Shown: positions 1 through 64,000 of the stretch, piece by piece
Layout of the letters: each line of letters opens with the position of its first letter
Position numbering within the stretch: the first letter of the stretch is position 1
Origin: an uncultured Gammaproteobacteria bacterium
GTDB lineage: Bacteria > Patescibacteriota > Patescibacteriia > Magasanikbacterales > GWA2-37-8
Reading direction: 5' to 3'
Assembly (NCBI GenBank): GCA_964465205.1
Contig: CAYXJO010000002.1
Coordinates: 26,350 to 90,349 of the forward strand
DNA: 64,000 bases
Program-made: the position numbers and the translations under genes
Notes under the pieces: generated by a model
What the model was told of the DNA's origin: nothing
The model's database searches: none
What the model saw: only the letters and a program-made list of their open reading frames with translations

Positions 1-27
1 GGTCGAAGGTGATTCTGGTTTGGGTAT

Positions 28-294
28 TTATTCCATTCTGTCGCAGATGCCGTTGTTATTTGTGTCGATGAAGTTTGCGCCTTTCTGGCCGCAATTGCAA
101 GCCCCTTTGCCTGCTTTGGCGGCACAGCCGGCATTGCCACAATTTTTGGCTTGGCCACAACCGCAGGTGCTATTTTTTGTGATTTCGGTCGATACTGGGG
201 CAGAGGTGTTCGCGGCTTGAGCCAAACTGACGCCTAGTACCGCGACTATGATAGCGGCGGTGATACCGCCCAGGAAATATAAATTTTTAAGCAT
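28..294 (-). CDS. Small secreted Cys/Gly-rich protein (88 aa): N-terminal signal/TM segment followed by a CGCG...NCGNAGC...GACNCG cysteine cluster
   Basis: ORF with a hydrophobic N-terminus (LYFLGGITAAIIVAVLGVSLAQA) and 9 Cys in 45 residues. Last gene of the ECF-sigma operon on the minus strand. No family recognised. Confidence 0.45.
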   Translation of the reverse strand: MLKNLYFLGGITAAIIVAVLGVSLAQAANTSAPVSTEITKNSTCGCGQAKNCGNAGCAAKAGKGACNCGQKGANFIDTNNNGICDRME

Positions 295-364
295 AATATA
301 TTAAATAATGATTTGTGCGCACATGTTCGACCTTGCTATCTAGTATTACGTAATTTGATACAAA

Positions 365-1102
365 TTATTTCAGACGACAATGTTGGGTGCATGACTCGCC
401 GCGATGTTGCATGCAACCGGCACAGCCGCACCAAGGTCTGATGTTGTCGGCGCGGAAGATTTTGCTGTTGTTTAATTCACCCAAGATTTTGATGTCGGCG
501 CCCAAGTTCAAAAATCCTCGGCCGGTAGTAGAGCTAGTGTCTATCTGCCATTTACGCCCCAATAAATCTTCTATAATTATTTGATTGGTGTCTGCCGATA
601 TGATTTCACCGGCCAATAAGCCCCGCTCTGGGTGTGTCCAAATTGCGCGATTTTGGGCTATACGATTGTAATTATCAATGTTATGAGCAAATACTTCTTC
701 GATGTTGTTGCCGATACCTAGATTATAAAATATGGTACCCAAACCGAAAGTTATTACGATGTATACTATGGCTACTATTATTATAGAATAGCGATAGCCT
801 TTTTTGGTATGTCGAAAAAAATAATATCCTAGGATAATTGATGCTCCGAGCAGTATGAACCAGAAATACGGTAATATCAATAAGGCAAATAACGCGCGAT
901 TGTCGCTGAAGCGTGTATATATATCCCAATCTTGATTGGCCAAGACAAAGATAATTACTGCCGCACCCAAAGAGCCGATAATCAAAGCCGTAATCGCTAA
1001 TGTCCATATTCCAATCCGTTTAGCAATTACTGATACTTTTCTGTTTGGGTGGATGTTATTAGTTTCTATTTTGTCCAGTATTTTATTGCTTAAATTCGTC
1101 AT
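365..1102 (-). CDS. Polytopic membrane protein with a C-terminal Cys cluster (CGCAGCMQHRGESCTQHC); putative sensor or anti-sigma partner of the upstream ECF sigma
   Basis: 3-4 predicted TM helices. Start overlaps the sigma-factor stop by 20 nt (translational coupling). Shares a CGC-x-GC motif with the downstream small peptide. Lacks a canonical N-terminal zinc anti-sigma domain. Confidence 0.5.
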   Translation of the reverse strand: MTNLSNKILDKIETNNIHPNRKVSVIAKRIGIWTLAITALIIGSLGAAVIIFVLANQDWDIYTRFSDNRALFALLILPYFWFILLGASIILGYYFFRHTKKGYRYSIIIVAIVYIVITFGLGTIFYNLGIGNNIEEVFAHNIDNYNRIAQNRAIWTHPERGLLAGEIISADTNQIIIEDLLGRKWQIDTSSTTGRGFLNLGADIKILGELNNSKIFRADNIRPWCGCAGCMQHRGESCTQHCRLK

Positions 1103-1661
1103 ATTTTTCTAAAATAATTTTTAGTTTTTTCTTCGCGCGCGATATCAGGGTGCCAACCGTACTGGTAGGGTAGTGCAATATGTCAGAAATTTCTTCGTAA
1201 GTTTTTTCTTCTAGGAAAAATAATTCTAGCGCTTCCTGATATTTTGCGTCCAATTGTTTGAGTCCATATCTAATTTTTTCATAAGTGATTTTTTTGTCCA
1301 GTTCAGTTGGCAGATCGGTCGAACTAACAATTCTTTCAAAAAGAGTGTTATTTTCATCATCAAATATCATTTGTGGTCTAGATTTGGTTTTGCGAAAATG
1401 ATCAAAAGTTTGGTTGCGCACAATGCGGTATGCCCAAGACGAAAATTTTAAAGACGAATCAAATTCGGAAAGATTTTGATAGATTTTTATGAACGCTTCT
1501 TGTAGTATGTCCTTGGCGTCTTCTTTGCTTGCTCCGGATATTCGATAAATATATGTTGAAAATTTATCTTCATAACGTTCGATCATTGTGCCAAAATTAC
1601 GACTGTCCGATAGAGACAGCGCTACTAGTTCCGCATCTGTTTGCCCATGATTAGTTGGCAT
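1083..1661 (-). CDS. ECF-type RNA polymerase sigma-70 family factor
   Basis: Region 2 (ISGASKEDAKDILQEAFIKIY...FSSWAYRIVRNQTFDHFRK) and region 4 HTH (YQEALELFFLEEKTYEEISDILHYPTSTVGTLISRAKKKLK). Size is 192 aa. Confidence 0.8.
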   Translation of the reverse strand: MPTNHGQTDAELVALSLSDSRNFGTMIERYEDKFSTYIYRISGASKEDAKDILQEAFIKIYQNLSEFDSSLKFSSWAYRIVRNQTFDHFRKTKSRPQMIFDDENNTLFERIVSSTDLPTELDKKITYEKIRYGLKQLDAKYQEALELFFLEEKTYEEISDILHYPTSTVGTLISRAKKKLKIILEKYDEFKQ

Positions 1662-1729
1662 ACATATATAATACGAATTTTAATATGATTTTATTGCACT
1701 GGCAAGTACCTGCGCTCATATAATAAAAA

Positions 1730-1752
1730 TCGCTTTTAGTTAGCGATTTTTA
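1730..1752 (-). terminator. Hairpin aatcgct/agcgatt flanked by A-run and T-run (bidirectional terminator downstream of recA)
   Basis: Inverted repeat with flanking poly-A/poly-T, read directly from the sequence. Confidence 0.45.
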
Positions 1753-1772
1753 TTATTGTATTAGTCGATGAT

Positions 1773-2840
1773 TTATTCCTCTTCCGGTGGCGGAACATCG
1801 TCTTCTGTTGCGGCCGATTCTTCCTCGGGATTTTCGCCTTTTTCGGCTGCCGCGATGGTCTCTTTGCGGATGGCGGCCATGAGTTTGGGATTCTGTTTGA
1901 GGAAAGCTTTGGTAGCTTCGCGTCCAGTGCCTAATTTTTCGCCCGCAAAACTGTAAGTGTTGCCTTTTTTGTCGACGATTTTATAGAGCACGCCCGTATC
2001 CAGCAAGTCACCGGCGAGGGAAATACCCTCGTTATACATAATATCAAATTCGGTGGTGCGGAATGGCGGCGCGACTTTATTTTTTACAATTTTAACTTTT
2101 ACGCGATTGCCGATAATTTTATCGCCCATTTTAATTTGCGCGGCGCGGCGGACTTCGACGCGGATAGAAGAGTAGAATTTCAGTGCCATACCGCCGGTGG
2201 TGGTTTCGGGGTTGCCGAAGAACACGCCGATTTTCATGCGGGTCTGGTTGATGAAAATGAGAACTGTTTTGGATTTGGAAATAATGGCGGTGAGTTTGCG
2301 TAATGCTTGTGACATGAGACGCGCTTGAAGCCCCATATGAGAATCACCCATATCACCTTCGATTTCGGCTTTGGGCACAAGAGCGGCTACCGAATCTACT
2401 ACAATTACGTCCACGGCATTGCTGCGGACAAGAGTCTCTACGATGTCGAGAGCTTGTTCACCGGTGTCTGGTTGAGATATCAATAATTCGTCTACTTTTA
2501 CGCCTATCTTTTTGGCGTAGTCAGGATCAAGCGCGTGTTCGGCGTCCACAAATGCGGCGATGCCGCCCAATTTTTGTACTTCGGCGACAATATGTTGAGC
2601 CAAAGTGGTCTTGCCAGATGCCTCCGGTCCATATACTTCAATCACGCGACCGCGCGGTACGCCACCCACGCCCAAAGCAATATCCAAAGACAAACATCCG
2701 GTAGGAACGGACTCTACTTGCATGCGATGTCCTTCGCCAAATGTCATAATGGCGCCATCGCCAAATTTTTCTTTAATTTGCTCAATAGCTGATTCTGCAG
2801 CTTTGAGCTTCTGTTTTACCTCCTCGGATTGTTTGGCCAT
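1773..2840 (-). CDS. recA: Recombinase RecA
   Basis: [32 protein letters not shown]...Walker [15 protein letters not shown]1/L2 loops and acidic C-tail. The tracked ORF (1773..3059) extends upstream, but homology begins at the ATG at 2838-2840. TTGCCA-N17-TATAAT lies upstream on the minus strand. Confidence 0.93.
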
Positions 2841-2924
2841 AGAAGTGTATATAAATAGTTTTTTAAGCAGGGGTATTATAATGAAAGGGTAAAAAAATGG
2901 CAATAGGGTTTTTGAAATAAAAAA

Positions 2925-2945
2925 GCGCCCCGGGCGCAGATCAGT
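2925..2945 (-). terminator. GC hairpin (gcgccc/gggcgc) followed by a T-run on the minus strand; terminator of the 2992..3504 gene
   Basis: aaaaaagcgccccgggcgc on plus strand = hairpin + UUUUUU on minus. Confidence 0.5.
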
Positions 2946-2991
2946 GTGGTGGTGCACTGCTGCGCGCCGGAGCGAGATAGGGTGTTCCTCC

Positions 2992-3504
2992 TTAGGTTTC
3001 ATGTTGAGCCTCCTGTTCATAGGCCACGGGATAGGTGGCGCCGGAAAACTTGACGCCAATTATCTGGGCTTTGGGGAGATTTTTGGAGATGGCTTGCGCC
3101 ACCCGCCAAATGTGAAACATTTGGCATGAGTGCAACAAGACCACTAAGGTGTCGTACTCTACCCACTCATCCATCGAGAGAATTGACGTGATGAGGGGTT
3201 GATTCAGAGACCTTGACGGAATGTTGGGCAATGGGGAATCAATACGATCTATTCTGGCATCCCCCATTTTTTTCATTCCCGCCGCCTCACACAGGATGTC
3301 CGCCAGTAGCGCAAGGTTCATTGTGTGTGTTTTGGCCAGTACGACCAGTCGCAAATCATGGGTATCGACCCATTTCAATCGCGGTACCAGTCGTTTCAGT
3401 CTAGGGACAATCCCTAGCCAAAAGACACAAACGAATAGCGCCAACACCGCCAGCTTGATAGTGGCGTAGGCGGACATCGTTCGAGTCACAATTTTTGTGA
3501 CCAT
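2992..3504 (-). CDS. Hypothetical single-TM membrane protein in a locally GC-elevated cassette
   Basis: ORF with own SD (aaggaggtga) and own terminator. N-terminal TM segment ([16 protein letters not shown]). GC visibly higher than neighbours. No family recognised. Confidence 0.4.
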
Positions 3505-3706
3505 GACAGTCACCTCCTTTGCTCTCGCCGCGGGCGAGTACGTGGGTTGCTGAGATTGAAAGAGCCGATTTGGTATTAAAAAACCACCAACCAGAAGCCC
3601 AATTGACCCATCATCGTACTGTGCCTGTTTTTACGGTTGGCGGTACGACGGTAAGAATTGTGATTCCAATTCGTGGTTTTACCCCGGCAGCCTATGCCCC
3701 GGAAAT

Positions 3707-4405
3707 CTAGTTATTTGGTGTAATATCGAGTTGAGAATCCAACCATTTCGCCACTACGTGGCGAGTGATGGTGGTAGTTTTGCCATGTTTTTTTGCAGAA
3801 GCAATTATAATTGAATTTACTCCATTTGTCAAGTCGATATTGGTAGAAAATTGGCCTTGTTCGTTTGCCATCACTGCTTGGCCGTTGATATTTATCTTAC
3901 ATTCTTTGTCGGTTTCTCCCTGGACGAGCACACGCATGTTGCTGGTAATAAAGCCTTCAAGCGGCGTGTACACAATTAGTTTGGGTGGCTCGATGATGCC
4001 TTTGATTTGCCACACCAAATACCCAACAAATAATAAAATCAGCACCACCACCGTAATGTTGCGTGCGATGAATGAAAATGACATGAACGGGAAGAATTTG
4101 ATATGTCGATGGGGATGGGTGTTTTTGATATCACCTAGACCGTCTTCGCGCGTGAATTGATAGATTACAGTCTTTGGATTCAGACCAACCGCTCGGGCGT
4201 ATTCGCGTAAATAGGCGATGCGATAAACATTCGCTTTGGGAAGTTGGTCGAATGCGCAATTTTCAATTGCCTCCAAATATTTTTGGGGGATATGAGTTTT
4301 GGTTTCCAATTCCGCTAGGCTCAAACCTAAATCCTCGCGAGTTTTTTTTAAACGCGTACAGACTCGGACGGGGGGATCGAGTTTTTTTTGGCAGAAGACT
4401 GACAT
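3707..4405 (-). CDS. RodZ-like cytoskeleton protein: N-terminal XRE-type HTH, single TM, C-terminal extracytoplasmic domain
   Basis: HTH LGLSLAELETKTHIPQKYLEAIE, followed by the AYLREYARAVGL motif, TM ITVVVLILLFVGYLVW and a ~90-aa C-domain. Lies next to ftsK. Confidence 0.6.
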   Translation of the reverse strand: MSVFCQKKLDPPVRVCTRLKKTREDLGLSLAELETKTHIPQKYLEAIENCAFDQLPKANVYRIAYLREYARAVGLNPKTVIYQFTREDGLGDIKNTHPHRHIKFFPFMSFSFIARNITVVVLILLFVGYLVWQIKGIIEPPKLIVYTPLEGFITSNMRVLVQGETDKECKININGQAVMANEQGQFSTNIDLTNGVNSIIIASAKKHGKTTTITRHVVAKWLDSQLDITPNN

Positions 4406-4413
4406 GTTGCAAA

Positions 4414-6744
4414 TTATTGATGATCGGATTCTGACTCTGCGTTAGTGTTTGGTTCATCCAAAATTGTGCCGCCAGCATCCATAGTCTGTTCGTCGTCGGG
4501 TATTTCGGCTTCGGGTGAGGGCATGAGATGGTCGGTAAATACTTCGCGCGGTTTGGCACCATCCGCTGGTCCTACGATACCAGCTTCCTCCAGTTCGTCA
4601 AGTACACGTGCGGCGCGAGCGTATCCTAATTTAAGACGGCGTTGCAACAGTGACGCGCTGGCTTTGCCAGATTCGATGACAATGCGTTTGGCTTCTTCGA
4701 ACATTGGGTCTTGGTCGTCGCTGGGACCACCAAATAGATTCATGGTTCCGCCGGCGGATTGTTTGGAAACAATGCTTTCGTTATAAGCCGGCGGTTCGTC
4801 GCCGCGAATTGCTTCTACCACGTGCTTCATTTCTTCTTCGGAAACAAATGCACCTTGGATACGTTTGGGTTTGGATAATTCGGCAGTGAGGAATAACATG
4901 TCACCACGACCCAAAAGTTTCTCGGCGCCCGGACAATCCAAAATAGTACGCGAATCAATAAGTGAAGCAACTGAAAACGCTATGCGCGCCGGAATGTTGG
5001 CTTTCATGAGACCGGTGATGACTTCCACGCTCGGACGTTGGGTGGCCACAATCAGGTGGATACCAACCGCGCGGGCCATCTGGGCGATACGAATGATGCC
5101 GGCTTCTACTTCGGCGCCAGCTAGAGCCATCAGGTCAGCGAGTTCGTCTACCACAAATACGATATAGGGTAATTTTTCTTCCGCGGTTTTATTGTATGAG
5201 CCAATATCGCGTTTGCCGGCTTTGGCCAAAACATCGAAGCGACGTTCCATTTCGCCAATTGTCCATTTGAGTGCGTTGACGGTTTTGGCGGCATCGGTGA
5301 TAACCGGTGTGAGTAGGTGGGGAATGCCATTGTATAGTGTGAGTTCGACACGTTTGGGATCGACCATGATAAAGCGTAGGGTCTCTGGTGAATTTTGAAA
5401 TAATAAACTTAAAATAATAGTGTTGACACAAACAGTTTTGCCAGATCCAGTCGCGCCGGCGATAAGCAGATGGGGCATGCGCGGCAGATCGGCGAACCAA
5501 ACTTTGCCGGCGACATCTTTGCCCAGGGCCACCATCATGCCGTGGTTGCGATTTTTGAATTCTGGTGTTTCGAGTAGTTCGCGCAAAGTGACCATGGCTA
5601 CTTTTTGGTTGGGCACCTCAATGCCGACAAGTGATTGCCCGGGAATCGGTGCTTCGATACGAATCGGATGAGCGGCCAGTCGGAGAGCCAAATCATTTGA
5701 CAAAGTGGTGATACGAGTAAGCTTTACATTTTTGGCCGGCTTCATTGAGTATTGGGTAATAGTTGGTCCGACACGCACCTCACCCATGTCCACTTCAATG
5801 CCAAAATTCTGGAAAGTGTCCTTGATTGTTTCGGCGTTGGCTTTGATGTCGCCCGAAGTGGGTTTGCTTTTGGTGCTGAATAACAAATCAAGTGACGGCA
5901 ATTTGAAATTGGTATAATCCGGACGTTCGACTGCGATTTCCTCGGTTTCCGGTGTTTTTTCTTCGGTCGGCGCTTCTTCGGCTTTTTTGGCCAGAGCGCG
6001 TTGTGAGAACAGACGTTTTTCAGTTTCTTCCTCAGTTTCTTCTTCGGCTGCTTCCTCGTATTCTTCATCATCTTCTTCCGCTTGATCATCATCGGTTTGA
6101 ACAGGTGATTTTTCGTACGCGCCTTTGATACTGAATTTAACTTTTTCTTTGTTTTCCTTTTTGAAAAGAGCAAAGAACTCCACAATATTTCTGCCGCACC
6201 AACCGAGCATCAAGAAGAATTTTTTATTTAGCTCTACCAACTGTGCTAGCGATGTATTGAATAGGAATATAACTGATACCAGTAGTAAACAAATAAGAAT
6301 TAACGCGCCGGCTAGTACACTGACATACTTGGCAAGTGGCCACGCCAATGCCACACCGGCAAACCCACCACCATAACCCTGTGTGGCCACATCAATCATG
6401 TGATCGACCGGGGTGCGTAGATGCATGAGCCCGTTGAAAGATAGAAAAAATAAAATTGCGCCAATAAGATGAGTGGGTTTGTAGCGATACTCCATGTCTT
6501 TGATCATGAGAGTGGCGATGACAATGAGAATAATAGGGAAGACATAGCGCACTTGACCAAAGATGATAGCGAGTAGTGAATCGATAAATTCACCCGCGAC
6601 ACCGGCCATGCGAAAAAAACTAAGAGCGGATAGTCCGGCGACTAGAAATAACAAAATTGCCAGCAAACCTTTATTGATTTCTGGATCTAGATTAAGACTA
6701 GGTGGCGCGCTGCGGCGTGAATACTGGTAATAGCGACGAGACAT
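4414..6744 (-). CDS. ftsK: DNA translocase FtsK/SpoIIIE
   Basis: N-terminal 4-TM domain, acidic linker, motor with Walker A GATGSGKTVCVN, and C-terminal gamma winged helix (LLQRRLKLGYARAARVLDELE). Start set at MSRRYY (6744) because a TATAAT sits just upstream on the minus strand; an alternative start at 6771 is possible. Confidence 0.9.
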   Translation of the reverse strand: MSRRYYQYSRRSAPPSLNLDPEINKGLLAILLFLVAGLSALSFFRMAGVAGEFIDSLLAIIFGQVRYVFPIILIVIATLMIKDMEYRYKPTHLIGAILFFLSFNGLMHLRTPVDHMIDVATQGYGGGFAGVALAWPLAKYVSVLAGALILICLLLVSVIFLFNTSLAQLVELNKKFFLMLGWCGRNIVEFFALFKKENKEKVKFSIKGAYEKSPVQTDDDQAEEDDEEYEEAAEEETEEETEKRLFSQRALAKKAEEAPTEEKTPETEEIAVERPDYTNFKLPSLDLLFSTKSKPTSGDIKANAETIKDTFQNFGIEVDMGEVRVGPTITQYSMKPAKNVKLTRITTLSNDLALRLAAHPIRIEAPIPGQSLVGIEVPNQKVAMVTLRELLETPEFKNRNHGMMVALGKDVAGKVWFADLPRMPHLLIAGATGSGKTVCVNTIILSLLFQNSPETLRFIMVDPKRVELTLYNGIPHLLTPVITDAAKTVNALKWTIGEMERRFDVLAKAGKRDIGSYNKTAEEKLPYIVFVVDELADLMALAGAEVEAGIIRIAQMARAVGIHLIVATQRPSVEVITGLMKANIPARIAFSVASLIDSRTILDCPGAEKLLGRGDMLFLTAELSKPKRIQGAFVSEEEMKHVVEAIRGDEPPAYNESIVSKQSAGGTMNLFGGPSDDQDPMFEEAKRIVIESGKASASLLQRRLKLGYARAARVLDELEEAGIVGPADGAKPREVFTDHLMPSPEAEIPDDEQTMDAGGTILDEPNTNAESESDHQ

Positions 6745-7077
6745 AATTTGTATGTGAGTATTATACCACAAGCCAGTTTTTTGTTACAGAAAAATATGTG
6801 GATAAACAAAAAATTCTCCCCATCGCGCTGCGAAAGGAGTTGCATGTTTTAGCTTACGAGTCGAAGATGAAAACGTCCTCGATAGCCCGAAGGTTAAAGA
6901 GGGAGAGAGATTGTTTTTAAATTCGATTCGGTTGAGACATCAACTCCACCGCAGCGCATTGGAGAGAAGAATGTTGCACTTTTTAGGTGCAACCAGGTGC
7001 GCATTTATCCTCATAGTATAAATTGTTGTATATGTTTGTCAAGAAAGTTGCTTGGGGATAATTTTTGAGTAATAAAA

Positions 7078-7130
7078 AAGCCCCGAGCACGCTAGCGTTT
7101 TGTGCTATTGTGCTGCGGGGCGAGGGTGGT
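7078..7130 (-). terminator. Rho-independent terminator (GCCCCGCAGCAC...GTGCTCGGGGC + UUUUU on minus strand)
   Basis: Long GC stem with T-run directly 3' of the 7146..7823 gene. Confidence 0.6.
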
Positions 7131-7145
7131 AGAGCGTTTGGCGCT

Positions 7146-7823
7146 CTATTGTTTGTAGAAACGTTTCACCTTGTCGCGGTCGTCTTTGCGACGCATCCAC
7201 CAGTACCATGTCTGGTAAGTGGGCGCGACGATCAGAGCGGTGATGGGTACGAGCGCGACCAGTAGCCCAATCACGACCATGTGTTGGGCGAAGATCGTGG
7301 GCTCGTTGGCGAGGTAGGAGGCCAAGTAAGCGAAGCCGATCGAGATGGCGACGCCCATGATGTAGTCCATCGGGATCCGCCAGATCCAAATAGACTTGTT
7401 GTGCCACCAGATGAAACTTTTGTGGAAGTTCGAAATCCCGTAGTGCGGATTCAAAACGAACCACAGAAAGTCCCAGTAGGGACAGACCACGAAATAGGCC
7501 GCGAGGGCCAAGGCTTCGTTGGTCAGGGTCCATGGGATGCCGGCAACCAGCTGCTCTTCGTGTCCGACGTTCATTATAAATGGCATGACGAACGGCAGGT
7601 GGAAGATGAAAAGCGGCAAGCAGAACATGAATGTGTGATACCCCGTGAGGGGTTTGCCGCTCATGATCGCGCCGTACAGCCGTGCCGCGGGTCCGGTGGT
7701 GCGGTACCAGGTGGGCGCGTTGTCGGCCCACCCGAACTTCCCTTCGGACTCCACTTCGACTGCGGCCATGACGACCGCGAGACCATACCAGAACAGGGCT
7801 TGTGTGAGCATTGTGTCCTCCAT
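7146..7823 (-). CDS. Hypothetical Trp/aromatic-rich polytopic membrane protein in a ~58% GC islet
   Basis: 225-aa ORF with multiple hydrophobic helices and WYWW/IWIWRIP motifs. The islet 7080-7830 is strongly GC-rich relative to ~40-45% flanks. Overlapping ORFs in other frames are judged artefacts of the high GC. Start could also be the second Met (MLTQ). Confidence 0.45.
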   Translation of the reverse strand: MEDTMLTQALFWYGLAVVMAAVEVESEGKFGWADNAPTWYRTTGPAARLYGAIMSGKPLTGYHTFMFCLPLFIFHLPFVMPFIMNVGHEEQLVAGIPWTLTNEALALAAYFVVCPYWDFLWFVLNPHYGISNFHKSFIWWHNKSIWIWRIPMDYIMGVAISIGFAYLASYLANEPTIFAQHMVVIGLLVALVPITALIVAPTYQTWYWWMRRKDDRDKVKRFYKQ

Positions 7824-8034
7824 TTCAGCTCAAGTTAGTGTGCTAACATTACAGCCGCGACTTTTAAATATAGCACATTTTGGCACTTTTGTCAATGGTT
7901 TATACAATATATTGATTCTAAAAGTCGTCTGCTGTGGATAACTTGTGTACGACCGGATTGGTATGAAATTTATTTTGGCTAAAATAAGCCAAAAAGGTAA
8001 AAAAACTTGACAAACACTTATCCCCATGTTCAAT

Positions 8035-8063
8035 TTGACAAAACATCAAATATATAGTAATAT
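8035..8063 (+). promoter_or_regulatory. Sigma70-like promoter TTGACA-N17-TAATAT about 390 nt upstream of rpoB
   Basis: Exact -35 and near-consensus -10 with 17-nt spacer, read from the sequence. Confidence 0.4.
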
Positions 8064-8330
8064 GAAGCTACTTTGAAAACTTCTTACCCAAGTTTTTACC
8101 AAATTAGGCTAATATTAGCCAAGACGTGCGGCAAATCGCCCAAGTGTCTTCTAGCTGCATGCAAGGTACGTAAAAATTATTTCATGTCAACCTTGCTTTT
8201 TTTCGCTAAATTATAATAAAAATTGATTTCCACTTTCCAAAAAGCGGAAATTTTTTGTTGTCAGCTTTTTAAAAATTCAGGAAATTTTTTATCAAGTTTT
8301 AAAATTGATAATTAGATATTTTTAGCGAGG

Positions 8331-8399
8331 ATAGTAGATATGTATTTTACGTGCCCTTCGACCGTAGGGAGCTTGGGCACTAAAATACATATCTACTAT
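8331..8399 (+). promoter_or_regulatory. Long near-perfect inverted repeat (25-bp arms, 18-nt loop) in the rpoB 5' leader; candidate RNase III processing or attenuator hairpin
   Basis: atagtagatatgtattttacgtgccc ... gggcactaaaatacatatctactat, located 57 nt upstream of the rpoB ATG. Confidence 0.45.
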
Positions 8400-8455
8400 C
8401 CAAGTGAAATAATTAGTTATTAATTTTAAAAATAAAAATAAATAAAAAATTTCCT

Positions 8456-11400
8456 ATGCCCGTATTCAAACGTCAGCCGCTCAAAACACAAGAGCGCCAA
8501 TATTTTACCAAGAATCTCAACGCCATGGCGTTGCCGAACTTGGTAGAGATCCAGCGCAATTCGTATGATTGGTTTTTGAAATTCGGCGTCAAAGAATTAT
8601 TTGACGAAGTTTCTCCAATCACGGATTTCTCTGGCCGCGATTTGGAACTGTATTTGGAAGATTATTATTTGGATGAACCGCGTTTCGACGAGGTGACTTG
8701 TCGTACTCGTAATATTACTTTCGAAGCACCTCTGCGCATTACCGCTCGTCTGCTCAACAAACGCACCAATGCCAGCAAATCCCAAGAAATTTATTTGGGC
8801 GATGTGCCGATGATGACCAATCGTGGTACCTTTATTGTGAACGGTATCGAACGTGTGGTGGTATCCCAGCTTATTCGTAGCGCCGGTGCTTTTTTTACTG
8901 CCGAGACTGTCCGCGGTCGCCGTTTCTATGGCGCCAAAATTATTCCGAATCGCGGTGCTTGGCTTGAAATCGAAACCGACCAAAGCAATGTAATGTGGGT
9001 GAAGGTTGATCGCAAACGCAAGGTGGCGGTGACATCTTTGCTGCGCGCTTTTGGTATGCAAACCGATGAAGAGTTGCGCGCCGCCGTAGCCGATGTGAAT
9101 AAACATCCGACCATTGATTACATGGAGGCTACCATCAAAAAAGATGTGGCCCATAATATGGATGAAGGTTTGATTGAAGTTTACAAACGCATTCGTCCGG
9201 GCGATCTGGCAACAGCCGATAACGCCAAATCACTTATCTATGCGATGTTCTTCAATTTTGATCGCTATGATTTGGGCAAAGTCGGTGTTTACAAATTCAA
9301 TACCAAATTTGATCTTAATTATTCTGACGAAGATTACGACAAAAAAGATAATCGAGTTTTGTCTTTGGAGAAATTATTGTTGGTGGTAAAAGAAGTGATT
9401 CGTCTCAATGTGACTCAAGAAGAAGCCGATGATGTGGATCATCTTGGCAACCGCCGCGTGCGCGCGGTGGGTGAGCTAGTACAGAATCGTTTTCGTGTCG
9501 GTTTGGCTCGTATGGAACGTATCGTCAAAGACCGCATGAGCACCTATGCTATCGAGGAATTGAATCCGAATAAATTGGTGAATGCGCGTCCGGTGACCAG
9601 TGCGATTCGTGAGTTTTTCATGAGTTCGCAGATGTCACAGTTCATGGATCAAACCAACCCGTTGTCTGAACTCGAACACAAACGTCGTCTCTCGGCCTTG
9701 GGCCCAGGCGGTTTGTCTCGTGATCGTGCTGGCTTCGAAGTGCGCGATGTGCATACTACCCACTATGGTCGCATTTGTCCGATTGCCACTCCAGAAGGTC
9801 CGAACATTGGTTTGGTAAACCATTTGTCTAGTTTTGCCCGCATCAATGAATTTGGTTTTATTGAAACTCCTTATCGTAAAATTCTCAAAGAAGTAGAAAA
9901 CAAAGCCGAGCTCACCGAAGGCGAAATTTTGCGTGGTGATATTGAAGGTATAAAGGATGGTACTTTGATTACCAAAGAAGTCGCCGCCAAACTTGCCAAA
10001 GCCAAATTACAAAAAATTCCGGTGCGTCCACGCATGACTTCCGAAATTATTTATCTCAACTCTTTCCGCGAAGAAAAAGTGATCACTGCCGCCGCGACTG
10101 TAAAGACCGACGACAAAGGTTATTTCTTGGACGAGGCGGTACCGGCCCGTTTGCATGGCAACCCGGGCGTAGCCACTGTGGATCAGTTGGATTATATCGA
10201 TGTGGCCTCTTCACAAGTAGTTAGTGTGGCCACTTCCTGTATTCCATTTTTGGAACATGATGACGCCACCCGCGCTCTCATGGGCACCAACATGCAGCGC
10301 CAGGCAGTACCTTGTATCCACCCCGAGCCACCGCTCGTCGGCACTGGTGTGGAACGCGAAGCGGCCAATTATACCGGCCAACAAGTGATGGCCGATGAAG
10401 ATGGTGAAATTACTGAAGTGGATGGCGCTCATATAGTACTCACTTCCAAAAAAGGAAATAAATATACTTATAATTTAAATAAATTTGTTCGCTCCAATGC
10501 CTCCACTTGTATCAATCAACAGATTTTGGTGCAATTGGGAGATAAAGTAAAAAAAGGCCAGGCTTTGTCCACCGGCCCGTGCGTGGCTAATGGTGAAGTT
10601 TCGGTTGGTCAGAATGTTTTGGTGGCCTATATGGCTTGGGACGGCTTCAACTATGAAGACGCGGTGATCGTTTCCGAACGTGTGGTCCAAAAAGATCGCT
10701 ATACTTCTATTCACATCGAAGACTACACCACTGATGTACGAAACCAAGTTGGGTCCGGAAGTGGTGACCGGCGACATCCCAAATGTCAGTGAAGAAAAAT
10801 TGAAAAATCTCGACAGCGAAGGCATCGTCCGTATTGGTGCCGAAGTAAAATCCGGCGACATCTTGGTGGGTAAAATTACTCCCAAAGGTGAAACCGAATT
10901 ATCCGCCGAAGAAAGATTGCTCCGTGCCATCTTTGGTGAAAAAGCGCGCGACGTCCGCGATTCATCTTTGTATTTGGAACACGGCGAACACGGCAAAGTA
11001 ATTGGTATTCAAATCTTCTCTGCCGAAAATGGCGACAAACTCGAACCGGGTATCATCAAGCAGGTTCAGGTCAAAGTAGCTGATATGCGCAAAATTCAAG
11101 TCGGCGACAAGATGGCCGGCCGTCATGGTAACAAAGGTGTAATTTCGCGCGTAGTACCAGCCGAAGACATGCCGTTTTTGGAAGACGGTACTCCGATCGA
11201 CATTATTTTGTCACCGCTCGGCGTTATTTCTCGTATGAACCTGGGGCAGCTGCTCGAGACTCATTTGGGTCTGGCCGCCAACGCCCTTGGCTACAAAGTA
11301 GCCACTCCGGTGCTCAATGGTATCAATGAAGAACAAATTCGTGCCGAGCTCGAAAAAGCTGGATTGCCGGTAGATGGCCAAATGCAATTATACGATGGTC

Positions 11401-11867
11401 GCACCGGTGAAGCTTTTGATACCAAGACTACAGTTGGCTACAATTACATGCTCAAACTCAACCACATGGTGGAAGATAAAATCCATCAACGTTCTATCGG
11501 TCCGTACAGTCTTATCACTCAACAACCGCTTGGTGGTAAAGCGCAGTTTGGTGGCCAGCGTTTTGGTGAAATGGAAGTTTGGGCCATCGAGGCTTATGGT
11601 GCCGCTCATACTTTGCAGGAAATTTTGACTATTAAATCCGACGATGTGCCTGGTCGCTCCAAAGCCTACGAAGCAATCATCAAGGGCGAGCAAATCAGTC
11701 GCGTCAATTTACCGGAATCATTTAATGTATTAGTGCGAGAGCTCAAAGGTTTGGGTCTGGATGTGGAGCTGCTCAAACGTAGCGAATCGGGCGAGTATGT
11801 CCTGGCGAGTACTCTAGCCGAACAACAAAAGGTCGAAGCCGGAGAAAATACGGAAGAACAGAAATAA
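8456..11867 (+). CDS. rpoB: RNA polymerase beta subunit RpoB, interrupted by an apparent +1 frameshift near 10739-10742 (ORFs 8456..10792 and 10680..11867)
   Basis: Both ORFs show RpoB homology. Frame 1 gives ...[10 protein letters not shown] then junk to a stop. Frame 2 resumes [19 protein letters not shown]..., the conserved continuation. One extra base at the cgaaacc site (or 2 nt missing) explains the split. Confidence 0.85.
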
Positions 11868-11895
11868 TTAATCACTAATCATTAATTATAAATAT

Positions 11896-14800
11896 ATGAA
11901 TCGCGATACTCTTCACTCTCTCGACTTCGATGCCATTCGTTTACGTGTTGCCTCTCCTGAGGCGATTCGTGCTTGGTCTTTTGGCGAAGTGGACAAACCG
12001 GAAACTATTAACTACCGCACTCAGAAACCGGAAAAAGGTGGTTTGTTTGCCGAAGAAATTTTTGGTCCGACCAAAGACTGGGAATGTTACTGCGGAAAAT
12101 ACAAAAAAATTCGTTACAAAGGAATCGTCTGCGACAAGTGCGGCGTGGAAGTAACCACTTCGCTCGTTCGTCGCGAACGCATGGGTCATATTGAGCTCGC
12201 CGCTCCGGTCACTCATATTTGGTTCTTGCGCTCCGTGCCTTCCAAGATCGGTTTGGTATTGGATTTATCCGTACAGGCTTTGGAGAAAGTAATTTATTTC
12301 GCTTCTTTTGTAATCACACATGTGGATGAGGCCGGCCGGAAACAAACTGTCGAACTGTTGCGTCAAGAATATAAATCCAAACGTAAACAAATTGACAAAG
12401 AATTTGAAACCAAAGTAAAAGAATTGAATGACGGTAAAGCTTCCGCCGAAGCGCTTGAACTGGCCCAACAAGATGCCGATCGTAAACGCGCTGCACTCGA
12501 CGAAGATTTCCAACAAGCCGACAAGGAGCTCAAAGAATTGCAAGTCATGAAAATTGTTTCCGAAAATAAATATCAGGAGCTGTCTTTGCGCTACGGCCAT
12601 CTGTTCGAAGCCGGCATCGGCGCCGAAGCGGTGCGCGGACTTCTCGAACGCGTGAATATTGACGAAACCATCAAGAAATTAATCGAGGAACAGGCCAATG
12701 CCAAGGGTTCCAAGTTGGAACGTATTATCCGCCGCAAGAAATTACTCAAGAGTTTGGCGAAAAATGACATTCGTCCGGAATGGATGATTATGAAAAATAT
12801 TCCGGTGATTCCACCGGATCTGCGCCCGATGGTCGCGCTCGATGGCGGTCGTTTTGCTACTTCCGATCTCAACGATTTGTATCGTCGTGTTATCAACCGC
12901 AACAACCGTTTGGCGCGTTTGCTTGAACTCGATGCTCCGGAAGTTATTTGTCGCAATGAAAAACGCATGTTGCAAGAAGCGGTGGATGCGCTTATCGATA
13001 ATAACGCGCGCCACAGCAAGACAGTGCTTGCCGCTACCGGTCAAAAGCGCCAATTGCGCTCACTCGCGGATATTCTCAAAGGTAAACAAGGCCGTTTCCG
13101 TCAGAATTTGCTTGGCAAACGCGTAGACTACTCCGGTCGTAGTGTGATTGTGGTGGGTCCGACCCTCAATATTGATGAGTGCGGTTTGCCCAAACGCATG
13201 GCGCTCGAACTTTTCAAACCGTTTATCATGGCCGAAATCATCAAACGCGAACTTGCTCACAATGTGCGCAGTGCCAGTCGTTATATTGAAGCCGAACATG
13301 ATGAAGTGTGGGATATCCTAGAAGAGCTCACCAAAAATACCCGCGTGTTACTCAACCGCGCTCCGACTTTGCATCGTTTGGGTATTCAGGCTTTTCACCC
13401 CCGTCTTGTAGAAGGTAAAGCTATCCAGCTTCATCCGCTTACTTGTACTGCTTTCAACGCCGACTTCGATGGTGATCAGATGGCTGTGCATTTACCACTT
13501 ACTGCCGAGGCGCGTTGGGAAGCAGACAATCTCATGGCTTCCGAAAAGAACTTGCTCAAACCAGCTACCGGTCAACCAGTGATTACTCCGAACCAAGATA
13601 TCGTACTCGGTGCCTATTATCTTACTCGTTATCACAGCTCTGATACTGCCGAAGTAAAGAAATTTTATTCCTGCGAACAAGAAGCCAAATTAGCCTATAA
13701 AAGCCGCGTGATTGGTTTGCATGAACGTATCAAAGTGCGTTTCACCAACATGGATAAATTCCCGGAAGGCACTTCGCATTTGGTAGAAACTTCGGTAGGT
13801 CGTTTGATTTTCAACGAAGTGATCCCGAGCAAACTACCATATTACAATGAACCGATTACCAAGAAAAAATTAGGTCAAATCATTTCATTGCATTTGGAAA
13901 TGTACGGCCAACAGGACACCGCATTTTTTGCCGATGCTCTCAAAAATTTGTGCTTCAAATATATTACCAAATCCGGTTACTCCATTGGCGCCGGTATGTT
14001 TGGCAGAATTGGCGACAAAGCCGATATCTTGGCCGAAGGTGATGTGTCGGTGCGTGAAACCGAACAACAATATCAAGAAGGTTTGCTTACTCAAAGTGAA
14101 CGCCATTCCAAGATTTTGGAAATTTGGACTGATGTAAAAGATCGAGTAGTCGCCAAAAGTCAGGACACGCTCAATAAAGACACCTCTGTATTCGCCATGA
14201 TTGATTCTGGTGCGCGTGGTACTTTGGGACAGCTTGGCCAGATGGTCGGTATGAAAGGTCTCGTAGTGTCTCCGTCCGGTGACATTATCGAGTTGCCAGT
14301 AAAAGGCAACTTCAAAGAAGGTTTTGACGTGATTGAATATTTCATTTCTTCGCACGGTACCCGTAAGGGTCTTTCGGACACCGCCTTGCGTACTGCGAAC
14401 GCCGGTTACCTTACTCGTCGTTTGGTGGATGTGTCGCAAGATGTGGTAGTACTTGAAGAAGATTGTGGTGATGATATTGGTGAAGTGTTTACCATTGCTC
14501 AATCCAAAGAAATGGGTGAAAAATTGGCCGATCGTGTCTGGGGTCGTTATGTGATGGCCGATGTAAAAATTGGTAACAAGGTTTTGCTCAAAGCCGGTGA
14601 TGTGATTGACGAGAAGATCGCCCGTTCTATCGAAGAAAACAAAGTGGATAATATTCATGTACGTTCGGTTTTGCAATGTCGTCTGCCCAAAGGCGTGTGC
14701 CGCAAGTGTTATGGTTTTGATTTGGCACACAACAAACCGGCCGAATATGGTGCCGCAGTCGGTATTATCGCCGCCCAATCCATCGGTGAGCCGGGTACGC

Positions 14801-15768
14801 AGCTTACTTTGCGCACCTTCCATGCCGGCGGTGTCGTCGGTGGTGATATTACCCAAGGTTTGCCACGCGTAGAAGAGCTATTCGAATGCCGCGCTCCCAA
14901 ACATCAGGCGGTTTTGGCCGATGTAGAAGGTAAAGTAGAAATCGAAGATGCTGATGGCAAAATCGTGACTTCGCCGACCGGCAAGAAAATCTTCGAAGGC
15001 CGCAGAGGACAAAAAATTGTCCGCGTACACTTCGAAGGCATGGATGAAATGAAAACCAAATTGAAATCCGAAGACGAAGTGATGGTAAAAAATGGCGATA
15101 ATGTTATCAAAGACACTGTGCTTATCGTACGCGGCGCTTCGGGTGAAGAAGTAATTGCCAAATACGATGGCCAAGTGAAAATTGAGAAAAATAATTTCAC
15201 TTTGTCTTATGTTGGTCCGAAAGTGCGCGAATATATTATACCGCTCGGTTATAAATTGTATGTAAAGAGCGGTGAAGAGGTGAAAAAAGGCGACCAGATG
15301 ACTGATGGTTCTATTCACTTGCAAGAATTATTTGAACTCAAGGGGCGCGCTGCGGTACAACGTTATATTTTGCAAGAAGTACAGAATATTTATTCTTCTC
15401 AAGGTCAGAAAGTAAACGATAAACACGTAGAACTTCTCATTAAACAGATGTTTAGTCGTGTGTACGTAGAAGATGCCGGCGACACCGATTTGTTGCCGGG
15501 TGAAGTGGTAGAACGCGCTCAAGTTGACTACGCTAATCGTTTGGCGAAAAAAGAAGGTGGCAAATTAGCCACCGTGCGTGAATTGCTACTTGGTATTTCT
15601 CGTGTCGCTTTGTCCACCCAGAGTTTCTTATCAGCCGCTTCGTTCCAAGAGACTGCCAAGGTTTTGATCAACACTGCCATCACTGGTAAGATTGATTACC
15701 TCGAAGGTCTCAAAGAAAACGTGATTATCGGCAGATTGATTCCAGCTGGTACCGGGTTTAAACAATAA
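11896..15768 (+). CDS. rpoC: RNA polymerase beta' subunit RpoC
   Basis: 1290 aa with zinc finger CYCGKYKKIRYKGIVCDKCG, the NADFDGD catalytic motif, and trigger loop/bridge helix regions. Confidence 0.97.
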   Translation: MNRDTLHSLDFDAIRLRVASPEAIRAWSFGEVDKPETINYRTQKPEKGGLFAEEIFGPTKDWECYCGKYKKIRYKGIVCDKCGVEVTTSLVRRERMGHIELAAPVTHIWFLRSVPSKIGLVLDLSVQALEKVIYFASFVITHVDEAGRKQTVELLRQEYKSKRKQIDKEFETKVKELNDGKASAEALELAQQDADRKRAALDEDFQQADKELKELQVMKIVSENKYQELSLRYGHLFEAGIGAEAVRGLLERVNIDETIKKLIEEQANAKGSKLERIIRRKKLLKSLAKNDIRPEWMIMKNIPVIPPDLRPMVALDGGRFATSDLNDLYRRVINRNNRLARLLELDAPEVICRNEKRMLQEAVDALIDNNARHSKTVLAATGQKRQLRSLADILKGKQGRFRQNLLGKRVDYSGRSVIVVGPTLNIDECGLPKRMALELFKPFIMAEIIKRELAHNVRSASRYIEAEHDEVWDILEELTKNTRVLLNRAPTLHRLGIQAFHPRLVEGKAIQLHPLTCTAFNADFDGDQMAVHLPLTAEARWEADNLMASEKNLLKPATGQPVITPNQDIVLGAYYLTRYHSSDTAEVKKFYSCEQEAKLAYKSRVIGLHERIKVRFTNMDKFPEGTSHLVETSVGRLIFNEVIPSKLPYYNEPITKKKLGQIISLHLEMYGQQDTAFFADALKNLCFKYITKSGYSIGAGMFGRIGDKADILAEGDVSVRETEQQYQEGLLTQSERHSKILEIWTDVKDRVVAKSQDTLNKDTSVFAMIDSGARGTLGQLGQMVGMKGLVVSPSGDIIELPVKGNFKEGFDVIEYFISSHGTRKGLSDTALRTANAGYLTRRLVDVSQDVVVLEEDCGDDIGEVFTIAQSKEMGEKLADRVWGRYVMADVKIGNKVLLKAGDVIDEKIARSIEENKVDNIHVRSVLQCRLPKGVCRKCYGFDLAHNKPAEYGAAVGIIAAQSIGEPGTQLTLRTFHAGGVVGGDITQGLPRVEELFECRAPKHQAVLADVEGKVEIEDADGKIVTSPTGKKIFEGRRGQKIVRVHFEGMDEMKTKLKSEDEVMVKNGDNVIKDTVLIVRGASGEEVIAKYDGQVKIEKNNFTLSYVGPKVREYIIPLGYKLYVKSGEEVKKGDQMTDGSIHLQELFELKGRAAVQRYILQEVQNIYSSQGQKVNDKHVELLIKQMFSRVYVEDAGDTDLLPGEVVERAQVDYANRLAKKEGGKLATVRELLLGISRVALSTQSFLSAASFQETAKVLINTAITGKIDYLEGLKENVIIGRLIPAGTGFKQ

Positions 15769-15906
15769 GTGATTAAAAAACCGGCCTAGTAGTATAATAA
15801 TTTTCTGGCGGCCAGACTTGCCCTATCGGGCTACGCCCCGCGTGGCGGGGTGCGATGGCCGCTGGCGAAAATTATTATCTACTTCGGTCGGTTTTTTGTT
15901 AGCATA

Positions 15907-15932
15907 AAAAATCCGCACCTTACGGCGCGGAG
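15907..15932 (-). terminator. Hairpin tccgcgcc..ggtgcgga + U-run on minus strand, downstream of the 15961..16347 gene
   Basis: Inverted repeat with one mismatch followed by TTTTTT on the minus strand. Confidence 0.4.
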
Positions 15933-15960
15933 AGTGGTTCAGTACTTGATCTTGCAAGTT

Positions 15961-16347
15961 TTATTTGCCAAAGAACATGTCTTGGCTCTCTTTAATAAAT
16001 TCATAAAACTTTGTCTGGAGCTCGATGAAGACCGGGTTGGAGAACTGTTCGTCAGTCGGTATCGATTCGGCTTCGATTACCGCCCAGACTGTTTTTTCCA
16101 ACAATTCGATGAACTTGGCTTGGGTCTGTTCATCGAATTGACCCGGTTCGATATCGAATTGGTAGAATACATCCTCGCCCATGTGAATTACGAAACGGTC
16201 GAGGAAGCCGCGTTTTTGTAAAGCTTCATTGGCAATGGCGTCGTATTCTTCCTGGGTGAGCTGAGTGGGTACTTTTGTGACAAAGAACTTAAACGCGTAA
16301 TGGTATTCGAAATGATTGTCCTGGAATTGGATTGCTAGAAATGGCAT
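15961..16347 (-). CDS. Hypothetical acidic protein (128 aa)
   Basis: ORF with SD (aagggag) 8 nt upstream. No family recognised. Confidence 0.55.
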   Translation of the reverse strand: MPFLAIQFQDNHFEYHYAFKFFVTKVPTQLTQEEYDAIANEALQKRGFLDRFVIHMGEDVFYQFDIEPGQFDEQTQAKFIELLEKTVWAVIEAESIPTDEQFSNPVFIELQTKFYEFIKESQDMFFGK

Positions 16348-16440
16348 GGGCGTTCTCCCTTCTCTTCAGTAACACTTTTTTTGTTTAGAAGCTTCTGCGC
16401 ACTTACTAACGTGCAGGTAGTTTGGCATGAATAATCAATC

Positions 16441-16469
16441 TTGTCAAGGTTTTGTCCATCTGGTATAAT
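16441..16469 (+). promoter_or_regulatory. Promoter TTGTCA-N17-TATAAT for yebC-ruvC
   Basis: Read from the sequence. Leader contains ctaaaataagccaaa, which is also found upstream of rpoB. Confidence 0.5.
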
Positions 16470-16499
16470 TATTTTGTCTAAAATAAGCCAAATAAACGT

Positions 16500-17231
16500 A
16501 TGTCTGGTCACAGTAAATGGCACAATATCCAAGCCCGAAAAGGCAAACAGGATGCGGCCAAAAGTAATGTTTTTTCTAAATACGCCAAACAAATTATGGT
16601 TGTGGCGCGCGCGGGTGGGGGAGATCCAACTGCGAATTTTTCGTTGCGTCTGCTAATCGACAAATCCAAAGCTGCTGGTATGCCCAAAGATAATATCGAA
16701 CGTGCAATCAAACGCGGTACCGGCGAATCAAATGATGGCGTGCAAATGGAAGAGGCCTTGTACGAAGCGTTCGGACCGGGTGGTACCGCTATACTCATCA
16801 AATCAATTACCGACAACAAAAATCGCGCGAGTTCGGAGATTAAACATATTATCAGCACTCACGGTGGTAATATGGGTGGTGCGGGAAGTGTGCAGTGGAT
16901 GTTTGGCCAGTGGGGGGTGATAGTATTTGCCAAAAATAAAATTGCCGAAAAGAATTTGAACGAAGAAGATTTGCAAATGCAATTGATTGAAGCGGGCGCG
17001 GAGGATATTATTGTTGATGAGGAAATTGAAATCAAAACCAAAGTAGAAAATTTACAAAAAGTTTTATTGAAATTAAAAGAATTTGGCATGGAACCAGATG
17101 AGTCTGGTATTGGGTGGGTCGCTAAAGATAAGGTGGTAGTAGATGACTCCGCTCAAAATAAATTGGAATCAATATTTTCCGCTTTTGAAGACAACGACGA
17201 CGTAGATGACTATTGGACTAATGCCGAATAA
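16500..17231 (+). CDS. YebC/PmpR (TACO1) family transcriptional regulatory protein
   Basis: MSGHSKWHNIQARKGKQDAAKSNVFSKYAKQI... is the DUF28 signature. Conserved yebC-ruvC gene pair. Confidence 0.9.
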   Translation: MSGHSKWHNIQARKGKQDAAKSNVFSKYAKQIMVVARAGGGDPTANFSLRLLIDKSKAAGMPKDNIERAIKRGTGESNDGVQMEEALYEAFGPGGTAILIKSITDNKNRASSEIKHIISTHGGNMGGAGSVQWMFGQWGVIVFAKNKIAEKNLNEEDLQMQLIEAGAEDIIVDEEIEIKTKVENLQKVLLKLKEFGMEPDESGIGWVAKDKVVVDDSAQNKLESIFSAFEDNDDVDDYWTNAE

Positions 17232-17233
17232 CT

Positions 17234-17749
17234 ATGTCAAAATCAGAAATCGTCTTGGGCATTGATCCTGGCTTCGGTCGGGTAGGATACGGGCTGGTCG
17301 AGCGCGGCGGACGCAATGATTGGCATGCGCTTGATTGGGGTTGTATCGAAACTTCTCCCAAAAAAGAATTTGTGGAACGCCTGCAAGAAATTTGTGATGC
17401 GGTCACTGCGCTCATAAAAAAATATCAACCGGAGATTATCGCCGTCGAAGAATTATTTTTTTTCAAAAATGTTACTACGGCTATTCAGGTTGGCCAAGCG
17501 CGTGGTGTGATACTGCTCGCCGGGGTCCAGGCTGGTCTGAAAATTTGTGAATTCACTCCCCTACAAGTCAAACAATCGCTCACCGGCTATGGTCGGGCGG
17601 AAAAAGCCCAGATGCAAAAGATGGTAGCCATGCTTTTGGGTATAAAGGGTAAAATTAAATCCGACGATGCCGCCGACGCCCTAGCGATTGCTCTGGCGGC
17701 TGGTCAGACAGCCCGTTTTGAGCGACGTGTAGCCAAATCTTGTCGCTAG
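17234..17749 (+). CDS. ruvC: Holliday junction resolvase RuvC
   Basis: LGIDPGFGRVGYGLVE N-terminus and catalytic acidic residues. Size is 171 aa. Confidence 0.9.
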   Translation: MSKSEIVLGIDPGFGRVGYGLVERGGRNDWHALDWGCIETSPKKEFVERLQEICDAVTALIKKYQPEIIAVEELFFFKNVTTAIQVGQARGVILLAGVQAGLKICEFTPLQVKQSLTGYGRAEKAQMQKMVAMLLGIKGKIKSDDAADALAIALAAGQTARFERRVAKSCR

Positions 17750-17777
17750 GTAAAAACAATTAAGTTATCCACACCGG

Positions 17778-17808
17778 CCACGCTTAGTGGCCGGTGTTTT
17801 TTATGGTA
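17778..17808 (+). terminator. Rho-independent terminator after ruvC (acaccggccac..gtggccggtgt + TTTTTT)
   Basis: Perfect 11-bp stem with T-run. Confidence 0.6.
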
Positions 17809-17830
17809 TAATAAAACCGGTCTAATTCTA

Positions 17831-17848
17831 TATATTGATATCAATATA
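17831..17848 (+). promoter_or_regulatory. 18-bp perfect palindrome TATATTGATATCAATATA overlapping the promoter/leader of the XRE gene; candidate autoregulatory operator
   Basis: Perfect dyad read from the sequence, just downstream of an extended -10 (tggtataat). Confidence 0.45.
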
Positions 17849-17868
17849 TTGATAGAATAAATCAGCCT

Positions 17869-18081
17869 ATGAACCCTGGCGGAGGACAGCTGGGAGCCAA
17901 TATAAAACGAATCCGACTCGAGAAAGGAATCTCGCAAGAAGCTTTGGCACGCAAGGCTGATTTAAAGTTGTCGAATTTGGCAAAGGTCGAAGGTGGATTT
18001 AATAGCAATCCCACGTTGCAGACACTGACCGCGATCGCGAATGTTTTGACCGGCGGCAGTATTGATCGATTGCTAAAATAG
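17869..18081 (+). CDS. XRE-family helix-turn-helix transcriptional regulator (70 aa)
   Basis: IKRIRLEKGISQEALARKADLKLSNLAKVEGG is a classic HTH_3. Its stop lies 2 nt before the giant-gene ATG. Confidence 0.75.
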   Translation: MNPGGGQLGANIKRIRLEKGISQEALARKADLKLSNLAKVEGGFNSNPTLQTLTAIANVLTGGSIDRLLK

Positions 18082-18083
18082 AT

Positions 18084-21000
18084 ATGCCTAATTCTTTGTC
18101 ACAATTCGGCAAGAAAATTTTCCAAACCACCCTCGGAGTAGTTTTGACATTGTCCGCGCTGGTGGGAATTGGGGAGTGGGTTGCGCATGCCGCCACACCG
18201 CCGCTCATGATTACTTATCAAGGAAAAGTTTTGGTGAGTGGTGCGCCCGCAACTACTTCGCTCAACATGTCTTTTGTAATTTATAATTCTGTAAGTGGTG
18301 GTACCGCTCTGTATTCCGCATCCGGCACTTTGTCCACTCCGCTAGAAGTGAATGTCACTCCTTCGAATGGTTTGTTCTCGGTGAATTTGGGTGACACTAC
18401 CGCCGCTCCGATTACTAATGTTTTGGATCCAGATATATTCAAAAATAATACTAATCTATTTTTACAAGTGACCATCAATGGTCAGACGTTGTCACCGCGC
18501 AAACGTATTACTGCTTCACCGTATGCGTTCAATGCTTTGTATGCGGCGACATCTACATATGCCGAAAACGCTGGCACCTCCACTTACGCGAGTACGGCTG
18601 GATCTGCCAATACCGCCAACACATCCAACTATGCGAATAACGCCGGTACTTCGACTTATGCCACTAATGCCGCTTCGGCGTTAACTGCAGTGACCTCAAC
18701 CTATGCGGATCTAGCTGGCAATTCTAATTTGTTTGCCGGCCTCTCGACTTCTTCGTTCCTCATGCCGGGCAATGATGCCAGTATTACGGGGGTGTGGAGT
18801 TTCCTTAGCGATTTGACTATTAGCAGTACGTCTATTGGCCAAGCTAATATTACTAATCTCCGTGTGATTGGCAATAGTTATGGTCTGCAACTGGCGGATA
18901 TTAATGGCAGCAGTACATTAATTTACAATACTGGCACCTATGCCGATCCGGCTTGGCTCACATCTTTGGCGGCTAGCAAAATAGTAGGTACGGTTGGTAG
19001 TGCTTTGATAGCAAATACGTCAACCTATTCGTATAACGCGGGCACGTCCACTTATGCATATTTTGCCGGCACCTCTACTTATGCAAATATCGCCGGTTCC
19101 GCTTTGACCGCTGTTACCGCTACCTATGCACTCAATGCCAGCACCTCGAACTATGCCAATAATTCCGGCAAGCTCGAAGGGTATGGAGCCAATGATTTCT
19201 TGGCCAGCTCTACTATGGCATTGGGTGTTACAGGTTATATGGCGTATTATCCAGCAGATGGTCGTAATATTGCCGCTACCAATACTATATATATATCTGG
19301 TGGTAGAATCGGTTTAGGCACCACTGCTTTGGATGCTTCGCTTGCAAAAGTCACAATTGGTGGTGATATATTTGCTCAGAATACTAGTGGCGCCCAGTTA
19401 CGCTGGAACTCACAAGGTTTGCTGCTGCGTAGCCCGACCGGTACGTTGCCGCGTTTGGATCTGCGTAATGATAATAATGAATTTGATTTCCGCATTCAAT
19501 TAGCTGGCACCAAAGGATTAGAGTTATTCTCTGGTCCGAGCTCGACTAATCAGGTGAGTAGATTGAAGATTGATGATAATGGTTTGGTTGGCATTAATAA
19601 CTCTTCGCCGAATTATACTTTGGATGTTGATGGTGATATTAATCTCACCGGAGCTTTGCGTGTTAATAATATTGATTACAGTTCTTACTTTATTGATGGT
19701 GTGGGTAGTAATGGGCAAGTATGGACTTCAGACGGTAGTGGTCGAGGATATTGGTATACTTTGCCTAGTGCTAGCCAGGCCTCTGGCGTGGGTACTTCTA
19801 CCGCGAATTTGTTTGCTGTGTACAACGGTGCTAGCACAGTGACCGGAACCAATGAGTTATATTTGGATGGGAGTTATATCGGAGTGGGTACTACGACGCC
19901 GCATTATAAATTGGATGTGTCTGGTGATCTTAACATTTCCGGTGCGGTTCGAATTGGTGGTGCTGATTACAGCCAATACTTCATTAATGCCACCGGCACT
20001 CTTGGGCAGTTCTGGTCATCGAATGGTACTGGCAATAGTCGTGGTTCGTGGGTTAATTCTCCGGTGAATTCCGGCTTGATCGGGCAGATCGCCTATTATG
20101 CCGCTGGTGGCGGAACAGTTAGCGGTACTAGTACTATATATGTATATAATGGCAAAATTGGTATTGGTGGGAATACCAATCCTAACTATGCCTTGGATGT
20201 ATCCGGCGCTATTAATAGTACCGGTGGTTATTTGATCAATGGCGTGAATTACAGCCAATACTTTATTGATTCGGCCGGCAGTGCCGGGCAAGTTTGGGTG
20301 TCTAGTGGTACTGGTCGCGGTTATTGGTATACCTTACCTTCTGGTAGTGGTTATGGAGTTGGTACTAGTACTGTTGGGTATATGGCAGTGTATAGTAGTG
20401 ACAATGTTGTCACGGGCACTGGTGCGATGATGGTGAGCGGTACAGCGATTTTGATTAGCACCAGTGGTATTTATAGTGCCAGTGGCAATCCGGCGGCTCT
20501 TACTATTGGTGGTGCTTTGTATGCGGACACGTTGTATGCCAGTGGCAATGGTATCTTTATGGACAATAACAAAATTATTGGTATTGATTCCGGTATATTA
20601 AATGTGTATGGAGCAAACAATCAATCGATGCAATTACAAACTTATGGATCCGGTAATTTGAGTTTGGTGAGTAATAGCACTGGGCAGATGTTGCTACAAA
20701 CCGGTAGTGGATTGATGCGATTATTTAGCAATACCGGCGGTATATCGGTGAGCACCACGAATTCCGCGATCACAGTGGCAGTGGGCGGAAACAACGCGCT
20801 TACATTGCGTGCGTTACAAGGAAGTATTACTATTAGTGCTCCGACTATTACAGTGTCCGGTACTATTTCGGGAGCAGCAACCTGGCATGGTAATACCATT
20901 GCCGTGGGTTATGGCGGAACGGGCGCGACTACATTTGCGAGCAATGGTTTGTTGGTGGGGCATGGCACTAGTGCAGTTGGTACTATTACAGTGCCAACCA

Positions 21001-24000
21001 CCACGTCGTTCTTGTATTGGAATGGCGCTAGCTATGATTGGACGCCGATTGAACAATTGAGTACCCTCACTGGTTCAGTAAATTCTTCGACTCAGGGATA
21101 TGTCGCATATTATGATTCCAGCGGCAATAATTTATCTGGCACGTCTACTGTATTTATCCAAAACGGTAGAGTTGGAATTGGTACTGTTTCGCCTACCGGC
21201 ACATTAGAAGTCTCGGCCAATAGTTTGAATACTGTTGGACATTTGGTAGTAAATAGAGGTAATAATGGTGGTCTTGGTGGACAACTCACCTTACGTAATA
21301 ATAGTGCTGGTGGTAGTGGAACGTCGGCGGCATTGGCATTTGAATTAGACGGCACTACAGCGTTTGGTAGTGATGGCAGTGATCAGGCTAATGCGCAAAT
21401 CCGTGCTCAAGTGACTGGTGCTTCGGATAAATCTACCGCCATAATATTTGATACTTGGAATGGCAGCACTAGCGCTGAGCGAATGCGTATTAATGCGAAT
21501 GGCAATGTGGGTATTGGCACTACGGGTGGTGTCTATGCGCTCACTGTGAATGGGGATCTTAATTTGACTACTTCTACGGCCGGAGCCAGTAGTACTTTGC
21601 GTATTAATGGTGTTGATGTTGGTCAATATTTTATCAATGGTGCTGGTGTAAGTGGACAGGTGTGGGCATCGCTTGGGTCTGGTCGTGGTTATTGGGCCGA
21701 TATCTCCAGTTTACCGATTGCCGGTGCGGTGGGTACTTCTACTGCCGGCAATATTGCCTGGTATGATACCACCGGCGCCAATGTGACCGGTACGGCGAAT
21801 ATATTTATCGACCCAGCGACTGGATATTTTGGTGTGAATAATACGGCACCGGCGACACGCATGCAGATCAAGGGTGCGGATAACAAAGATAGCGGTCCGA
21901 TATTAAGTTTGGTTGGCAATGCACCCAATCAATTTGAGGGTGGACGCATTAGGTTCCTAGAAGATCAATCGCAAGGATATTTGGGTGCATATATCCAATA
22001 CAATGCCAGCGGAGATGTTTTGAACATTGGCGTGCATGCCGCGGCCGACTCGGCCACATCTTCTGATACCAATGCAATTAGCGTATTGCGATCCAATGGT
22101 TATGTAGGTATTGGCAATTCTAATCCAACTTATAAATTTGATGTGAGCGGAGATGTGAATATTGGTGGCGCGGGTGTATTGCGTCTGGGTGGTACGAATT
22201 ATAGTCAGTATTTTATTTCATCTGCCGGTGTGTACGGGCAAGTGTGGACATCAGATGGGTCAGGTGCTGGCTGGTGGTCGGATCCAAGTATCATTGAAAG
22301 CGATCCGATATTTATGGCGGCCTCGTCTAGCTTCTCTCGTACTACCCACAACCATGCCGGTGTATATGAACCCGCCTTCTCGGTGCTTACTATCGGCAAA
22401 GGTGGTACCGGCACATCTACCATATCATCCAATGTGGGTTCACTATTATATAGCAATGGCACGAGTTATCAATTTACTAATGCCGCTACCGCTAACTATG
22501 TACTCATGTCTCAAGGTGGTGTACCGACGTGGGTGACGACTTCGACGCTTGGGATTGTGGTTGGCGCTGGATCGGGTACGATAAATTCCGGTACCGCCGG
22601 TCAAGTGGCGTATTATGCTACCAACGGCACGGCAGTGAGTGGTACATCCAGTTTATTTATTGCTACGAATGGTTACGTTGGAGTGGGGACGAGCACTCCG
22701 CCATCAACCCTTACTGTGAGTGGAACATTGAATGTGTTGGTAGGAGGCGCTACATATACCATGTCTAATTCTAGCAATATAGCAGGGTGGTTTAATGTAA
22801 TGAACAGCACATTAAATGATTATGCTACTGTTTCCATGTTCCATCATCAGGTAAATAGTACACCTGCGAATGGCTTTGGCACAAAAATTGGTTTAGCTGG
22901 TACAGGTTATGATGGTGTGCAAGATTATACTATGGGGCAAATTGGTGCTGTCTGGCAGAGTGCCTCTAATTATTATGGGCAACTACAATTTTTTACTAGA
23001 AATGGAGTTGACTTTACTGGCACCAATAGCCATATACCAAAAATGGTCATCAGTGGGTACAGTGGCAATGTGGGTATTGGTACCACAACTCCAGATTATA
23101 AGTTGACTACGGCGGTTAGCGCCGATTATGATGGTATTGTTTTGAAGGATACTGTGAATAAATTACTTTTTGCCGTAGTCAAGGAGGGCAACGCTGGTTA
23201 CTTTAATTTATATGATAATGGTGTAAAGAAGATCATGTTGCATCCTGCGGCTAACAGCTATTACAATGGCAGTGGTAATTTTGGTATTGGTACCACTACT
23301 CCTGGCGCTTTGTTAGATATTGGCGGTGGTGTTGTAAATACTAGTATTAGTAATGCCCGGTTATTAATTACAGCTAATGCCGATGAAGCCAGTGGTGTGC
23401 AAATGTACAATTCTTCTGCTGGCACTGCTGCTGATTTCCGATTTAGTGTTATAAATAACAATCAAAATGAATATTTAGCTTTTGCTACTCCAGGCGATGG
23501 CAATACTGCGTCACTATTTGGATTGACCAGAAGTACTGCCAACTATATATTCAACAATGCGTTTGGCGCGGGGGTGTCCAGGCACTTAGCTATCGGTACA
23601 GTGAGAAATGGTGATCTCGTTTTTGCGGCCAGTAGCACAGAGAGAATGAGGATAGCTAATACCGGCTATATCGGTATCGGGACTACCACACCCAATTCTT
23701 TACTTAGTTTGTACGGAGGCGCGAATGATACACGTATAAAAATGAATTTTGTTCCGACAGGTAATATGTATAATGGGTTGGAGTTACAAAAGAACGGCAT
23801 ATTTAAAGGCGGAATATTCTATTCTAATACTAGAGACGTTCTGGAATTGTGGGGTAGTCAGGCTAGAATGTTATCAGTCAGTTCAACAAATATTTCGTTA
23901 CTAGGGTCTGGAGTGGAAAGATTAACAGTAAATAGCAGTGGCAATGTTGGTGTTGGTACAACTACACCTACTTATCAATTGGATGTAATAGCTTCTTCTA

Positions 24001-27000
24001 CTGCGAATCCGTTACGTATTGGGTCAACCGTAACTAGCAGTATTTTGGTAGTAAATAGCAGTGGCCATGTTGGTATTGGTACTTCTTCCCCACGGTATCA
24101 ATTACACATTGTTAATTCTGCGCCGCGCGAACAGGCGGTTTATTATCAAAATCTTCATAATAGTTACAGAAGCATGATTGTGGCAGATGCGTCCACCGAT
24201 GGATTGGGGGCCAATGGGTCTAGAATAGATTTTCGTGCTCACCCCACCGGATATAGTGAGACGTTATTTGGCACAACTATGGCAGGCAAATCTGCACTCA
24301 TATCCATATCCACTAATGGACTTATTGTTGGGGAATATAATGATCAGCCGGTTATTTTTGGCACTAACAATAAAGAGAGAATGAGGATTGCTAATACCGG
24401 CAATGTCGGTATTAGTACCACCTCCCCCAACTATCCTCTCACCGTAAACGGCGATATTAACATCACCAGCTCTACCGGTGGCATTCCAGCTTTACGTATC
24501 AACGGCACTGATATGAGTCAGTACTTCATTACCTCTGCTGGCACTGCTGGACAGATATGGCAATCTGACGGCACTGGTGCGGGAGAGTGGGTGAATACTT
24601 CTACACTAGGTATTGTCGGCGGCGGTATTACTTCCGAGTCTGATCCGATCTTCATGGCCGCCTCTTCTAGCTTTGCTTCTTCTACTCACAACCACGATGG
24701 TACCTACGAACCTGCCTTCTCTATTCTTACTATCATCAAAGGTGGTACCGGCACCTCTACTATCTCATCCAATGTTGGTTCGTTACTATATAGTGATGGT
24801 AGTGCCTACCAATTCACCAATGCCTCTACCGATAACTACGTACTCATGTCTCAAGGTGGTGTACCGACGTGGGTGACGACTTCGACGCTGGGTTTGGTGG
24901 CTGGGATTGGTTCGGGCACAGTTAATATTGGCACTGCTGGCCAGATCGCCTACTATGCCACCGATGGTGCTGCTGTGAGTGGCACATCTAGTTTGTTTGT
25001 AGCTGCGAATGGGTATGTGGGTATCGGTACTACTACACCTCGTTATTCTGTTGACGCGGGCACTGGTACTATCAGTGCTCTACGATTCCGTGTAGATAGT
25101 AAAGCTATGGCCTATTGGGATACGGCTGCTCCTAATTTACCGTCTGCTTATCCCAGTGGCACTTTAGTACTTGGGTTTGCCGGTACTGTTGGCAGTGCAG
25201 CATTTCCGAGCAGGTTAAATGCATATTCTACTTCCTATTTAGAAACGTATTACAATTCCGGCAATCCATATTTTGCGTTTATTGGTGGTAATGTGGGTGT
25301 AGGTACTACTTCTCCGTCCGCATCTCTATCTGTTATTGCTGCCACATCCACCGGTAGTATTTTCCAAGTCGGCACCACTACAGCGCAAAATATTTTAACA
25401 GTATTGGCGAATGGCCATGTTGGTATAGGTAGCTCTACCCCGAACTCTCCTTTGGTTTTGCAATATTCCAAATCAGGTTTTGGGCTCACCATTGCCAATT
25501 CGTTAGCGACAAATTATTCTTTGATGAGATTTTTGGGGACTGGGCGTTCTTACACTATTGGCGTTGGTAACGCCAGTGAGACTAGTTATGGTCTGGCCAA
25601 TAAGTGGTTTGTGTTTGATGCTACAAGTAATACAGCGCGCATGGTGGTTGATTCTGTTGGCAATATTGGTATTGGCACTACCACCCCAGATGCATCTTTG
25701 TCTATTTACACCACAACGGGTGCTGCTGGGATCATTTTGTCAGACTTTAATTCAAGTGAAGGTGGTGCATTAAGTATATATGATGGTGCCACTAGCGGAT
25801 TTTTGCCTACCATTAAAGGGCAATCAAATGGGGTTGGTGGGTATGGTGTGGCACTCTATGGCGTTATTCCACCAGCAAATGATGTAGTGAATGTCGGTGG
25901 TGGTGGAGTATTAATTAGAGCCCTTAGATCAGATAATACTGTTCTACAAAATGCCAATGTACTTAGTGTCAATAACTACACCACCAATTTGATGACTGTA
26001 ATGGCGAATGGTTATGTTGGTATTGGTACTACCACACCCGGATCCTTGTTGGATATTTATGGTAATAGTACCAATGCAGTTATGCGTATTTTGAGTGGAA
26101 ATACAAGCAATTATTCTTATATCACGATGGGTAGGGCTTCAGTCGAAATGTCTATGGGTGTAGCGGCTGCCGCGGATAATGGATTAGTGGGTACTGTAGC
26201 TGGTGATGTTTGGTTGAAGAATGTAAATACTGCCAATAAATTGTCTATAGGTATTGGGTCTGGCGCGCCTGCAATTACAGTGGCCAGTAGTAGCTATATA
26301 GGTATTGGCACTACCACTCCCAATTATCGCTTCACAATTGCGGGTACGTTTACCGGCAACGATCGTACAGCTATTAATTTAGCAAATTACAGTACCAATA
26401 GCGACGCTGCCATATCTATTAGATTCCAGTCCGGCACTTCTACTGGTTTTATAGGAGCGTATGATGCAGCTTATGCTTCTTTGCCGGGTTTAGGGAATAC
26501 TTTTGGTGTCAATGCTGTGGGTAACGCTACTACTTCATTATTCTTGATGTCTGGTAGCGCTTCTGGTGTGATGCGTTTTTATACTGGTGGTAATAACGAA
26601 AGAATGCGAATTGATTCTGCTGGCAATGTCGGTATTGGCACCACTACGCCAGCTTATAAATTCCAAGTGTATATTGACGCTAGTAACGAAGGTCATGTTA
26701 GCGCTACTGGTGATTGGGCGCGTACGTCCGATTCGCGGCTCAAGAAAAATGTTAATACGCTTACAAGTGCCTTGCAGATTATTGGCGCGTTACGTCCGAT
26801 ATCTTATGATCCGATTACCGGATCAAATACCGCGTCCGGTACCAGTTTGGGCTTCCTGGCTCAAGAAGTGGAGCCGCTTGTGCCGCAAGCCGTAGACACT
26901 AATTCAATAACAGGATACAAGTCAGTAGCTTATGGTCAGTTTATTCCGATCTTAACTGCCGCCATCAAAGAACAGCAAGCACAAATTGATGCGCTTACCA

Positions 27001-27215
27001 TTGGCTTGGCGAATAAGTCCACTTCGACATTGTCTGAGTTGACTCTCAACAGTAGTATCACCGGATTTACCAATAAAATTGATTTCAAAAATCATGTGAG
27101 TTTTGATGCAGATACGGTTGGTCGTGCCAGCATTTTGTCTGGCGCCACTAGCACCCGAGTGATATTTACCAAACCGTATGATGAGTTGCCAGTGATTACC
27201 GTTACGGCTATATGA
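18084..27215 (+). CDS. Giant (3043 aa) secreted, repeat-rich, tail-fibre-like surface protein with C-terminal intramolecular-chaperone auto-processing (Peptidase S74-like) domain
   Basis: N-terminal signal/anchor (TLGVVLTLSALVGIGEWVAHA). About 2700 aa rich in G/T/S/N with at least 6 copies of a ~60-aa module (GIGTTTPxYKLDVSGDxN...YSQYFIxxAGxxGQVWxSDGSGxGYW). C-terminus SDSRLKKNVNTLTSALQIIGALRPISYD...GFLAQEVEPLVPQAV...YGQFIPILTAAIKEQQAQIDAL matches the tailspike/endosialidase chaperone domain. Confidence 0.8.
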   Translation: MPNSLSQFGKKIFQTTLGVVLTLSALVGIGEWVAHAATPPLMITYQGKVLVSGAPATTSLNMSFVIYNSVSGGTALYSASGTLSTPLEVNVTPSNGLFSVNLGDTTAAPITNVLDPDIFKNNTNLFLQVTINGQTLSPRKRITASPYAFNALYAATSTYAENAGTSTYASTAGSANTANTSNYANNAGTSTYATNAASALTAVTSTYADLAGNSNLFAGLSTSSFLMPGNDASITGVWSFLSDLTISSTSIGQANITNLRVIGNSYGLQLADINGSSTLIYNTGTYADPAWLTSLAASKIVGTVGSALIANTSTYSYNAGTSTYAYFAGTSTYANIAGSALTAVTATYALNASTSNYANNSGKLEGYGANDFLASSTMALGVTGYMAYYPADGRNIAATNTIYISGGRIGLGTTALDASLAKVTIGGDIFAQNTSGAQLRWNSQGLLLRSPTGTLPRLDLRNDNNEFDFRIQLAGTKGLELFSGPSSTNQVSRLKIDDNGLVGINNSSPNYTLDVDGDINLTGALRVNNIDYSSYFIDGVGSNGQVWTSDGSGRGYWYTLPSASQASGVGTSTANLFAVYNGASTVTGTNELYLDGSYIGVGTTTPHYKLDVSGDLNISGAVRIGGADYSQYFINATGTLGQFWSSNGTGNSRGSWVNSPVNSGLIGQIAYYAAGGGTVSGTSTIYVYNGKIGIGGNTNPNYALDVSGAINSTGGYLINGVNYSQYFIDSAGSAGQVWVSSGTGRGYWYTLPSGSGYGVGTSTVGYMAVYSSDNVVTGTGAMMVSGTAILISTSGIYSASGNPAALTIGGALYADTLYASGNGIFMDNNKIIGIDSGILNVYGANNQSMQLQTYGSGNLSLVSNSTGQMLLQTGSGLMRLFSNTGGISVSTTNSAITVAVGGNNALTLRALQGSITISAPTITVSGTISGAATWHGNTIAVGYGGTGATTFASNGLLVGHGTSAVGTITVPTTTSFLYWNGASYDWTPIEQLSTLTGSVNSSTQGYVAYYDSSGNNLSGTSTVFIQNGRVGIGTVSPTGTLEVSANSLNTVGHLVVNRGNNGGLGGQLTLRNNSAGGSGTSAALAFELDGTTAFGSDGSDQANAQIRAQVTGASDKSTAIIFDTWNGSTSAERMRINANGNVGIGTTGGVYALTVNGDLNLTTSTAGASSTLRINGVDVGQYFINGAGVSGQVWASLGSGRGYWADISSLPIAGAVGTSTAGNIAWYDTTGANVTGTANIFIDPATGYFGVNNTAPATRMQIKGADNKDSGPILSLVGNAPNQFEGGRIRFLEDQSQGYLGAYIQYNASGDVLNIGVHAAADSATSSDTNAISVLRSNGYVGIGNSNPTYKFDVSGDVNIGGAGVLRLGGTNYSQYFISSAGVYGQVWTSDGSGAGWWSDPSIIESDPIFMAASSSFSRTTHNHAGVYEPAFSVLTIGKGGTGTSTISSNVGSLLYSNGTSYQFTNAATANYVLMSQGGVPTWVTTSTLGIVVGAGSGTINSGTAGQVAYYATNGTAVSGTSSLFIATNGYVGVGTSTPPSTLTVSGTLNVLVGGATYTMSNSSNIAGWFNVMNSTLNDYATVSMFHHQVNSTPANGFGTKIGLAGTGYDGVQDYTMGQIGAVWQSASNYYGQLQFFTRNGVDFTGTNSHIPKMVISGYSGNVGIGTTTPDYKLTTAVSADYDGIVLKDTVNKLLFAVVKEGNAGYFNLYDNGVKKIMLHPAANSYYNGSGNFGIGTTTPGALLDIGGGVVNTSISNARLLITANADEASGVQMYNSSAGTAADFRFSVINNNQNEYLAFATPGDGNTASLFGLTRSTANYIFNNAFGAGVSRHLAIGTVRNGDLVFAASSTERMRIANTGYIGIGTTTPNSLLSLYGGANDTRIKMNFVPTGNMYNGLELQKNGIFKGGIFYSNTRDVLELWGSQARMLSVSSTNISLLGSGVERLTVNSSGNVGVGTTTPTYQLDVIASSTANPLRIGSTVTSSILVVNSSGHVGIGTSSPRYQLHIVNSAPREQAVYYQNLHNSYRSMIVADASTDGLGANGSRIDFRAHPTGYSETLFGTTMAGKSALISISTNGLIVGEYNDQPVIFGTNNKERMRIANTGNVGISTTSPNYPLTVNGDINITSSTGGIPALRINGTDMSQYFITSAGTAGQIWQSDGTGAGEWVNTSTLGIVGGGITSESDPIFMAASSSFASSTHNHDGTYEPAFSILTIIKGGTGTSTISSNVGSLLYSDGSAYQFTNASTDNYVLMSQGGVPTWVTTSTLGLVAGIGSGTVNIGTAGQIAYYATDGAAVSGTSSLFVAANGYVGIGTTTPRYSVDAGTGTISALRFRVDSKAMAYWDTAAPNLPSAYPSGTLVLGFAGTVGSAAFPSRLNAYSTSYLETYYNSGNPYFAFIGGNVGVGTTSPSASLSVIAATSTGSIFQVGTTTAQNILTVLANGHVGIGSSTPNSPLVLQYSKSGFGLTIANSLATNYSLMRFLGTGRSYTIGVGNASETSYGLANKWFVFDATSNTARMVVDSVGNIGIGTTTPDASLSIYTTTGAAGIILSDFNSSEGGALSIYDGATSGFLPTIKGQSNGVGGYGVALYGVIPPANDVVNVGGGGVLIRALRSDNTVLQNANVLSVNNYTTNLMTVMANGYVGIGTTTPGSLLDIYGNSTNAVMRILSGNTSNYSYITMGRASVEMSMGVAAAADNGLVGTVAGDVWLKNVNTANKLSIGIGSGAPAITVASSSYIGIGTTTPNYRFTIAGTFTGNDRTAINLANYSTNSDAAISIRFQSGTSTGFIGAYDAAYASLPGLGNTFGVNAVGNATTSLFLMSGSASGVMRFYTGGNNERMRIDSAGNVGIGTTTPAYKFQVYIDASNEGHVSATGDWARTSDSRLKKNVNTLTSALQIIGALRPISYDPITGSNTASGTSLGFLAQEVEPLVPQAVDTNSITGYKSVAYGQFIPILTAAIKEQQAQIDALTIGLANKSTSTLSELTLNSSITGFTNKIDFKNHVSFDADTVGRASILSGATSTRVIFTKPYDELPVITVTAI
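22290..22700 (+). repeat. Intragenic duplicated segment (copy A) of the giant gene, ~80-85% identical to 24640..25050 with a 49-nt identical core
   Basis: tactcatgtctcaaggtggtgtaccgacgtgggtgacgacttcgacgct is present at 22498-22546 and 24838-24886. Flanking protein sequence ESDPIFMAASSSF..THNH..YEPAFS..GGTGTSTISSNVGSLLYS is repeated. Confidence 0.7.
24640..25050 (+). repeat. Intragenic duplicated segment (copy B) of the giant gene
   Basis: See copy A. Confidence 0.7.
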
Positions 27216-27224
27216 TTAAATGAT

Positions 27225-27713
27225 ATGTACTATGGTGTAGATGATGCGAATGCGGACGGATTCTCGGTTGTGATGAGTAAGCCAATTGAGCGCAATGTAT
27301 CGTTTAACTGGCATGCGTTCGGGTCCAACGATCCAAAATCGCACAATAGCGATGGTACGATTACTAGTATTAGTATGTTGCCAGATGGCACCATGGCTAT
27401 AACTAGTTCCACCGTCGATGATACTAGTGGCGACACGCCAGTGGATAATAGTTCTAGTGCAACATCGGACACAGATACAACTTCTTATATCGATAGTGGT
27501 GCTACTTCATCCACCGAAAGCATGCCTCCAGTAGACACACCATCAAGTACCGAACCCACTCCGGCGGTTGATGTGCCGGCTCCACCAGCAGATGTGCCTA
27601 CACCACCAGCGGATACTTCCACGCCTCCTGCAGACACATCTGCTCCACCGGCCGATACTCCTCCCGCCGACACATCGCCAGTGGATACCTCACCCCCTAG
27701 CGAAACTCCATAA
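27225..27713 (+). CDS. In-frame downstream ORF (162 aa): completes a lectin-like beta-sandwich begun in the giant protein, then a Pro/Thr/Ala/Asp-rich low-complexity tail (PPADTS repeats). Likely a readthrough, pseudo- or mis-called C-terminal extension rather than an independent gene.
   Basis: Same frame as 18084..27215, separated only by TGA plus 9 nt without stops. No SD. Domain motif continues across the stop (..VIFTKPYDELPVITVTAI*LNDMYYGVDDANADGFSVVMSKPIERNVSFNWHAFG). Confidence 0.4.
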   Translation: MYYGVDDANADGFSVVMSKPIERNVSFNWHAFGSNDPKSHNSDGTITSISMLPDGTMAITSSTVDDTSGDTPVDNSSSATSDTDTTSYIDSGATSSTESMPPVDTPSSTEPTPAVDVPAPPADVPTPPADTSTPPADTSAPPADTPPADTSPVDTSPPSETP

Positions 27714-27721
27714 TTAAAAAT

Positions 27722-28183
27722 ATGAACAAAAAATTCATTCTAGTATTACCAGATATACGCAGTGCTCACAATGTGGGAGCAATGTTTCGCACTGCCGACG
27801 GTGCTGGTGTGAATAAGATATATTTATGCGGATATACAGCTCAACCACCTCATCCGCAGTTGGACAAAGTTTCGCTAGGGGCGGAGACTTGGATGCCGTG
27901 GGAATATGTGCGCCAGGCCGGCAGATTATTGAAACGACTACATGCCGAAGGGTACCACATCGCGGCGTTGGAACAAACAAAAAATAGTGTTAATATAAGT
28001 AAATGGACACCAAAATTGCCGCTGGTACTAGTAGTAGGCAATGAAAAAACCGGCGTTACTAAAAGTTTATTGAAGTATTGCGATACGGCGGTCGAACTCC
28101 CCATGCACGGCCGAAAAAATAGTTTAAACGTGAGTGTCGCCGCCGGCATTGCAATGTATCACATTTCTAATTTTAAAAAGTAA
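27722..28183 (+). CDS. SpoU/TrmH-family (SPOUT) RNA 2'-O-methyltransferase
   Basis: LVLPDIRSAHNVGAMFRTADGAG...LVLVVGNEKTGV...SLNVSVAAGIAMY motifs. Confidence 0.8.
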   Translation: MNKKFILVLPDIRSAHNVGAMFRTADGAGVNKIYLCGYTAQPPHPQLDKVSLGAETWMPWEYVRQAGRLLKRLHAEGYHIAALEQTKNSVNISKWTPKLPLVLVVGNEKTGVTKSLLKYCDTAVELPMHGRKNSLNVSVAAGIAMYHISNFKK

Positions 28184-28209
28184 TTTTTATTCTTTTCAAT
28201 CTAAAAATA

Positions 28210-28937
28210 TGAAATCAACAGTTGCCATTTTTAGACATTTGTATAATCGATTGCCACCGCTTTTTCCCGCTGAGACGGCGAATAAGATGAAGCATGCACT
28301 CGAGCATTTGGAGTCTGACCCCTCGATTACTTTGCATGAAGTGGAAAAAACCATGATTATTTTTGGCTATGAAATTTGGCCGTGGAATCAGGCATATCGA
28401 GAATTCTTGAGTTTGGCCGAAGGTAAAGTGGGCGAGCATTTTCTATTACCAAAATTATCGAAAAAGTTACAAGCCAAATATCAAGAATTCAAATTGAGCG
28501 GCGGGTCTTTACGTGATTTACACAGTGGCCGACCGGCGGATTATTTTGGCATTGATGAGCGCAACGAACTGTGTGTGGCACTAGTAAATACCCAGAAAGA
28601 ACTGCGTGATTTTGTAACCAGAGAAGTGGTGGGTCTAGATAAAAGTAAGTATTTACAGCGAGTAGATACATTTAGGAATGTGCTCGGTGCTATTAAAAAA
28701 CAACTGAACGAGATGCGAATATTGGCCGATCGGGAACAGGATCACCCGATCTTGGCCAATGAGATTCGTGAGCGAGTGAAAATGTTTGAGCAAGGTCTAT
28801 GTCTGCTTGCGCCAGAATTGGATTACGAAGCCGTATGTCAATCGGTTGATCATTTTACTGGACGCAAGTTGGACCTCAATTGGATGAGGGGCACACATTT
28901 GCCAGCAGATGTAGATTTTTTTGGTGATAAAATTTAA
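28210..28937 (+). CDS. Hypothetical helical protein (242 aa)
   Basis: ORF. Start chosen at MKSTV (28210) to avoid overlap with the preceding gene. No family recognised. Confidence 0.45.
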
Positions 28938-28957
28938 TTTTTTGACTCGTATATAAT

Positions 28958-29473
28958 ATGAAAAAAGTTGCTATAATTATCGCGAGTCATGGTTATCAGC
29001 CTGTGGAGTATGGTGCGCCCAAACACATACTTGAAGCTGCCGGGTTGACAGTGGTCACAATTAGCGATGAGCCGGGCGAGGCCGAAGCGGCCTATGACGG
29101 CAGTCGTACCAAAGTGGATGTGGTTTTGACACAAGTACAAGTAGGTGATTACGACGGTGTGTTTTTGGTGGGTGGTCCGGGCGCGCCTAGACATTTAGAA
29201 AATGAGAACGTTTATAAAATCATGCGCGAAGTGGCGACTAGCGGTAAACCGTGGGGAGCCATTTGCTATTCTACCCGCGTATTAGCACATGCTGGAATTT
29301 TGAAGGACAGAAAAGTCACCGGTTGGGACGGAGATGGGGAGTTAGAAGGAATTTTAATACGCGCGGGGGCTGAATATGTACGCGAACCGGTTTGGGTGGA
29401 TAGGGATTTGATTACTGCTGTCGGGCCGAAGTTTGCCGAGGCTTGGGGGAAAGAGATTTTGAAGAAGTTGTGA
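28958..29473 (+). CDS. DJ-1/PfpI family protein (class I glutamine amidotransferase-like fold)
   Basis: VAIIIASHGYQPVEY...GVFLVGGPGA...GKPWGAICYS with nucleophile-elbow Cys. Confidence 0.85.
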   Translation: MKKVAIIIASHGYQPVEYGAPKHILEAAGLTVVTISDEPGEAEAAYDGSRTKVDVVLTQVQVGDYDGVFLVGGPGAPRHLENENVYKIMREVATSGKPWGAICYSTRVLAHAGILKDRKVTGWDGDGELEGILIRAGAEYVREPVWVDRDLITAVGPKFAEAWGKEILKKL

Positions 29474-29492
29474 TCTGTTTTTTAATATCAAA

Positions 29493-30476
29493 CTACACTA
29501 GCTCTGGTTGGGTTTTGTTAAATTTTTTTATCATTTTTTCTACACCTTTTTTATCAAGTAACCCATTTTGGGCACCAAATTGTTGAATTACGCCGCAGCT
29601 ATTGGCGATGCCCCACTGCAAAGCAGTGGATAAATCGTGTTTCATAGCGCGTGCCGCCAAGTAACCCGATGAGAAAGCATCGCCGGCGCCGGTTTTGGCG
29701 ATTACTTCGACCGGGTAGCTATCGAGATGCCAGACATTTTCTTTGTCTCCTACCCAAGCGCCATTGCCACCATCGGTAATGGCGACTTCTTTGGCGCCCA
29801 TGTTTAATAATTTATGAATTAGAGCACGAACTGTTTTTTCTTTTTTTAATGTTGTATTGGCGATTAGTTCCGCTTCTTGTAAATTGATGACTAGCAAATC
29901 GATATGAGATAAAAATTCGCGTACATTTTCCAAGGTGTTTTTCAATTGATAAGAACCGGGATTCATGGCTACGCGTACGGACGGGTGTTTGGTGATCCAA
30001 GTTAATAAATTATTTTGGAGTGTTTCAAAACCTTCGCTTAAACCAGAATAGTAAATCCAATCACATTCTGGCATTTGTTTTGGCCAAGCATATTTACGTT
30101 TGGCATGATAAGAAAGAATTGTGCGTTCGCCTTTGAAATTGAGTACCACCGAATAGCGAGTTTTGGTTTTGGGATCAAAATATATCATGTCGGTGTTAAC
30201 CCCAAATTTTTGTAATTCACTACTTACCAATTCGCCGTTGGCATCACTGCCAATTGTAGTAATTATGGCAGTGGTTAGCCCGAGTTTGGCGGTGCCGCAA
30301 GCAACATTCGCCGCATTGCCGCCTAGATTTTGGAAGCTATCGGTAATGGGCACTTTACTGGCATAGTCTAAACATAGATGACAATGGTCTTGGTTGATGT
30401 CGCAATTTACGGTTGCAGCATCAATTTTTAGGTGAGTGTCAATCAGTGCGTCACCGATGGTGATAATTTTAAACAT
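29493..30476 (-). CDS. PfkB-family carbohydrate kinase (ribokinase/fructokinase-like)
   Basis: C-terminal TGAGDAFSSGYLAA signature and N-terminal GG motif region (NLGGNAANVA). Confidence 0.85.
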   Translation of the reverse strand: MFKIITIGDALIDTHLKIDAATVNCDINQDHCHLCLDYASKVPITDSFQNLGGNAANVACGTAKLGLTTAIITTIGSDANGELVSSELQKFGVNTDMIYFDPKTKTRYSVVLNFKGERTILSYHAKRKYAWPKQMPECDWIYYSGLSEGFETLQNNLLTWITKHPSVRVAMNPGSYQLKNTLENVREFLSHIDLLVINLQEAELIANTTLKKEKTVRALIHKLLNMGAKEVAITDGGNGAWVGDKENVWHLDSYPVEVIAKTGAGDAFSSGYLAARAMKHDLSTALQWGIANSCGVIQQFGAQNGLLDKKGVEKMIKKFNKTQPELV

Positions 30477-30493
30477 AGTTTGTTAGTTGTTAG

Positions 30494-30591
30494 ATAGCCT
30501 GCGGAATTTCTTTTGAGCGGGTTATGCCGCCGCAGTGGCATCCTCGAGCCCTCGCGGGCGAGAAAAGCGAAAAAGATTTTCCGCAGGCTAT
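30494..30591. repeat. Structured ~100-nt repeat element, copy 1: outer inverted repeat, conserved 17-nt left arm, copy-specific inner hairpin, conserved ~38-nt right arm
   Basis: atagcctgcggaa-TTTCTTTTGAGCGGGTT-atgccgccgcagtggcat-CCTCGAGCCCTCGCGGGCGAGAAAAGCGAAAAAGATTTT-ccgcaggctat. See copy 2 at 36866..36969. Confidence 0.6.
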
Positions 30592-30594
30592 ATA

Positions 30595-30909
30595 TTACAA
30601 TTCTGGATGTTTGTATTTTTCCACCATTTCGGTGCTGTGCAAATGTCGACCACTTATGATTTCTATTAATTCAATGAGGCTGGCCACTGCCACACCACCC
30701 ATCGCTACCATAAATATTTTGTTACCAATCCAGATGGCATACGTCATCAGGCACACCGCGCCTATCGCGAGTACCGCATCTTGTTTTTTTTCCGCCTCCA
30801 AAAAAATCGCGTAAATCATCATGATGGCTCCTAGACTAGCCAAAATATTGAATATAATTTCCGGCCAGGTCCAAGGCAGGTTGGGGAAGTATGAAAAAAT
30901 TGTATCCAT
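30595..30909 (-). CDS. Small 3-TM membrane protein, LAB_N-like (lipid-A-biosynthesis N-terminal domain family), paralog 1
   Basis: 104 aa. Pattern ..Q....G..CL..Y.I.....I...A.SL.E is shared with the adjacent 73-aa ORF. Confidence 0.45.
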   Translation of the reverse strand: MDTIFSYFPNLPWTWPEIIFNILASLGAIMMIYAIFLEAEKKQDAVLAIGAVCLMTYAIWIGNKIFMVAMGGVAVASLIELIEIISGRHLHSTEMVEKYKHPEL

Positions 30910-30924
30910 ATTATACTGGTTAAA

Positions 30925-31146
30925 TTATTTTTTTGTTTTAATTTTGTATATTTCCCACAAACTTGCGGCCGTGAAGATGATCTGTAGCGGAATAAAAATC
31001 GGATCGCGCAGATAAATACTATAAGCGAGTAAACATAATCCACCGGCAGCAAAAATCCAATCTTGGTTTGTTTCTTTTTTGGCGTAAATGCCCCAGGTAA
31101 TTAACAACACGCCGACTACTCCGAAAATTTTAGCAATTATAGGCAT
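30925..31146 (-). CDS. Small membrane protein, LAB_N-like, paralog 2
   Basis: YAKKETNQDWIFAAGGLCLLAYSIYLRDPIF resembles the LAB_N motif. Tandem with paralog 1. Confidence 0.45.
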   Translation of the reverse strand: MPIIAKIFGVVGVLLITWGIYAKKETNQDWIFAAGGLCLLAYSIYLRDPIFIPLQIIFTAASLWEIYKIKTKK

Positions 31147-31149
31147 AAT

Positions 31150-32094
31150 TTATTCTGTCCACCGATTGATATATTCAATTACTGCGAGTGCGGCCGTGAC
31201 ACCCTGTCCGGCGGCAATAGCAATTTGTTTGTAGGGGATATTAGTGACATCACCGGCGGCATAAATACCGGGCACATTAGTGCGACATTTGGCGTCCACC
31301 ACGATTTGTCCGACTTTATCTTTTTCTACCGGTACAAAATCTGAATTAGGCGTCATGCCGGCATGCACCATGATGCCGTTCACTTCAATTGTTTGTTCTT
31401 TGCCCTCGGCGTCCTTGTATTTTAGTGCGTTCGCCATTTTGTCGCCTACTATTTCTGTGGTTTGAGCGCCGTAAATTATTTCTACATTAGGTTGTTGTTT
31501 CACCTTTTCAATCAGTACATCTTCGCCTTTGGGGAAACCGCCTTTGTTTTCTGGCGTGTTAGTGTATTTAGAGATGAGGTAAACTTTTTTGGCGATATTG
31601 TTCATCATCAGTGCGGATTCGAGGGCGGCGTTGCCAGATCCAACTGTCGCCGTGATTTTGTTTTTAAAAAGTGGTCCATCGCATACCGTGCAATAAGTGA
31701 CGCCCTTGCGATCAAATTCTTTTTCACCGGGCACGCCCAGCTTGCGCGGGTGAATGCCGGTAGCGATAATTATGGCCTTGGTTTCAAAGCATTGTTCGGT
31801 ACCAGTAGCGTTTTGGGCACAAATGATCCAGTGATTTTTTTCTGGTTTTAGTTTGGTCGCGCGCCAACCTTGTTCGATTTCCACTCCGTATGATTTCACA
31901 TGTTCGGCAAAATTTTGTGCCAAAGTGAAACCTTGCACATCAATGATGCCCGGCCAATTGTTTACCGTGCCGGACAGAGCCACTTCGCCCCCAATATTAT
32001 CGGTAATTATTTTGAAGTTTAGTTTGCGACGCGCGCTGTACACGGCCGCACTGCATCCGGCCGCCGATGCCCCCAAAATTACGAGATCGAGCAT
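31150..32094 (-). CDS. trxB: Thioredoxin-disulfide reductase
   Basis: FAD GXGXXG (LGASAAGCSAAVY), redox-active CTVCDG and NADPH-binding motif. Size is 314 aa. Confidence 0.9.
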   Translation of the reverse strand: MLDLVILGASAAGCSAAVYSARRKLNFKIITDNIGGEVALSGTVNNWPGIIDVQGFTLAQNFAEHVKSYGVEIEQGWRATKLKPEKNHWIICAQNATGTEQCFETKAIIIATGIHPRKLGVPGEKEFDRKGVTYCTVCDGPLFKNKITATVGSGNAALESALMMNNIAKKVYLISKYTNTPENKGGFPKGEDVLIEKVKQQPNVEIIYGAQTTEIVGDKMANALKYKDAEGKEQTIEVNGIMVHAGMTPNSDFVPVEKDKVGQIVVDAKCRTNVPGIYAAGDVTNIPYKQIAIAAGQGVTAALAVIEYINRWTE

Positions 32095-32098
32095 AACT

Positions 32099-32734
32099 TT
32101 ACGAATTTAATTTGTTTAGTAAATTTTGATAAGCGATTTTTGTGTCTGCCGCACCCGTGATGGCGCTACCTACGCAGAAAGCATCTACGCCCCAGGATTT
32201 TATCTCGGCAATATTACCGGGTTTTACCGCGCCGTCCACCGCTATGGTTAGGCGCTCTGACGTTTGGCGACAACTAATAATTTTTTCTTTAATCTCAGGC
32301 AAAAATTCGCCACCCTGACGTCCGGGGTGAACGGTCATGAACAGCACTTCATCTATTTTATCATAAAAAGGCACGACCGTCGAGAGTGATGTTTCGGGGT
32401 TCACCGCAATGCCCACTTGCGCACAAATTCCACGAATTTTGGCGATAACTATATTTGGGTCGTCTTTGGATTCGACGTGAAAGATAATACGTTGAACATT
32501 TTTTATTCCAGACCATTTTTCCAGTTCGACTAGTGGATGTTCCACCATTAGGTGCAGTTCCCAATTGACATTTAAATTTAAGTTATTAATATTTTCAATT
32601 TCGTCAAAAGATTTGTTGTCTACAAATTGGCCGTCCATTACGTCGATTTGTATTAATTTAAAAGTCTCTTGCAGGCGTTGTGCTTGGGCGGCAAATTCGT
32701 CAAATGTCAATGCCAAAATAGTAGGTATAATCAT
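32099..32734 (-). CDS. rpe: Ribulose-phosphate 3-epimerase
   Basis: MIIPTILALTFDEF...IQIDVMDGQFV...HLMVEHP...MTVHPGRQGGEF. Start taken at MIIPT (32734), which abuts the rpiB stop. Confidence 0.85.
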   Translation of the reverse strand: MIIPTILALTFDEFAAQAQRLQETFKLIQIDVMDGQFVDNKSFDEIENINNLNLNVNWELHLMVEHPLVELEKWSGIKNVQRIIFHVESKDDPNIVIAKIRGICAQVGIAVNPETSLSTVVPFYDKIDEVLFMTVHPGRQGGEFLPEIKEKIISCRQTSERLTIAVDGAVKPGNIAEIKSWGVDAFCVGSAITGAADTKIAYQNLLNKLNS

Positions 32735-32741
32735 AATTTTT

Positions 32742-33185
32742 CTACCCTTCCAGTTCAGTGATTTTTTGATTACGTCGCACCAGACGTGGGTGGCCATCAA
32801 ACGGTGTTTCAAGAAATTTTTTTACAATTGCTGCGGCGTGCTCTTCGGTTAGGTATTTACTGGCTAAACATAAAATATTGGCATCATTGTGTTTGCGTCC
32901 CAATTCCGCACTTTCGATACTATATCCAGAAATAGCCCGGACGCCCTTGAATTTATTGGCCGTGATACACATTGAATGTCCGGTCCAGCAGATCAAAATA
33001 CCACGCTCATCCGGATTATTAGAGATTTTTTCTGCGACAGCCGTAGCAAAATCACTGGCGTCATCTTCGGGGTTGTGGGTAAAGGCGCCTAGATCTTCGT
33101 ATTCTACTTCTAATTGAGTGTGCAAATAGGTATTGAGATACTTTTTGAGCTGAAAACCACGGTGGTCAGCGGCGATATATAACAT
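32742..33185 (-). CDS. rpiB: Ribose-5-phosphate isomerase B (RpiB/LacAB family)
   Basis: MLYIAADHRGFQLK...GILICWTGHSMCITANK...ANILCL motifs. Size is 147 aa. Confidence 0.9.
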   Translation of the reverse strand: MLYIAADHRGFQLKKYLNTYLHTQLEVEYEDLGAFTHNPEDDASDFATAVAEKISNNPDERGILICWTGHSMCITANKFKGVRAISGYSIESAELGRKHNDANILCLASKYLTEEHAAAIVKKFLETPFDGHPRLVRRNQKITELEG

Positions 33186-33244
33186 AGTTGGTAAAATTAA
33201 ATATATGTTAATTATATCGCGCTGAGCTCTATTTTACAAGTTGT

Positions 33245-33272
33245 TTGACAGTTTTTGTTTTTCAGGTATAAT
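33245..33272 (+). promoter_or_regulatory. Promoter TTGACA-N16-TATAAT for the 33327 gene
   Basis: Read from the sequence. Confidence 0.4.
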
Positions 33273-33326
33273 TGTGACCGGTATTTTTTTGGTGTTATAC
33301 CTAAACCAAAACCAAGGAGGTACGCT

Positions 33327-33668
33327 ATGGAGCTGTTGTCGGGATTGGGTGCTTTGAAGGACTTTTTACGCCGTACCAAACGTCGTAAAGGGTCACTGCA
33401 TGTGTCTATCAAGGAGGCGAACCAGCAAAGCTTTCTATCTGGCAAGGTGACCAAAGACGGCATTAAATTGACCGAAACTGCTGTTGAGCTTACCTACCAC
33501 GATGGCAAGGCCAAGAATCCACACGTGACTTATATCGGCGAACACGCATCCAGTTCTGGTGCGAATCGCGATTCGGCCGAGTGGAGTCGCAAGTCGGCCT
33601 CTGGTTGGGTACAGGGCAAGGTGACCTTTGTGCCCGACAAACGAGCGGTGAAAAAGCCCAAAAAATGA
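33327..33668 (+). CDS. Hypothetical basic protein (113 aa)
   Basis: Strong SD aaggaggt 6 nt before the ATG. Followed by a clean terminator. No family recognised. Confidence 0.5.
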   Translation: MELLSGLGALKDFLRRTKRRKGSLHVSIKEANQQSFLSGKVTKDGIKLTETAVELTYHDGKAKNPHVTYIGEHASSSGANRDSAEWSRKSASGWVQGKVTFVPDKRAVKKPKK

Positions 33669-33689
33669 AGCGTTTCTGCTTCCAACCAA

Positions 33690-33716
33690 CACCCGGCCGT
33701 CTGGCCGGGCTTTTTT
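33690..33716 (+). terminator. Rho-independent terminator cccggccgtctggccggg + TTTTTT
   Basis: Perfect stem with T-run. Confidence 0.65.
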
Positions 33717-33730
33717 ATTCATACGCGTGG

Positions 33731-33926
33731 TTGACAGAATAGTAATTGAATGGTAATTTGTATATACAGCACTTGACCCGTTATCAGCGGGGAGCCGAAA
33801 GAAGAAATTCGCTTTTTGGCGAATATTAGACCTTTCCGGGGTGGCCCGTTATCGCCGCAATTAAGTAAAAGCACAAGATGGTACCGCCCTACACGGGCTC
33901 TTGGCACACAAAAAGTGTGTTTTTTT
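33731..33926 (+). promoter_or_regulatory. Candidate T-box leader (tRNA-Ile-responsive) upstream of ileS: promoter, AUC specifier candidates, T-box antiterminator-like element AAGA-UGGUACC-GCCC..GGGC-UCUU, then hairpin + U7
   Basis: TTGACA at 33731. Canonical 7-nt bulge UGGUACC at 33879-33885, with UGGU complementary to the ACCA end of tRNA-Ile. Flanking helices aaga/ucuu and gccc/gggc. cacac/gtgtg + TTTTTTT at 33904-33926. Located in front of ileS. Confidence 0.4.
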
Positions 33927-33941
33927 ATTATAAATCTAAGT

Positions 33942-36857
33942 ATGTATAATTCCAATGAAAACGAGCTTGAAATACTTAAATATTGGGACGACCATCAATG
34001 TTTTGAAAAATCGGTAAATGAACGACCGGAAAACAAGCCGTATCTTTTTTATGACGGTCCGCCATTCGCCACTGGATTGCCGCATTATGGTCACATTGTT
34101 GCGTCTTTGGAAAAAGATGTAGTACCACGTTATTTTACTATGCGCGGTTTTCGTGTAGAGCGTAAATGGGGGTGGGACTGTCACGGTTTGCCGATTGAAA
34201 ATATTATTGAAAAAGATCTCAACTTGACCAGTAAAAAAGATATCGAAAATTATGGCATAGATAAATTTAACGAAGCGTGTCGTGCCACTGTGTTGAAGTA
34301 TGCGTCTGAATGGAAAAAGACTATCAAACGTATGGGGAGGTGGGTGGATATGGAGCATGATTACAAGACCATGGATATTGATTATATGGAAAGCGTATGG
34401 TGGGTATTTCGTCAGCTTTGGGACAAAAACTTGCTCTACAAAGGTCACAAAGCCATGCATATTTGTCCACGTTGCGTAACACCGCTTTCCAATTTTGAGG
34501 TGACTCAAGGATATAAAGATGTCAAAGATATTTCGGTAACGGTGAAATTCAAATTAAAAAATGTTAAAGAAAAATTGAATCTGACTGACGAAGTTTATGT
34601 TTTGGCTTGGACTACCACCCCATGGACCTTGCCAGGTAATGTACTCTTGGCTGTCGGTAGGGGCATGGATTATGCAGCGGTAGCAATTGAGGGAGAGTCC
34701 GGTGTATATTTATTGGCACACGAAAGACTCGAAGCGGTATTAAAAAATAAAAATTATAAAATTATAGAGAATTTTAGTGGTGATCAGTTGATTGGCTTAG
34801 ATTATGAGCCCCTGTTTTCATATTTTGCCGATACCGCCAAAGCTTTTCGGGTGGTAGATGGCACTGCCTTTGTTACCACAGTAGATGGCACTGGCGTGGT
34901 TCATATTGCGCCGGCATTTGGAGAAGAAGACTATCAAGTGGGTAAACGTGAAGGCTTGCCGCTCGTCCAACATGTGGGTATGGATGGTCGTTTTGTAGAA
35001 GAGGTGCTGGATTTTGCCGGTCAGGAGGTAAAACCAACCGAACAGCCAACAGCTACTGATGTAGAGGTTATCAAATGGCTTGATGCTAATAATAAATTGT
35101 TTAGCAAAGAGGGGTTTATTCATAGCTATCCACATTGTTGGCGCTGTGATGCACCGCTTTTGAATTATGCGACTAATTGTTGGTTTGTAAAAGTGACCGA
35201 GATGAAAGAAGAACTGTTAGCCAATAATCAAAAAATTAATTGGGTACCGGAGCATATCAAAGATGGCCGTTTTGGCCAGTGGCTCGAAGGTGCGCGTGAT
35301 TGGGCAATATCACGTAATCGTTTTTGGGGCACACCGCTACCGGTGTGGGAGAGCGCAGATGGAGATGTTATTTGTGTAGGTAGTGTGCAAGAGTTGGAAG
35401 AATTGACTGGTGCCAAAGTGACCGATCTTCACAAACACAAAATTGATAATTTAGAAATTAATAAAAATGGCAAAGTGTACCGCCGTATTCCGGAAGTATT
35501 GGACTGCTGGTTTGAATCAGGAAGTATGCCGTATGGTCAAATGCACTATCCGTTTGAAAATAAAACCAAATTTGAAGCCAGCTTCCCGGCAGATTTCATT
35601 GCCGAAGCGCAGGATCAAACTCGTGGTTGGTTTTATACTTTGCACGTATTGGCCACTGCTCTAACTCGTGCTCCCCATTCGTCAATTCCAGTGGACACTA
35701 GCACCGCCGCTTTCAAAAATGTAATTGTACACGGTATTGTGTTGGCCGAAGATGGCAAGAAAATGTCCAAACGTCTCAAAAACTATCCAGAACCGGATAT
35801 TATCTTGGAGAAGTATGGGGCTGATGCTATGAGGTATTATCTCATAAGCTCGCCAGTGCTAGACGGAGAGAATCTCAATTTTTCCGAAGCGAATGTGCGT
35901 GAAGTTTACACCAAACTTATTAACACTCTTTGGAATGTTGTTGAGTTTTACAAAATGTATGCTGGAGATAAAAACAGTGCCGAAGTTACCAGCGAACATG
36001 TGCTCGACAAATGGATTTTGGCCAAGTTGAAAGAGTTGATCAAAGATGTTTCTGCTGGATTTGAGAGCTACCAACTCACTCGCGCCTCGCGTCCAATTTT
36101 GGATTTTGTTACCGAGTTATCGCAATGGTATGTGCGTCGCAGTCGTGATCGTTTCAAGGGTGATGACACGCAAGACAAAGCGGCGGCCGTAGCTACTCTA
36201 CGCGAAGTGTTATTAACATTATCCAAAGTGATGGCCCCATTTACTCCATTTATGGCTGAAAAAATTTATCAAGAAATGGGTGGCACGAGCGAAAGCGTGC
36301 ATTTGGAAATGTGGCCAGAAATCGCGACGTATGAAGAACACGTGCTTACTGATATGGTACGTGCTCGTAAAATTGTCGAGCTTGGTTTGGCGGCGCGCGC
36401 TGAGCAGGGGATTAAAATTCGTCAACCACTACAGCATGTTTATTATCAGGCGGAAAAACTATCCCCAGGTTTAGAGGATGTTATTGCCGACGAGCTTAAT
36501 GTAAAGCATGTTGTGCATACTACGGAAGTTACAGAGCAAGCGAACCGTGTAATCAAGGAAGACGCTATTTTGAAAGTTGGTTTGGATGTTGTTGTATCCG
36601 AAGAATTAAAAAAAGAAGGTTTGGCTCGCGAAATTGTGCGCACTATTAATCAGATGCGTAAAAATGCGAAACTAACTGTCAATGATGTAGTGAGTGTAGT
36701 TTATGAAACCGAAGACGAGTTGCTCGCCTCGGTGTTTGTGGAATACAGTGCGGAAATATCCAAGAGTGTGTTGGCCAAAGAAATAAAATCTGGCAAAGTT
36801 TCAGGTGAAGCTGTGGAACTCGATGGTCGCACTGTAAAAATCGAAGTAAAAAAATAA
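33942..36857 (+). CDS. ileS: Isoleucine--tRNA ligase (long, type-2-like form)
   Basis: HIGH-like GLPHYGHIVAS and KMSKRLKNYPEP motifs, with editing domain. Homology begins at MYNSNENELEILKYW (33942); the tracked ORF starts earlier at 33816. Confidence 0.95.
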   Translation: MYNSNENELEILKYWDDHQCFEKSVNERPENKPYLFYDGPPFATGLPHYGHIVASLEKDVVPRYFTMRGFRVERKWGWDCHGLPIENIIEKDLNLTSKKDIENYGIDKFNEACRATVLKYASEWKKTIKRMGRWVDMEHDYKTMDIDYMESVWWVFRQLWDKNLLYKGHKAMHICPRCVTPLSNFEVTQGYKDVKDISVTVKFKLKNVKEKLNLTDEVYVLAWTTTPWTLPGNVLLAVGRGMDYAAVAIEGESGVYLLAHERLEAVLKNKNYKIIENFSGDQLIGLDYEPLFSYFADTAKAFRVVDGTAFVTTVDGTGVVHIAPAFGEEDYQVGKREGLPLVQHVGMDGRFVEEVLDFAGQEVKPTEQPTATDVEVIKWLDANNKLFSKEGFIHSYPHCWRCDAPLLNYATNCWFVKVTEMKEELLANNQKINWVPEHIKDGRFGQWLEGARDWAISRNRFWGTPLPVWESADGDVICVGSVQELEELTGAKVTDLHKHKIDNLEINKNGKVYRRIPEVLDCWFESGSMPYGQMHYPFENKTKFEASFPADFIAEAQDQTRGWFYTLHVLATALTRAPHSSIPVDTSTAAFKNVIVHGIVLAEDGKKMSKRLKNYPEPDIILEKYGADAMRYYLISSPVLDGENLNFSEANVREVYTKLINTLWNVVEFYKMYAGDKNSAEVTSEHVLDKWILAKLKELIKDVSAGFESYQLTRASRPILDFVTELSQWYVRRSRDRFKGDDTQDKAAAVATLREVLLTLSKVMAPFTPFMAEKIYQEMGGTSESVHLEMWPEIATYEEHVLTDMVRARKIVELGLAARAEQGIKIRQPLQHVYYQAEKLSPGLEDVIADELNVKHVVHTTEVTEQANRVIKEDAILKVGLDVVVSEELKKEGLAREIVRTINQMRKNAKLTVNDVVSVVYETEDELLASVFVEYSAEISKSVLAKEIKSGKVSGEAVELDGRTVKIEVKK

Positions 36858-36865
36858 AGGCAAAA

Positions 36866-36969
36866 TTAAAAAGGCCGGATACAATTTCTTTTGAGCGGGT
36901 TTGGACCCACAGGTCCACCTCGAGCCCTCGCGGGAGAGAAAAGCGAAAAAGATTTTGTATCCGGCCTTT
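36866..36969. repeat. Structured repeat element, copy 2; also acts as a bidirectional terminator between ileS and the convergent 36981 gene
   Basis: aaaaaggccggatacaa-TTTCTTTTGAGCGGGTT-tggacccacaggtccac-CTCGAGCCCTCGCGGGAGAGAAAAGCGAAAAAGATTTT-ttgtatccggcctttt. Core nearly identical to copy 1; outer and inner stems differ but remain self-complementary. Confidence 0.6.
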
Positions 36970-36980
36970 TGTTAAATACT

Positions 36981-38354
36981 TTATTTCGGCAGCATCTTCT
37001 TGAAACTAGCCAACTCCGCATGATAAATCTTCGTCATCTTATTATTAAACTCTTCTGGCAAAGTTTCAGCATCTTTAGTAGTGGTAAAATGTTTGACATA
37101 TTCCGACCACGGATGCAGGTGTTTGAGTTTATTGCGGGTAAACAGTTTCGCATAAAGCGATTGGTAATTTTTTTTGTGCAACGCGTAGAAAGAAAAATCC
37201 AATTCGTGTGCCGACCCAGTAGCGAATTCTGTTCCAAAGTAATGGTCAAACATGTGGGGAGTACGTAGTAGATTTTTTTGGTAGCCTATTTTTGCCGGGT
37301 CTACATCAGCTACTGCAGCAAACAGGAACATGCGTGCGCATTTGTAACATTTGTGGCACCACTGCGACCCTTTTGGCAACGGAAGTTCCGCGCTACATGA
37401 AAATTGGTACTTGCCATATTCTGGGTAGCGATGATGCAAGATGTAGAAAATATTTATTTCATCTAATGGTTGAAATGTACTACGTACCCCGCATTGGTTA
37501 TTGGTGAGTAGGCGTACAATATTATTTTGATTGTCGGTGTTTTCTGGTGTCTGGTCACACGACAGCCATTCTTTCCAACCGTTGTTCCATTCGTATTCGT
37601 TGTTGGAATATTCACTGCCAAATAAAATGTATTTGGCGCCGTGTTTTAGAGCAAACGGTACCATCATTATGGCCAACACGGTAGTTTGTGTGCCCCAGCC
37701 TAGTTCGGTACGCGCAATACCAAAAGCTTTGCCGTAGCGGAATAATCCGGTGTCGTTTTGGAGAAAATAATATTTGAGGCCGAATTCTTTACTAAATTCT
37801 TTTAGTTTTTTCAATTTGTATGCCTGTTCATATGGTTGGGAAGGCTCCTGGCAGTATACCAAAATTGGTTCTATACCAACTTCGCGACAAAGAGCGACAG
37901 TGGTCAGGCTTTCTTTGCCAAAGGTAAATGGCACAATCGCCACTGGCTTTTTATTTTTTATAGTTTTGATTTCTTTTGGATCGGGGAAGGTAGAGTGCCC
38001 GCCCGGTTTGTAGACGGTTTCTAAATTATAGAATTGTTGTAAATAATGGAGTGTCGGTTTGTTATCGCCGGTCGCACAGTTTATTAAGTCTTGAATTTGA
38101 TTTTTGTATAATAGATTCTCTGTAATGGGCGGGTTGGTGTTATATATTACTTTTTTCTTTTTTAAAGCCAACGGCACCACTTGAGTGGTGGCGTAAGTGA
38201 GATTCTCCAGCAAAGTTTGCTTTACGGAATTGGGAATACCACGCCAGACTTCTGTAGGGTATTCAATATCGTAATGTTTTTTTTGAATATCAATACGGAC
38301 GCCGCGATTGGTCACATGGGCATCTATATATAAGACGTTTTTGTCAGAAGACAT
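36981..38354 (-). CDS. QueC-like / PP-loop-like adenine nucleotide alpha-hydrolase superfamily protein with C-terminal C-x12-C-x2-C-x2-C zinc motif and N-terminal extension (457 aa)
   Basis: Degenerate PP-loop VAIVPFTFGKESLTTVAL and Cys cluster CSAELPLPKGSQWCHKCYKC resembling the QueC zinc site. Start overlaps the stop of the upstream ATP-grasp gene. Confidence 0.45.
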   Translation of the reverse strand: MSSDKNVLYIDAHVTNRGVRIDIQKKHYDIEYPTEVWRGIPNSVKQTLLENLTYATTQVVPLALKKKKVIYNTNPPITENLLYKNQIQDLINCATGDNKPTLHYLQQFYNLETVYKPGGHSTFPDPKEIKTIKNKKPVAIVPFTFGKESLTTVALCREVGIEPILVYCQEPSQPYEQAYKLKKLKEFSKEFGLKYYFLQNDTGLFRYGKAFGIARTELGWGTQTTVLAIMMVPFALKHGAKYILFGSEYSNNEYEWNNGWKEWLSCDQTPENTDNQNNIVRLLTNNQCGVRSTFQPLDEINIFYILHHRYPEYGKYQFSCSAELPLPKGSQWCHKCYKCARMFLFAAVADVDPAKIGYQKNLLRTPHMFDHYFGTEFATGSAHELDFSFYALHKKNYQSLYAKLFTRNKLKHLHPWSEYVKHFTTTKDAETLPEEFNNKMTKIYHAELASFKKMLPK

Positions 38355-38356
38355 AA

Positions 38357-40768
38357 TTATTTAAGTGAGTATTTACTTTTGTTGTTTTTGTAACGAGTAA
38401 TTGCCAGCCAAATGATTTCTTCCACCAAGTCGGCATATTCCATGTTAATGATTTTTGCCGATGACACAAAATTACTATCAAAATCAATAGATGGGTGTGG
38501 GTTAATTTCGATTACAAATGGATTGCCTTCTTTGTCCACGCGAAATTCTACCCGGCCGTAGTCTTTGCAACCCATGATGCGATAGGTATCTAGAGCCACT
38601 TCGGTAATTAATGATTCTAGATTTTTTGAAATATTTTTGGGCGGACGTTGAATAGTAACATTGTTGTAATTATAATTTTGATTTTCTGTCCATTTCATTT
38701 CATAAGGGAAAAATGGCCAATTGCCCGCCGGCATTTTGTCAAAAATGTAGCGCGATAGCGGCAATACACGCAGATCTTGGTCTGTATTGCCCAGTATGCA
38801 AACATCGTATTCCTCACCTTCAATGAATTCTTCTACTAGCGCTGGACCGCCGTATTGATCGAATATTTCCTTTATTTGGTTGCGTAGTTGTTCTTGGTTT
38901 ACTACTATCGATTTGGCGGTAATGCCATTGCTGCCATCTTGGCTAGCTGGTTTGACAATTAGAGGGAAACGCAGATCCTCATCTATTTCTTCATCTGGCG
39001 TGGTAGCGTAATCCCATTTTGGTATTGGTATTTCGTGAAATTCAAGTATTTTTTTCATTTTTATTTTATCCAGACACATGCCCAGAGTCGAGTAGTTGGA
39101 TCCGGTAAATGGTATTTGCAGTATTTCAAGCATGGCCGCCATATGAGGTTCGTAGGTGCTAGAGCTGTTTAACATGTCGCATAGGTTGAACACCACGTCA
39201 ACGTCACTTTCGCGTAGTTGGTTAAAAGCTTTGATATGATCGGAGAAGTCGTAGTAAGATATTTTGTAGCCGCGTTGTTGCAGCATGGCGCCAAATTGCT
39301 GGATTTCTTCGGCACTGTATTGATCCGGGTCCAGATTGTTATCCATACCTTCGACCGCGATACCAATATGTAGTGAGCGTTTATTCTCGGCTGTTACGCG
39401 TTTTACTTTTTCCAAACGTGCGGCTTTGAGTAGAGCTTTTTTGTTTAATACCGCCGCGGACAGGCGAGTTTTGCGCGAAGTTTTACCAAGGGAAGATTGT
39501 TGATCAAATTTAGCCACTTTGTATTTAATGTAGTTCAAAGCGTCACGCAGATTATCTTGCGCATCTAGAAAATTTTCTCCTGATACTGTAAGCCACCCCA
39601 AACTGTCGTATCCTTCTGGCGGCAATAATACCGGCTCACCCACGTCTTTATATAAATGTATTTCTTCAAAATATTTTTTACGTCGTAATTCGTCATCAAC
39701 ATTTAATTCCACCAATAATCCCGACGATTCAGGGTGGAGGTCCCAGCCTACAATATACTTTTTTGGTCGATCGGGTTTACGAATTTTAATATATTGTCCA
39801 GTGGCGATTTTTACTGCGTTTTCGATTAGGTCCAGGTCCCAAGAAGCGCGATTGTATGAGTAAACGTAATCTCCGCCCATACGCAAATTGAGTTCGATTG
39901 GCACTGGGCCTTGCGGGGTAGATTTGGCTTCATAATGCACTAGACAGTTTTCGATGCCGAATTTTTCCAGGGTCTCTTCCGCCATGTCAATCAGAGCCTC
40001 TTGATTGTGTTCGGGTAGGGTCGAGGGGATAGATTGCCCTTTGTCGAGAAAGAATTGATCCCAAGTTTTATTGAAGTTATCGGATATGGTGTAGAACTTT
40101 ACTTTACCATTTTGTAATACCACATCAATATCCACTTCGTCTCCATCTAGAAATTCTTCAACAAAAATATCCAATCCATCAGACAGGGCAGATTCGGTTT
40201 CAGAAGATATGTTTTTCTTTATGTAATTGTAAGTATTAGTTAGTTCTTCTTTGTTTTCCACACGCACCACATAGGCACTGCTGGCGCCATAAGCCGGTTT
40301 AATTACCAGTGGGAAATTAAAACTACTAGCGATCATTTCTAAATCTTCGCTATTTTTAGCCATTTTGTGGCGGGGAGCGCGAATGCCGTGCTTTTCGCAC
40401 AGCTCGCGGAATAGATATTTATTACGAACTTGTTTGGCAACATTATATGGTACGCCAATAAAATTAAATCGGTCTGTTATTTTGGAAGTAAGTAGTACGT
40501 CATCTTCCCAAAAGGTGAGCGCACCGTCAATTTTTTTGTTTTGATCATTTTTAATATAGGCATCAACCGCCTTGATAGCTTCGCTATGGTTGTAAGTGTC
40601 GGCGATAATCCACTCGTCAATATATGGTTGCGCCCAATTTTTTTCTTTGTTGAGTACAATAATATACAGACCCAATTTTTTTAGGCGCTGTAGTATGAAT
40701 TTCTTTTTTGGGGAGCCGGTGTTAACCAGCAAAATTACCTTCCCGTTAAGTTCGGAGTTGTTTTCCAT
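38357..40768 (-). CDS. Tandem ATP-grasp domain ligase (803 aa; two Ddl/RimK-like ATP-grasp modules)
   Basis: Module 1 FPLVIKPAYGASSAYVVRV...FVEEFLDGDEVDIDVV. Module 2 RFPLIVKPASQDGSNGITAK...LVEEFIEGEEYDVCILG...GRVEFRVDKEGNPFVIEINPHPS. Confidence 0.75.
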   Translation of the reverse strand: MENNSELNGKVILLVNTGSPKKKFILQRLKKLGLYIIVLNKEKNWAQPYIDEWIIADTYNHSEAIKAVDAYIKNDQNKKIDGALTFWEDDVLLTSKITDRFNFIGVPYNVAKQVRNKYLFRELCEKHGIRAPRHKMAKNSEDLEMIASSFNFPLVIKPAYGASSAYVVRVENKEELTNTYNYIKKNISSETESALSDGLDIFVEEFLDGDEVDIDVVLQNGKVKFYTISDNFNKTWDQFFLDKGQSIPSTLPEHNQEALIDMAEETLEKFGIENCLVHYEAKSTPQGPVPIELNLRMGGDYVYSYNRASWDLDLIENAVKIATGQYIKIRKPDRPKKYIVGWDLHPESSGLLVELNVDDELRRKKYFEEIHLYKDVGEPVLLPPEGYDSLGWLTVSGENFLDAQDNLRDALNYIKYKVAKFDQQSSLGKTSRKTRLSAAVLNKKALLKAARLEKVKRVTAENKRSLHIGIAVEGMDNNLDPDQYSAEEIQQFGAMLQQRGYKISYYDFSDHIKAFNQLRESDVDVVFNLCDMLNSSSTYEPHMAAMLEILQIPFTGSNYSTLGMCLDKIKMKKILEFHEIPIPKWDYATTPDEEIDEDLRFPLIVKPASQDGSNGITAKSIVVNQEQLRNQIKEIFDQYGGPALVEEFIEGEEYDVCILGNTDQDLRVLPLSRYIFDKMPAGNWPFFPYEMKWTENQNYNYNNVTIQRPPKNISKNLESLITEVALDTYRIMGCKDYGRVEFRVDKEGNPFVIEINPHPSIDFDSNFVSSAKIINMEYADLVEEIIWLAITRYKNNKSKYSLK

Positions 40769-40880
40769 GTGTAATCGTGTCTATGAGAATATTATAATAG
40801 ATGAATTTATTTGTCAACAATTTTTTGAGCAAAATTGACAGTTCGTAAGTGGTCTAGTAAGATTAAGGAGATAAATTTTT

Positions 40881-41765
40881 ATGGAGATCAAAATCGAGAC
40901 TGACAAAAAACGTTGCGAAGAAATTTGGCGGGCATTATCGCCCCAGTTTTATTTGTATGATGACTGGGATTTTAGAAAATTATTTGCCGATGCGTACGGA
41001 TTTCCGCTCTATTTTATAGTTGGCTACGAACAAGATATGCCTGTGGCTTTGTTGCCCCTCGAGTTTGATACCGAGAAACGTTATTATGAATATTGGGGCG
41101 GTTTTTTTATGGAATTTAATCGGGTATTTGTACGCCCCGGTGCAAATGTAGATATCCAACTTCTTTATGATGCCGTGCCCAAACCCATGAAGCTAGTTTG
41201 CGCCGAATCTAGCGAAAATAAAGTAAATGGTTTTGTGGTAGATGGCTTTACTTATACTCTGGATATTCAAAATATGCAGGGCGTGGAAGACTATTTGTTG
41301 CGTGAATTTTCTGCCAAACGTCGCAAGAACATTCGCAATACTGTAGATAAAGCGTTGGTGTCCGGATTAGTAACCGGCAAAGGTGATTGGCGTGATCTGA
41401 GCAAATTATTCCAATACAATATTGATCGGTTTGCAGATGAATCTTCTTTTCATGATCAACACGAACAAGAAATTTTTAAACAATTTGCTTCTCTATCGCT
41501 ACCTTGGGAGATTGTCGTGCTGCGGCACGGCGAAGAAGTGGTAGCGGTATCCATTGGGTGCCTGTATAAAGATCGTTATCAGTATTTGGCGGTCGGGTCT
41601 GACTTTGCTCGTGCTTCTGGCGCGGGGACGGTGTTGTGGCTTGAACATGTAACTCGCGCCATCCAATATGGTGCCAAATTTATCGATGCCGGCAGCCATG
41701 ATTGTGGCTGGAAAGAGCTTTGGCATCTTACCAAAATACCCTTGTTTGACAGGGTGATATTGTAA
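40881..41765 (+). CDS. FemAB/CelD-type GNAT-fold protein (Acetyltransf_6 / BioF2-like family)
   Basis: 294 aa. C-terminal FIDAGSHDCGWKELW motif is typical of the CelD/FemAB-like GNAT family. Divergently oriented from the ATP-grasp operon. Confidence 0.55.
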   Translation: MEIKIETDKKRCEEIWRALSPQFYLYDDWDFRKLFADAYGFPLYFIVGYEQDMPVALLPLEFDTEKRYYEYWGGFFMEFNRVFVRPGANVDIQLLYDAVPKPMKLVCAESSENKVNGFVVDGFTYTLDIQNMQGVEDYLLREFSAKRRKNIRNTVDKALVSGLVTGKGDWRDLSKLFQYNIDRFADESSFHDQHEQEIFKQFASLSLPWEIVVLRHGEEVVAVSIGCLYKDRYQYLAVGSDFARASGAGTVLWLEHVTRAIQYGAKFIDAGSHDCGWKELWHLTKIPLFDRVIL

Positions 41766-41851
41766 TTTTGGGGTTTGACTTTTGGTGTTGTAGGTATTAC
41801 GATAGAATAATCCAATTGATTAAATTAGAGGTATTATTTGTTGGTTAAATT

Positions 41852-43687
41852 ATGATTAAATTTGCTGAAGGTTTTCGGGTTGATGCAGCCAATCGTCTGA
41901 GAGTAGATAATGTTAAGGAATTGCCAAATTTTATTTTGGCCGGTCGTGATATCCGCGCGGCGTTGCGTGAAAAAACACGCGAGGTCGGGTTACCGGATTT
42001 ACCGCACAGCATACATAGTGCGGAGGATTTTTCTGTTCAGGCGCGTGAACAGGTGGGGCGCTATTGGGTAGAAACCGTAGGTGAACAAGCGGCTAGACAG
42101 GCGACAGAGTGGGCCGGTGAGATTGGTGATGAAGATGAGTACCAGGAGTTAAAATCAAATTTGGTTGACCCTGCGAAATTAGAAGAATGTTTGCAAAGTC
42201 GCAAATTAGCTGCGTTTGAACAATTACGTGTTGTAAATCCAGATGCTTGGAAAACATTATTAATTTATTCTCACGAACGACAGCTAGCATCGGTTGAACT
42301 CGCGCGTCATTGGATAAAAACAGCCGATGACGAATATTTACAACCAACTGGTCTAAGTAAAAAAGAATGGACAGTGTTCTTGTATTTCGCCGGTATTTTA
42401 GGCAAATACTTTGATCAAGCTTATATCAAACAGATGGAGATGGCGGATCTAGACGGAGGTTCTGAAGAGAGTGAGTTATCTGAATTATCGGGCGGAGAAT
42501 CTTTGTATGATTTTGAAGTAGGGGATACTAAAGAAGTAAAAACCTATAAAGAAATGTTCACTTTGGAATGGCCGAAAATAGTAGATCGTATGAATTTTTT
42601 GGCGGATAAAGTCGAGCAAATGGTAAAAAGTAACGACTTGCCAGCAGATAAATATGCAAATTTAGCTGGTTTTATTCGTCAGGCAGCAGAAGCTTATGGT
42701 TCAGAAGACAAAGATCCCGCTGTACTGGATAAAATATGGCAGAATTTATATGAGGCTGGTACTGAACTAATCAAAGATGGTTGCCCAATAGTATTTGTGC
42801 CACAAGGAAGTGCCGAAGTGACAGGCGACGCCGGTAAGGTGGATGTAGAAATGCGTTTAGCTCTCCACACAAATAAAGAGAAAGAGTTGGAATATCAGTT
42901 TGATGGTGTGCATCACAATGCTCAAATGATGGTGAATGAGCGCATTAACTATTTGAATGATAAAAATTTTAAAGTTCCGGATGTGGTTTTGAGTGTCCAG
43001 CCGTTTGCTTTTGGTCCAAATTTACATGCTGTCACTGAAGGTGAAGCGGGCGAAAAGTTTATGCTGGTGAATGTTGACGCCGTCAAAGAGGCGGCGGGTA
43101 GACAATACAAAATATTACAAAAAGTTTTTTCTGTAGACGATATTGATACCAATAAATTTGAACGAGCAGTATTAAGCGATACTGTGAATCACGAATTATC
43201 ACATAATATAATGAGCACTGACGATAAGGCAGTGAAAAAGAGAATTGGTTATAGCAGTAATGTCGGAATTTTAGATGAGATAAAAGCTGACACATTGGGG
43301 ATCGGATTGTCTGTGAATACAACCAGTGATGAAGAGGGTGATAGATATGTATTATTATCCAAAATTAGCACTGTACTGACGTCAACCATAGGCAAAACTG
43401 GTATTATGGAGCGAGATCCGCATTATTTTGCTGGAGCCGCAATAATTGCTGAGCTACTGGATCAAGGAATAATTGTACAGCGAGAAAAACAATTTGTCAT
43501 TACAGATGTTCGTAAAGGTTTGTCTGTCCTTGCCGATTTGGGTAATACTGTTTTACAAACTATGTATTGTAATGAACAAGCCACACCCAAAGACACTGCT
43601 AAATATATCAGTGGATTAAAGAAAAAAATAAAAAATTCCGGTTTTAATAATTTTAAAAATTTAATTGATTTAGAATATGTTAGTTAA
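41852..43687 (+). CDS. Hypothetical 611-aa protein with HExxH motif (VNHELSHN); possible zinc-dependent hydrolase
   Basis: ORF. Single HELSH motif. No other recognisable domain. Confidence 0.45.
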   Translation: MIKFAEGFRVDAANRLRVDNVKELPNFILAGRDIRAALREKTREVGLPDLPHSIHSAEDFSVQAREQVGRYWVETVGEQAARQATEWAGEIGDEDEYQELKSNLVDPAKLEECLQSRKLAAFEQLRVVNPDAWKTLLIYSHERQLASVELARHWIKTADDEYLQPTGLSKKEWTVFLYFAGILGKYFDQAYIKQMEMADLDGGSEESELSELSGGESLYDFEVGDTKEVKTYKEMFTLEWPKIVDRMNFLADKVEQMVKSNDLPADKYANLAGFIRQAAEAYGSEDKDPAVLDKIWQNLYEAGTELIKDGCPIVFVPQGSAEVTGDAGKVDVEMRLALHTNKEKELEYQFDGVHHNAQMMVNERINYLNDKNFKVPDVVLSVQPFAFGPNLHAVTEGEAGEKFMLVNVDAVKEAAGRQYKILQKVFSVDDIDTNKFERAVLSDTVNHELSHNIMSTDDKAVKKRIGYSSNVGILDEIKADTLGIGLSVNTTSDEEGDRYVLLSKISTVLTSTIGKTGIMERDPHYFAGAAIIAELLDQGIIVQREKQFVITDVRKGLSVLADLGNTVLQTMYCNEQATPKDTAKYISGLKKKIKNSGFNNFKNLIDLEYVS

Positions 43688-44639
43688 ACAAATATTTGCA
43701 TTGGGATTAAAGTTGGGTATGGCTGCCGATCCGCGCGGTACCAAAGGTGTAAGCTCGTATTTAGCAAATGTAAAAAAAGAATTTGATAATTTGAAGCCTA
43801 AGGATAAACCGTATTTTGATGAGGAGCGCCTAAACAACCCCTATGTGGACAGTCGAGTGCATGTGGATGATGGTAAGACCGAAGTTAAACGTGTTTTGAC
43901 TGGTATTGATATTGGCGATGGCGAAATAATGCTGGCGTCACAGTTGGGCGAGCGCAATAAAAAAATTGACTTGGTGATTGCACACCATCCCATTGGTCGG
44001 GGTTTGGCCGATTTGCATGGAGTGATGGATATGACGGTAACTGTTTGGGAAAAAATGGGCGTGCCGGTGCATGTCGCCGAAAAAATTATGGAAGAGCGCG
44101 TGCGCGAGGTGGGGCGTGGCGTACATCCAGCCAATCATTATCGCCTCATCAACATGGCCGAACTTCTCAAAGTAAATTTGATCAATACCCATACCATTAC
44201 GGATAATTTGGTGAATAATTTTTTGCAAGAATTTCTAACGAAGCGCGCACCCCACACGATTGGTGATTTGGTAGATTGTCTGCTCGAAATTCCGGAATAT
44301 AGTGAAGCCAAAAAACGCGGCGCTGGTCCCAGTTTGTTTGCTGGCAGCCCCAAACACCGTGTGGGTAAATGGCTACTCGAAATGACCGGTGGCACCAATC
44401 CGAGTGATAAAGTGTATAAAGAGCTCTCTAATTACGGCATTTCCACTATTATCGGCATGCACATGAAAGATGGCGCGCGCGATATTGCCAATGAACATCA
44501 TATGAATGTGGTAATTGCCGGGCATATGGCTTCGGATTCGCTCGGCATGAATTTATTTTTGGACGAGCTCGAGAAAAAAGGTATTGAGATTGTGCCGTGC
44601 AGCGGTCTTATTCGTGTGAATAGAAATAAGAAAAAATAA
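43677..44639 (+). CDS. Nif3-family (YqfO/YbgI, DUF34) dinuclear-metal-centre protein
   Basis: DLVIAHHP and VIAGHMASDSLG motifs. Overlaps the preceding gene by 11 nt. Confidence 0.7.
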   Translation: MLVKQIFALGLKLGMAADPRGTKGVSSYLANVKKEFDNLKPKDKPYFDEERLNNPYVDSRVHVDDGKTEVKRVLTGIDIGDGEIMLASQLGERNKKIDLVIAHHPIGRGLADLHGVMDMTVTVWEKMGVPVHVAEKIMEERVREVGRGVHPANHYRLINMAELLKVNLINTHTITDNLVNNFLQEFLTKRAPHTIGDLVDCLLEIPEYSEAKKRGAGPSLFAGSPKHRVGKWLLEMTGGTNPSDKVYKELSNYGISTIIGMHMKDGARDIANEHHMNVVIAGHMASDSLGMNLFLDELEKKGIEIVPCSGLIRVNRNKKK

Positions 44640-44643
44640 TTTT

Positions 44644-44823
44644 ATGCCTATAGAGTTTATTTTGTTGACATTAGTGGCGAGTGGGCTGATGATTATGATT
44701 GTCAGATTATTATTGATATTTACCAAAAGACACAATTTCAAAAAATTTTTAATATGGGGGGTTTTGGTATGGGTTTTATTTATTATGGCTTTATTTTTGG
44801 TTGGATCAAAAATACATTTTTGA
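44644..44823 (+). CDS. Possible small 2-TM membrane protein (59 aa) wedged between the Nif3 gene and ruvA
   Basis: ORF below the track cutoff: MPIEFILLTLVASGLMIMIVRLLLIFTKRHNFKKFLIWGVLVWVLFIMALFLVGSKIHF. Starts 4 nt after the Nif3 stop and ends 1 nt before the ruvA ATG. Confidence 0.3.
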   Translation: MPIEFILLTLVASGLMIMIVRLLLIFTKRHNFKKFLIWGVLVWVLFIMALFLVGSKIHF

Positions 44824-44824
44824 T

Positions 44825-45391
44825 ATGATTAGTATTATAAAGGGTTTTGTTTTACAGAATTCTGGTACAGAAATTATAGTGATGACTTCGTCAGGTGTTG
44901 GTTATAATATTTTTGTCAGTCCGGCGCGTAGCGATGTGTGGAAGGTGGGGGCTGAGGCAGAAATTTTGACCTGTCATATTGTGCGCGAAGACAGCCAAGA
45001 GTTATTTGGGTTTGGCAATGAGACCGAAAGAGAGTTGTTCAATAAATTATTATCCGTGTCCGGGATTGGTCCCAAAAGCGCTCTGCGTCTGATGTCGCTC
45101 GGAACGGTAGAGGAGATCGGTGCAGCCATCAATCGTGGGGACTTGGTGTATTTGACCAAAGTGAGCGGTATTGGCAGTAAAACAGCCGAGAGGATTGTGG
45201 TGGAATTACGTGGGAAGATCGGCAAAAATGTAGAAATCATTGAAGGGGGAGATGTACTGGGCGATGTGGTGGAGGGTTTGATGGCTCTCGGCTATTCTGC
45301 ATCCGAGGCGCGAGCGGTTGTGAAGCCGCTTAATTCTGCTGGTAAAACCAGCGAGCAATTACTCAAAGAAGCGTTACAAAAAATGAAATAA
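44825..45391 (+). CDS. ruvA: Holliday junction branch-migration protein RuvA
   Basis: MISIIKGFV..., two HhH motifs (LLSVSGIGPKSALRLMS, LTKVSGIGSKTAERIVVEL) and C-terminal domain III. Confidence 0.9.
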   Translation: MISIIKGFVLQNSGTEIIVMTSSGVGYNIFVSPARSDVWKVGAEAEILTCHIVREDSQELFGFGNETERELFNKLLSVSGIGPKSALRLMSLGTVEEIGAAINRGDLVYLTKVSGIGSKTAERIVVELRGKIGKNVEIIEGGDVLGDVVEGLMALGYSASEARAVVKPLNSAGKTSEQLLKEALQKMK

Positions 45392-45534
45392 CAAGGAGGC
45401 AAAGATGCACATTTTTTTGGCCCTCTTGGCGGGGGTATCGTTTGTGGGAGGTTTGTGGTCTGGTTACAAATTGTTCCGACTTTTTTGTCGGACACGTTCG
45501 GGGCTAAAATAGCCCCTCTTTTATTTTGGTAAAT

Positions 45535-46482
45535 TTATATTGTTTTCCCCAGTAGCCAAAGAATAATCGCTTTTTGAATATGTTTGCGATTTTCCGCTTG
45601 GTCAAAAATGATGGAATTTTTATGATCAATGGCGTCGCGGGTGATCTCATAGCCGATATGGCAGGGCATGCAGTGCATGATTTTGCATTGGGGCGCGTAG
45701 TTATGAATCAATGCAGTATTCAATTGGAACGGCATAAAAGTGGATTTGCGACGTTGATATTCAGATTCGAATTCCGGCACTACTTTGCCGTCTTTGAAAA
45801 ATTCCATATCCATCCAAGTGTCTGTGTGGACGTAATCGCTGTTGGTCATTGCCTCTTTCAGGTCAGTGGTATAAGTGACCATACCAGTGTCATTAGCCAT
45901 TTTGTTTAATGCTTCGTCCACACTGGGGCCGTTGGCTTCGGGTGCGGCTATGGCCACTTTGATGCCCAACTTCGCGCAGGCTAGTTTTAGGGTATTTGAA
46001 ACGTTGTTTTCAATTCCGAGCCAGGTAATTTTTTTCACATTTTCCAACCCTCCGGAATGTTCAGACATGGTAAGAATATCCCCGAGCGCTTGGCAAGGGT
46101 GGTATTTTTCACTACAAGCGTCGATAACCGGTATTTGGCTATAAGACGCCGCTTGTTCGACATCAGCCGCCTTGAGAGCGCGCATCATGAGTACATCGCC
46201 GAAACGCATCACCGCGCGAATTTCGTCGCCAAAATCCGTGAGAGCGAATTGAGTGTTGCGCGCATCCAAATAAATTCCGTGGCCGCCCAGCTCTGTCATA
46301 CCGGCTTCAAATGACAATCTGGTGCGGGTTGAAGTTTTTTGGAACAACATGATTAGGGTTTGGTTTGGCAGTATGTCCACTGTCTCGCCGGCTTTGTATT
46401 TGGCTTTTAACCTTTGGGCAATTCCCAAAATTTCTAAAATATCTTCTCGACTTTGTTCTTTGAGCGATATAAGGTGACGCAT
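45535..46482 (-). CDS. Ornithine carbamoyltransferase family protein (STRTR...HPxQxLxD...HCxP)
   Basis: [32 protein letters not shown] and IMHCMPCH match the OTC pattern (HCLP-type rather than the HPLP of ATCase). Confidence 0.75.
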   Translation of the reverse strand: MRHLISLKEQSREDILEILGIAQRLKAKYKAGETVDILPNQTLIMLFQKTSTRTRLSFEAGMTELGGHGIYLDARNTQFALTDFGDEIRAVMRFGDVLMMRALKAADVEQAASYSQIPVIDACSEKYHPCQALGDILTMSEHSGGLENVKKITWLGIENNVSNTLKLACAKLGIKVAIAAPEANGPSVDEALNKMANDTGMVTYTTDLKEAMTNSDYVHTDTWMDMEFFKDGKVVPEFESEYQRRKSTFMPFQLNTALIHNYAPQCKIMHCMPCHIGYEITRDAIDHKNSIIFDQAENRKHIQKAIILWLLGKTI

Positions 46483-46485
46483 AAA

Positions 46486-46959
46486 TTAGATTTTATAATC
46501 TTTAATTTCATCTTGCGAATAGGTGCGTTCGCAATAATGACATTTTAATTGTACCATTTTTTCGGCCTGTACGTGAAATATGGTATTCATGGGTTCGTGA
46601 TTAGTAATGCATTTGATATTGGGACACACAATCAACTGTTCAATTGTATCTGGAATTTCCGCTTGAAATTTTTTGTATATTTCAAAGTTGCGAATAATGT
46701 TTATGGTGGCTTCGGGCGCGAGAATCGCTACGCGAGATATTTCCTCTGGGGTTAACTCGCGATTTTCCACTTTGATCAAGTCTTTAAATTTTAATTTTTT
46801 ACTGGGAAAATTTAATCCCACACTGACAATGTGGTTGTCGCTGGCCAAATTGAGGATGCGAATTATTTTGAGTGCTTGTCCGGCGGCGATGTGGTCAATA
46901 GCCGTACCGTCTTTGATGGCAAATACCTTGAACGCGCGTAGATTGTTTTGCGGTTTCAT
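46486..46959 (-). CDS. pyrI: Aspartate carbamoyltransferase regulatory subunit PyrI
   Basis: Zinc domain CPNIKCITNHEP...CHYCERTY. Size is 157 aa, immediately downstream of pyrB. Confidence 0.85.
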   Translation of the reverse strand: MKPQNNLRAFKVFAIKDGTAIDHIAAGQALKIIRILNLASDNHIVSVGLNFPSKKLKFKDLIKVENRELTPEEISRVAILAPEATINIIRNFEIYKKFQAEIPDTIEQLIVCPNIKCITNHEPMNTIFHVQAEKMVQLKCHYCERTYSQDEIKDYKI

Positions 46960-46976
46960 ATTGAGTGAGTAATTAA

Positions 46977-47903
46977 TTATGATAATTTACTAAGTACCAG
47001 TGCCAGTATTGCTTGTCGGACGAATAGGCCATTCTCGGCTTGTTCAAAATAATAGGCGTGTTTGGTTTTGTCCACGTCCGTTGATATTTCGTTTACCCGT
47101 GGCAGGGGATGAAGTATCCTCAAATTAGGCTTGGCATCACCGAGCATGTTTGTGTTTAGCACAAAGGCGTTTTTTACCCGTTCGTAATCCATCGGATCGG
47201 CAAAACGCTCTCCTTGGATGCGGGTCATGTATAGGATATCCACTTTGTTGATTACTTCTTCAATTTTTTTATGTAAAGAAAATTTAATTTTTTTAGATTT
47301 TAGTTCACTGCAGATGTGGCTAGGCATTTGCAGTACTTCGGGTGCTACCAGATATAAAGTAGTGTTAAAATGAGTGAGGGCTTGAGCAAGCGAATGCACA
47401 GTGCGACCGTATTTGAGGTCACCTACTAGCGCGATTTTGAGGCCGGTCAATTTTTTTTGTGTTTCCAAAATTGTAAATAGGTCTAAAAGGGTTTGAGTGG
47501 GGTGTTGGTTGGCGCCATCGCCGCCGTTGATGATTGGTTTATTAGTAGCTTCGGCCGCGCGGCGAGCCGCCCCCTCAATGGGGTGGCGCATGGCTATAAC
47601 ATCTACGTATTGGCCAATTATTTTGACCGCATCATATAATGATTCGCCTTTTTTGGCACTAGTGACAGCGGGATCGGCAAATCCAATCACTCGGCCGCCT
47701 AGCCGTTGCATGGCAGTCTCGAACGATAGGCGGGTGCGCGTGCTTGGTTCGAAGAAGCACGACCCCATCACTTGGCCGTCTAATAGTTTCGGCTGGTTTT
47801 TTTTCTTCAATTCACCAGCGACTTTCAAGATGTGTAGTATCTCTTCTTTGGATAGTTCCGGGATCGAGATAATGTCCCGTCCGAATAGCATTGGTTTGGG
47901 CAT
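46977..47903 (-). CDS. pyrB: Aspartate carbamoyltransferase catalytic subunit PyrB
   Basis: [26 protein letters not shown] and ILHPLPR motifs. Start taken at [13 protein letters not shown] (47903); the upstream in-frame extension overlaps the attenuator. Confidence 0.9.
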
Positions 47904-47991
47904 ATGTAAAAAAATACCGCCTCGGGGGCGGTGACTAAAAAAATAAACAAATAGAGTCTTGGTGGTCTTGGAGAAAAATGGCATTAATCAT
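47904..47991 (-). promoter_or_regulatory. pyrBI-type transcription attenuator: 18-codon leader ORF ([18 protein letters not shown]), U-rich pause tract, GC hairpin ccgcccccgaggcgg, U7, then the pyrB start
   Basis: Leader ORF 47935..47991. Hairpin 47917..47931. A-run 47908-47914 on plus strand = U7 on the mRNA. Leader stop codon abuts the hairpin. Confidence 0.5.
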
Positions 47992-48079
47992 ATCTAATAA
48001 TAAAGTATAACAGACAGAGTGTGACGGCACAAGTAATACTTATCCACAGTATTTTAAATGATAATTTTGCAACATTTAA

Positions 48080-48110
48080 TCACTAAAACCGCGCCTCGGA
48101 GCGCGGTCAT
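48080..48110 (-). terminator. Bidirectional terminator hairpin accgcgcctcggagcgcggt + T-run downstream of gatB
   Basis: Read from the sequence. Confidence 0.55.
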
Positions 48111-48113
48111 TTT

Positions 48114-49664
48114 TTATTTTAGTTTTTCTCTTAATAGTTTTTCGGCTATTACCGGGTCAGCGCTTCCTTCTGTGGCTTTCATTACCATACCTTTTAGAAA
48201 TTGTAAGATTGGCTCTTTGCCAGCTCGAAATTGAGCTGCTTGCGCTGGATAGTTCTTAACAACTTCATCAATAACTCCTCCCAGAGCATTCTCGTCGCTC
48301 ACCATGCCATAACCTTTTTCTTCCATGATGTGAGTTGGGTCCATATCTACTCCCGATTCCAGCATCTCGATAAGAATTTTTTGGGCATTGGTAGAATTTA
48401 CTCGATTGGTAAAAACTAACGCCATCAATTCGCCAAAATTTTCCGGTTTAATTTTTAGTATTCGAATATCTATAGCGCGTTCGGCCATGGCACCCATGAG
48501 TTTGGATGTTATCCAACCACCAGCCAGTTTGGCCAATTGTGTTCTTTTGGCCGCAATAATATTATTTGCATCCGATGCTGTTTCAGGCAGATCCTCGATC
48601 CATTCATACAGATCACTCATTGCGCCCTCGGTAAATTCCACCCAATATTTATTGGCGGATAACAAGTAGGCGTCGGCATAAGAAAAACCATACTCTTCGT
48701 GTAGACGTTTTCTGGTTTGTGCTGGTAATTCGGGCAGGCTAATTTCGCCGGCGATTTTTATCGGGTTAAACGGAGGAATATCTGGCTCGGGGAAATAGCG
48801 ATAGTCGGCCGAAGTTTCTTTTTCGCGTTGCATTACTGTCTCGCCTTTGGCATCATCCCAACCACGAGTTTGTTGTTTCCAAGTTTCGCCTTTGGCGAGC
48901 ATTTCGGTCTGACGTTTGATTTCGTATTCAATCGCTTTTTCTACTGCACGGAATGAGTTGATGTTTTTGACTTCTACTTTGGGATTTAATTTATAATTTC
49001 CAGCCGGGCGAATCATGCCATTGGCGACATCGTACTTGCCTTCTTCTTGTAATGAAATATTTACCTCACAACGCATGTGGCCTTTTTCCATATCAGCATC
49101 GCTGGCTTCGAGTGCGCGAAAGATCATCTGTAATTCTTGGCAATATGCTTTGGCTTCTGCCGCACTTTGGATATCTGGTTCAGATACAATCTCGACCAGT
49201 GGCACGCCGGCGCGATTGAAATCCACCAAGGTTTCGCCAGTAGTGCCGTGCAATAATTTGGCGGTATCTTCTTCCAAATGTACACGCGTAATACCGATCG
49301 GCGCATTTTCGCGGTGATTTTTTCCGGTCAAAAATTGCAATTCAATATTGCCATGTTCGCCAATTGGCTGGTCATACTGTGAAATTTGATAGGCCTTGGG
49401 CAAATCCGGATAAAAATAATGTTTACGATCAAATTTGCTTTCGGAATTTATTTTACAACCCAAAGCCGTGGCAATTTTTACCGTCCATTCTATGGCGGTT
49501 TTATTGGGTACGGGGAGAGTGCCTGGTTGGGCCGTGCAAATAGGGCAGATGTTGGTGTTGGGCGAACCGCGATCGGGATCGTTTGGGCACGCACAAAACA
49601 TCTTGGACTTAGTTTTTAGTTCCACATGTATTTCCATGCCGACAATTGGGATTAGTTTTGACAT
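48114..49664 (-). CDS. gatB: Aspartyl/glutamyl-tRNA(Asn/Gln) amidotransferase subunit B
   Basis: MSKLIPIVGMEIHVELKT...CPNDPD...ICPICTAQPGTLP, and C-terminal GatB/YqeY domain. Confidence 0.95.
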   Translation of the reverse strand: MSKLIPIVGMEIHVELKTKSKMFCACPNDPDRGSPNTNICPICTAQPGTLPVPNKTAIEWTVKIATALGCKINSESKFDRKHYFYPDLPKAYQISQYDQPIGEHGNIELQFLTGKNHRENAPIGITRVHLEEDTAKLLHGTTGETLVDFNRAGVPLVEIVSEPDIQSAAEAKAYCQELQMIFRALEASDADMEKGHMRCEVNISLQEEGKYDVANGMIRPAGNYKLNPKVEVKNINSFRAVEKAIEYEIKRQTEMLAKGETWKQQTRGWDDAKGETVMQREKETSADYRYFPEPDIPPFNPIKIAGEISLPELPAQTRKRLHEEYGFSYADAYLLSANKYWVEFTEGAMSDLYEWIEDLPETASDANNIIAAKRTQLAKLAGGWITSKLMGAMAERAIDIRILKIKPENFGELMALVFTNRVNSTNAQKILIEMLESGVDMDPTHIMEEKGYGMVSDENALGGVIDEVVKNYPAQAAQFRAGKEPILQFLKGMVMKATEGSADPVIAEKLLREKLK

Positions 49665-49748
49665 ATTGACAAAATAGTATCTTTACAGTAGTTTTAATAT
49701 TATAAGATGTTGGTTTAAACAGAAACAGGAGTACTTCACAACGAGGAG

Positions 49749-50024
49749 GTGATTATGGTGGAGTCAAATCAGGATGTGTTTGAATTGCCCAGCGAGAACC
49801 AATGGGCATATAAAATTGCAATTTGGGCGGGACAGAATATTGTGACTCGTGTCATCATAGTCCCAATTTTGGTCATATTGGCCATCTACAACTATGGGCT
49901 ACCCATCATTTTCTTGGTCGAATCGATCCAAGAGCAGCGGTGGGGCAAGGCCTTAGCTTGGTTTGTGACCAACATTGTTCTTTACGGTATTCCGATGTGG
50001 GCGTTCTTTCATTATGTGTTGTGA
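49749..50024 (+). CDS. Small 2-TM membrane protein (91 aa) encoded antisense within the gatA-gatB gap
   Basis: Strong SD gaggagg 7 nt before the ATG. Hydrophobic helices. Confidence 0.45.
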   Translation: MIMVESNQDVFELPSENQWAYKIAIWAGQNIVTRVIIVPILVILAIYNYGLPIIFLVESIQEQRWGKALAWFVTNIVLYGIPMWAFFHYVL

Positions 50025-50088
50025 ATGCTCATTTACGGAAACAGCCGGACAAATCATTTGCCCCTTGGTAACTCTTGGGGCGTTTTTA

Positions 50089-51519
50089 TTAAATCTGACT
50101 CGCTAAATTCAAAACTTCACTTTCGTGTAATCGCGGCCCGATAATCTGTGCGCCCACCGGCAATCCCGCGGCAGTCATCCCGGCCGGAATCGATATTGCC
50201 GGCAATCCCGCCACAGCAGCTGGGGATACAAATACATCCGCCAGGTACATGGCCAATACGTCATCCTTTTTTTCGCCAACTCCAAATGCTGGGAATGGTG
50301 ATGTTGGCGTGATCAACAAATCCACTTCTTTAAATATTTTTTCAAAATCACGAATAATTAAGGTGCGCACTTTTTGGGCTTTGCGGTAGTAGGCATCATA
50401 ATATCCGGCAGAGAGCGCGTAAGTGCCCACCATAATGCGACGCTTTACTTCTTCGGGGAACCCAGCCGCGCGGGATTTGGCATAAATATCGTATAAATTG
50501 TCGGCCTGTGCACGCACTCCATAGCGTATGCCATCAAGACGGCCCATATTGGAACTATCTTCGCTGGGCACCACAATGTAATACACTGGTATGGCGTATT
50601 TGGTATAGGGGAGTGAAACAGGAACAATTTTATGGCCGGCAGTTTTTAGAGCATTTATTTTTTCTTCTACAATTTTTTTTGTTTCCGCGTCCATGCCGTC
50701 TAGTTCAAAATATTCTTGGGGCACACCAACAGTAAATTTTTTCTTTTTGGAAATTTGTTTGGTGTAATCCGGCACTTCATCTGGTACAGTGGTGGCATCG
50801 TGTGCGTCTATTCCGGCCATAACCGAAAGTACCAGTGCACAATCGGCCACAGTTTTGGTGATTGGTCCAACTGTATCGAGTGATGATGCCATCGGCATGA
50901 TGCCGTAGCGTGAATTGCGTCCGTATGAGGGGCGTAGCCCGACCGCACCGCAAAAAGCGGCTGGTTGGCGAATGGAACCGCCAGTATCTTCGGCGATTGA
51001 AAACAAACACATGTGTGCCGCTACCGACGCTGCCGATCCACCAGATGACCCGCCAGCTACTTTGGATTCATCGTGGGGATTGCGCACGGGGCCATACATG
51101 CTGTTCTCATTGCTGGCACCATGACCAAATGCGTCGCAGTTGGTTTTGCCAATCAAAACTCCACCGGCAGCACGGATTTTACCGATCACCGTGGCCTCGT
51201 ATGGTGCAATATAATTATCCAAAATTTTGGCTGATGCGGTAGAGCGAATATCTACCGTGCAGATTGCGTCTTTTACCGAAAAGGGGATGCCGGTGAGCGG
51301 TCCGCCTTTACCGGCGGCAATAATGGTATCGGCTTCGGCCGCTTCGGCCAGTGCAGTTTCTTCGCATACAGTAATAAACGCATTGATCGTTTTGTTTTTT
51401 TCTTTTATCACATCCAAACAAGCGCGCGTCAAATCAACGGCTGTAAATTGTTTGTTTTTCAACCCTTCGGCCGCTTCAGCAATTGTGAATTCGTTTAATT
51501 TTTTGTCCATATTATTCAA
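50089..51519 (-). CDS. gatA: Glutamyl-tRNA(Gln) amidotransferase subunit A (amidase family)
   Basis: Amidase signature GGSSGGSAASVAA and Ser-cisSer-Lys triad context. Size is 476 aa. Confidence 0.95.
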   Translation of the reverse strand: MNNMDKKLNEFTIAEAAEGLKNKQFTAVDLTRACLDVIKEKNKTINAFITVCEETALAEAAEADTIIAAGKGGPLTGIPFSVKDAICTVDIRSTASAKILDNYIAPYEATVIGKIRAAGGVLIGKTNCDAFGHGASNENSMYGPVRNPHDESKVAGGSSGGSAASVAAHMCLFSIAEDTGGSIRQPAAFCGAVGLRPSYGRNSRYGIMPMASSLDTVGPITKTVADCALVLSVMAGIDAHDATTVPDEVPDYTKQISKKKKFTVGVPQEYFELDGMDAETKKIVEEKINALKTAGHKIVPVSLPYTKYAIPVYYIVVPSEDSSNMGRLDGIRYGVRAQADNLYDIYAKSRAAGFPEEVKRRIMVGTYALSAGYYDAYYRKAQKVRTLIIRDFEKIFKEVDLLITPTSPFPAFGVGEKKDDVLAMYLADVFVSPAAVAGLPAISIPAGMTAAGLPVGAQIIGPRLHESEVLNLASQI

Positions 51520-51805
51520 AAACAGCTTTTACTTTCAAAATTTTGTCTAATTTTTCCGGGAAGGCGACGATAATTTTCGCGCGCATTTCTGGCGAGCAAG
51601 GTTCGGCCACATCCGCGCGTACCACATTTTCGAGTCCAGTTACTTGGCAAGTTTCTGGCACACCCTCGGTGTCCACTTCGTTTAGCTGTTCAATATAATC
51701 CAAAACAGCCGTTAGTTGCTCGGCATACATCCCTTTGTCTTTTTCCGACAATTCCAATCGGGCCAATTTGGCGATTTCTTCAATTTTTTGGGGGGTTAAC
51801 TTCAT
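51512..51805 (-). CDS. gatC: Glutamyl-tRNA(Gln) amidotransferase subunit C
   Basis: IEEIAKLARLELSEKDKGMYAEQLTAVLDYIEQL. Overlaps the gatA start. Confidence 0.85.
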   Translation of the reverse strand: MKLTPQKIEEIAKLARLELSEKDKGMYAEQLTAVLDYIEQLNEVDTEGVPETCQVTGLENVVRADVAEPCSPEMRAKIIVAFPEKLDKILKVKAVFE

Positions 51806-51838
51806 ATTTAATTTAGCAGCTGTATTATATCGAAATGC

Positions 51839-52513
51839 CTATTTTTGCGCAAGTTTTAGACGATTTAGGAAGCTGCGACCCACCGTTATACCAACTACAG
51901 TACCTACGATTGCTCCGGCTACAAAATCCGAAAACCAGTGGATGTTGGTGGATATTCCAGTACCAATATATAGTGCGTATAGCGGAGCCAAAAATCTAAT
52001 TATTTTATTTTTGGGGTATAGTGTTAATAAAGCGATCGCCATGGCGAACGCCACAGTAGTGTGCGATGATGGCCAGCCCCAAAATATTCCGCCACGCATG
52101 AAACCAAATTGAAATACATGGCTAATGTCGGTAGTGCCGCCGATTTGGTGAAAAGGTGGCGGTACCCGGCCGGTGAAAGTTTTATAAAATGCCGACACAA
52201 ACCATCCTAGTGCCGCTGCTTGCCCCAAAGCGTAAGCGGTGTTTTTGATTTGTAAATTTTTTAAAAGTTTGCCAAAAATTAACACGATAAACGGTGTGAG
52301 TATTGGTAATAATCCACCCACTATCGCCGCTGGGAAAAGTATGGCTTGCAACGTGTTCGATCGGGTGTGGGTAAAATAAAACCAATCAAATCCACTAACT
52401 ACAATGGTATAAGTGATAATAATGGTTAAAATATGCCAAAAAAATATTTTGCCACGGAAACAACGGATTAAATTTTTTGGTAGTTCAAAGAAAAATCCTG
52501 ACATAACTAACAA
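51839..52513 (-). CDS. PAP2-family (type 2 phosphatidic acid phosphatase-like) membrane phosphatase
   Basis: KxxxxxxRP-like region, PSGH (WPSSHTTVAFAMA) and SRxxxxxHxxxD-like motifs. Multiple TM helices. Confidence 0.8.
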   Translation of the reverse strand: MLVMSGFFFELPKNLIRCFRGKIFFWHILTIIITYTIVVSGFDWFYFTHTRSNTLQAILFPAAIVGGLLPILTPFIVLIFGKLLKNLQIKNTAYALGQAAALGWFVSAFYKTFTGRVPPPFHQIGGTTDISHVFQFGFMRGGIFWGWPSSHTTVAFAMAIALLTLYPKNKIIRFLAPLYALYIGTGISTNIHWFSDFVAGAIVGTVVGITVGRSFLNRLKLAQK

Positions 52514-52563
52514 TTTTATCCAAACCCCGGTTTTGTGCCGGGGTTTGGATAAAACATTATATA

Positions 52564-53112
52564 TTATAATTGTGGTTGTTCAGCGTCCATTTGGCTGGAT
52601 GTTGGAGGTTGGTTTTGGCCTGGCGCCGGCGGCATTGGCTTCGGTGGTTTTTGCGCTCGAACTTCCTCTCGTTGTTTTTTTAGTTCTTCTTTTTTCAGCT
52701 TCAACGCTTCTTGTTTTTGTTTTAGAAATTCCTGTTTCTTTTTCAGCTGTTCTTTGTAAGTTGACAATAAATTTGCTTTAGTGGTTTTGGTGATTTTACG
52801 TATCGCATCCATTTTGGCCTTATATTCATCGCGAATGGCTTTGATTTTTTCGTTCATTTCTTTAATCAAAGCATTAATTTGTTTTTGGTTTTCTTTATTG
52901 ATGATGTTTAGTTCTTTGTTGTAATTCAAAACCGTTCCGGGTGGCGTCGGAGTGGGCGAGGTCATGATTGTTGGGGTGGGTGTTTCGCTGTTTAGTAAAG
53001 TAGGCTCTGTCACAGTGGTCGTGGTAGAATCTTCTTCTTGAGCCTGCGCCGTCACCACGCCGACTGTTAACGCTCCAACCAATATTAATATTGATAAATA
53101 GTATTTCTTCAT
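52564..53112 (-). CDS. Secreted protein: signal peptide, Pro/Thr-rich linker and K/E-rich coiled coil (182 aa)
   Basis: MKKYYLSILILVGALTVGVVTAQA signal. PTPTPP tracts. Heptad-like KEQLKKKQEFLKQKQEALKLKKEELKK. Confidence 0.55.
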   Translation of the reverse strand: MKKYYLSILILVGALTVGVVTAQAQEEDSTTTTVTEPTLLNSETPTPTIMTSPTPTPPGTVLNYNKELNIINKENQKQINALIKEMNEKIKAIRDEYKAKMDAIRKITKTTKANLLSTYKEQLKKKQEFLKQKQEALKLKKEELKKQREEVRAQKPPKPMPPAPGQNQPPTSSQMDAEQPQL

Positions 53113-53208
53113 ATTTTTAATGTTTAATTTGATATTTTTTTCGACATTTAATCACTGTTTAGGATGACGGTATTTTAGCATACTTTGCCAAAATTATAAA
53201 TTATCAAA

Positions 53209-53235
53209 TTTTGCTCCGGGGGCAGGGGTCGAACC
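53209..53235. repeat. 27-nt direct repeat of the tRNA-Asn 3' end (T-loop through discriminator + 4 nt); att-like left boundary of an inserted islet
   Basis: ttttgctccgggggcaggggtcgaacc is identical to 56167..56193. Sequence diverges exactly at the T-stem 5' strand, so no full tRNA is present here. Confidence 0.6.
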
Positions 53236-53458
53236 GACGACTAATTGGTCATACTTATCCAAAGTTTTTGATAAGAGGTGGGTTATATCATTTCCCGAAT
53301 TGATTAGGAGCAGGGTGTTTCGGTTGATATTTTTTCAACCTATTCTCTGTTGAGGTGGTCTTCATATTTTATATTCTCAGAAAATTAAATTGGAAAGAAT
53401 TTATTTTATATGGCATAATTAATACGATAAAAAGATTATTGCAAAATTAGATATTAGT

Positions 53459-54436
53459 ATGAGAACACATATTAAAAAAGTAGTTATATTACCCGGTGAT
53501 GGCATAGGGCAAGAAGTGGTTCCGATAGCTGTCCGTGCGTTAGAAATAATCATAAGAGAAAAAGAGCTGCCAATTGAACTACAGTGGGGTGAAGTCGGAG
53601 AGATTGCCTACCAACACACAGGTCAATATTTTCCTGAATTATCGAAAAAAATATGTGATACTGCTGACGCAATTCTTTTTGGAGCTGTAACTAATAAACC
53701 TCTTTTAGAATTGAGGAAAAGGTATGGTTTGTTTGCAAATATTAGACCTGTTGTGGGAAACAAAGTCGATTTGGTAATTTTTAGAGAACTTACTGGGGGG
53801 ATTTATTTTGGTAAATGTGGAACTAAAACAGTTAGAGGAGTTAAAAAAGGATATCACACAATGGAATATAGCTTACAAGAAATTAAACGAATTGCTAGGT
53901 TGAGTTTTCAATATGCGACTGAGCATAACAAAAAATTAAGTTCATTAGATAAAGATAATGCTTTGCCCTTTTTAAAATGGAGAAAAACAGTAACTCAAGT
54001 TGCCCGGGAGTTTCCCAAAGTAAAATATCAGCATATGTATATAGATAATGCTTTGGCACAGGTGTATAGGGACCCAAAACAATTTCAAGTTGTATTATGT
54101 TCTAATCTTTTTGGTGATCTTTTTAGTGATTTAGCCGCCGAAATTTCTGGGGGATTAAGCACCGCTGCGTCTATTAGTTTGAATGATAAAGGGTTTATAC
54201 TTTGTGAGCCGGTTCATGGTACGGCCCCAGACATAGTTGGTAAGAATATTGCAGATCCCACGGGTGCTTTACGTTCAGTCCAGTTAATGTTAAGTTATTT
54301 CGGATATAAAAATGAAGGACAAATTTTGGAGAAGGCAATCAGCATCACTTTAAGGCAAATTGATAAAAAAATACAGAAATTTTTGACGAAAGATTATGAA
54401 AATAAATTGGTATCTAATATTAAAAAAATAATATGA
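53459..54436 (+). CDS. Isocitrate/3-isopropylmalate dehydrogenase family enzyme (LeuB-like, short form)
   Basis: VILPGDGIGQEVV and NLFGDLFSDLAAEISGGL signatures. AT-rich relative to the rest of the window. Confidence 0.8.
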   Translation: MRTHIKKVVILPGDGIGQEVVPIAVRALEIIIREKELPIELQWGEVGEIAYQHTGQYFPELSKKICDTADAILFGAVTNKPLLELRKRYGLFANIRPVVGNKVDLVIFRELTGGIYFGKCGTKTVRGVKKGYHTMEYSLQEIKRIARLSFQYATEHNKKLSSLDKDNALPFLKWRKTVTQVAREFPKVKYQHMYIDNALAQVYRDPKQFQVVLCSNLFGDLFSDLAAEISGGLSTAASISLNDKGFILCEPVHGTAPDIVGKNIADPTGALRSVQLMLSYFGYKNEGQILEKAISITLRQIDKKIQKFLTKDYENKLVSNIKKII

Positions 54437-56112
54437 AGTTAACAATGATATTAAAAGATAATATTAATACCGATGACATAATTCCTGCGAAATTTTGTTC
54501 TTCTTATGATCCTAATGAGTTAAAAAAACATGTTTTTGAGTATTTATTAAAGAAAAGTGATTTGAAGGGCGTGAAAATTATTCGTGCTGGTGAGAATTTT
54601 GGCTGCGGCAGCAGTAGGGAACATGCAGCGATAGCTCTTAAAGCATTCGGGATAAAAAAGATTATTGCAAAATCATTTTCTGATATTTTCTACAGAAATG
54701 CAATAAATATCGGACTGGAAGTAAGGCAAATATTTGAGAAGAAGACTCCTCTGCTAATTAATAAAATAATTAAAGCCGGAGGATTGTCTAATTTCAACAA
54801 AAAAGAAAATGAATTTTTTAAAAAGGAGAAAAAACAAACCAGAAAAAGGACGATTGTTGAAAAAATTATTCTAAATGCTTGTGGCGGAAAAGGTGTTAAA
54901 GCCGGACAAGTTGTCTTTGCTAGACCGGGTTTGGTTATGAGTCATGATGCTGTTGCTCCAAATGCAATTGATTTGTTTTATGAGCTCTATGGGCGGGGTG
55001 CTAAGATAAAATATCCTGGCAGATTTGTTTTTGTGGGCGATCATTTTATCCAAGCGAACGACATCCGGAGAGATCCAGGCCCTATTAGGCTGTACCAGAA
55101 GATGGTTGGCTTTGCTAAGCAACAGAACATTAAAGTTTACAAAAAAGTAAAAAACAATGAAGCGACTGGAATTTGTCATATTCTTTTGCCAGAGAAAGGG
55201 CACATCTTGCCAGGGCAATTTGTGGTGGGGACGGATAGTCACTCCTCGACTTATGGTGCATTAGGTGTCTTTTCTAGAGCGATAGGCACTACTGATTTGG
55301 TAAACCTTCTCAAAACAGGAGAAGTGTGGCTGGAAGTTCCCGAAACGATAAAAATAACAATTAACGGAAAATTAAAAAAAGGAGTTACAGCAAAAGATGT
55401 AATATTATTTGTGATTAAAGACTTGGGAAAAAACGCACAGGGCAAGGTGCTTGAATTCTATGGGGATGTAATTAAGGATTTAGATATTGACGAAAGATTT
55501 GTGTTGGCGAACATGTCTATTGAAGCGGGCGCGATGTGTGGAATTGTGCCTGTTGATAAAAAGACAATTGAATATTTGAAGAAAAAAACAAAAAAGAAAT
55601 TTGTTAAAGTTTTTGCTGACAAAGAAGCAAAATATATTTTTGAAAAAAAATACAATTTATCTTCATTGAGTCAGCAAGTTGCAAAGCCGTATTCTCCTGT
55701 AAATACAGTAACTAGGGATAGCTTGAAAAAGATAAAAATTAATAATGCATATATAGGTAGTTGCACAGGTGGCAAGTTGAACGACTTGAGAATGGCCGCT
55801 GAAGCACTAAAAGACAAAAAGATCAACGCCGAAGTAAAATTATATGTTGTTCCTGCGACCCAAGAAATAAAAAAACAAGCAGCCTTTTTAGGATATCTGG
55901 ATATTTTTAAGAAGGCCGGTGCAGTAATCTTGCCATCAGGGTGTGGTGCTTGCATTAATGCTGGTAGAGGAGTTTTGCAAAATAATGAAATCGGTATTTT
56001 TGCCACAAATCGTAATTTTATCGGTAGAAATGGACATCCTGATTCAAAAGTATATTTAGCCTCTCCCGTTGTGGTGGCAGAATCAGCAATCAGCGGATAT
56101 ATAGGAAATTAG
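54433..56112 (+). CDS. Aconitase-family dehydratase: fused LeuD-like swivel domain (N-terminal) + LeuC-like catalytic domain
   Basis: N-terminal NINTDDIIPAKF...GENFGCGSSREHA (LeuD). Then GTDSHSSTYGALG, GSCTGGKLNDL and PSGCGACINAG (three Fe-S Cys ligands, LeuC). Start overlaps the leuB-like stop. Confidence 0.8.
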   Translation: MKLTMILKDNINTDDIIPAKFCSSYDPNELKKHVFEYLLKKSDLKGVKIIRAGENFGCGSSREHAAIALKAFGIKKIIAKSFSDIFYRNAINIGLEVRQIFEKKTPLLINKIIKAGGLSNFNKKENEFFKKEKKQTRKRTIVEKIILNACGGKGVKAGQVVFARPGLVMSHDAVAPNAIDLFYELYGRGAKIKYPGRFVFVGDHFIQANDIRRDPGPIRLYQKMVGFAKQQNIKVYKKVKNNEATGICHILLPEKGHILPGQFVVGTDSHSSTYGALGVFSRAIGTTDLVNLLKTGEVWLEVPETIKITINGKLKKGVTAKDVILFVIKDLGKNAQGKVLEFYGDVIKDLDIDERFVLANMSIEAGAMCGIVPVDKKTIEYLKKKTKKKFVKVFADKEAKYIFEKKYNLSSLSQQVAKPYSPVNTVTRDSLKKIKINNAYIGSCTGGKLNDLRMAAEALKDKKINAEVKLYVVPATQEIKKQAAFLGYLDIFKKAGAVILPSGCGACINAGRGVLQNNEIGIFATNRNFIGRNGHPDSKVYLASPVVVAESAISGYIGN

Positions 56113-56171
56113 ATAATCAAAAAAGCAAAAAACAGTGCAATTTATTATTTATCACATTGTGTTTATTTTTG

Positions 56172-56243
56172 CTCCGGGGGCAGGGGTCGAACCTGCGATA
56201 TCCACGTTAACAGCGTGGCGTTGTACCACTCAACTACCCCGGA
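56172..56243 (-). tRNA. tRNA-Asn (anticodon GTT), CCA not encoded
   Basis: Manual cloverleaf: acceptor tccgggg/ccccgga, D-stem gttg/caac, anticodon stem ccacg/cgtgg with loop ctGTTaa, T-stem gcagg/cctgc, T-loop ttcgacc. Confidence 0.85.
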
Positions 56244-56408
56244 ATGAATCGGTCTAATTAAAAGACCCTCCATCGTGGGAGGGTCTTGTTATCTTTATTT
56301 TAACAAAACTTACCCACGTACTAGAGGGTTGTTATTATTGTTATTTTGGACGGAAAGTTTTGTCATATATTTTTATGCTATCACTTGTGTCAAAGACTGT
56401 CAAGTTTT

Positions 56409-57239
56409 TTATGATTTGTGTTCTGCCTCATGAAATAGCACAACCATGGCGGTTACAAAAAGTGGTGCTACCAATATGCTAATTATGATTGCCGCTAGGC
56501 TCAAAATTACATCTAATATTCCACCTATTTTAGTGCCAAGTTGCATCAACATTCCGGTAGCTACGGCACTTACTACCCAGACCAAAAACATTGGCGCCAC
56601 AAAACGCCATAGAATTCCCCACCAACGTCCGGCTACCAAAAGTTGGCTTTCTTTTATGGATTTGACAACCGGCGCTCCATAAATCGCGGTTTCCATCCAA
56701 GCGAACAAAAGACGTACGTAGTATCGCACCAAATGGATAAGAGAATAAAACGTCAGTAAAATGAATAATATTTTGATAGCCGGGGTGAAGTTTTCAATGC
56801 CGTCATTGTGTAGCAAAAGACTGGCGATAATATACAGAGCGCTGGTAGTCAGTAGCGGCCACAAAGCGTAAAGATTGGTCATAATGATTGTGCCCAATCC
56901 ACGCAATAATACTTTGGACGATTTTTTTAGTGTATTAATTACTGTGTCCGGTTTATTATTGCCATAAACAGTGCTGATTGTTTTTACAAATGCGAATTTA
57001 AACCATAATCCGGCCACACTTATGAGAAAAGAGAATAACACAACAAGCGCCGCGATTGACGCCGCTACACCTTTGTCGACGTATAAAGCGGCGAAAATTA
57101 ATGGGATGCTAACCAGATACATGACCAGTGTAATTAATGCGGGGACAAAACTCAACAAAATATATTTGACGTATGTGCCAAAGTTTTTTTTGTACAAAAA
57201 ATAGCTTCGGCTGATAATTTCTCCGGCCCCAATAAGCAT
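56409..57239 (-). CDS. Hypothetical polytopic membrane protein (276 aa)
   Basis: ORF with 6-7 hydrophobic helices. No family recognised. Confidence 0.5.
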   Translation of the reverse strand: MLIGAGEIISRSYFLYKKNFGTYVKYILLSFVPALITLVMYLVSIPLIFAALYVDKGVAASIAALVVLFSFLISVAGLWFKFAFVKTISTVYGNNKPDTVINTLKKSSKVLLRGLGTIIMTNLYALWPLLTTSALYIIASLLLHNDGIENFTPAIKILFILLTFYSLIHLVRYYVRLLFAWMETAIYGAPVVKSIKESQLLVAGRWWGILWRFVAPMFLVWVVSAVATGMLMQLGTKIGGILDVILSLAAIIISILVAPLFVTAMVVLFHEAEHKS

Positions 57240-57243
57240 ATGA

Positions 57244-57948
57244 TTATATGGTTAAAATCGATTTTAGAAGCGTTACAGCCTCTGCTTTCATTATATCAAT
57301 TTTTTGGTCGGTGGACAAGGTGATAATTTTAGTGCCGACATCAGTAAATAACTTTTGGAATTCAGGCGAGGCGAATTGTTTGGCGAATTTAGTTTGAAAT
57401 GCCAATTTTTCAAAGATTACATTGTCTTGTTTCTCGGTACGTTTAGCCAGACGTTCCATTACTGCTTCCGGACTCACTTGGGTGAGTAACAAATAGTCGG
57501 GGCGATGCTTTAGGGCGAGTTGATTGCCCGGCAAACTAGTCACCTGCTCCAGATTAAGTCCGGTTTGTATGGTTTGGTAAGTGAGTGACGTAGAAACTCC
57601 GCGATCCTGGATAACGCATTTTTCCTGCGCCAAAAGCGGAATGATTAATTTGGTGTACAGCACTAGACGGTCGAGCGAGTAGGCTTCGGCGATAGCCAAA
57701 GATGGGTAGGAGGTGCCGTTGCGGATTAGTTCTTCTCTAATCACTTTGCCAATACCGGTATAGGTAGGTTCGCAAGAGAAAATAAATTCATAGGCGCGCA
57801 GTTCGGATATGTCTGGCAAGTGTCCGGTGTCCAACATGTATTTTTTTAAATCAAAAACTGCATTACCAGATTCGGTAAGATGTTGTTTCCAGACATCGAT
57901 TATAGTGCCCTTGCCCGATCCGTCGATGCCGTCGATCATTATGAACAT
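57244..57948 (-). CDS. tmk: Thymidylate kinase (dTMP kinase)
   Basis: P-loop FIMIDGIDGSGKGT and DRGVSTSLTYQ (DRY..S..AYQ-like) motif. Adjacent to thyX. Confidence 0.75.
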   Translation of the reverse strand: MFIMIDGIDGSGKGTIIDVWKQHLTESGNAVFDLKKYMLDTGHLPDISELRAYEFIFSCEPTYTGIGKVIREELIRNGTSYPSLAIAEAYSLDRLVLYTKLIIPLLAQEKCVIQDRGVSTSLTYQTIQTGLNLEQVTSLPGNQLALKHRPDYLLLTQVSPEAVMERLAKRTEKQDNVIFEKLAFQTKFAKQFASPEFQKLFTDVGTKIITLSTDQKIDIMKAEAVTLLKSILTI

Positions 57949-57953
57949 AGTTT

Positions 57954-59414
57954 TTAACTATTAGGTTTTTTTGGCATGAAGTTGAACGCCGGATTGAACA
58001 TAGTAGATGCCCAGGAAGCCGAGCCTTCTTCCATATTGACGCGAATGTATTTGGCCAACAATGGCTGCACTTCGTTGAGTTTGTGCCACATGGCTTGGGC
58101 GATACGGCGATAAGAAATATGACCCTTGAGACCAGAACGCAAAGAAATGAAGTGATGTAATTCGCGTAGATTAGCAGTAATTAGCGTACGTTTGCGAAAT
58201 CCCAGCGGCACTACATACTGTGCTTCTACAGGGAATCTTACGTATATTTTTTGGTATAAAGCCGCGGCTTTTTCCATGGTGGCGCGATATTTTTCTTCCA
58301 ATCCAGCTTCTATTATTTCAGTTGGGGTCTCGAAACCGTGTATGATTGTTACGGCTTGGTTGGTCTGGGTGCACATGCGGTGACGTTGAACATCGCGAAA
58401 AGCGCCGTAATCCATAAGTACATCAAATGTATAATATACATGTTCGAGTTCACGCAGTGGAGCGTCAAATGAGGCGCGACGCGCAAGTGATTTTTCGATT
58501 ATTTTTTCTTTTTGTGATTGCTCCATTTTTTTCACTGTTTCCAGAATTTGGTTGTATGGCAATTGTGAAAAACGATATAGCAAACTAGCCACCAATTTAT
58601 TTTCGGCATCGTGATCATAATCCACCAAAGTGACCGGGCTCACCGGAGTGGGGTCGGCTGTGAGTGTGGTGTTGGCAAGTGTTTGTAACTCTGGCAAGGT
58701 TTCTTTGGTGTATTGATTTTCGTCGGCAAATTTGATGAGAGTGGGGACTATCTTGAGCGCCTCCTCTTTCATCGTGCGCCCAATATCTTGCATTTCGTCC
58801 AATGGGTGTGACAAAAATTTCACAATCGCATGTTCAAGTACGCGCGCGTTGGCAGTCATGCCTAAATTAGTGAGAGTAGCAGTGGGCAAAAGATAACGGT
58901 TGTTGTCACAAACGCGCGCTTTGATAGTGGCGGCGTAGGCCTTTTCCATTTCGTCTTCTTTGCGCGGGTATTTTTTGGATATAAATGCATGCATCGGTTC
59001 GTACATGGCCGTATAGGTGTCGTAAATTTCGTTCATGGTATTTTCAAACTCGCCAGCCAAATCGGATTGCATAATTTTTTCCGGTTTGAAATAACGATCG
59101 CGATCGAACACTTGGTAGCGAGTTGATTTTTCGGTATAAGATGCCAAGCGATTATCCTCGATGACTTTGGTGGCCAGAATAGAGACATTTTCTAACGCTA
59201 AGTGCAAAGTAGCGTGTTCGGCGACGCTACTGTGGCCATAGCCAACTACCCATTTCTCGTGAAAATCAGCCGATTTTTCATCAGTAAGTTCGGATGCGAT
59301 GTCGGCAAAAGATTCGGGGGAGCGAGAACATTTCGCGAATGCTACCGCCACTACTTCCGGTTTGAGATGGTCGAGTGAGTAAACAGATAACTTATTTTTG
59401 CTAGAAGTGTTCAT
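57954..59414 (-). CDS. thyX: Flavin-dependent thymidylate synthase ThyX, tandem-duplicated (pseudo-dimeric) 486-aa form
   Basis: Half 1: HSSVAEHATLHL...DNRLASYTEKSTRY (S-x-RY kept, RHR degenerated to DNR). Half 2: ELEHVYYTFDV...RDVQRHRMCTQTNQA (RHR kept, S-x-RY lost). Also LITANLRELHHFISLRS. Confidence 0.8.
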   Translation of the reverse strand: MNTSSKNKLSVYSLDHLKPEVVAVAFAKCSRSPESFADIASELTDEKSADFHEKWVVGYGHSSVAEHATLHLALENVSILATKVIEDNRLASYTEKSTRYQVFDRDRYFKPEKIMQSDLAGEFENTMNEIYDTYTAMYEPMHAFISKKYPRKEDEMEKAYAATIKARVCDNNRYLLPTATLTNLGMTANARVLEHAIVKFLSHPLDEMQDIGRTMKEEALKIVPTLIKFADENQYTKETLPELQTLANTTLTADPTPVSPVTLVDYDHDAENKLVASLLYRFSQLPYNQILETVKKMEQSQKEKIIEKSLARRASFDAPLRELEHVYYTFDVLMDYGAFRDVQRHRMCTQTNQAVTIIHGFETPTEIIEAGLEEKYRATMEKAAALYQKIYVRFPVEAQYVVPLGFRKRTLITANLRELHHFISLRSGLKGHISYRRIAQAMWHKLNEVQPLLAKYIRVNMEEGSASWASTMFNPAFNFMPKKPNS

Positions 59415-59427
59415 ATTTTTTTAGATA

Positions 59428-60924
59428 TTAAGCGGCTTTACTACGATCCGTTTGTTCAGTGTTGGATTCGTTAGCGATTATTTGGCGTAGAGCTTCTCCG
59501 GTCTGTAATTTGTATTGTTCTGTGCCCAGATCGTAATCCATTCTTCCTTCTGATCGCGCCCATTGTCGGCGTAGATCGTCCACTTGTTGTTTTACAATAT
59601 CGTTGTTGCCGGGTAATTGTTCATATATAGCATGCCAGACATATTTATTCTGATTTTCTTCAGGAGTATTGTAGGGGTTACCCATCTCAGCTTTTTTCTG
59701 GTCAAATAATTTTTTCAAACCATTGGTGTCATAATCAGATTGGGTGTAGTCGGCTTGAGTTTCTCGGGTAGTGGTAGAATTTGGCCCATCGACTGTGGTG
59801 ATCATCGGTGGCACTACCTCTAATTTTGGTTTGGCACTATCTCGATTGTCAGCTATGTCGTTATGAGCCTCTTCTTCGGTCATAGGGTGGCCGATCATGT
59901 TGCCGCCATAATTTTCTACCCGTGGCATACCAGAAGTTGTTTCGTCTTCATCTTCATCTAGATTTACTGCGTCTTTTGTTGTCGGAATAACCTCCAGATC
60001 TGTCAGAAACTCTTTTGGTACAGAAAATTCTTCCCCTTTTGAATTGACGAGGTTTATTTCTCCATTATTGGACATGCCGTTGAATGTGAGTATTTCTCCG
60101 CTAACAACATCTTTCAACTTATCTCCAATTTTAAACGGCATTGAAGTTTCTTTTTGAGCAACCGTCGGTTCGGTGTTGGAAATGCTTGTTTGCGCGACTG
60201 CTTCTGGTGTTGTTTTATTTTTGGCCACTGGTATATCCATTTCATCAATTGTTATGCCATCGTCTTCTAATGATTTTCCAATTTGTCTAGCGGCTTCTAT
60301 CCGAGCCAATTCTTCCATATTACCAGATGCCAAAGCGGCATCAGCCGCCGCATCATACGTAGCTGTTTTTTGCGCTTGGGCGAGCGATTCGACCTCGGCT
60401 TGTTTTTTATTGGCTTCAACACTAGCCATTTCCGCTTTTTGTTCGGCAATTGCTTCTTGTGTCATTTTTTGCCATTCTATTTCTTCGTCAGCACCCTCGA
60501 GGGCGGCATCAATGGGGTCGATGTCATCTTGAGCGTGGGCAAATAGAGCTTGTTCTTCTGCTTCCAGCTTGTCTATTTCCTCCATATTGATTTCTCCTTC
60601 TTCTGGATGATTTTTACTAATGGTTTTAGCCAGATCTCTGATGCGCTGGAATAACCCGCGTGTTTCTTTGCTAGTAGACTGTATAGCGCCCTTTACTTCC
60701 TGTACTGTTTCTTGGGCTAATTGTTCTGATACTTTTTTAGCATCTTTTTCTTGATCAGCCAGATACCGCTCCTTTTTTTGTAAATATTGACTAAAAGCCT
60801 CGACATCGCCCAACATACCTTTGAGATAGTCTTTAATACCTGGCTTTTGTGGTCGGCGTGCGTCCACTGCCTGTCCGGCGCGCAGTTGTTCCTCTTTGGA
60901 CATTTGCTCTGGTTGATTGGCCAT
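59428..60924 (-). CDS. Hypothetical acidic, low-complexity (E/A/K/D-rich) protein, 498 aa
   Basis: ORF with no signal peptide and no recognised domain. Confidence 0.5.
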   Translation of the reverse strand: MANQPEQMSKEEQLRAGQAVDARRPQKPGIKDYLKGMLGDVEAFSQYLQKKERYLADQEKDAKKVSEQLAQETVQEVKGAIQSTSKETRGLFQRIRDLAKTISKNHPEEGEINMEEIDKLEAEEQALFAHAQDDIDPIDAALEGADEEIEWQKMTQEAIAEQKAEMASVEANKKQAEVESLAQAQKTATYDAAADAALASGNMEELARIEAARQIGKSLEDDGITIDEMDIPVAKNKTTPEAVAQTSISNTEPTVAQKETSMPFKIGDKLKDVVSGEILTFNGMSNNGEINLVNSKGEEFSVPKEFLTDLEVIPTTKDAVNLDEDEDETTSGMPRVENYGGNMIGHPMTEEEAHNDIADNRDSAKPKLEVVPPMITTVDGPNSTTTRETQADYTQSDYDTNGLKKLFDQKKAEMGNPYNTPEENQNKYVWHAIYEQLPGNNDIVKQQVDDLRRQWARSEGRMDYDLGTEQYKLQTGEALRQIIANESNTEQTDRSKAA

Positions 60925-60931
60925 ATATTTA

Positions 60932-61102
60932 ATAATTATAATTCATTAATTTTTTGACGTAGCATGTCTGCCTGCTTACCTTCGGCGTTTTTGATGGCGG
61001 CTTCCAGGGTTTTTTTTGCTTTAAGTCGCAGTGCTTCTTCTTTTTTTAAAAAGTCAGTCAGTATTTTGCCAGCGTTGAGCAACGCTTGTTTTGTTTTGAT
61101 GG
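60932..61102 (-). CDS. Possible small helical protein (~56 aa) between dut and the acidic-protein gene
   Basis: ORF below the track cutoff (MKDPIKTKQALLNAGKILTDFLKKEEALRLKAKKTLEAAIKNAEGKQADMLRQKINEL), tightly packed on the same strand. Confidence 0.25.
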
Positions 61103-61132
61103 GATCTTTCATAAAATATTTTTTAGATAAAA

Positions 61133-61564
61133 TTATTTGCCCGTACTACCGAACCCTCCGCGGTTAGAGCCAGAGATTTCGTCGACCTCTTCCCAATCAG
61201 CAATATCGACACGTATAAATAATCCTTGAGCAATACGTTCGCCGCGAGCCACTACTACTGGTTGGTCGGTAAAATTATAGACCATAATTTTTAGTTCATC
61301 TTCCGGTCCGCAGTAATCCTGATCGATTATCCCGACCGCGTTGGGCATTGTTAGGCCTTTTTTACGCGGAGTAGAGGAGCGAGCGATAATGGCAAGCATA
61401 TATCCGGGTGGAGTTTGTATTATCAGACCAGTGGGTATCAATGCTATTTCTTTTGGTTGGATAGTAGTATCGACGTTGGCCGCCAAGTCGAAACCAACCG
61501 AACCGCCGGTATGATATTGTGGTAGCGGTAATGTTTTGTCGATGCGTTTTATTTTAATTTTCAT
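61133..61564 (-). CDS. dut: dUTP diphosphatase
   Basis: Motifs AIIARSS and GIIDQDY, and C-terminal GGFGSTG. Start taken at MKIKIKRID (61564); the tracked ORF starts upstream at 61639. Confidence 0.85.
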   Translation of the reverse strand: MKIKIKRIDKTLPLPQYHTGGSVGFDLAANVDTTIQPKEIALIPTGLIIQTPPGYMLAIIARSSTPRKKGLTMPNAVGIIDQDYCGPEDELKIMVYNFTDQPVVVARGERIAQGLFIRVDIADWEEVDEISGSNRGGFGSTGK

Positions 61565-61964
61565 AATATTTTGGTATTTGGTAGAATCCTTTTTCCGGAA
61601 TGATGTGGCGCACGCCACCACGTGGATTCTGTACGTCACCGTTATAGCGTGGTATTAGGTGTAGATGAAAGTGGTGAATAGTACGCCCGGCCGCCTCACC
61701 CTCGTTTATTCCGATATTGTAGCCATCAGGGTGAAATTCAGCGTCGATTTTTTCTTTGGTCAGTTTGATTGTATTATGTAGCTCCAGAATCATTTTTTCA
61801 TCCAGATCAAAAAATGATTCAATATGTTTCTTCGGGCTAATCTCACAGTGTCCGGGCGAAACAGGGAAATCGTCGTAATGTACGATATAATAATCGGTTT
61901 CAAACATTATTTTATGTCCTTCTTTGTGCGACCAGTCGCAGAAAAAACAATGTTTGTCTGTCAT
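61554..61964 (-). CDS. HIT-family (histidine triad) hydrolase
   Basis: HIT motif HHFHLHLIPR. Size is 136 aa. Confidence 0.85.
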   Translation of the reverse strand: MTDKHCFFCDWSHKEGHKIMFETDYYIVHYDDFPVSPGHCEISPKKHIESFFDLDEKMILELHNTIKLTKEKIDAEFHPDGYNIGINEGEAAGRTIHHFHLHLIPRYNGDVQNPRGGVRHIIPEKGFYQIPKYYEN

Positions 61965-61967
61965 AGA

Positions 61968-62525
61968 TTAAGAATATTTTTCTACCAATTTATCGAGTTG
62001 TGCGTACAAATCATCCAGAGTGCCGTTGTTGTCGATTTGTTCAGTAGCTTGTTTGGCGATATCGGCGATTTGTAGTTCGGCTTCTTTTTGGTGATCAAGT
62101 TTGAACTGTTCAAAAGTTTTGGTGGTGTCATCGGCATTTTCGCCACGTTTGACGATGCGTTCATAGCGTTTTTCCATATCGGCAAAAATGTGCACCAACA
62201 CAAATCCGGGTACCTGTTTCAGAAATTCGACGTCGCCCGGTCGGCGTACGCCATCGATGCTTATGAGTACGGCACTGTCGCGTTTAGCATCCTCGGCCAT
62301 GGTTTTGGATAATGTTTCTTCGCCAAAGTGAGTACGAATGGCGGTGGACATAGTCTGGAGATTGTCGCGGGTAATATCCAAATATAGTCGACCACAAAGA
62401 TCGCGTAACATGGTGGAGAAGCGGTAAGTACTAGCGCCGTGGCGAGTTTTGAGATATTCATTGGCCGTGCCTTTGCCACTGGCAATTTGGCCGACGAAAC
62501 CAAATATGATTTTATTGGTTGGCAT
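61968..62525 (-). CDS. P-loop nucleoside/nucleotide kinase of unassigned specificity (CoaE / dNMP-kinase-like)
   Basis: Walker A IFGFVGQIASGKGT. Embedded in the nucleotide-metabolism cluster. Start taken at MPTNK (62525). Confidence 0.55.
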   Translation of the reverse strand: MPTNKIIFGFVGQIASGKGTANEYLKTRHGASTYRFSTMLRDLCGRLYLDITRDNLQTMSTAIRTHFGEETLSKTMAEDAKRDSAVLISIDGVRRPGDVEFLKQVPGFVLVHIFADMEKRYERIVKRGENADDTTKTFEQFKLDHQKEAELQIADIAKQATEQIDNNGTLDDLYAQLDKLVEKYS

Positions 62526-63003
62526 ATTGTTCGATACTGTCGTCGAAATAAACAAGTTCTATTCCAGCGTCATGAAATAATTTTTCTGTTTCCTCATAAA
62601 CATGATAGCGTTTGGCGAAAACAGCACGTTTTATTCCTACAGCTACTAATAACTTGGCGCAAGTAGGACAAGACGTATACTTTTCATAAATTGTAGCCCC
62701 GTCAAGTGCCACACCACGTTTAGCGGCTTGGCAAATAGCATTTTGCTCCATGTGAATAGTGCGCATGCAATGTTGTGATACTTTACCGTCTTCGTGGGTA
62801 ACGGTTTTTATTTGGTGGCCAACATCATCGCAATGTGGTTGTCCAGGAGGAGATCCAACATACCCAGTGACTAAAATTTGTTTATCTTTTACCACAACAC
62901 AACCGCCGCGACCACGGTCACAGGTAGATCGAGTAGCTACTGTTTTGGCTATTTCCATGAAATATTCATCCCAACTGGGACGTACGTACTTGGTTTCTGA
63001 CAT
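62512..63003 (-). CDS. dCMP deaminase (cytidine/deoxycytidylate deaminase family)
   Basis: Zinc motifs HAEQNAI and PCxxC (CPTCAKLL). Start taken at MSETKYVRPSWDEYFMEIA. Confidence 0.85.
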   Translation of the reverse strand: MSETKYVRPSWDEYFMEIAKTVATRSTCDRGRGGCVVVKDKQILVTGYVGSPPGQPHCDDVGHQIKTVTHEDGKVSQHCMRTIHMEQNAICQAAKRGVALDGATIYEKYTSCPTCAKLLVAVGIKRAVFAKRYHVYEETEKLFHDAGIELVYFDDSIEQYANQ

Positions 63004-63175
63004 ATTATTGATTGATAATGATAAATTTATAACAAGACGCAACCCTTGCAGTGGGTTTTTCTCTTTTCCAGTGTATCAAATCACCGATATTTTGCCAAGC
63101 TGTATTTTGCCACAGTTTTTCCCATTGTAAATTTATTTTTAAAAGGGTATAATATGGACATCTGACTATATTATT

Positions 63176-64000
63176 ATGTTGTATTTATCTCAAATTTTGA
63201 ATAATAGAGTAGAGGACAGTGCGGATCGTTATGTTGGCCGTCTCATGGATATTCTGGTGAAGTCAGAGCCAGGTACATATTCGCCGCTTATGTATTTGGT
63301 GGTGCGGCGCAAAAAAGAGGATTTTATTATTCCGTATAGTTTCGTAGAAAATTTGAGCAAAGCTGACGTTTCACTGAAAACTTTGTTTGAAAAGTTGGAA
63401 TATGCACAAATCGATCCCGAAGAATATACTTCGTTGAATCGCGATGTTATTGATCAGCAGATTGTGGACGTGGCAGGCGCGCGCGTGGTGCGTGTCAATG
63501 ACCTGTCTATTGGTATGCTAGAAAACAAGCATCATATTTTAGGTATTGATATTAGCGCCAAGGGCCTCCTACGGCGATTAGGCATAGCGCATTTTGATTT
63601 ATTTGGTTTGTTGAAGGTGAATTTATTGGATTGGCGTGTAGTACAACCAGTTAAAGGCGCTTTAAAGGTAGATCAGCTGTCCAAAGGGCTGCAGCGTTTG
63701 CATCCAGCTGATTTGGCTAATATTATCGAAGATTTGAGCATAAAACAAGGCGGTAAATTGGTAGATTCTTTAGACTCAAAAGAAGCGGCCAAAGTTATTG
63801 AAGAGCTTGATCCGCATTTGCAAAAAGTTTTGATCAAGCATCTTGGTCCGGAAAAGGCCTCAAAGATTATTGAAAAAATGTCGATTGATGAGATTGTGGA
63901 TTTAATGCAAATTTTACCTTATTATGAAGCAAAGGATTATTTGTCAAATTTGCAGCATGGTAAATTACGCACGATCGAGAATTTAATTGCTTATGAAGAA
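63176..64000 (+). CDS. mgtE: Magnesium transporter MgtE-like protein, N-terminal part (3' end outside window)
   Basis: ORF open to the window edge. PRC-barrel-like start followed by an MgtE_N-like helical region (LHPADLANIIEDL...KVIEELDPHLQKVLIKHL). Confidence 0.65.
   Translation, partial: MLYLSQILNNRVEDSADRYVGRLMDILVKSEPGTYSPLMYLVVRRKKEDFIIPYSFVENLSKADVSLKTLFEKLEYAQIDPEEYTSLNRDVIDQQIVDVAGARVVRVNDLSIGMLENKHHILGIDISAKGLLRRLGIAHFDLFGLLKVNLLDWRVVQPVKGALKVDQLSKGLQRLHPADLANIIEDLSIKQGGKLVDSLDSKEAAKVIEELDPHLQKVLIKHLGPEKASKIIEKMSIDEIVDLMQILPYYEAKDYLSNLQHGKLRTIENLIAYEE

Follow-up and report, generated by a model that had tools for sequence, protein, structure and literature searches.

Nonsense-interrupted genes, pseudogenised or mis-called, are known from draft MAGs, where a lone in-frame stop divides an otherwise intact conserved gene. 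A giant gene of a Patescibacteria (CPR) bacterium shows the same pattern in the window analysed here, by which we mean the whole 64-kb stretch of DNA. As in those cases, the ancestral codon (GGA) is recoverable and a second lesion, in rpoB, is found on the same contig. We see no substantive difference from such genes; the one particular here is that what is lost follows a self-cleaving domain, and a real allele might therefore have a mild effect. That domain, Peptidase_S74, is shared with the endosialidases, tailspikes and tail fibres of phages (MEROPS S74), together with the motif S-D-x-R-x-K and a long repetitive fibre upstream. Unlike the phage fibres, the giant gene is cellular and encodes about 3,200 residues, and its S74 domain is non-terminal, lying ahead of a lectin-like domain and a tail of low complexity. 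MYRF, a eukaryotic protein, possesses an internal S74/ICA self-cleaving domain with further C-terminal parts. Cleavage at the similarly internal S74 domain of the giant protein would release a C-terminal fragment from an N-terminal trimer, although no transmembrane segment follows S74 here and the rest of the protein is unrelated, and the likeness is one of analogy only. For the domain that is cut by the stop, the closest systems are the H-type lectins (Helix pomatia agglutinin or HPA, discoidin I/II and SLL-2), together with domains at the distal ends of phage tailspikes and R-pyocin fibres. Reassignment of UGA to Gly (code 25) is known in the CPR Gracilibacteria and Absconditabacteria (PMC8629427, PMC4032931), and the known cases are limited to these clades (PMC8629427). 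Our locus has a CPR host and a UGA on a Gly-dominated column in common with them, but UGA is sense nowhere else in 18,109 codons of the window and the lineage is a different one.

The features discussed below are as follows.

10739..10740, forward strand: rpoB, loss of 2 nt from the Arg codon within conserved DVRETKLG, from comparison with two relatives
18084..27212, forward strand: giant gene as recorded, 5' of the stop, 3043 codons from ATG 18084
26727..26894, forward strand: Peptidase_S74 (intramolecular chaperone / self-cleaving), residues 2882-2937, Pfam PF13884
26727-26744, forward strand: S74 motif S2882-D-S-R-L-K2887 (S-D-x-R-x-K, Ser...Lys dyad), read from the translation
27057..27341, forward strand: predicted H-type-lectin-like six-stranded beta-sandwich, residues 2992-3086 of the fused protein, from a structure model
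27213..27215, forward strand: in-frame TGA, next base T, aligned to a Gly-dominated column
27216..27713, forward strand: continuation of the giant-gene frame, 165 codons plus TAA 27711-27713
27225..27227, forward strand: first ATG past the stop, 9 nt beyond the TGA, a possible re-initiation codon
27342-27395, forward strand: conserved H-x-S-D-G-T...D-G-T-M stretch, from alignment with homologues

The initial annotation described a TGA at 27213-27215 that separates the ORF 18084..27215 from a 3' ORF in the same frame, and both layout and translation agree with it. The codons just past the stop are TTA AAT GAT ATG with the frame unchanged, and the translation over the stop is ...PVITVTAI*LNDMYYGVDDANADGFSVVMSKPIERNVSFNWHAFG..., so that the residues flanking the TGA column would be VITVTAI-x-LNDMYYGVDDANADGFSVVMSK if it were read through. 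Only 9 of 20,000 base shuffles of the downstream segment leave this frame free of stops, and the other two frames contain 6 and 17. No other in-frame TGA with long open flanks is present in a real gene of the window. The continuation encodes strands 4-6 of the sandwich, the conserved H-x-S-D-G-T...D-G-T-M stretch and a low-complexity Pro/Thr/Ser/Asp tail that extends to the C-terminus of the giant protein. The Pro/Ala/Asp/Thr/Ser repeats noted earlier are real (21-nt unit, 2.1 copies, 27570-27614); their designation as a wall-spanning linker is doubtful, as the Pro/Thr-rich stretch forms the very end of the protein, with nothing beyond it to be linked. The exact 3043-aa product forms a singleton cluster from one NCBI contig. 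The giant gene has ruvC and a SpoU-type methyltransferase gene as neighbours and belongs to the cell, not to a phage.

The giant gene encodes a giant fibre protein, rich in G-x-V-G-I-G-T-x-x-P modules and devoid of Cys, with a hydrophobic segment seen by eye at about residues 13-36. The fused protein would begin with a hydrophobic segment serving as anchor or signal and continue through a repetitive fibre of about 2,850 residues to Peptidase_S74, a short coiled segment, the H-type-lectin-like sandwich and an acidic Pro/Thr-rich tail of about 125 residues. The Pfam check of the fused protein proposed earlier was successful for Peptidase_S74 but not for H_lectin, which has no match at E<=1. PF13884 is matched at E 7.1e-10 with 39.5-43.5 bits, against a gathering cut-off of 22 bits, over profile positions 1-57 of 58; phmmer with the S74 region found no match among PDB sequences at E<=0.01. 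We take S2882 and K2887 to be equivalent to Ser911 and Lys916 of endoNF, and we infer that the giant protein would cleave itself at this domain. The truncated part would therefore belong to the released fragment, and a real nonsense allele might for this reason be tolerated. The position of the lectin-like domain C-terminal to the self-cleavage motif also makes its former description as an adhesin tip doubtful. Nothing relevant was found in the literature on the combination of S74 and H-lectin, or on giant CPR proteins bearing both.

A single six-stranded unit is predicted for the fused domain when it is modelled with X at the stop position (pLDDT 94). The TGA is residue 53 of this model, in the loop that joins strands 3 (46-51) and 4 (59-62). 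The modelled sandwich has six strands and superposes on HPA, discoidin and SLL-2, and its predicted fold is H-type-lectin-like. Identity to the solved lectins is 12-18%, and neither the fused domain of the window nor either of its halves matches Pfam PF09458 H_lectin at E<=1. Among the homologous domains, 27 of 36 do match it at this threshold, most of them weakly (best 6.9e-6).

A total of 2,241 matches were found by an exhaustive HMMER search with the domain profile in 1.84 billion representatives (E<=1e-3); a word-indexed search with the domain alone gave no match. Each of the best 150 of the 2,241 covers profile positions about 1-94 unbroken, and the domain mostly lies 75-130 residues before the C-terminus of large proteins in this set. 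None of these 150 breaks at the stop column, where all carry a sense codon, with G in 67, D in 30, S in 18, E in 12 and A in 9, and with no Trp, Cys or Arg. The two half-domains of the window score 60.5 and 39.8 bits, each on its matching half of the profile. Conservation is retained at 19 of the 22 columns conserved at 80% or more, including eight of the nine in the downstream half, and there is no decay. The earlier claim that the TGA cuts one continuous domain thus holds, on the unbroken homologues, the half-domain scores and the structure model. Beyond the sandwich, HNSDGTITSISMLPDGTM aligns with H[AVS]SDGT...DGTM of P0122, P0128 and P0134, in which a Pro/Glu/Thr-rich tail also follows. 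By these comparisons, a single ancestral gene of 3,209 codons is now divided between the two ORFs.

At the codons ATA TGA TTA of the window, the nearest homologue for which DNA is available (P0122/L084, 51% identity across the domain) has GTC GGA TTG, and therefore one G-to-T change at 27213 accounts for the stop. This change, in the direction inferred, would have turned a GGA Gly codon into TGA. In a scan of genome contigs S74 matches predominated and no close orthologue appeared, and a scan of metagenome contigs gave one distant locus (34% identity), which is unbroken across the stop site. Look-ups of the exact products of the giant gene, the downstream ORF, the adjacent methyltransferase gene and the rpoB fragment led to no contig. 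We conclude that the TGA is very probably an ordinary stop, a point lesion in one ancestral gene with no decoding signal. As written, translation would stop after strand 3 of the sandwich, leaving a domain unable to fold and a protein without its tail, while the S74 domain and all of the upstream fibre would remain intact. The stop codon is in itself of little significance. The giant gene is best annotated as one interrupted CDS of 3,209 codons, a probable pseudogene or assembly error.

The point lesion has a close to even chance of being present in the assembly alone, as a consensus or base-call error, and an appreciable if somewhat smaller one of being a real nonsense allele that arose very recently in the population sequenced. 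A further lesion on the contig bears on this choice. The 2-nt deletion in rpoB divides the gene into 8456..10792 and 10680..11867; the window has GTAC--GAAACC where two independent relatives, both intact at that point, have GTGCGTGAGACC. The public protein set from the same contig has rpoB split likewise (P0280). A programmed frameshift was rejected for rpoB, as GTA-C-GAA offers no slippery sequence and the two relatives simply have 2 nt more. The deletion is an artefact-like indel, and with an essential gene broken on the same contig, the assembly does contain artefactual lesions; other odd features of it accordingly need read support before interpretation. Substitution errors that happen to create a stop are less common than indels of the rpoB type. 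The remaining genes of the window are full length by Pfam and NCBIfam coverage. Of the four explanations offered at the outset, nonsense mutation and sequencing error survive, whereas neither readthrough or recoding nor phase variation passed any of the tests applied.

Recoding of any form at TGA 27213 is improbable. UGA is the leakiest bacterial stop codon, and the coat/A1 proteins of phage Qbeta are a precedent for readthrough with two isoforms. Programmed readthrough or near-cognate suppression, in which most ribosomes stop and a fraction yields 3,209 residues, would agree with the intact and conserved downstream frame and with the scarcity of TGA stops (2 of 40 genes), but we consider it very unlikely. 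Its short isoform would end between strands 3 and 4 as an unfoldable half-domain, which is unlike designed extensions, and against it also stand the sense codon in all of the best 150 of 2,241 homologues and the lack of Trp, Cys and Arg at the column in that set. The T after the TGA makes the strongest UGA termination context in E. coli, though the host organism may differ. The stimulatory RNA structure suggested earlier was looked for 3' of the TGA and is not there: the 96 nt from 27205 fold more weakly than random (z +1.69), and 198 of 200 shuffles fold at least as well.

A functional split, with termination at TGA 27213 and restart at ATG 27225, would give the 3043-aa fibre and a 162-aa polypeptide beginning MYYGVDDANADGF..., which might re-associate. 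The earlier statement that no SD precedes ATG 27225 is true but carries no weight as an argument, because of the 29 gene starts of the window only 1 shows an SD-like motif; the genome initiates without SD. Leaders of real starts are A+T-rich (mean 83% upstream), often with TTAAAT-like strings, and ATG 27225, preceded by GATTAAATGAT and with 78% A+T in the 18 nt upstream, falls within their range and ranks among the top 6% of in-frame internal ATGs. Such a context has a chance probability of about 0.05, and ordinary Leu-Asn-Asp codons suffice to produce it. Although the downstream frame is intact as the split would demand, no split homologue occurs among the best 150 of 2,241, the product of the downstream ORF is absent from the public gene call of the contig (five start codons tested), and half a sandwich is not expected to fold alone. 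We give the functional split very little credence. The intact frame and the start-like context would likewise be in keeping with a locus whose expression somehow persists.

It is likewise a slim prospect that UGA terminates only weakly in this organism, with the TGA partly decoded or translation restarted at ATG 27225 and the full C-terminal module still made. The rarity of TGA stops, each of them backed by a second stop, and the SD-free initiation would be compatible with this. The genuine TGA stops, in a PfpI-like and a leuB-like gene, lie exactly at the ends of the family profiles, and a second stop follows both within 1-4 codons, so that they alone are no proof of efficient UGA termination. 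If true, weak UGA termination might be an initial step towards UGA capture of the kind known from Gracilibacteria and Absconditabacteria.

An alternative code or local recoding, with UGA read as Gly (code 25), Trp or selenocysteine, is exceedingly improbable even though Gly is the commonest residue at the stop column, TGA stops are scarce in the window and UGA-to-Gly is known in other CPR lineages. Not one further in-frame TGA occurs among the 18,109 sense codons, 1,416 of them Gly and 185 Trp, compared with 901 out-of-frame TGA in the same genes; rpoC, ileS and ftsK are uninterrupted, in line with the initial annotation that UGA is generally not sense. The PfpI-like and leuB-like genes terminate at TGA, and the organism uses the standard code. 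RpoB and RpoC place the lineage as Magasanikbacteria/Amesbacteria-like, outside the code-25 clades. No SECIS element was found in the window by Rfam, which returned a tRNA only, and no hairpin follows the TGA; Cys is absent both from the column in the best 150 of 2,241 homologues and from the giant protein. The window encodes a single tRNA, tRNA-Asn.

Phase-variable switching of the C-terminal module on and off can be practically dismissed. Surface fibre genes are typical targets and the region is variable (a relative with the same rpoB-rpoC-yebC-ruvC order carries different genes at this position), but homopolymers and short tandem or inverted repeats are absent from 27100-27330, a base substitution has no high-frequency reversal, and a stop so near the 3' end would switch off just the last 5% of the protein.

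The conserved module of S74, lectin-like sandwich and acidic Pro/Thr tail ends thousands of large proteins (2,241 profile matches), many of them over 2,000 residues. This module is uncharacterised and, because the domain is positioned after a self-cleavage motif, poses the question whether the lectin-like part is released or kept on the fibre. Relatives of the giant protein are named "tail fiber domain-containing protein" by NCBI.

The giant surface-fibre gene opens with ATG at 18084 and closes after 3043 codons with TGA at 27213-27215, after which TTA AAT GAT ATG follows in the unchanged frame and 165 further codons stay open until TAA at 27711-27713. Direct reading of coordinates and codons confirms this layout, an ORF end followed by a same-frame downstream ORF, as described in the initial annotation. 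Only 9 of 20,000 shuffles of the downstream segment were stop-free in that frame, and the remaining two frames contain 6 and 17 stops. Three in-frame TGA codons in the whole window have long open flanks, and only this one falls within a real gene; of the others, one is antisense to rpoC and one to an aconitase-family gene. Very probably the TGA is a point lesion that interrupts what was ancestrally a single gene.

The stop was proposed to cut a single H-type-lectin-like domain, and homologues bear this out. The first protein search returned P0002, a homologous protein with 34% identity that aligns without gaps over the stop, where it has V. The window sequence and P0002 were combined into a profile and searched against 1.84 billion representative proteins, which gave 2,241 matches at E<=1e-3, of which 495 reached E<=1e-10; in 150 of 150 of the matches listed, the domain forms a single stretch (profile positions about 1-94). 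The window halves were scored with a second profile made from homologues alone, the window sequence being left out. The first half obtained 60.5 bits (profile positions 6-53), the second 39.8 bits (58-96), and the fused domain 110.4 bits in a single stretch. Columns of at least 80% conservation are kept by the window in 19 of 22 cases, and beyond the stop in 8 of 9. Homology extends past the domain, where HNSDGTITSISMLPDGTM aligns with H[AVS]SDGT...DGTM of the homologous proteins P0122, P0128 and P0134, all terminating in a low-complexity Glu/Pro/Ser/Thr-rich tail (median 102 residues). The same uninterrupted order is seen in the DNA of a metagenome locus. Among the domain's strongly conserved columns, the window departs non-conservatively at one alone, and that one adjoins the TGA: Ala (GCT) at 27207-27209, two codons upstream, in a column with Pro in 85% of homologues and Ala in 3 of 150.

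The best 150 of the 2,241 homologues carry, in the column of the stop, G (67), D (30), S (18), E (12), A (9) and a few other residues; W, C, R and L were found in 0 of the 150 listed, none of which has a break. TPVGLHEVY[FY]GV is the sequence in the most similar domains, versus TAI*LNDMYYGV in the window, and the DNA of the closest domain (P0122, locus L084) reads GTC GGA TTG versus ATA TGA TTA. Glycine is regularly encoded by GGA here (54 of the 407 Gly codons in the giant gene), and one G-to-T change, GGA to TGA, would suffice for the stop.

Two of the four causes raised in the initial annotation are retained, sequencing error and nonsense mutation, and they are about equally likely. An assembly or consensus error has slightly less than an even chance; substitutions that create a stop arise as errors less commonly than indels do, but the rpoB lesion proves an error process on this contig. 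The rpoB gene lies in two pieces (8456..10792 and 10680..11867). Compared with two independent relatives, MFQR01000039.1 (82% nucleotide identity) and JGI Ga0209211_10008788, exactly 2 nt are absent from the window in the Arg codon of DVRETKLG, at 10739/10740 (16.5 kb from the TGA), where the relatives read GTGCGTGAGACC and the window GTAC--GAAACC. The resulting fragment MYETKLG... is present in the public protein set of the same contig. Since rpoB is essential, this deletion almost certainly arose in assembly; a broken single-copy rpoB is impossible in the majority genotype, so at least one gene-breaking lesion in the assembly is an artefact. The remaining genes checked in the window are full length.

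A young real nonsense allele is a plausible, still tentative explanation. Real nonsense alleles are common in large, variable surface genes, and the giant gene is missing from the equivalent position in a relative. Because the lost part lies downstream of the Peptidase_S74 motif, the cell might tolerate a real allele. In that relative's locus (JGI Ga0209211_10008788, 5998-13695, compared with window 16500-28183), RpoC falls in the same 90%-identity cluster and the order rpoB-rpoC-yebC-ruvC is kept, followed by AAA-ATPase, metallophosphatase and macro-domain genes. The region is variable, since other genes follow ruvC there.

UGA readthrough, re-initiation, an alternative code and phase variation are improbable even when taken jointly. 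The claim that UGA is not generally read as sense holds, with no other in-frame TGA in 18,109 sense codons (including 1,416 Gly and 185 Trp) of 41 coding segments, and 901 out-of-frame TGA in the surveyed genes. Gene stops in the window are TAA (32), TAG (6) and TGA (2, at 29471-29473 and 54434-54436) out of 40. In the PfpI-like and leuB-like genes, the TGA stop coincides with the end of the family profile; both genuine TGA stops are weak evidence alone, because each is backed by a further stop 1-4 codons on. Against recoding, Cys is absent at the stop column in homologues and from the entire giant protein, the base right after TGA is T, and the stop is within the domain, not at its boundary. 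A stimulatory RNA structure 3' of the TGA was sought and not found, the 96 nt from 27205 folding worse than shuffles (z +1.69), and the sole Rfam match in the whole window is a tRNA-Asn gene. Known bacterial UGA-to-Gly reassignment is confined to Gracilibacteria and Absconditabacteria (PMC8629427, PMC4032931); RpoB and RpoC of the window organism cluster with records named Candidatus Magasanikbacteria and Amesbacteria, which argues against an alternative code. The suggested phase-variable state finds no homopolymer, tandem repeat or inverted repeat near the TGA.

For re-initiation at ATG 27225, the leader GCTATATGATTAAATGAT is start-like (78% A+T, top 6% of internal in-frame ATGs), but the product would be half a sandwich and the tail only. 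A Shine-Dalgarno sequence is indeed absent before this ATG, as noted initially, yet this is uninformative: among 29 gene starts in the window a single one shows an SD-like motif (AGGAG), so the organism does not use Shine-Dalgarno sequences. Real starts, for example 11896, 27722, 41852 and 59428, follow A+T-rich leaders (on average 83% A+T across 18 nt) in which TTAAAT-like strings are frequent.

Within its 3043 residues, the part before the stop matches a single Pfam domain, Peptidase_S74 (residues 2882-2937, beginning S-D-S-R-L-K). The protein (18084-27212) has zero cysteine and many G-x-V-G-I-G-T-x-x-P modules. In characterised S74 proteins (endosialidase system), the domain aids trimeric fibre folding and then cuts itself off at a conserved Ser. 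If such cleavage holds here, the lectin-like domain and tail would be part of a released C-terminal fragment, not the adhesin tip of the mature fibre that had been suggested. Nor does the Pro/Thr-rich stretch fit a wall-spanning linker, being the extreme C-terminus with nothing beyond to link. With the S74 region of the window as its one query, phmmer places S74 upstream of the lectin-like domain in at least 71 of 150 homologues, and a one-sequence query makes this a minimum. Interrupted genes are ordinary in draft MAGs, and the earlier structural reading was accurate; mildly interesting is the uncharacterised module in which S74 is followed by an H-type-lectin-like domain and an acidic tail, conserved in giant Patescibacteria proteins, which is not what had been claimed.

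Other genes in the window
38357-40768 (-): two ATP-grasp modules, 803 residues; N-terminal carbamoyl-phosphate-synthase-like, C-terminal D-Ala-D-Ala ligase
45535-46482 and 46977-47984 (-): two paralogous aspartate/ornithine carbamoyltransferase genes, near-adjacent, with a 157-residue ORF between
53459-56112: leuB-like dehydrogenase, overlapping by ATGA with a fusion of a LeuD-like small subunit (aa 7-98) to an aconitase/LeuC-like large subunit (aa 140-558)
57954-59414 (-): ThyX-type thymidylate synthase, 486 residues, roughly double the usual length; two Thy1 stretches

The leuB-like and LeuD/LeuC-like genes are unusual biosynthetic content for a Patescibacteria genome.

Follow-up and report, generated by a model that had tools for sequence, protein, structure and literature searches.

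What are two near-identical cores, each closed by a stem unrelated to the other, doing in separate intergenic spaces of a Patescibacteria genome? The question is raised by a 64-kb stretch of DNA (the window), all genes of which are housekeeping genes, and in which an earlier note made from the letters had described two structured copies with a shared core. Both are confirmed: copy 1, outer stem and core together, occupies 30494..30591 of the + strand, and copy 2, core and terminator stem, occupies 36868-36970 of the + strand, its start lying at 36868 and not at 36866 as first given.

Two copies of one folded core

The core common to the two copies is 74-76 nt long and differs between them by one base and one inner hairpin; the shared blocks AATTTCTTTTGAGCGGGTT and CCTCGAGCCCTCGCGGG[C/A]GAGAAAAGCGAAAAAGATTTT are near-identical, as the note had reported, with a single mismatch, and identity stops sharply at AATTTC and at GATTTT. 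Core 17-mers are found only at the two copy sites in 64 kb, shuffles give an expected 0.06 and 0.36 matches even with 3 mismatches allowed, and scanning the window with a covariance model turns up no third copy. A third core match at 17146 was set aside as chance, with 3 mismatches and a position inside coding sequence. On the + strand the copies fold at -52.8 kcal/mol (copy 1; z -6.35, 94.5 bits with model R1) and -50.9 kcal/mol (copy 2), with z about -6.3.

The module is closed by a helix of its own two ends, AAUUUCUUUU with AAAAGAUUUU, and continues through a tandem sheared G·A/A·G loop, two G-C pairs, a sequence-variable hairpin, a semi-conserved hairpin with a UCGC loop and often a second tandem G·A, and an A-rich junction strand; the left end lies about 19 nt from the foot of the first of the two hairpins. 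In the 76-nt core of copy 1 (30505..30580, + strand) the pairing ends AATTTCTTTT and AAAAGATTTT lead to the first tandem G·A loop (30515-16 with 30569-70), the GC/GC pairs and a three-way junction, from which arise variable hairpin 1 (30524..30541, + strand; ATGCCGC-CGCA-GTGGCAT, with one G·U pair on the + strand) and hairpin P3 (30544..30563, + strand; TC-GA-GCCC-TCGC-GGGC-GA-GA, with a tandem G·A loop of 30546-47 with 30560-61), followed by the A-rich junction strand. The 74-nt core of copy 2 (36883..36956, + strand) has TGGACC-CACA-GGTCCA as variable hairpin 1 (36902..36917, + strand), and the only other base by which its core departs from that of copy 1, C to A at 36935, lies in its P3 (36920..36939, + strand). 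Both outer stems pair without a mismatch and are mutually unrelated; with the conserved AA/TT pairs included, that of copy 1 has 13 bp and that of copy 2 has 16 bp. The idea that both copies carry compensatory, copy-specific stems holds for the inner hairpins (30524-30541 and 36902-36917), which differ in sequence and still pair, and fails for the outer stem of copy 2, which is the host terminator stem (below).

As noted before, the copies give rise to spurious ORFs, 30524-30814 and 36891-37268, which both encode PRALAGEKSEKDF. In one homologue (L013, with PRVLAHEKSEKI) the changes at this position compensate the helix yet alter the peptide, and the element is therefore non-coding. It looks like neither an ordinary gene nor a chance repeat.

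Copy 2 and the ileS terminator

The isoleucyl-tRNA synthetase gene ileS (33816..36857, + strand; Pfam PF00133, PF08264, PF19302) has its stop codon 10 nt upstream of copy 2, and a convergent, conserved hypothetical gene of 457 aa (36981..38354, - strand) has its stop codon 10 nt from the other side. Copy 2 thus lies between an A-run and a T-run with convergent genes on either side, a context that fits a bidirectional terminator, and the earlier assignment of copy 2 to the ileS terminator is borne out by a homologous simple terminator in relatives, located through orthologues of the 457-aa gene. An 81%-identical relative terminates ileS with a simple hairpin whose stem is homologous, and the window core, at the position of the apical loop, falls exactly within that loop: AAAAAGGCGGAGA-GGGG-TCTCCGCCTTTTT of the relative corresponds to AAAAGGCCGGATAC-[74 nt]-GTATCCGGCCTTTT of the window, with conserved flanks. 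The 5' arm of copy 2 (36868..36882, + strand; AAAAAGGCCGGATAC) is homologous to AAAAAGGCGGAGA in L029-L032, the 3' arm (36957..36970, + strand; GTATCCGGCCTTTT) to TCTCCGCCTTTTT in L029; conservation continues into the flank downstream, TTTTTAATT...CTTCGATTTTTAC. When the 74-nt core is subtracted, the copy 2 intergenic region measures 48 nt and is collinear with the 45-nt region of the relative. The outer stem of copy 2 thus belongs to the host terminator and is no compensatory helix of the element.

Copy 1 and its empty site

Copy 1 is located inside an operon. Its outer stem (5' arm 30494..30504, + strand, ATAGCCTGCGG, unique in the window; 3' arm 30581..30591, + strand, CCGCAGGCTAT) is followed in gene sense by a 17-nt A/C-rich spacer (30477..30493, - strand; CTAACAACTAACAAACT on the gene strand) that leads to the start codon of a pfkB-family kinase gene (29493..30476, - strand; Pfam PF00294) directly downstream, and on the other side a conserved hypothetical gene of 104 aa (30595..30909, - strand) has its stop codon 3 nt from copy 1. 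Through pfkB orthologues, the site was found empty in three relatives, L004, L007 and L019: the gap between the pfkB and 104-aa genes is 1-4 nt there vs 118 nt in the window, the 104-aa gene has the same length and abuts pfkB, and hairpin, core and 17-nt spacer are all extra in the window. No counterpart of the outer stem and no pre-existing hairpin is seen at this site in the relatives. The earlier suggestion that a tiny element inserts into the loops of existing terminators is therefore upheld for copy 2, with its orthologous simple terminator, and not for copy 1. In the reading preferred below, copy 1 is the same module, extended by an 11-bp stem layer and a 17-nt leader and inserted between otherwise translationally coupled genes. 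A similar spacer, of 18 nt, separates the element from the tsaC start in the homologues L010/L012.

Homologues, covariation and strand

A search of relatives for the core, which the note had proposed, returned five members beyond the two copies, four in other Patescibacteria-type contigs and one 205-nt rod-shaped relative (L004); one homologue is identical in three independent assemblies. All members adopt the same three-way junction fold with strong covariation. In the model-fitted alignment 85% of cells pair and both sides have changed in 14 of 31 pairs; the covariation score is 0.49, against 0.13 in shuffles (0 of 500 reach the observed value) and at most 0.07 in slid controls. The conserved single strands and co-varying helices that had been noted in the two copies are thus real and extend to the homologues; host genomes range over 37-47% G+C, and across them the junction nucleotides are conserved and the helices covary. 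The top of the P3 stem covaries in L013 (CCC/GGG to TGC/GCA), P3 of L010 and L014 has Watson-Crick U-A/C-G in place of the G·A/A·G pairs, and the first helix layer common to copies 1 and 2 is not shared by the other members. Of 12 symmetric 2x2 loops, 9 show GA/GA, always on one and the same strand, and the 205-nt relative contains five or six such loops (z -11.8); because the tandem G·A loops occur on one strand only, the structure is strand-specific.

The element is rare. An exact-pattern search of 185,579 species gave four representative genomes with one match each, and about 180 kb of related Patescibacteria-type contigs hold no member besides the 205-nt relative in L004/L005. The Rfam scan returned no family at threshold for the window, either copy or the L004 relative, the sole resemblance being that of the L004 rod to HgcC (18 bits vs a threshold of 50), and no known IS or MITE end was found to match the core, a match that the note had named as a refutation. 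The same genomes also contain branched terminator hairpins built on other cores (window 15775-15897 and L033:6336-6435).

The homologues occupy the prfB/tsaC gap, sites upstream of an O-antigen ligase gene and of a CcdA-like gene, and the gap between DPBB-domain and HhH-GPD genes. Three of the seven members (copy 2, L016 and L004) lie inside A-run/T-run bidirectional terminators; U-rich sequence follows the stem in these three and, after a short gap, in L010, and no U-tract follows the hairpin in copy 1, L013 or L014. Among four unidirectional contexts two members are sense and two antisense to the flanking genes, and in the antisense cases, copy 1 and L010/L012, the G·A-bearing strand is antisense to both co-directional neighbours; such mixed orientation is as expected for insertion and not for a cis-acting mRNA signal. 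Orientation has no consistent relation to local GC skew.

Presence also differs between near-identical strains: L012 has the element, and L040, a 99%-identical strain, has an unrelated hairpin at the same site. The flanks are 99.4% and 98.5% identical and the whole stop-to-start intergenic segment differs, so that this is a whole-segment replacement and not a clean insertion; it resembles allelic replacement by homologous recombination.

Relation to known elements

MITE-like repeats (Correia, ERIC, RUP, BOX and SPRITE, the last a pneumococcal terminator-like element; PMC10969869) share with the element a small, non-coding, intergenic, stable stem-loop with inverted-repeat ends, found in either orientation, at or as a terminator, and variably present among relatives. 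Unlike them, the element has no visible direct target-site duplication or known parent insertion sequence, is seen at only one or two copies per genome, conserves an asymmetric three-way junction with tandem G·A instead of terminal repeats, and has one copy exactly in a hairpin loop. IS1397, ISKpn1 and IS621, which insert into REP sequences (PMC1525189), and the class C group II introns found with intrinsic terminators (PMC4424553) likewise have a safe landing site in an intergenic hairpin or terminator. They are 1-2 kb in length and encode an enzyme or ribozyme of their own, and the insertion site of the introns lies after the hairpin, whereas the element, at about 75 nt, has no coding content and is placed within the loop. 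Together with its A-run and T-run, the outer stem of copy 2 makes up an intrinsic (rho-independent) bidirectional terminator, but one whose loop is replaced by a 74-nt branched module, and copy 1 lies within an operon with no U-tract. Double-hairpin elements or GC clusters of fungal and algal mitochondria are small, G+C-rich mobile elements with two conserved hairpins in A+T-rich intergenic DNA; they are organellar rather than bacterial, occur in many copies and are not known to share sequence with the element.

Alternative explanations

The deep conservation of junction nucleotides over genomes of 37-47% G+C, with covarying helices, is equally well explained by a structured RNA module that benefits the host, being a selected and not selfish part of mRNA 3' ends or intercistronic regions, where its role would be to strengthen terminators, to stop 3'-to-5' exonucleases or to bind protein; its spread between sites and strains would be due to ordinary recombination alone. 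Tandem sheared G·A motifs are a usual feature of functional RNAs, and here they are confined to one strand; this reading also accommodates the three terminator-borne members and the recombination-like L012/L040 difference, and the other branched terminators mean that terminator branching may be a lineage habit. We consider it possible, if on the unlikely side: the mRNA over copy 1 and L010/L012 carries the complement, turning G·A loops into U·C/C·U mismatches, three members (copy 1, L013 and L014) lack a U-tract, and the element is very rare in relatives having the same genes. The reading as a free-standing small RNA gene, with its own + strand promoter and ended by its own stem, gains from the independence of the structured strand from neighbouring gene direction, the stable fold (z about -6) and the U-rich sequence after four of the stems. 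We judge it quite improbable, given that neither copy has a promoter-like site upstream on the + strand, no upstream motif is conserved among the members, the structured strand runs antisense to both neighbours in 2 of 4 unidirectional contexts, copy 2 clearly forms the loop of a terminator that was already there, the hairpin fills the intergenic space almost exactly, the stems have no other match in the window, and two copies differing only in stems would be odd for a trans-acting RNA.

Movement as single-stranded DNA, as a REP/REPIN with RAYT or a miniature IS200/IS605 derivative mobilized by a tyrosine HUH transposase encoded elsewhere, is improbable. REPINs, too, are long hairpins outside genes that are imperfect in a strand-specific way, show compensatory changes and are believed to move in the form of a folded single strand (PMC3116915), and REPs are similar to IS200/IS605 subterminal hairpins (PMC3333891); the conserved mismatches of the element's imperfect, strand-specific hairpins, its two hairpins with a foot about 19 nt from the left end, and its extragenic sites in both orientations agree with this. 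REPINs, however, have a variable spacer between two inverted REPs that are conserved, number tens to hundreds of copies and come with a RAYT gene; the element has a conserved, asymmetric centre and variable stems at one or two copies per genome, no RAYT was seen and no Y1 transposase is encoded in the 64-kb window, the flanking tetranucleotide is not conserved (GCGG before copy 1, ATAC before copy 2), and orientation does not track local GC skew consistently. Least probable, and by our estimate very much so, is that no dedicated mechanism exists and hairpin tips are copied between intergenic hairpins by template switching at stalled replication forks. The variable boundaries of the shared segment, with a first helix layer shared by copies 1 and 2 only, the low copy number with no enzyme found, and several unrelated branched tips in the same genomes are all compatible with it, but it leaves unexplained both the junction conservation and one-strand tandem G·A across distant genomes and copy 1 itself, where there was no hairpin to convert.

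A proposed low-copy insertion module

The reading that we prefer, at about even confidence, is that the conserved block of 74-76 nt is an insertion module of Patescibacteria (CPR; the host being Magasanikbacteria-like), small, devoid of coding sequence and highly structured, that lodges in intergenic hairpins. It is found at different, non-orthologous intergenic sites across genomes, in either orientation, and its presence varies among relatives, down to strains with about 99% identical flanking genes; on comparison of orthologous sites, insertion is shown at copy 2, copy 1 and L012/L040. Several points count against this reading: no transposase, HUH enzyme, reverse transcriptase or integrase is encoded in the 64-kb window, no direct target-site duplication is visible, and there are only two copies in the window. 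The inner hairpin differs fully between otherwise identical copies, which simple copy-and-paste leaves unexplained, and because the outer stem and spacer of copy 1 have no identified source, the moving unit would lack fixed ends.

The element looks like a rare, undescribed insertion element. As an insertion module it would have moved as a unit, now or recently, through an activity encoded elsewhere or through recombination between hairpin tips, and a mobilizing or binding factor may recognize the strand-specific junction and G·A motifs in a single-stranded form, either RNA or single-stranded DNA. Because the module ends pair, the host hairpin would re-close once the module has inserted, so that termination or operon continuity would be kept and insertion would be nearly neutral.

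Two copies of a conserved module and their setting

Two copies of a structured element lie on the forward strand of the window, copy 1 at 30494-30591 and copy 2 at 36868-36970; both are present as the earlier note had claimed, except that copy 2 starts 2 nt further in. The copies have in common the blocks AATTTCTTTTGAGCGGGTT and CCTCGAGCCCTCGCGGG(C/A)GAGAAAAGCGAAAAAGATTTT, with a single mismatch between them, and with up to three mismatches allowed the two blocks have no further site in the 64-kb window, for shuffle expectations of 0.06 and 0.36; a three-mismatch match to a block at 17146 falls inside coding DNA and was set aside as chance. The two-copy repeat far exceeds chance. Identity between the copies ends sharply at both edges, delimiting a core of 74-76 nt (30505-30580 and 36883-36956) that is non-coding and holds no transposase. 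Its only ORFs (30524-30814 and 36891-37268) are spurious and do both encode PRALAGEKSEKDF, as the same note had read; changes in homologues are compensatory for the helices and non-synonymous for the peptide, and six-frame core peptides, compared with a protein database in search of such ORFs elsewhere, gave zero matches.

Around and within this core, the predicted helices are retained while their sequences differ. The outer stems of the two copies are both perfect and mutually unrelated, and the inner hairpins are unlike in sequence with pairing kept in each, both as first described. Three of the six stem pairs of the variable hairpin (hairpin 1) are changed on both sides between the copies and its loops are alike (CGCA and CACA); hairpin 1 may simply be the single unconstrained helix of the core. 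In both window copies, 8 of 10 positions are paired between the core ends AATTTCTTTT and AAAAGATTTT; other members of the family have an end helix of different sequence, which makes these ends putative termini. On the plus strand the copies fold at -52.8 and -50.9 kcal/mol, respectively (z about -6.3), the minus strand being somewhat less stable.

The named homologues of the pfkB-family kinase, together with a 130-kb NCBI contig that encodes an identical protein, place the window in Patescibacteria (Candidate Phyla Radiation), near Candidatus Magasanikbacteria. Copy 1 sits between two co-directional minus-strand genes: a 104-aa gene, whose stop it follows by 3 nt, and pfkB, whose start it precedes by 17 nt. 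Copy 2 separates ileS from a convergent 457-aa gene, with about 10 nt between it and either stop codon. The proposal that copy 2 serves as the bidirectional terminator of ileS agrees with its outer stem and A5/T4 runs, the convergent genes and its homology to the simple terminator of relatives; a simple terminator scanner missed it because its loop limit is 8 nt. The features of an intrinsic terminator, a G+C-rich hairpin plus a U-tract where a transcription unit ends, are found in the outer stem of copy 2 and not in copy 1, and across the family U-tracts 3' of the stem are limited to members in a terminator context. A promoter scanner gave no plus-strand promoter at either copy, and the members have no conserved upstream motif. 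The window genes scanned are all housekeeping genes (sigma factor, recA, ftsK, rpoB, rpoC, ruvA, ruvC, ileS, gatA, gatB, pyrB, pyrI and others), with no transposase (Y1 included), HUH enzyme, reverse transcriptase, integrase or IS found among those of the 64-kb window.

Further members of the family

Exact-pattern scans of public collections returned further members at loci L010, L012, L013, L014 and L016. The L010 and L012 members have the same sequence and lie between prfB and a tsaC/Sua5 gene; that of L012 (CAZBWU010000001.1; locus G+C 38%) is identical to the one on metagenome contig JACCDN011077714.1. The L013 member comes from a Magasanikiibacteriota MAG, and those of L014 and L016 from Patescibacteria MAGs. 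Since the L014 member was recovered identically in three independent assemblies, it is not an assembly artefact. At that locus (L014:3604-3630, also L038:5745-5770) the frame of an upstream 147-aa gene reads through the 5' arm of the outer stem and stops at the conserved TGA of TTTGAGCGGG, so that its last residues and stop codon come from the element.

A covariance model, R1, built from six distinct members scores true members at 66-95 bits; it detects no copy in the window besides the two, and about 180 kb of other Patescibacteria-type contigs yielded none. Exact-pattern matches number one in each of four GTDB representative genomes, against two copies in the 64 kb of the window. The search pattern for L012-L016 demanded AGCGGGTT and GAGAAAAGCGAAAA, so their invariance there is partly a search effect; the CCTC motif, the UCGC loop and the overall architecture stood outside its requirements. 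A first genome-collection pattern, GAGCCCTCGCGGGNGAGAAAAGCG, gave zero matches and was too strict, since other members carry TCGCCC there. Four scan matches from metagenomes and genomes (L011, L015, L017 and L018) are not detected by R1 and were dismissed as chance, three viral-contig scans returned only chance matches in G+C-rich coding DNA, and blastn against plasmid and phage collections reached at best E about 10.

An Rfam scan, which the earlier note had suggested, assigned neither copy to a family, and the whole window stayed below gathering thresholds, small ribozyme and sRNA families included. At E up to 10, searches of 30300-37200, the rod-shaped relative at L004 (see below) and two other structured gaps gave only a weak HgcC match and microRNA-precursor look-alikes.

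A shared architecture with covarying helices

All members have one architecture, in which a long outer helix leads through a 2x2 loop and two G-C pairs into a three-way junction with hairpin 1, a semi-conserved hairpin (P3) and an AAA junction strand. The symmetric 2x2 loop near the junction reads 5'-GA-3' on both strands, that is, as tandem G·A/A·G. Hairpin 1 has a GG/CC base and a UU bulge, with a stem sequence unique to each member. P3 follows the pattern UC-(GA or UC)-G...C-GA-GA with a mostly UCGC loop; its G·A/A·G pairs, present in four members, are replaced by Watson-Crick U-A/C-G in two, and the top of its stem changes from CCC/GGG to UGC/GCA in L013.

The claim of covarying helices holds across the family: in an alignment fitted to R1, pairing is kept in 85% of cells, with both sides changed in 14 of 31 pairs. 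The covariation score is 0.49, compared with 0.13 for shuffles (0 of 500 reach the observed value) and at most 0.07 with partners slid; these figures are flattered by the model-fitted alignment, and a hand alignment gives a like pattern.

The structure also points to one strand. In unconstrained folds, 9 of 12 symmetric 2x2 loops carry GA/GA on one and the same strand, the opposite strand would turn the tandem G·A loops into U·C/C·U mismatches, and G·U pairs show a modest bias to the G·A-bearing strand. Flanked as pyrimidine-GA-purine, tandem sheared G·A pairs form stable structures in RNA and DNA alike; the motifs therefore indicate a single-stranded functional form and do not discriminate between RNA and DNA. 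Judged from these sequence features, the conserved junction and one-strand G·A motifs imply that a folded single strand is recognised, perhaps by a mobilising enzyme or a binding protein.

Among the four unidirectional contexts, two (L013 and L014) have the G·A strand as sense and two (copy 1 and L010/L012) have it as antisense; the remaining three members lie between convergent genes. A tie of orientation to the replication strand was rejected, local GC skew and the structured strand giving a mixed picture, as was the idea of the stems as guides to other sites, the stems having zero matches in the rest of the window and in the other loci compared.

Filled and empty orthologous sites

The main weight of the argument for insertion is carried by orthologous-site comparisons. 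At the copy 2 site, loci L029-L032, whose 457-aa protein is 81% identical, have the convergent pair 51 nt apart, and the gap holds a plain bidirectional terminator, AAAAAGGCGGAGA-GGGG-TCTCCGCCTTTTT. The window reads AAAAGGCCGGATAC-[74 nt]-GTATCCGGCCTTTT with the downstream flank of L029-L032, and without the 74 nt the two intergenic regions align over their full length. Copy 2 therefore owes its outer stem to the host terminator, and its core takes the place of the former loop. This overturns the earlier view of that stem as a covarying helix of the element itself, the stem being homologous to that of L029-L032, and for copy 2 bears out the alternative offered alongside it, insertion into the loop of a terminator.

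At the copy 1 site, the distance from the 104-aa gene to pfkB is 4 nt in L004-L006, 1 nt in L007-L009 and 1 nt in L019 (PfkB identity to the window 79%, 69% and 76%, respectively), and the window has 118 nt there, made up of hairpin, core and a 17-nt A/C-rich spacer. No older hairpin is visible at this site in any of these loci.

The third comparison involves L012 and its close relative L040, in which the flanking genes are 99.4% and 98.5% identical and the full segment from prfB stop to tsaC start differs, with 109 nt including the element in L012 and an unrelated 73-nt imperfect hairpin in L040. The arms of the latter (L040:2270-2342) consist of GTTCnnA heptads (GTTCGCA GTTCAAA GTTCTCA ...). 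Hairpin 1 of L012 shares 8 nt, ATGTTCGC, with the L040 hairpin; at a chance expectation of roughly 0.1-0.2 by estimate, this was given no weight.

A rod-shaped relative of 205 nt lies between convergent pfkB and DJ-1 genes in L004 (4932-5136; also L005:2986-3190). Its junction is that of the element, with GA-GC-G, a CGCA-loop hairpin, a P3 ending CCCGCCC-UCGC-GGGCGGG and then AA-GC-GA. The stem is far longer, interrupted by five or six more GA/GA loops (-105 kcal/mol, z -11.8), with an outer stem of 23 bp carrying A and T runs. The corresponding site is occupied in L019 by a plain terminator, AAAAAAGACAGA-loop-TCTGTCTTTTTT, and is only a 19-nt gap in the window (29474-29492). The similar stem base of the L019 terminator suggests that the rod may be a second terminator-loop insertion.

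Other structured segments in the window and its relatives

Directly 3' of rpoC, window 15775-15897 folds as a 123-nt hairpin bounded by A6 and T6; its outer stem, of 31 nt, is A+T-rich and leads to a G+C-rich three-way junction with two small hairpins, and its core sequence is unlike the element's (-70.8 kcal/mol on the plus strand and -63.8 on the minus strand); it appears to be another branched terminator. In L033 (6336-6435), a relative with 64% identity, the terminator that follows a 458-aa gene (AAAAAAGCCCCACTTTG / CAAAGTGGGGCTTTT) contains an insert of another kind, about 50 nt long and forming two small hairpins. Terminators with branched tips and unrelated cores seem to be a recurrent feature of the lineage. 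The L013 contig carries, besides its family member, a very stable 215-nt hairpin (7239-7453; -103 kcal/mol) with ends CCGCTCGAGC / GCTCGAGCGG and a G+C-rich interior.

Just 5' of rpoB, window 8246-8455 consists of nested inverted repeats with a perfect 21-bp stem (8329-8349 with 8381-8401) round a G+C-rich hairpin, for which Rfam gave no family and only microRNA-precursor look-alikes. The rpoB gene itself is in two overlapping frames (8456-10792 and 10680-11867) with Pfam domain 6 broken at profile position 111; a recoding site, a frameshift or an error in the sequence could each explain the split. Between recA and a gene with an HTH domain lies a 650-nt gap (3060-3706) that has short ORFs only and zero Rfam matches at E up to 1, and contains a strongly folding 184-nt segment (3295-3478; -72 and -82 kcal/mol on the two strands). 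Finally, 18084-27215 is a 3043-aa ORF that matches Pfam only in a C-terminal Peptidase_S74 (endosialidase chaperone) domain.

Discussion

We propose that a small structured module has been inserted repeatedly, in either orientation, into intergenic slots, the slot at copy 2 being the apical loop of a terminator. The host stem would continue into the module and the terminator hairpin would still form, because the module ends pair. Such insertion would account for the sharp identity edges, the unrelated outer stems, the mixed orientation and the differences in presence between relatives; the origin of the 11-bp outer stem and spacer of copy 1, the completely different hairpin 1 in two otherwise identical cores, the low copy number and the moving agent lie outside the model. 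The family is small, and we infer its mechanism of movement.

The main rival explanation is a host-beneficial RNA module spread by recombination. The two antisense placements speak against a cis role in mRNA, the informative cases numbering only four. As for the structured RNA first proposed, the structure itself stands, and the reading as a free-standing small RNA gene is probably wrong, given that the scanner gave no promoter at either copy. Beyond the insertion of a module, a bolder reading, to which we give a low probability, is a new class of nucleic acid, defined by its structure and without a protein of its own, that specifically targets the apical loops of hairpins between genes. Its movement would rely on some Patescibacteria enzyme that reads the three-way junction with its tandem G·A pairs, or would be mediated by RNA, and rod relatives would grow by the addition of G·A-separated helix layers.

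Closest in behaviour to the inserted module are the bacterial stem-loop-forming miniature repeats, among which is the terminator-like SPRITE element (PMC10969869). The use of a hairpin as landing site is common to the element, to IS1397/IS621 at REPs (PMC1525189) and to class C group II introns at terminators (PMC4424553). Like a MITE, the element is short and non-coding with no transposase inside; it differs in that many copies are not in evidence in the sequences scanned and target-site duplication is absent, the copy 2 flanks being the inverted arms of the host hairpin and no direct repeat lying beside copy 1. From REPINs (PMC3116915), with their tens to hundreds of copies and a RAYT gene in the genome, it differs in low copy number in the sequences scanned and in conservation that is central and asymmetric, rather than in two inverted REPs round a less conserved spacer. 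The constant tetra- or pentanucleotide 5' flank of IS200/IS605 is lacking (GCGG at copy 1, ATAC at copy 2), and, set against the subterminal hairpins of that type, the element has two internal hairpins of which only one is conserved. No paired R boxes of an integron attC (RYYYAAC ... GTTRRRY at the base) occur in the flanks or stems, conservation being at the tip, and the 2x2 loops that hold the tandem G·A pairs are symmetric, lacking the three-nucleotide bulge of a kink-turn. A hammerhead and group II domain V were ruled out on sequence inspection. The element is not a member of any named family; it is undescribed and structurally distinctive.

Descriptions of mobile elements or non-coding RNAs are few for Patescibacteria, whose genomes are tiny and tightly packed. 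The element creates spurious ORFs and could lead predictions of terminators and operons in these genomes astray, and, since strains differ in its carriage, it could serve as a strain marker. If the module does settle in terminator loops without breaking them, this would be a neat "safe-site" strategy and a new structured motif for RNA and repeat catalogues; if, on the other hand, the module is a host RNA, an undescribed system for RNA binding or for the protection of 3' ends would be indicated in the lineage.

Follow-up and report, generated by a model that had tools for sequence, protein, structure and literature searches.

The locus lies within a window of 64,000 nucleotides, the whole stretch of DNA that was analysed, from an ultra-small bacterium of the CPR, and contains five ORFs, two on the minus strand and three on the plus strand. 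The ORFs, named P1 to P5 here, are real at the coordinates and on the strands listed below, and since each of them has many homologues, they are considered genes rather than chance ORFs.

36981-38354, minus strand: P1, 457 aa, MurL-related, putatively adenylating enzyme with a predicted QueC-like fold, core gene 2
37338-37400, minus strand: Cys4 cluster of P1, C320-x12-C333-x2-C336-x2-C339
37908-37931, minus strand: variant PP-loop of P1, PFTFGKES, residues 142-149
38357-40768, minus strand: P2, 803 aa, fused double ATP-grasp ligase, core gene 1
38360-39376, minus strand: C module of P2, aa ~465-803, Ddl-like
39449-40768, minus strand: N module of P2, aa 1-~440, L-amino-acid-ligase-like
40769-40880, no strand: spacer of 112 bp between the divergent P2 and P3 (GNAT)
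40881-41765, plus strand: P3, 294 aa, Acetyltransf_6 (FemAB/CelD-type) GNAT
41852-43687, plus strand: P4, 611 aa, predicted DPP III (M49)-like zinc peptidase
43190-43204, plus strand: HExxH motif of P4, HELSH, residues 447-451
43274-43291, plus strand: second motif of P4, DEIKAD (family consensus EELKAE)
43677-44639, plus strand: P5, 320 aa, NIF3-family protein

The conserved unit within this cluster is the P2-P1 pair (36981-40768, minus strand). The first-pass annotation described the two genes as coupled by an overlap of stop and start codons; the junction is indeed tight, but 2 nt separate the P2 stop (TAA, 38357-38359) from the P1 ATG (38352-38354). The 11-nt overlap of P4 and P5 (43677-43687) was described correctly. 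The same annotation proposed a QueC-like adenylating PP-loop protein with a C-x12-C-x2-C-x2-C site, a double ATP-grasp ligase, a FemAB/CelD-type GNAT, an HExxH protein and a Nif3 protein, and all of these calls agree with the searches described here, that of P1 at the level of the fold.

P2 consists of two modules, which are separate enzymes in the known LAL and Ddl systems and are fused here in one 800-aa chain. The N half matches the ATP-grasp_4/3 and LAL_C2 models of Pfam and NCBIfam, LAL_C2 above its cut-off, and shares the LAL fold and the LAL_C2 domain with the L-amino acid ligases BL00235 (3vot, 5e-21 in the PDB search) and BacD/YwfE (6e-12). The C half matches Pfam Dala_Dala_lig_C (7e-38) and Ddl structures in the PDB (1e-22 to 1e-11), and has the Ddl family fold. 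An active-site check, suggested by the first-pass annotation, revealed that the K, EE and E-x-N-x-R catalytic motifs are kept in both modules across 30 homologues. The Ddl-like module retains an intact ATP/Mg site, but the D-Ala-specific residues are not conserved, including the substrate triad E15, S150 and Y216 (here W), as well as G276 and L282 (G276S and L282N), and the module scores under every Ddl model cut-off (190 vs 243 bits). The loss of the D-Ala-binding residues makes annotations as "D-Ala-D-Ala ligase" doubtful. Among the matches listed, P2 homologues carry the JGI/NCBI name "D-alanine-D-alanine ligase(-like)". At least 800 homologues are found at E<=1e-30; the best 120 of these are full length with 53-76% identity, and the named organisms among them all belong to CPR lineages or unclassified bacteria.

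P1 has no match in Pfam, PF06508 (QueC) included. Its AF2 model (pLDDT 96.4) is matched in Foldseek by QatC, QueC and Cap9, with TM 0.69-0.76 on target for QueC structures, and resembles QatC in overall architecture (full-length TM about 0.43-0.45). The shared features are the Rossmann-type PP-loop ATP-pyrophosphatase fold and the C-terminal Cys4 metal site. G146, K147 and S149 of the loop and the four cysteines C320, C333, C336 and C339 are invariant in 92 homologues. In contrast to the QueC family, P1 carries S/T-F-G-K-E-S instead of SGGxDS, spaces its cysteines by x12 rather than x8, has an extra N-terminal domain of ~130 aa and a helical C-terminal domain, and lacks a deazaguanine or defence gene context; a PADLOC defence search gave no match. 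QatC, QueC and Cap9 form amides from an adenylated carboxylate (PMC13279940, PMC13329287).

The sequence searches refine the QueC-like call. P1 itself reaches the NCBIfam MurL model at E 0.038 (12.5 bits, cut-off 700), and distant members of its family reach it at up to 6e-12, over positions 130-444 of 447. MurL is matched at E<=0.01 by 32 of the 92 family members, and no second family recurs, the amidotransferase WbuX being matched in one member (5.8e-8). From sequence, P1 is a distant relative of MurL, and the P1 family is homologous to it. The score of 12.5 bits against a cut-off of 700 indicates that P1 is not a MurL orthologue, and amidation, cyclisation or ligation of the kind catalysed by QueC, Cap9 and QatC is therefore possible.

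On the plus strand, P3 matches Pfam Acetyltransf_6 (PF13480) at 6e-12 (46.3 bits, cut-off 22) and NCBIfam PEP-CTERM FemAB at 1.5e-5, far under the cut-off; a sequence search of the PDB, profile included, gave no match. A GNAT of this type adjoins the core in eight sampled loci; homologues flank the P1 operon or lie within it in L006, L027, L057 (two copies), L065, L070, L072 and L082. Its position within the operon varies among distant lineages, and L006 repeats the divergent layout seen here. Because of this recurrence, P3 is regarded as an accessory of the P2-P1 core. The spacer between P2 and P3 had been taken for a divergent promoter region. The divergent spacer stands, with TTGACA-type -35/-10-like boxes at 40835-40863 (plus) and 40817-40789 (minus), but such boxes are no commoner than in shuffled sequence, and the spacer contains no Rfam match and no credible small ORF.

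P4 and P5 stand outside the P2-P1 module. P4 has no match in Pfam or NCBIfam, Pfam M49 included. Its AF2 model (pLDDT 89.9) is matched best in Foldseek by the pentapeptide-motif DPP IIIs 6eom of Caldithrix abyssi (2.8e-10) and 5zum of Corallococcus (PMC5805324, PMC9820243), with which it shares the two-domain fold, the first motif (HELSH vs HEISH and HELMH) and the second motif EE-x-K-A-E/D. In P4, 25 residues separate these motifs, compared with about 60 in DPP III. H447, E448, H451 and E476 are conserved in the family, for which 141 representative homologues were collected, the named members all being Patescibacteria. P4 is thus predicted from its model to be a DPP III (M49)-like zinc peptidase. 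It is absent beside P1 in all other loci (~75), and its homologues elsewhere have unrelated neighbours. P5 matches Pfam DUF34_NIF3 (24.7 bits, cut-off 23.4) and the NIF3 structure 3rxy (8.5e-27). NIF3 proteins of this type are encoded close to P1 in 8 non-redundant loci, in each case adjacent to RuvA and nearly always in IleRS synteny; P5 is a lineage-syntenic neighbour, its co-occurrence with P1 being limited to one RuvA/IleRS-syntenic lineage.

The neighbourhood sample comprised ~75 loci, of which 48 non-redundant CPR, 9 DPANN and 13 Bathyarchaeota loci were counted; genes in the compared loci were called crudely, as longest ORFs by greedy choice. In 35/48 CPR loci (26 with a fused double ligase, 9 with a single one), P1 has an ATP-grasp gene on its own strand no more than two genes away; the same holds for 7/9 DPANN loci, where the partner is a stand-alone Ddl-like ligase. 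In directly adjacent pairs, the double ligase is invariably the upstream gene, and for 16 of the 20 such pairs in other genomes the junction measures -11 to +25 nt, which argues that the tight coupling is real. The adjacency, order and coupling of the pair are kept across many CPR lineages and DPANN, at many CPR loci with P1 identity of 50% or below. Conversely, three P2 homologues were sampled independently, and two of them are followed directly by P1. P2 also occurs without a neighbouring P1 in at least one case, which means that the two are not obligate partners. The Bathyarchaeota loci contain P1 with no ATP-grasp gene nearby. The arrangement of all five genes, whose conservation the first-pass annotation had suggested checking, is not conserved: a close relative (P1 81% identity) has a SAM methyltransferase where P3 and P4 stand here. 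SET-domain and SAM methyltransferases are recurrent near P1 loci.

Many CPR operons are longer and add a dipeptide-epimerase-like enolase, a DegT-like PLP protein (3e-6, profile vs PDB), a third ATP-grasp and a LysA-like decarboxylase (7e-39). An example is L020 (7587-16134), and similar loci exist. None of these extension genes, which had escaped the first-pass annotation, is present in the 64,000-nt window. The nearest match of the enolase-superfamily protein of L020-type loci is L-Ala-D/L-Glu epimerase (2.7e-53), and the protein conserves the KxK, D/E/D and K motifs together with a DxD motif, the dipeptide-epimerase signature. In dipeptide epimerases the DxD motif binds the free N-terminus, and its conservation in this partner points to small substrates. 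The PLP LysA-like decarboxylase accompanies P1 in 15/48 CPR loci and a pyruvoyl AdoMet_dc-like decarboxylase in 10/13 Bathyarchaeota loci. These are two unrelated kinds of enzyme, which suggests an amine co-substrate.

One of the closest known systems is MurD2/MurL of Xanthomonas oryzae (XOO_1320/XOO_1319), in which the gene of an ADP-forming amide ligase likewise adjoins that of a ~450-aa MurL-type enzyme (PMC5808125, PMC8788868). MurL requires ATP and Mg2+, releases AMP and works in the L to D direction only (PMC5808125, PMC8788868). MurL and P1 are of similar length (447 vs 457 aa), and their match is collinear, beginning near residue 130 and running to the C-terminus. A common logic would also be expected: an L-residue is added and the new C-terminus is then inverted from L to D in an ATP/AMP-dependent manner. 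The systems differ in that the partner of P1 is a fused LAL and Ddl-like ATP-grasp, not a Mur-family ligase, in the lack of a UDP-MurNAc context here, in the P1-family scores (12.5-45 vs 700 bits) and in the extension of many P2-P1 operons with ligase, epimerase, PLP and decarboxylase genes. MurL hosts are Xanthomonadales, Alphaproteobacteria and rare actinomycetes, while the P1 family is found in CPR, DPANN and Bathyarchaeota.

The P2-P1 pair is a conserved module that probably assembles a short peptide, the last residue of which it then modifies. The fuller reading, a co-transcribed functional unit of this kind with the divergent P3 as an optional tailoring enzyme, is given slightly under an even chance. 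The pair could alternatively serve peptidoglycan precursors by supplying D-amino-acid building blocks from L-amino acids without racemases, namely D-Glu or D-Ala-D-Ala equivalents, or a side-chain cross-bridge to which the FemAB-type GNAT adds a residue; parallels are MurD2/MurL in Xanthomonas and D-Asp ligase with AsnH in lactic acid bacteria. The MurL homology, the Ddl-like module and its database names, the presence of P3, the strong conservation of P2 in CPR lineages (best 120 homologues) and the epimerase-like and LysA-like partners, whose relatives act in murein-peptide metabolism, are consistent with such a route. It is nevertheless unlikely: none of the ~75 loci has a mur, fts, ddl, mraY or ftsW gene, or another cell-wall gene, in the 10 kb around P1, the D-Ala-binding triad is gone, P1 is far under the MurL cut-off with an ATP-grasp for a partner, and the P1 family extends to DPANN and Bathyarchaeota, in which murein synthesis is not known. 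Equally doubtful is P1 as an AMP-forming amide synthetase or amidotransferase of the QueC/Cap9/QatC or AsnB type, which would cap the P2 product or conjugate it, with ammonia, a decarboxylase-made (poly)amine or a protein terminus as the acceptor. The best structural matches are amide formers, and the WbuX match and the two kinds of decarboxylase agree with such chemistry; against it, MurL is the only recurrent family match by sequence, SGGxDS and the QueC substrate motifs are not kept, the Pfam QueC and PADLOC searches were negative, and a glutaminase partner was not seen.

Modification of a ribosomal peptide or protein terminus by the ATP-grasps, the GNAT and P1, in graspetide/microviridin or RimK style, is very improbable. 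ATP-grasp plus GNAT is the gene logic of microviridin, QatC and Cap9 modify protein N-termini, and methyltransferases recur nearby, but the P2 modules resemble ligases of free amino acids (LAL, Ddl) rather than graspetide or RimK enzymes, and the DxD motif of the epimerase-like partner implies small substrates. As the first-pass annotation had noted, no precursor-peptide ORF is seen; a relaxed search (20-aa cut-off) found none in or around the cluster, and the tight junctions leave no room for one. The outcome against which that annotation had set its proposal, five unrelated housekeeping genes without a shared pathway, describes P4 and probably P5, and the methyltransferase replacing P3 and P4 in the close relative fits it. 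For the locus as a whole it is the least probable explanation, since P2 and P1 keep their adjacency, order and coupling, and the GNAT reappears in several arrangements; for the pair itself it was rejected on the neighbourhood data across CPR and DPANN. The proposed ATP-dependent system for amino-acid or peptide ligation and modification is accordingly narrowed to the P2-P1 module with the GNAT as a recurrent partner, without P4 and P5.

Gene structure, folds, motif conservation and adjacency are directly supported for the P2-P1 module. In the preferred reading, a non-ribosomal pathway of peptide synthesis followed by terminal modification, P2 would start from free amino acids and form two amide bonds in succession, each in an ADP-forming step. 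Its L-amino-acid-ligase-type N module would make a dipeptide, and the C module, lacking the residues that hold the D-Ala ammonium and side chain, would extend it or else ligate a second acid/amine pair. The variant PP-loop of P1 would adenylate the terminal alpha-carboxylate, converting ATP to AMP and PPi, and the last residue would then be inverted from L to D, as by its relative MurL; alternatively, the acyl-adenylate would be captured by an amine in QueC style, giving an amide. We infer this order of reactions, epimerase over amidating chemistry for P1, and that the product is a peptide, as well as its destination. Elsewhere in the CPR, the dipeptide epimerase, DegT-like PLP enzyme, third ATP-grasp ligase and LysA-like decarboxylase would act next, and the end product of these extended operons would likely be a short peptide or peptidyl-amine with D-residues. 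The locus described here may represent a minimal version of this pathway, complemented by a FemAB-type acyl or aminoacyl transferase.

The five open reading frames that the first-pass annotation read as one divergent cluster, and as a system for ATP-dependent peptide ligation or modification, are all present exactly as described:

36981-38354, minus strand: P1, a 457-aa MurL-related protein with a QueC-like fold
38357-40768, minus strand: P2, an 803-aa double ATP-grasp ligase
40881-41765, plus strand: P3, a 294-aa GNAT
41852-43687, plus strand: P4, a 611-aa HExxH protein
43677-44639, plus strand: P5, a 320-aa NIF3 protein

These genes lie within CPR-like content (RpoB/C, a 3043-aa surface-type ORF, type-2 IleRS, GatCAB, and thymidylate genes), and among named genomes, a Candidatus Magasanikbacteria MAG comes nearest at this locus. 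The 3043-aa product is encoded by a single ORF (18084-27215, plus strand) with a hydrophobic N-terminal segment and is presumably a giant surface protein. An OTCase-like carbamoyltransferase, called by eye, directly adjoins pyrI and pyrB (45535-47984, minus strand) and carries the motifs STRTR, HPCQ, and HCMP instead of HCLP.

The relatives of P1 were collected by a pattern scan with one genome per species, giving 71 loci (designated L001, L020, and so on, with local coordinates) in which ORFs were called and clustered. Their hosts range over many phyla of CPR, Aenigmatarchaeota and Nanoarchaeota among the DPANN, Bathyarchaeota, and two MAGs assigned to Bdellovibrionota. A same-strand ATP-grasp gene occurs no more than two genes from P1 in 35 of the 48 non-redundant CPR loci, as a fused double ligase in 26 and a single one in nine, of which four (L008, L012, L015, L018) have been confirmed as orthologous to the LAL-like half of P2. 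When the double ligase is directly adjacent to P1, it is always located upstream, and 16 of the 20 junctions measure between -11 and +25 nt. Seven of nine DPANN loci pair P1 with a single Ddl-like ligase, which lies directly upstream in six (348-366 aa). Among three independently sampled P2 homologues, two are immediately followed by P1 and one is not. L081 shows that the ligase can exist without the MurL-like partner: its P2 homologue (7001-9493; 58% identity), located on a CPR contig of 645 kb, lacks a neighbouring P1 and precedes three small ORFs. The module is genuine and widely spread across taxa, as P2 homologues at E ≤ 1e-30 number at least 800 (the 120 best being full length, with 53-76% identity).

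The remaining genes of the cluster behave differently. P3-like GNATs are found beside or inside the operon in L006, L027, L057, L065, L070, L072, and L082, in varied gene orders. P4 is present at no P1 locus except that of the window, and the neighbours of three P4 homologues are unrelated. P5 is found near P1 only where RuvA is also shared, together with IleRS in all but one locus; its co-occurrence is lineage synteny. In a close relative, whose P1 is 81% identical, a SAM methyltransferase replaces P3 and P4 (L001-L003, a class-I enzyme at the position of the two window genes). These neighbourhoods identify P2-P1 as the conserved unit and P3 as an accessory that recurs; the arrangement of all five genes is a local one, and two of those once grouped together, P4 and P5, fall outside the unit. 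The type-2 IleRS gene (window 33816-36857, plus strand) adjoins the P1/ATP-grasp pair in 11 loci, among them L001, L006, L008, L010, L012, L015, L018, and L073, both convergently and co-directionally. This adjacency may be lineage synteny, yet it survives rearrangements. Several P1/P2 contigs of CPR content (L008, L012, L019, L020, L021, L030, L035, L053, L072) carry foreign titles, such as 'uncultured Gammaproteobacteria', 'Vicinamibacterales', and 'Pseudomonadales', and the MAGs are probably mislabelled.

The gene junctions within the cluster range from 2 to 112 nt. The overlap of 11 nt between P4 and P5 is correct, while the supposed overlap of the P2 stop and the P1 start has to be replaced by a 2-nt spacer between TAA (38357-38359) and ATG (38352-38354). 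The 112-bp divergent spacer, to which a promoter had been assigned, does contain promoter-like boxes on both strands, but the promoter and terminator scan returned matches no more frequent than expected from shuffled sequence. No riboswitch or other RNA was detected with Rfam in the 33-47 kb region of the window, and seven full-operon loci gave tRNAs only, with no riboswitch.

P2 combines two complete ATP-grasp modules in one chain. The N half contains ATP-grasp_4/3 and LAL_C2 domains, the latter (PF18603) scoring 35 bits against a cut-off of 29.4, and has BL00235 (3vot, 5e-21, residues 23-400) and BacD, both L-amino acid ligases, as its closest matches. The C half is Ddl-like (Dala_Dala_lig_C, 7e-38; Ddl structures up to 6e-22). 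Its residues were compared with E. coli DdlB in an alignment that took in 30 homologues of the fused type and 10 stand-alone ones from archaea. The ATP/Mg residues K97, K144, E180, E187, R255, E270, and N272 (DdlB numbering) are kept in the Ddl-like module, with D257 changed to E, and they are present in the window P2 and in most of the 30 homologues. The D-Ala-binding positions E15, S150, Y216, G276, and S281/L282 are occupied in the window P2 by P, G, W, S, and S/N. Across the alignment, E15 is substituted by P, I, V, or a gap, S150 by G or N, and G276 by S, L282 is variable, and Y216 is mostly W, the residue present in roughly half of the fusions and in every stand-alone form. P2 also falls below every cut-off of the Ddl models, the best score being 190 bits against 243. 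The catalytic motifs are kept in both modules, the D-Ala residues are lost, and the model scores are sub-threshold; P2 thus appears to be an active double ligase which, judged by its residues, is not a D-Ala-D-Ala ligase. The assignment of the C module as the true Ddl of the organism was rejected, as a claim of family membership, on the residue evidence. In source annotations, P2 bears one of two names, 'ATP-grasp domain-containing protein' and 'D-alanine-D-alanine ligase'. Where pipelines apply the second name to the strongly conserved 800-aa fusion, CPR cell-wall reconstructions relying on it may be wrong.

P1 is annotated in its source as 'hypothetical protein' and has no match in Pfam. With the NCBIfam MurL model, it scores 12.5 bits (E 0.038) against a cut-off of 700 bits, and the highest score in the family is 44.7 bits. 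Distant family members match the model at 1e-9 to 6.4e-12 over positions 130-444 of 447, so that homology to MurL is detectable over the catalytic and C-terminal region; matches at E ≤ 0.01 occur in 32 of 92 members, and no second family recurs. The AF2 model of P1 (pLDDT 96.4) has QatC (full length), QueC, and Cap9 as its top structural matches in Foldseek, with TM values on the target of 0.69-0.76 and probability 1.0 for QueC 2pg3 and 3bl5. The fold includes the Cys4 zinc site, whose C320, C333, C336, and C339 are invariant (spacing x12 against x8), and the variant P-loop FGKES, in which G146, K147, and S149 are likewise invariant. This motif stands in place of SGGxDS, and there is no match to PF06508; P1 is therefore QueC-like in fold, without Pfam QueC membership. 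PADLOC matched none of the five proteins to a defence system, so the QatC-like fold is no sign of a Qat system. PDB sequence searches with P1 and its profile gave nothing usable, and no MurL structure came up when the PDB was searched by sequence or by fold. Two P1 paralogues, with 26-35% identity to the window P1, occur in some CPR operons, either side by side (L004/L013 8620-11380, L017 9995-12746) or with three genes between them (L041 5072-6481 and 9971-11365), and one paralogue in L017 weakly matches Pfam QueC (0.0011, below cut-off).

P3 matches PF13480 (Acetyltransf_6) with 46.3 bits, above the cut-off of 22; its best NCBIfam match, PEP-CTERM FemAB (TIGR03019), reaches 24.3 bits against 260, and the PDB gave no FemX/FemA match to its sequence or profile. 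P4 matched no Pfam or NCBIfam family, Pfam M49 included, and a PDB sequence search with it gave nothing usable. Its homologues form 141 representative clusters, with named members all from Patescibacteria, and keep HExxH and an EELKAE-type motif (HELSH and DEIKAD in P4 itself). The model of P4 (pLDDT 89.9) most closely matches the DPP III structures of Caldithrix (6eom, 2.8e-10) and Corallococcus (5zum, 1.1e-9), both sharing its unusual pentapeptide zinc motif. P4 has the two-domain M49 (DPP III) fold and zinc motifs, but these are 25 residues apart, whereas characterised M49 enzymes have about 60. P5 belongs to NIF3/DUF34 (PF01784, 24.7 bits against 23.4; solved NIF3 3rxy, 8.5e-27, residues 57-311).

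An extended operon, exemplified by L020 7587-16134 with its overlapping junctions, is present at 13-15 of these 48 CPR loci. The additional genes are:

351 aa: enolase-superfamily protein; best model L-Ala-D/L-Glu epimerase (2.7e-53)
366 aa, L020 12423-13517: protein without Pfam or NCBIfam match; its profile finds DegT-type PLP aminotransferases (3e-6)
third ATP-grasp ligase
LysA-like PLP decarboxylase (7e-39, below cut-off)

In the 351-aa protein, KxK, the metal ligands D/E/D, the second Lys, and DxD are conserved, the last motif being typical of dipeptide epimerases. D131 and K156 are invariant in the 366-aa protein and 12 homologues (alignment A4), whose profile matches DegT/DnrJ/EryC1, and the protein probably represents an undescribed PLP-enzyme family. 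A tblastn search of the 64-kb window found no decarboxylase, dipeptide epimerase, DegT-like, or third ATP-grasp gene.

Weak GNATs and SET-domain proteins recur at CPR loci, the latter in two size classes beside or inside the P1 operons: 137-181 aa (L006 11354-11767, L025, L057, L073) and about 246 aa (L022, L025, L027 10702-11442, L053, L057). The Bathyarchaeota loci lack a nearby ATP-grasp, and in 10 of the 13 an AdoMet_dc-like pyruvoyl decarboxylase precedes P1. The conserved trio preceding P1 there (L031, L034, L036, L043, L044, L046, L048, and others) consists of a C_GCAxxG_C_C protein, this decarboxylase, and a 176-aa protein. The DPANN loci L054, L055, and L058-L061 share the order NDK, Ddl-like ATP-grasp, P1, ThiF-family E1-like protein, 'PhageMetallopep', and DUF763.

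MurL-type ATP-dependent peptide epimerases, encoded beside the ligase MurD2, have been reported from few proteobacterial and actinomycete genera (PMC5808125, PMC8788868). MurD2/MurL is the closest known system, and the P2-P1 module shares its logic of a ligase plus a MurL homologue but differs from it in score, partner type, and context. No MurD2-type Mur ligase adjoins P1, and no homologue of MurC/D/E/F, MraY, MurG, or FtsW, nor ddl, was found within 10 kb of about 75 loci. The literature search found no paper on the P1 family or the P2-P1 operon and nothing relevant on MurL, racemases, or Ddl in CPR/Patescibacteria, and the P1 family is not covered in the 2026 QueC-family survey.

The analysis shows a translational link between two intact ADP-forming ligase modules and a MurL-homologous, QueC-fold adenylating enzyme. 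In the general model, P2 would use free amino acids to build a dipeptide or tripeptide. E15 of the Ddl site normally binds the free ammonium of D-Ala1, and its loss is consistent with a first substrate that is N-acylated (peptidyl). P1 would then adenylate the terminal carboxylate and invert that residue, as MurL does after MurD2, and P3 would add or cap a residue. The fuller operons would contribute a second epimerase, a third ligation, transamination, and decarboxylation, which points to a short peptide or peptidyl-amine with D-residues. This sequence of assembly, adenylation/inversion, and tailoring is proposed tentatively, as a possibility somewhat short of probable.

A version of the model directed at peptidoglycan appears unlikely: the MurL homology would suit it, but mur, ddl, mraY, and ftsW are absent within 10 kb of any locus. 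About equally doubtful is that P1 forms an amide by chemistry of the QueC/Cap9 type, the enzymes that its fold resembles, perhaps with a decarboxylase-derived amine. The reading as a RiPP or protein-modification system is unlikely. ATP-grasp enzymes are indeed present, but a search of the spacers for a RiPP or graspetide precursor gene beside them gave no plausible ORF of at least 20 aa, in agreement with the precursor-free locus noted in the first-pass annotation. A pure chance neighbourhood is also unlikely in view of the recurrence of the P2-P1 pair.

A wider reading, which we regard as improbable, is that CPR and DPANN use a hitherto unrecognised, racemase-independent 'ligate-then-epimerise' route to D-amino-acid peptides for the envelope or to a host-directed small peptide. 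Here the ATP-grasps would join L-amino acids and the MurL-like P1 would invert the new C-terminal residue with ATP. If true, this would extend MurL-type epimerases far past the few known genera and into archaea, and metabolic reconstructions of CPR would contain many wrong calls of 'D-Ala-D-Ala ligase'. The distant MurL sister family, in a conserved operon with peptide ligases, is distributed over CPR, DPANN, and Bathyarchaeota, and it offers a new set of enzymes for the study of MurL chemistry, whose mechanism is unsolved. The module points to a small peptide from organisms otherwise having almost no biosynthesis.
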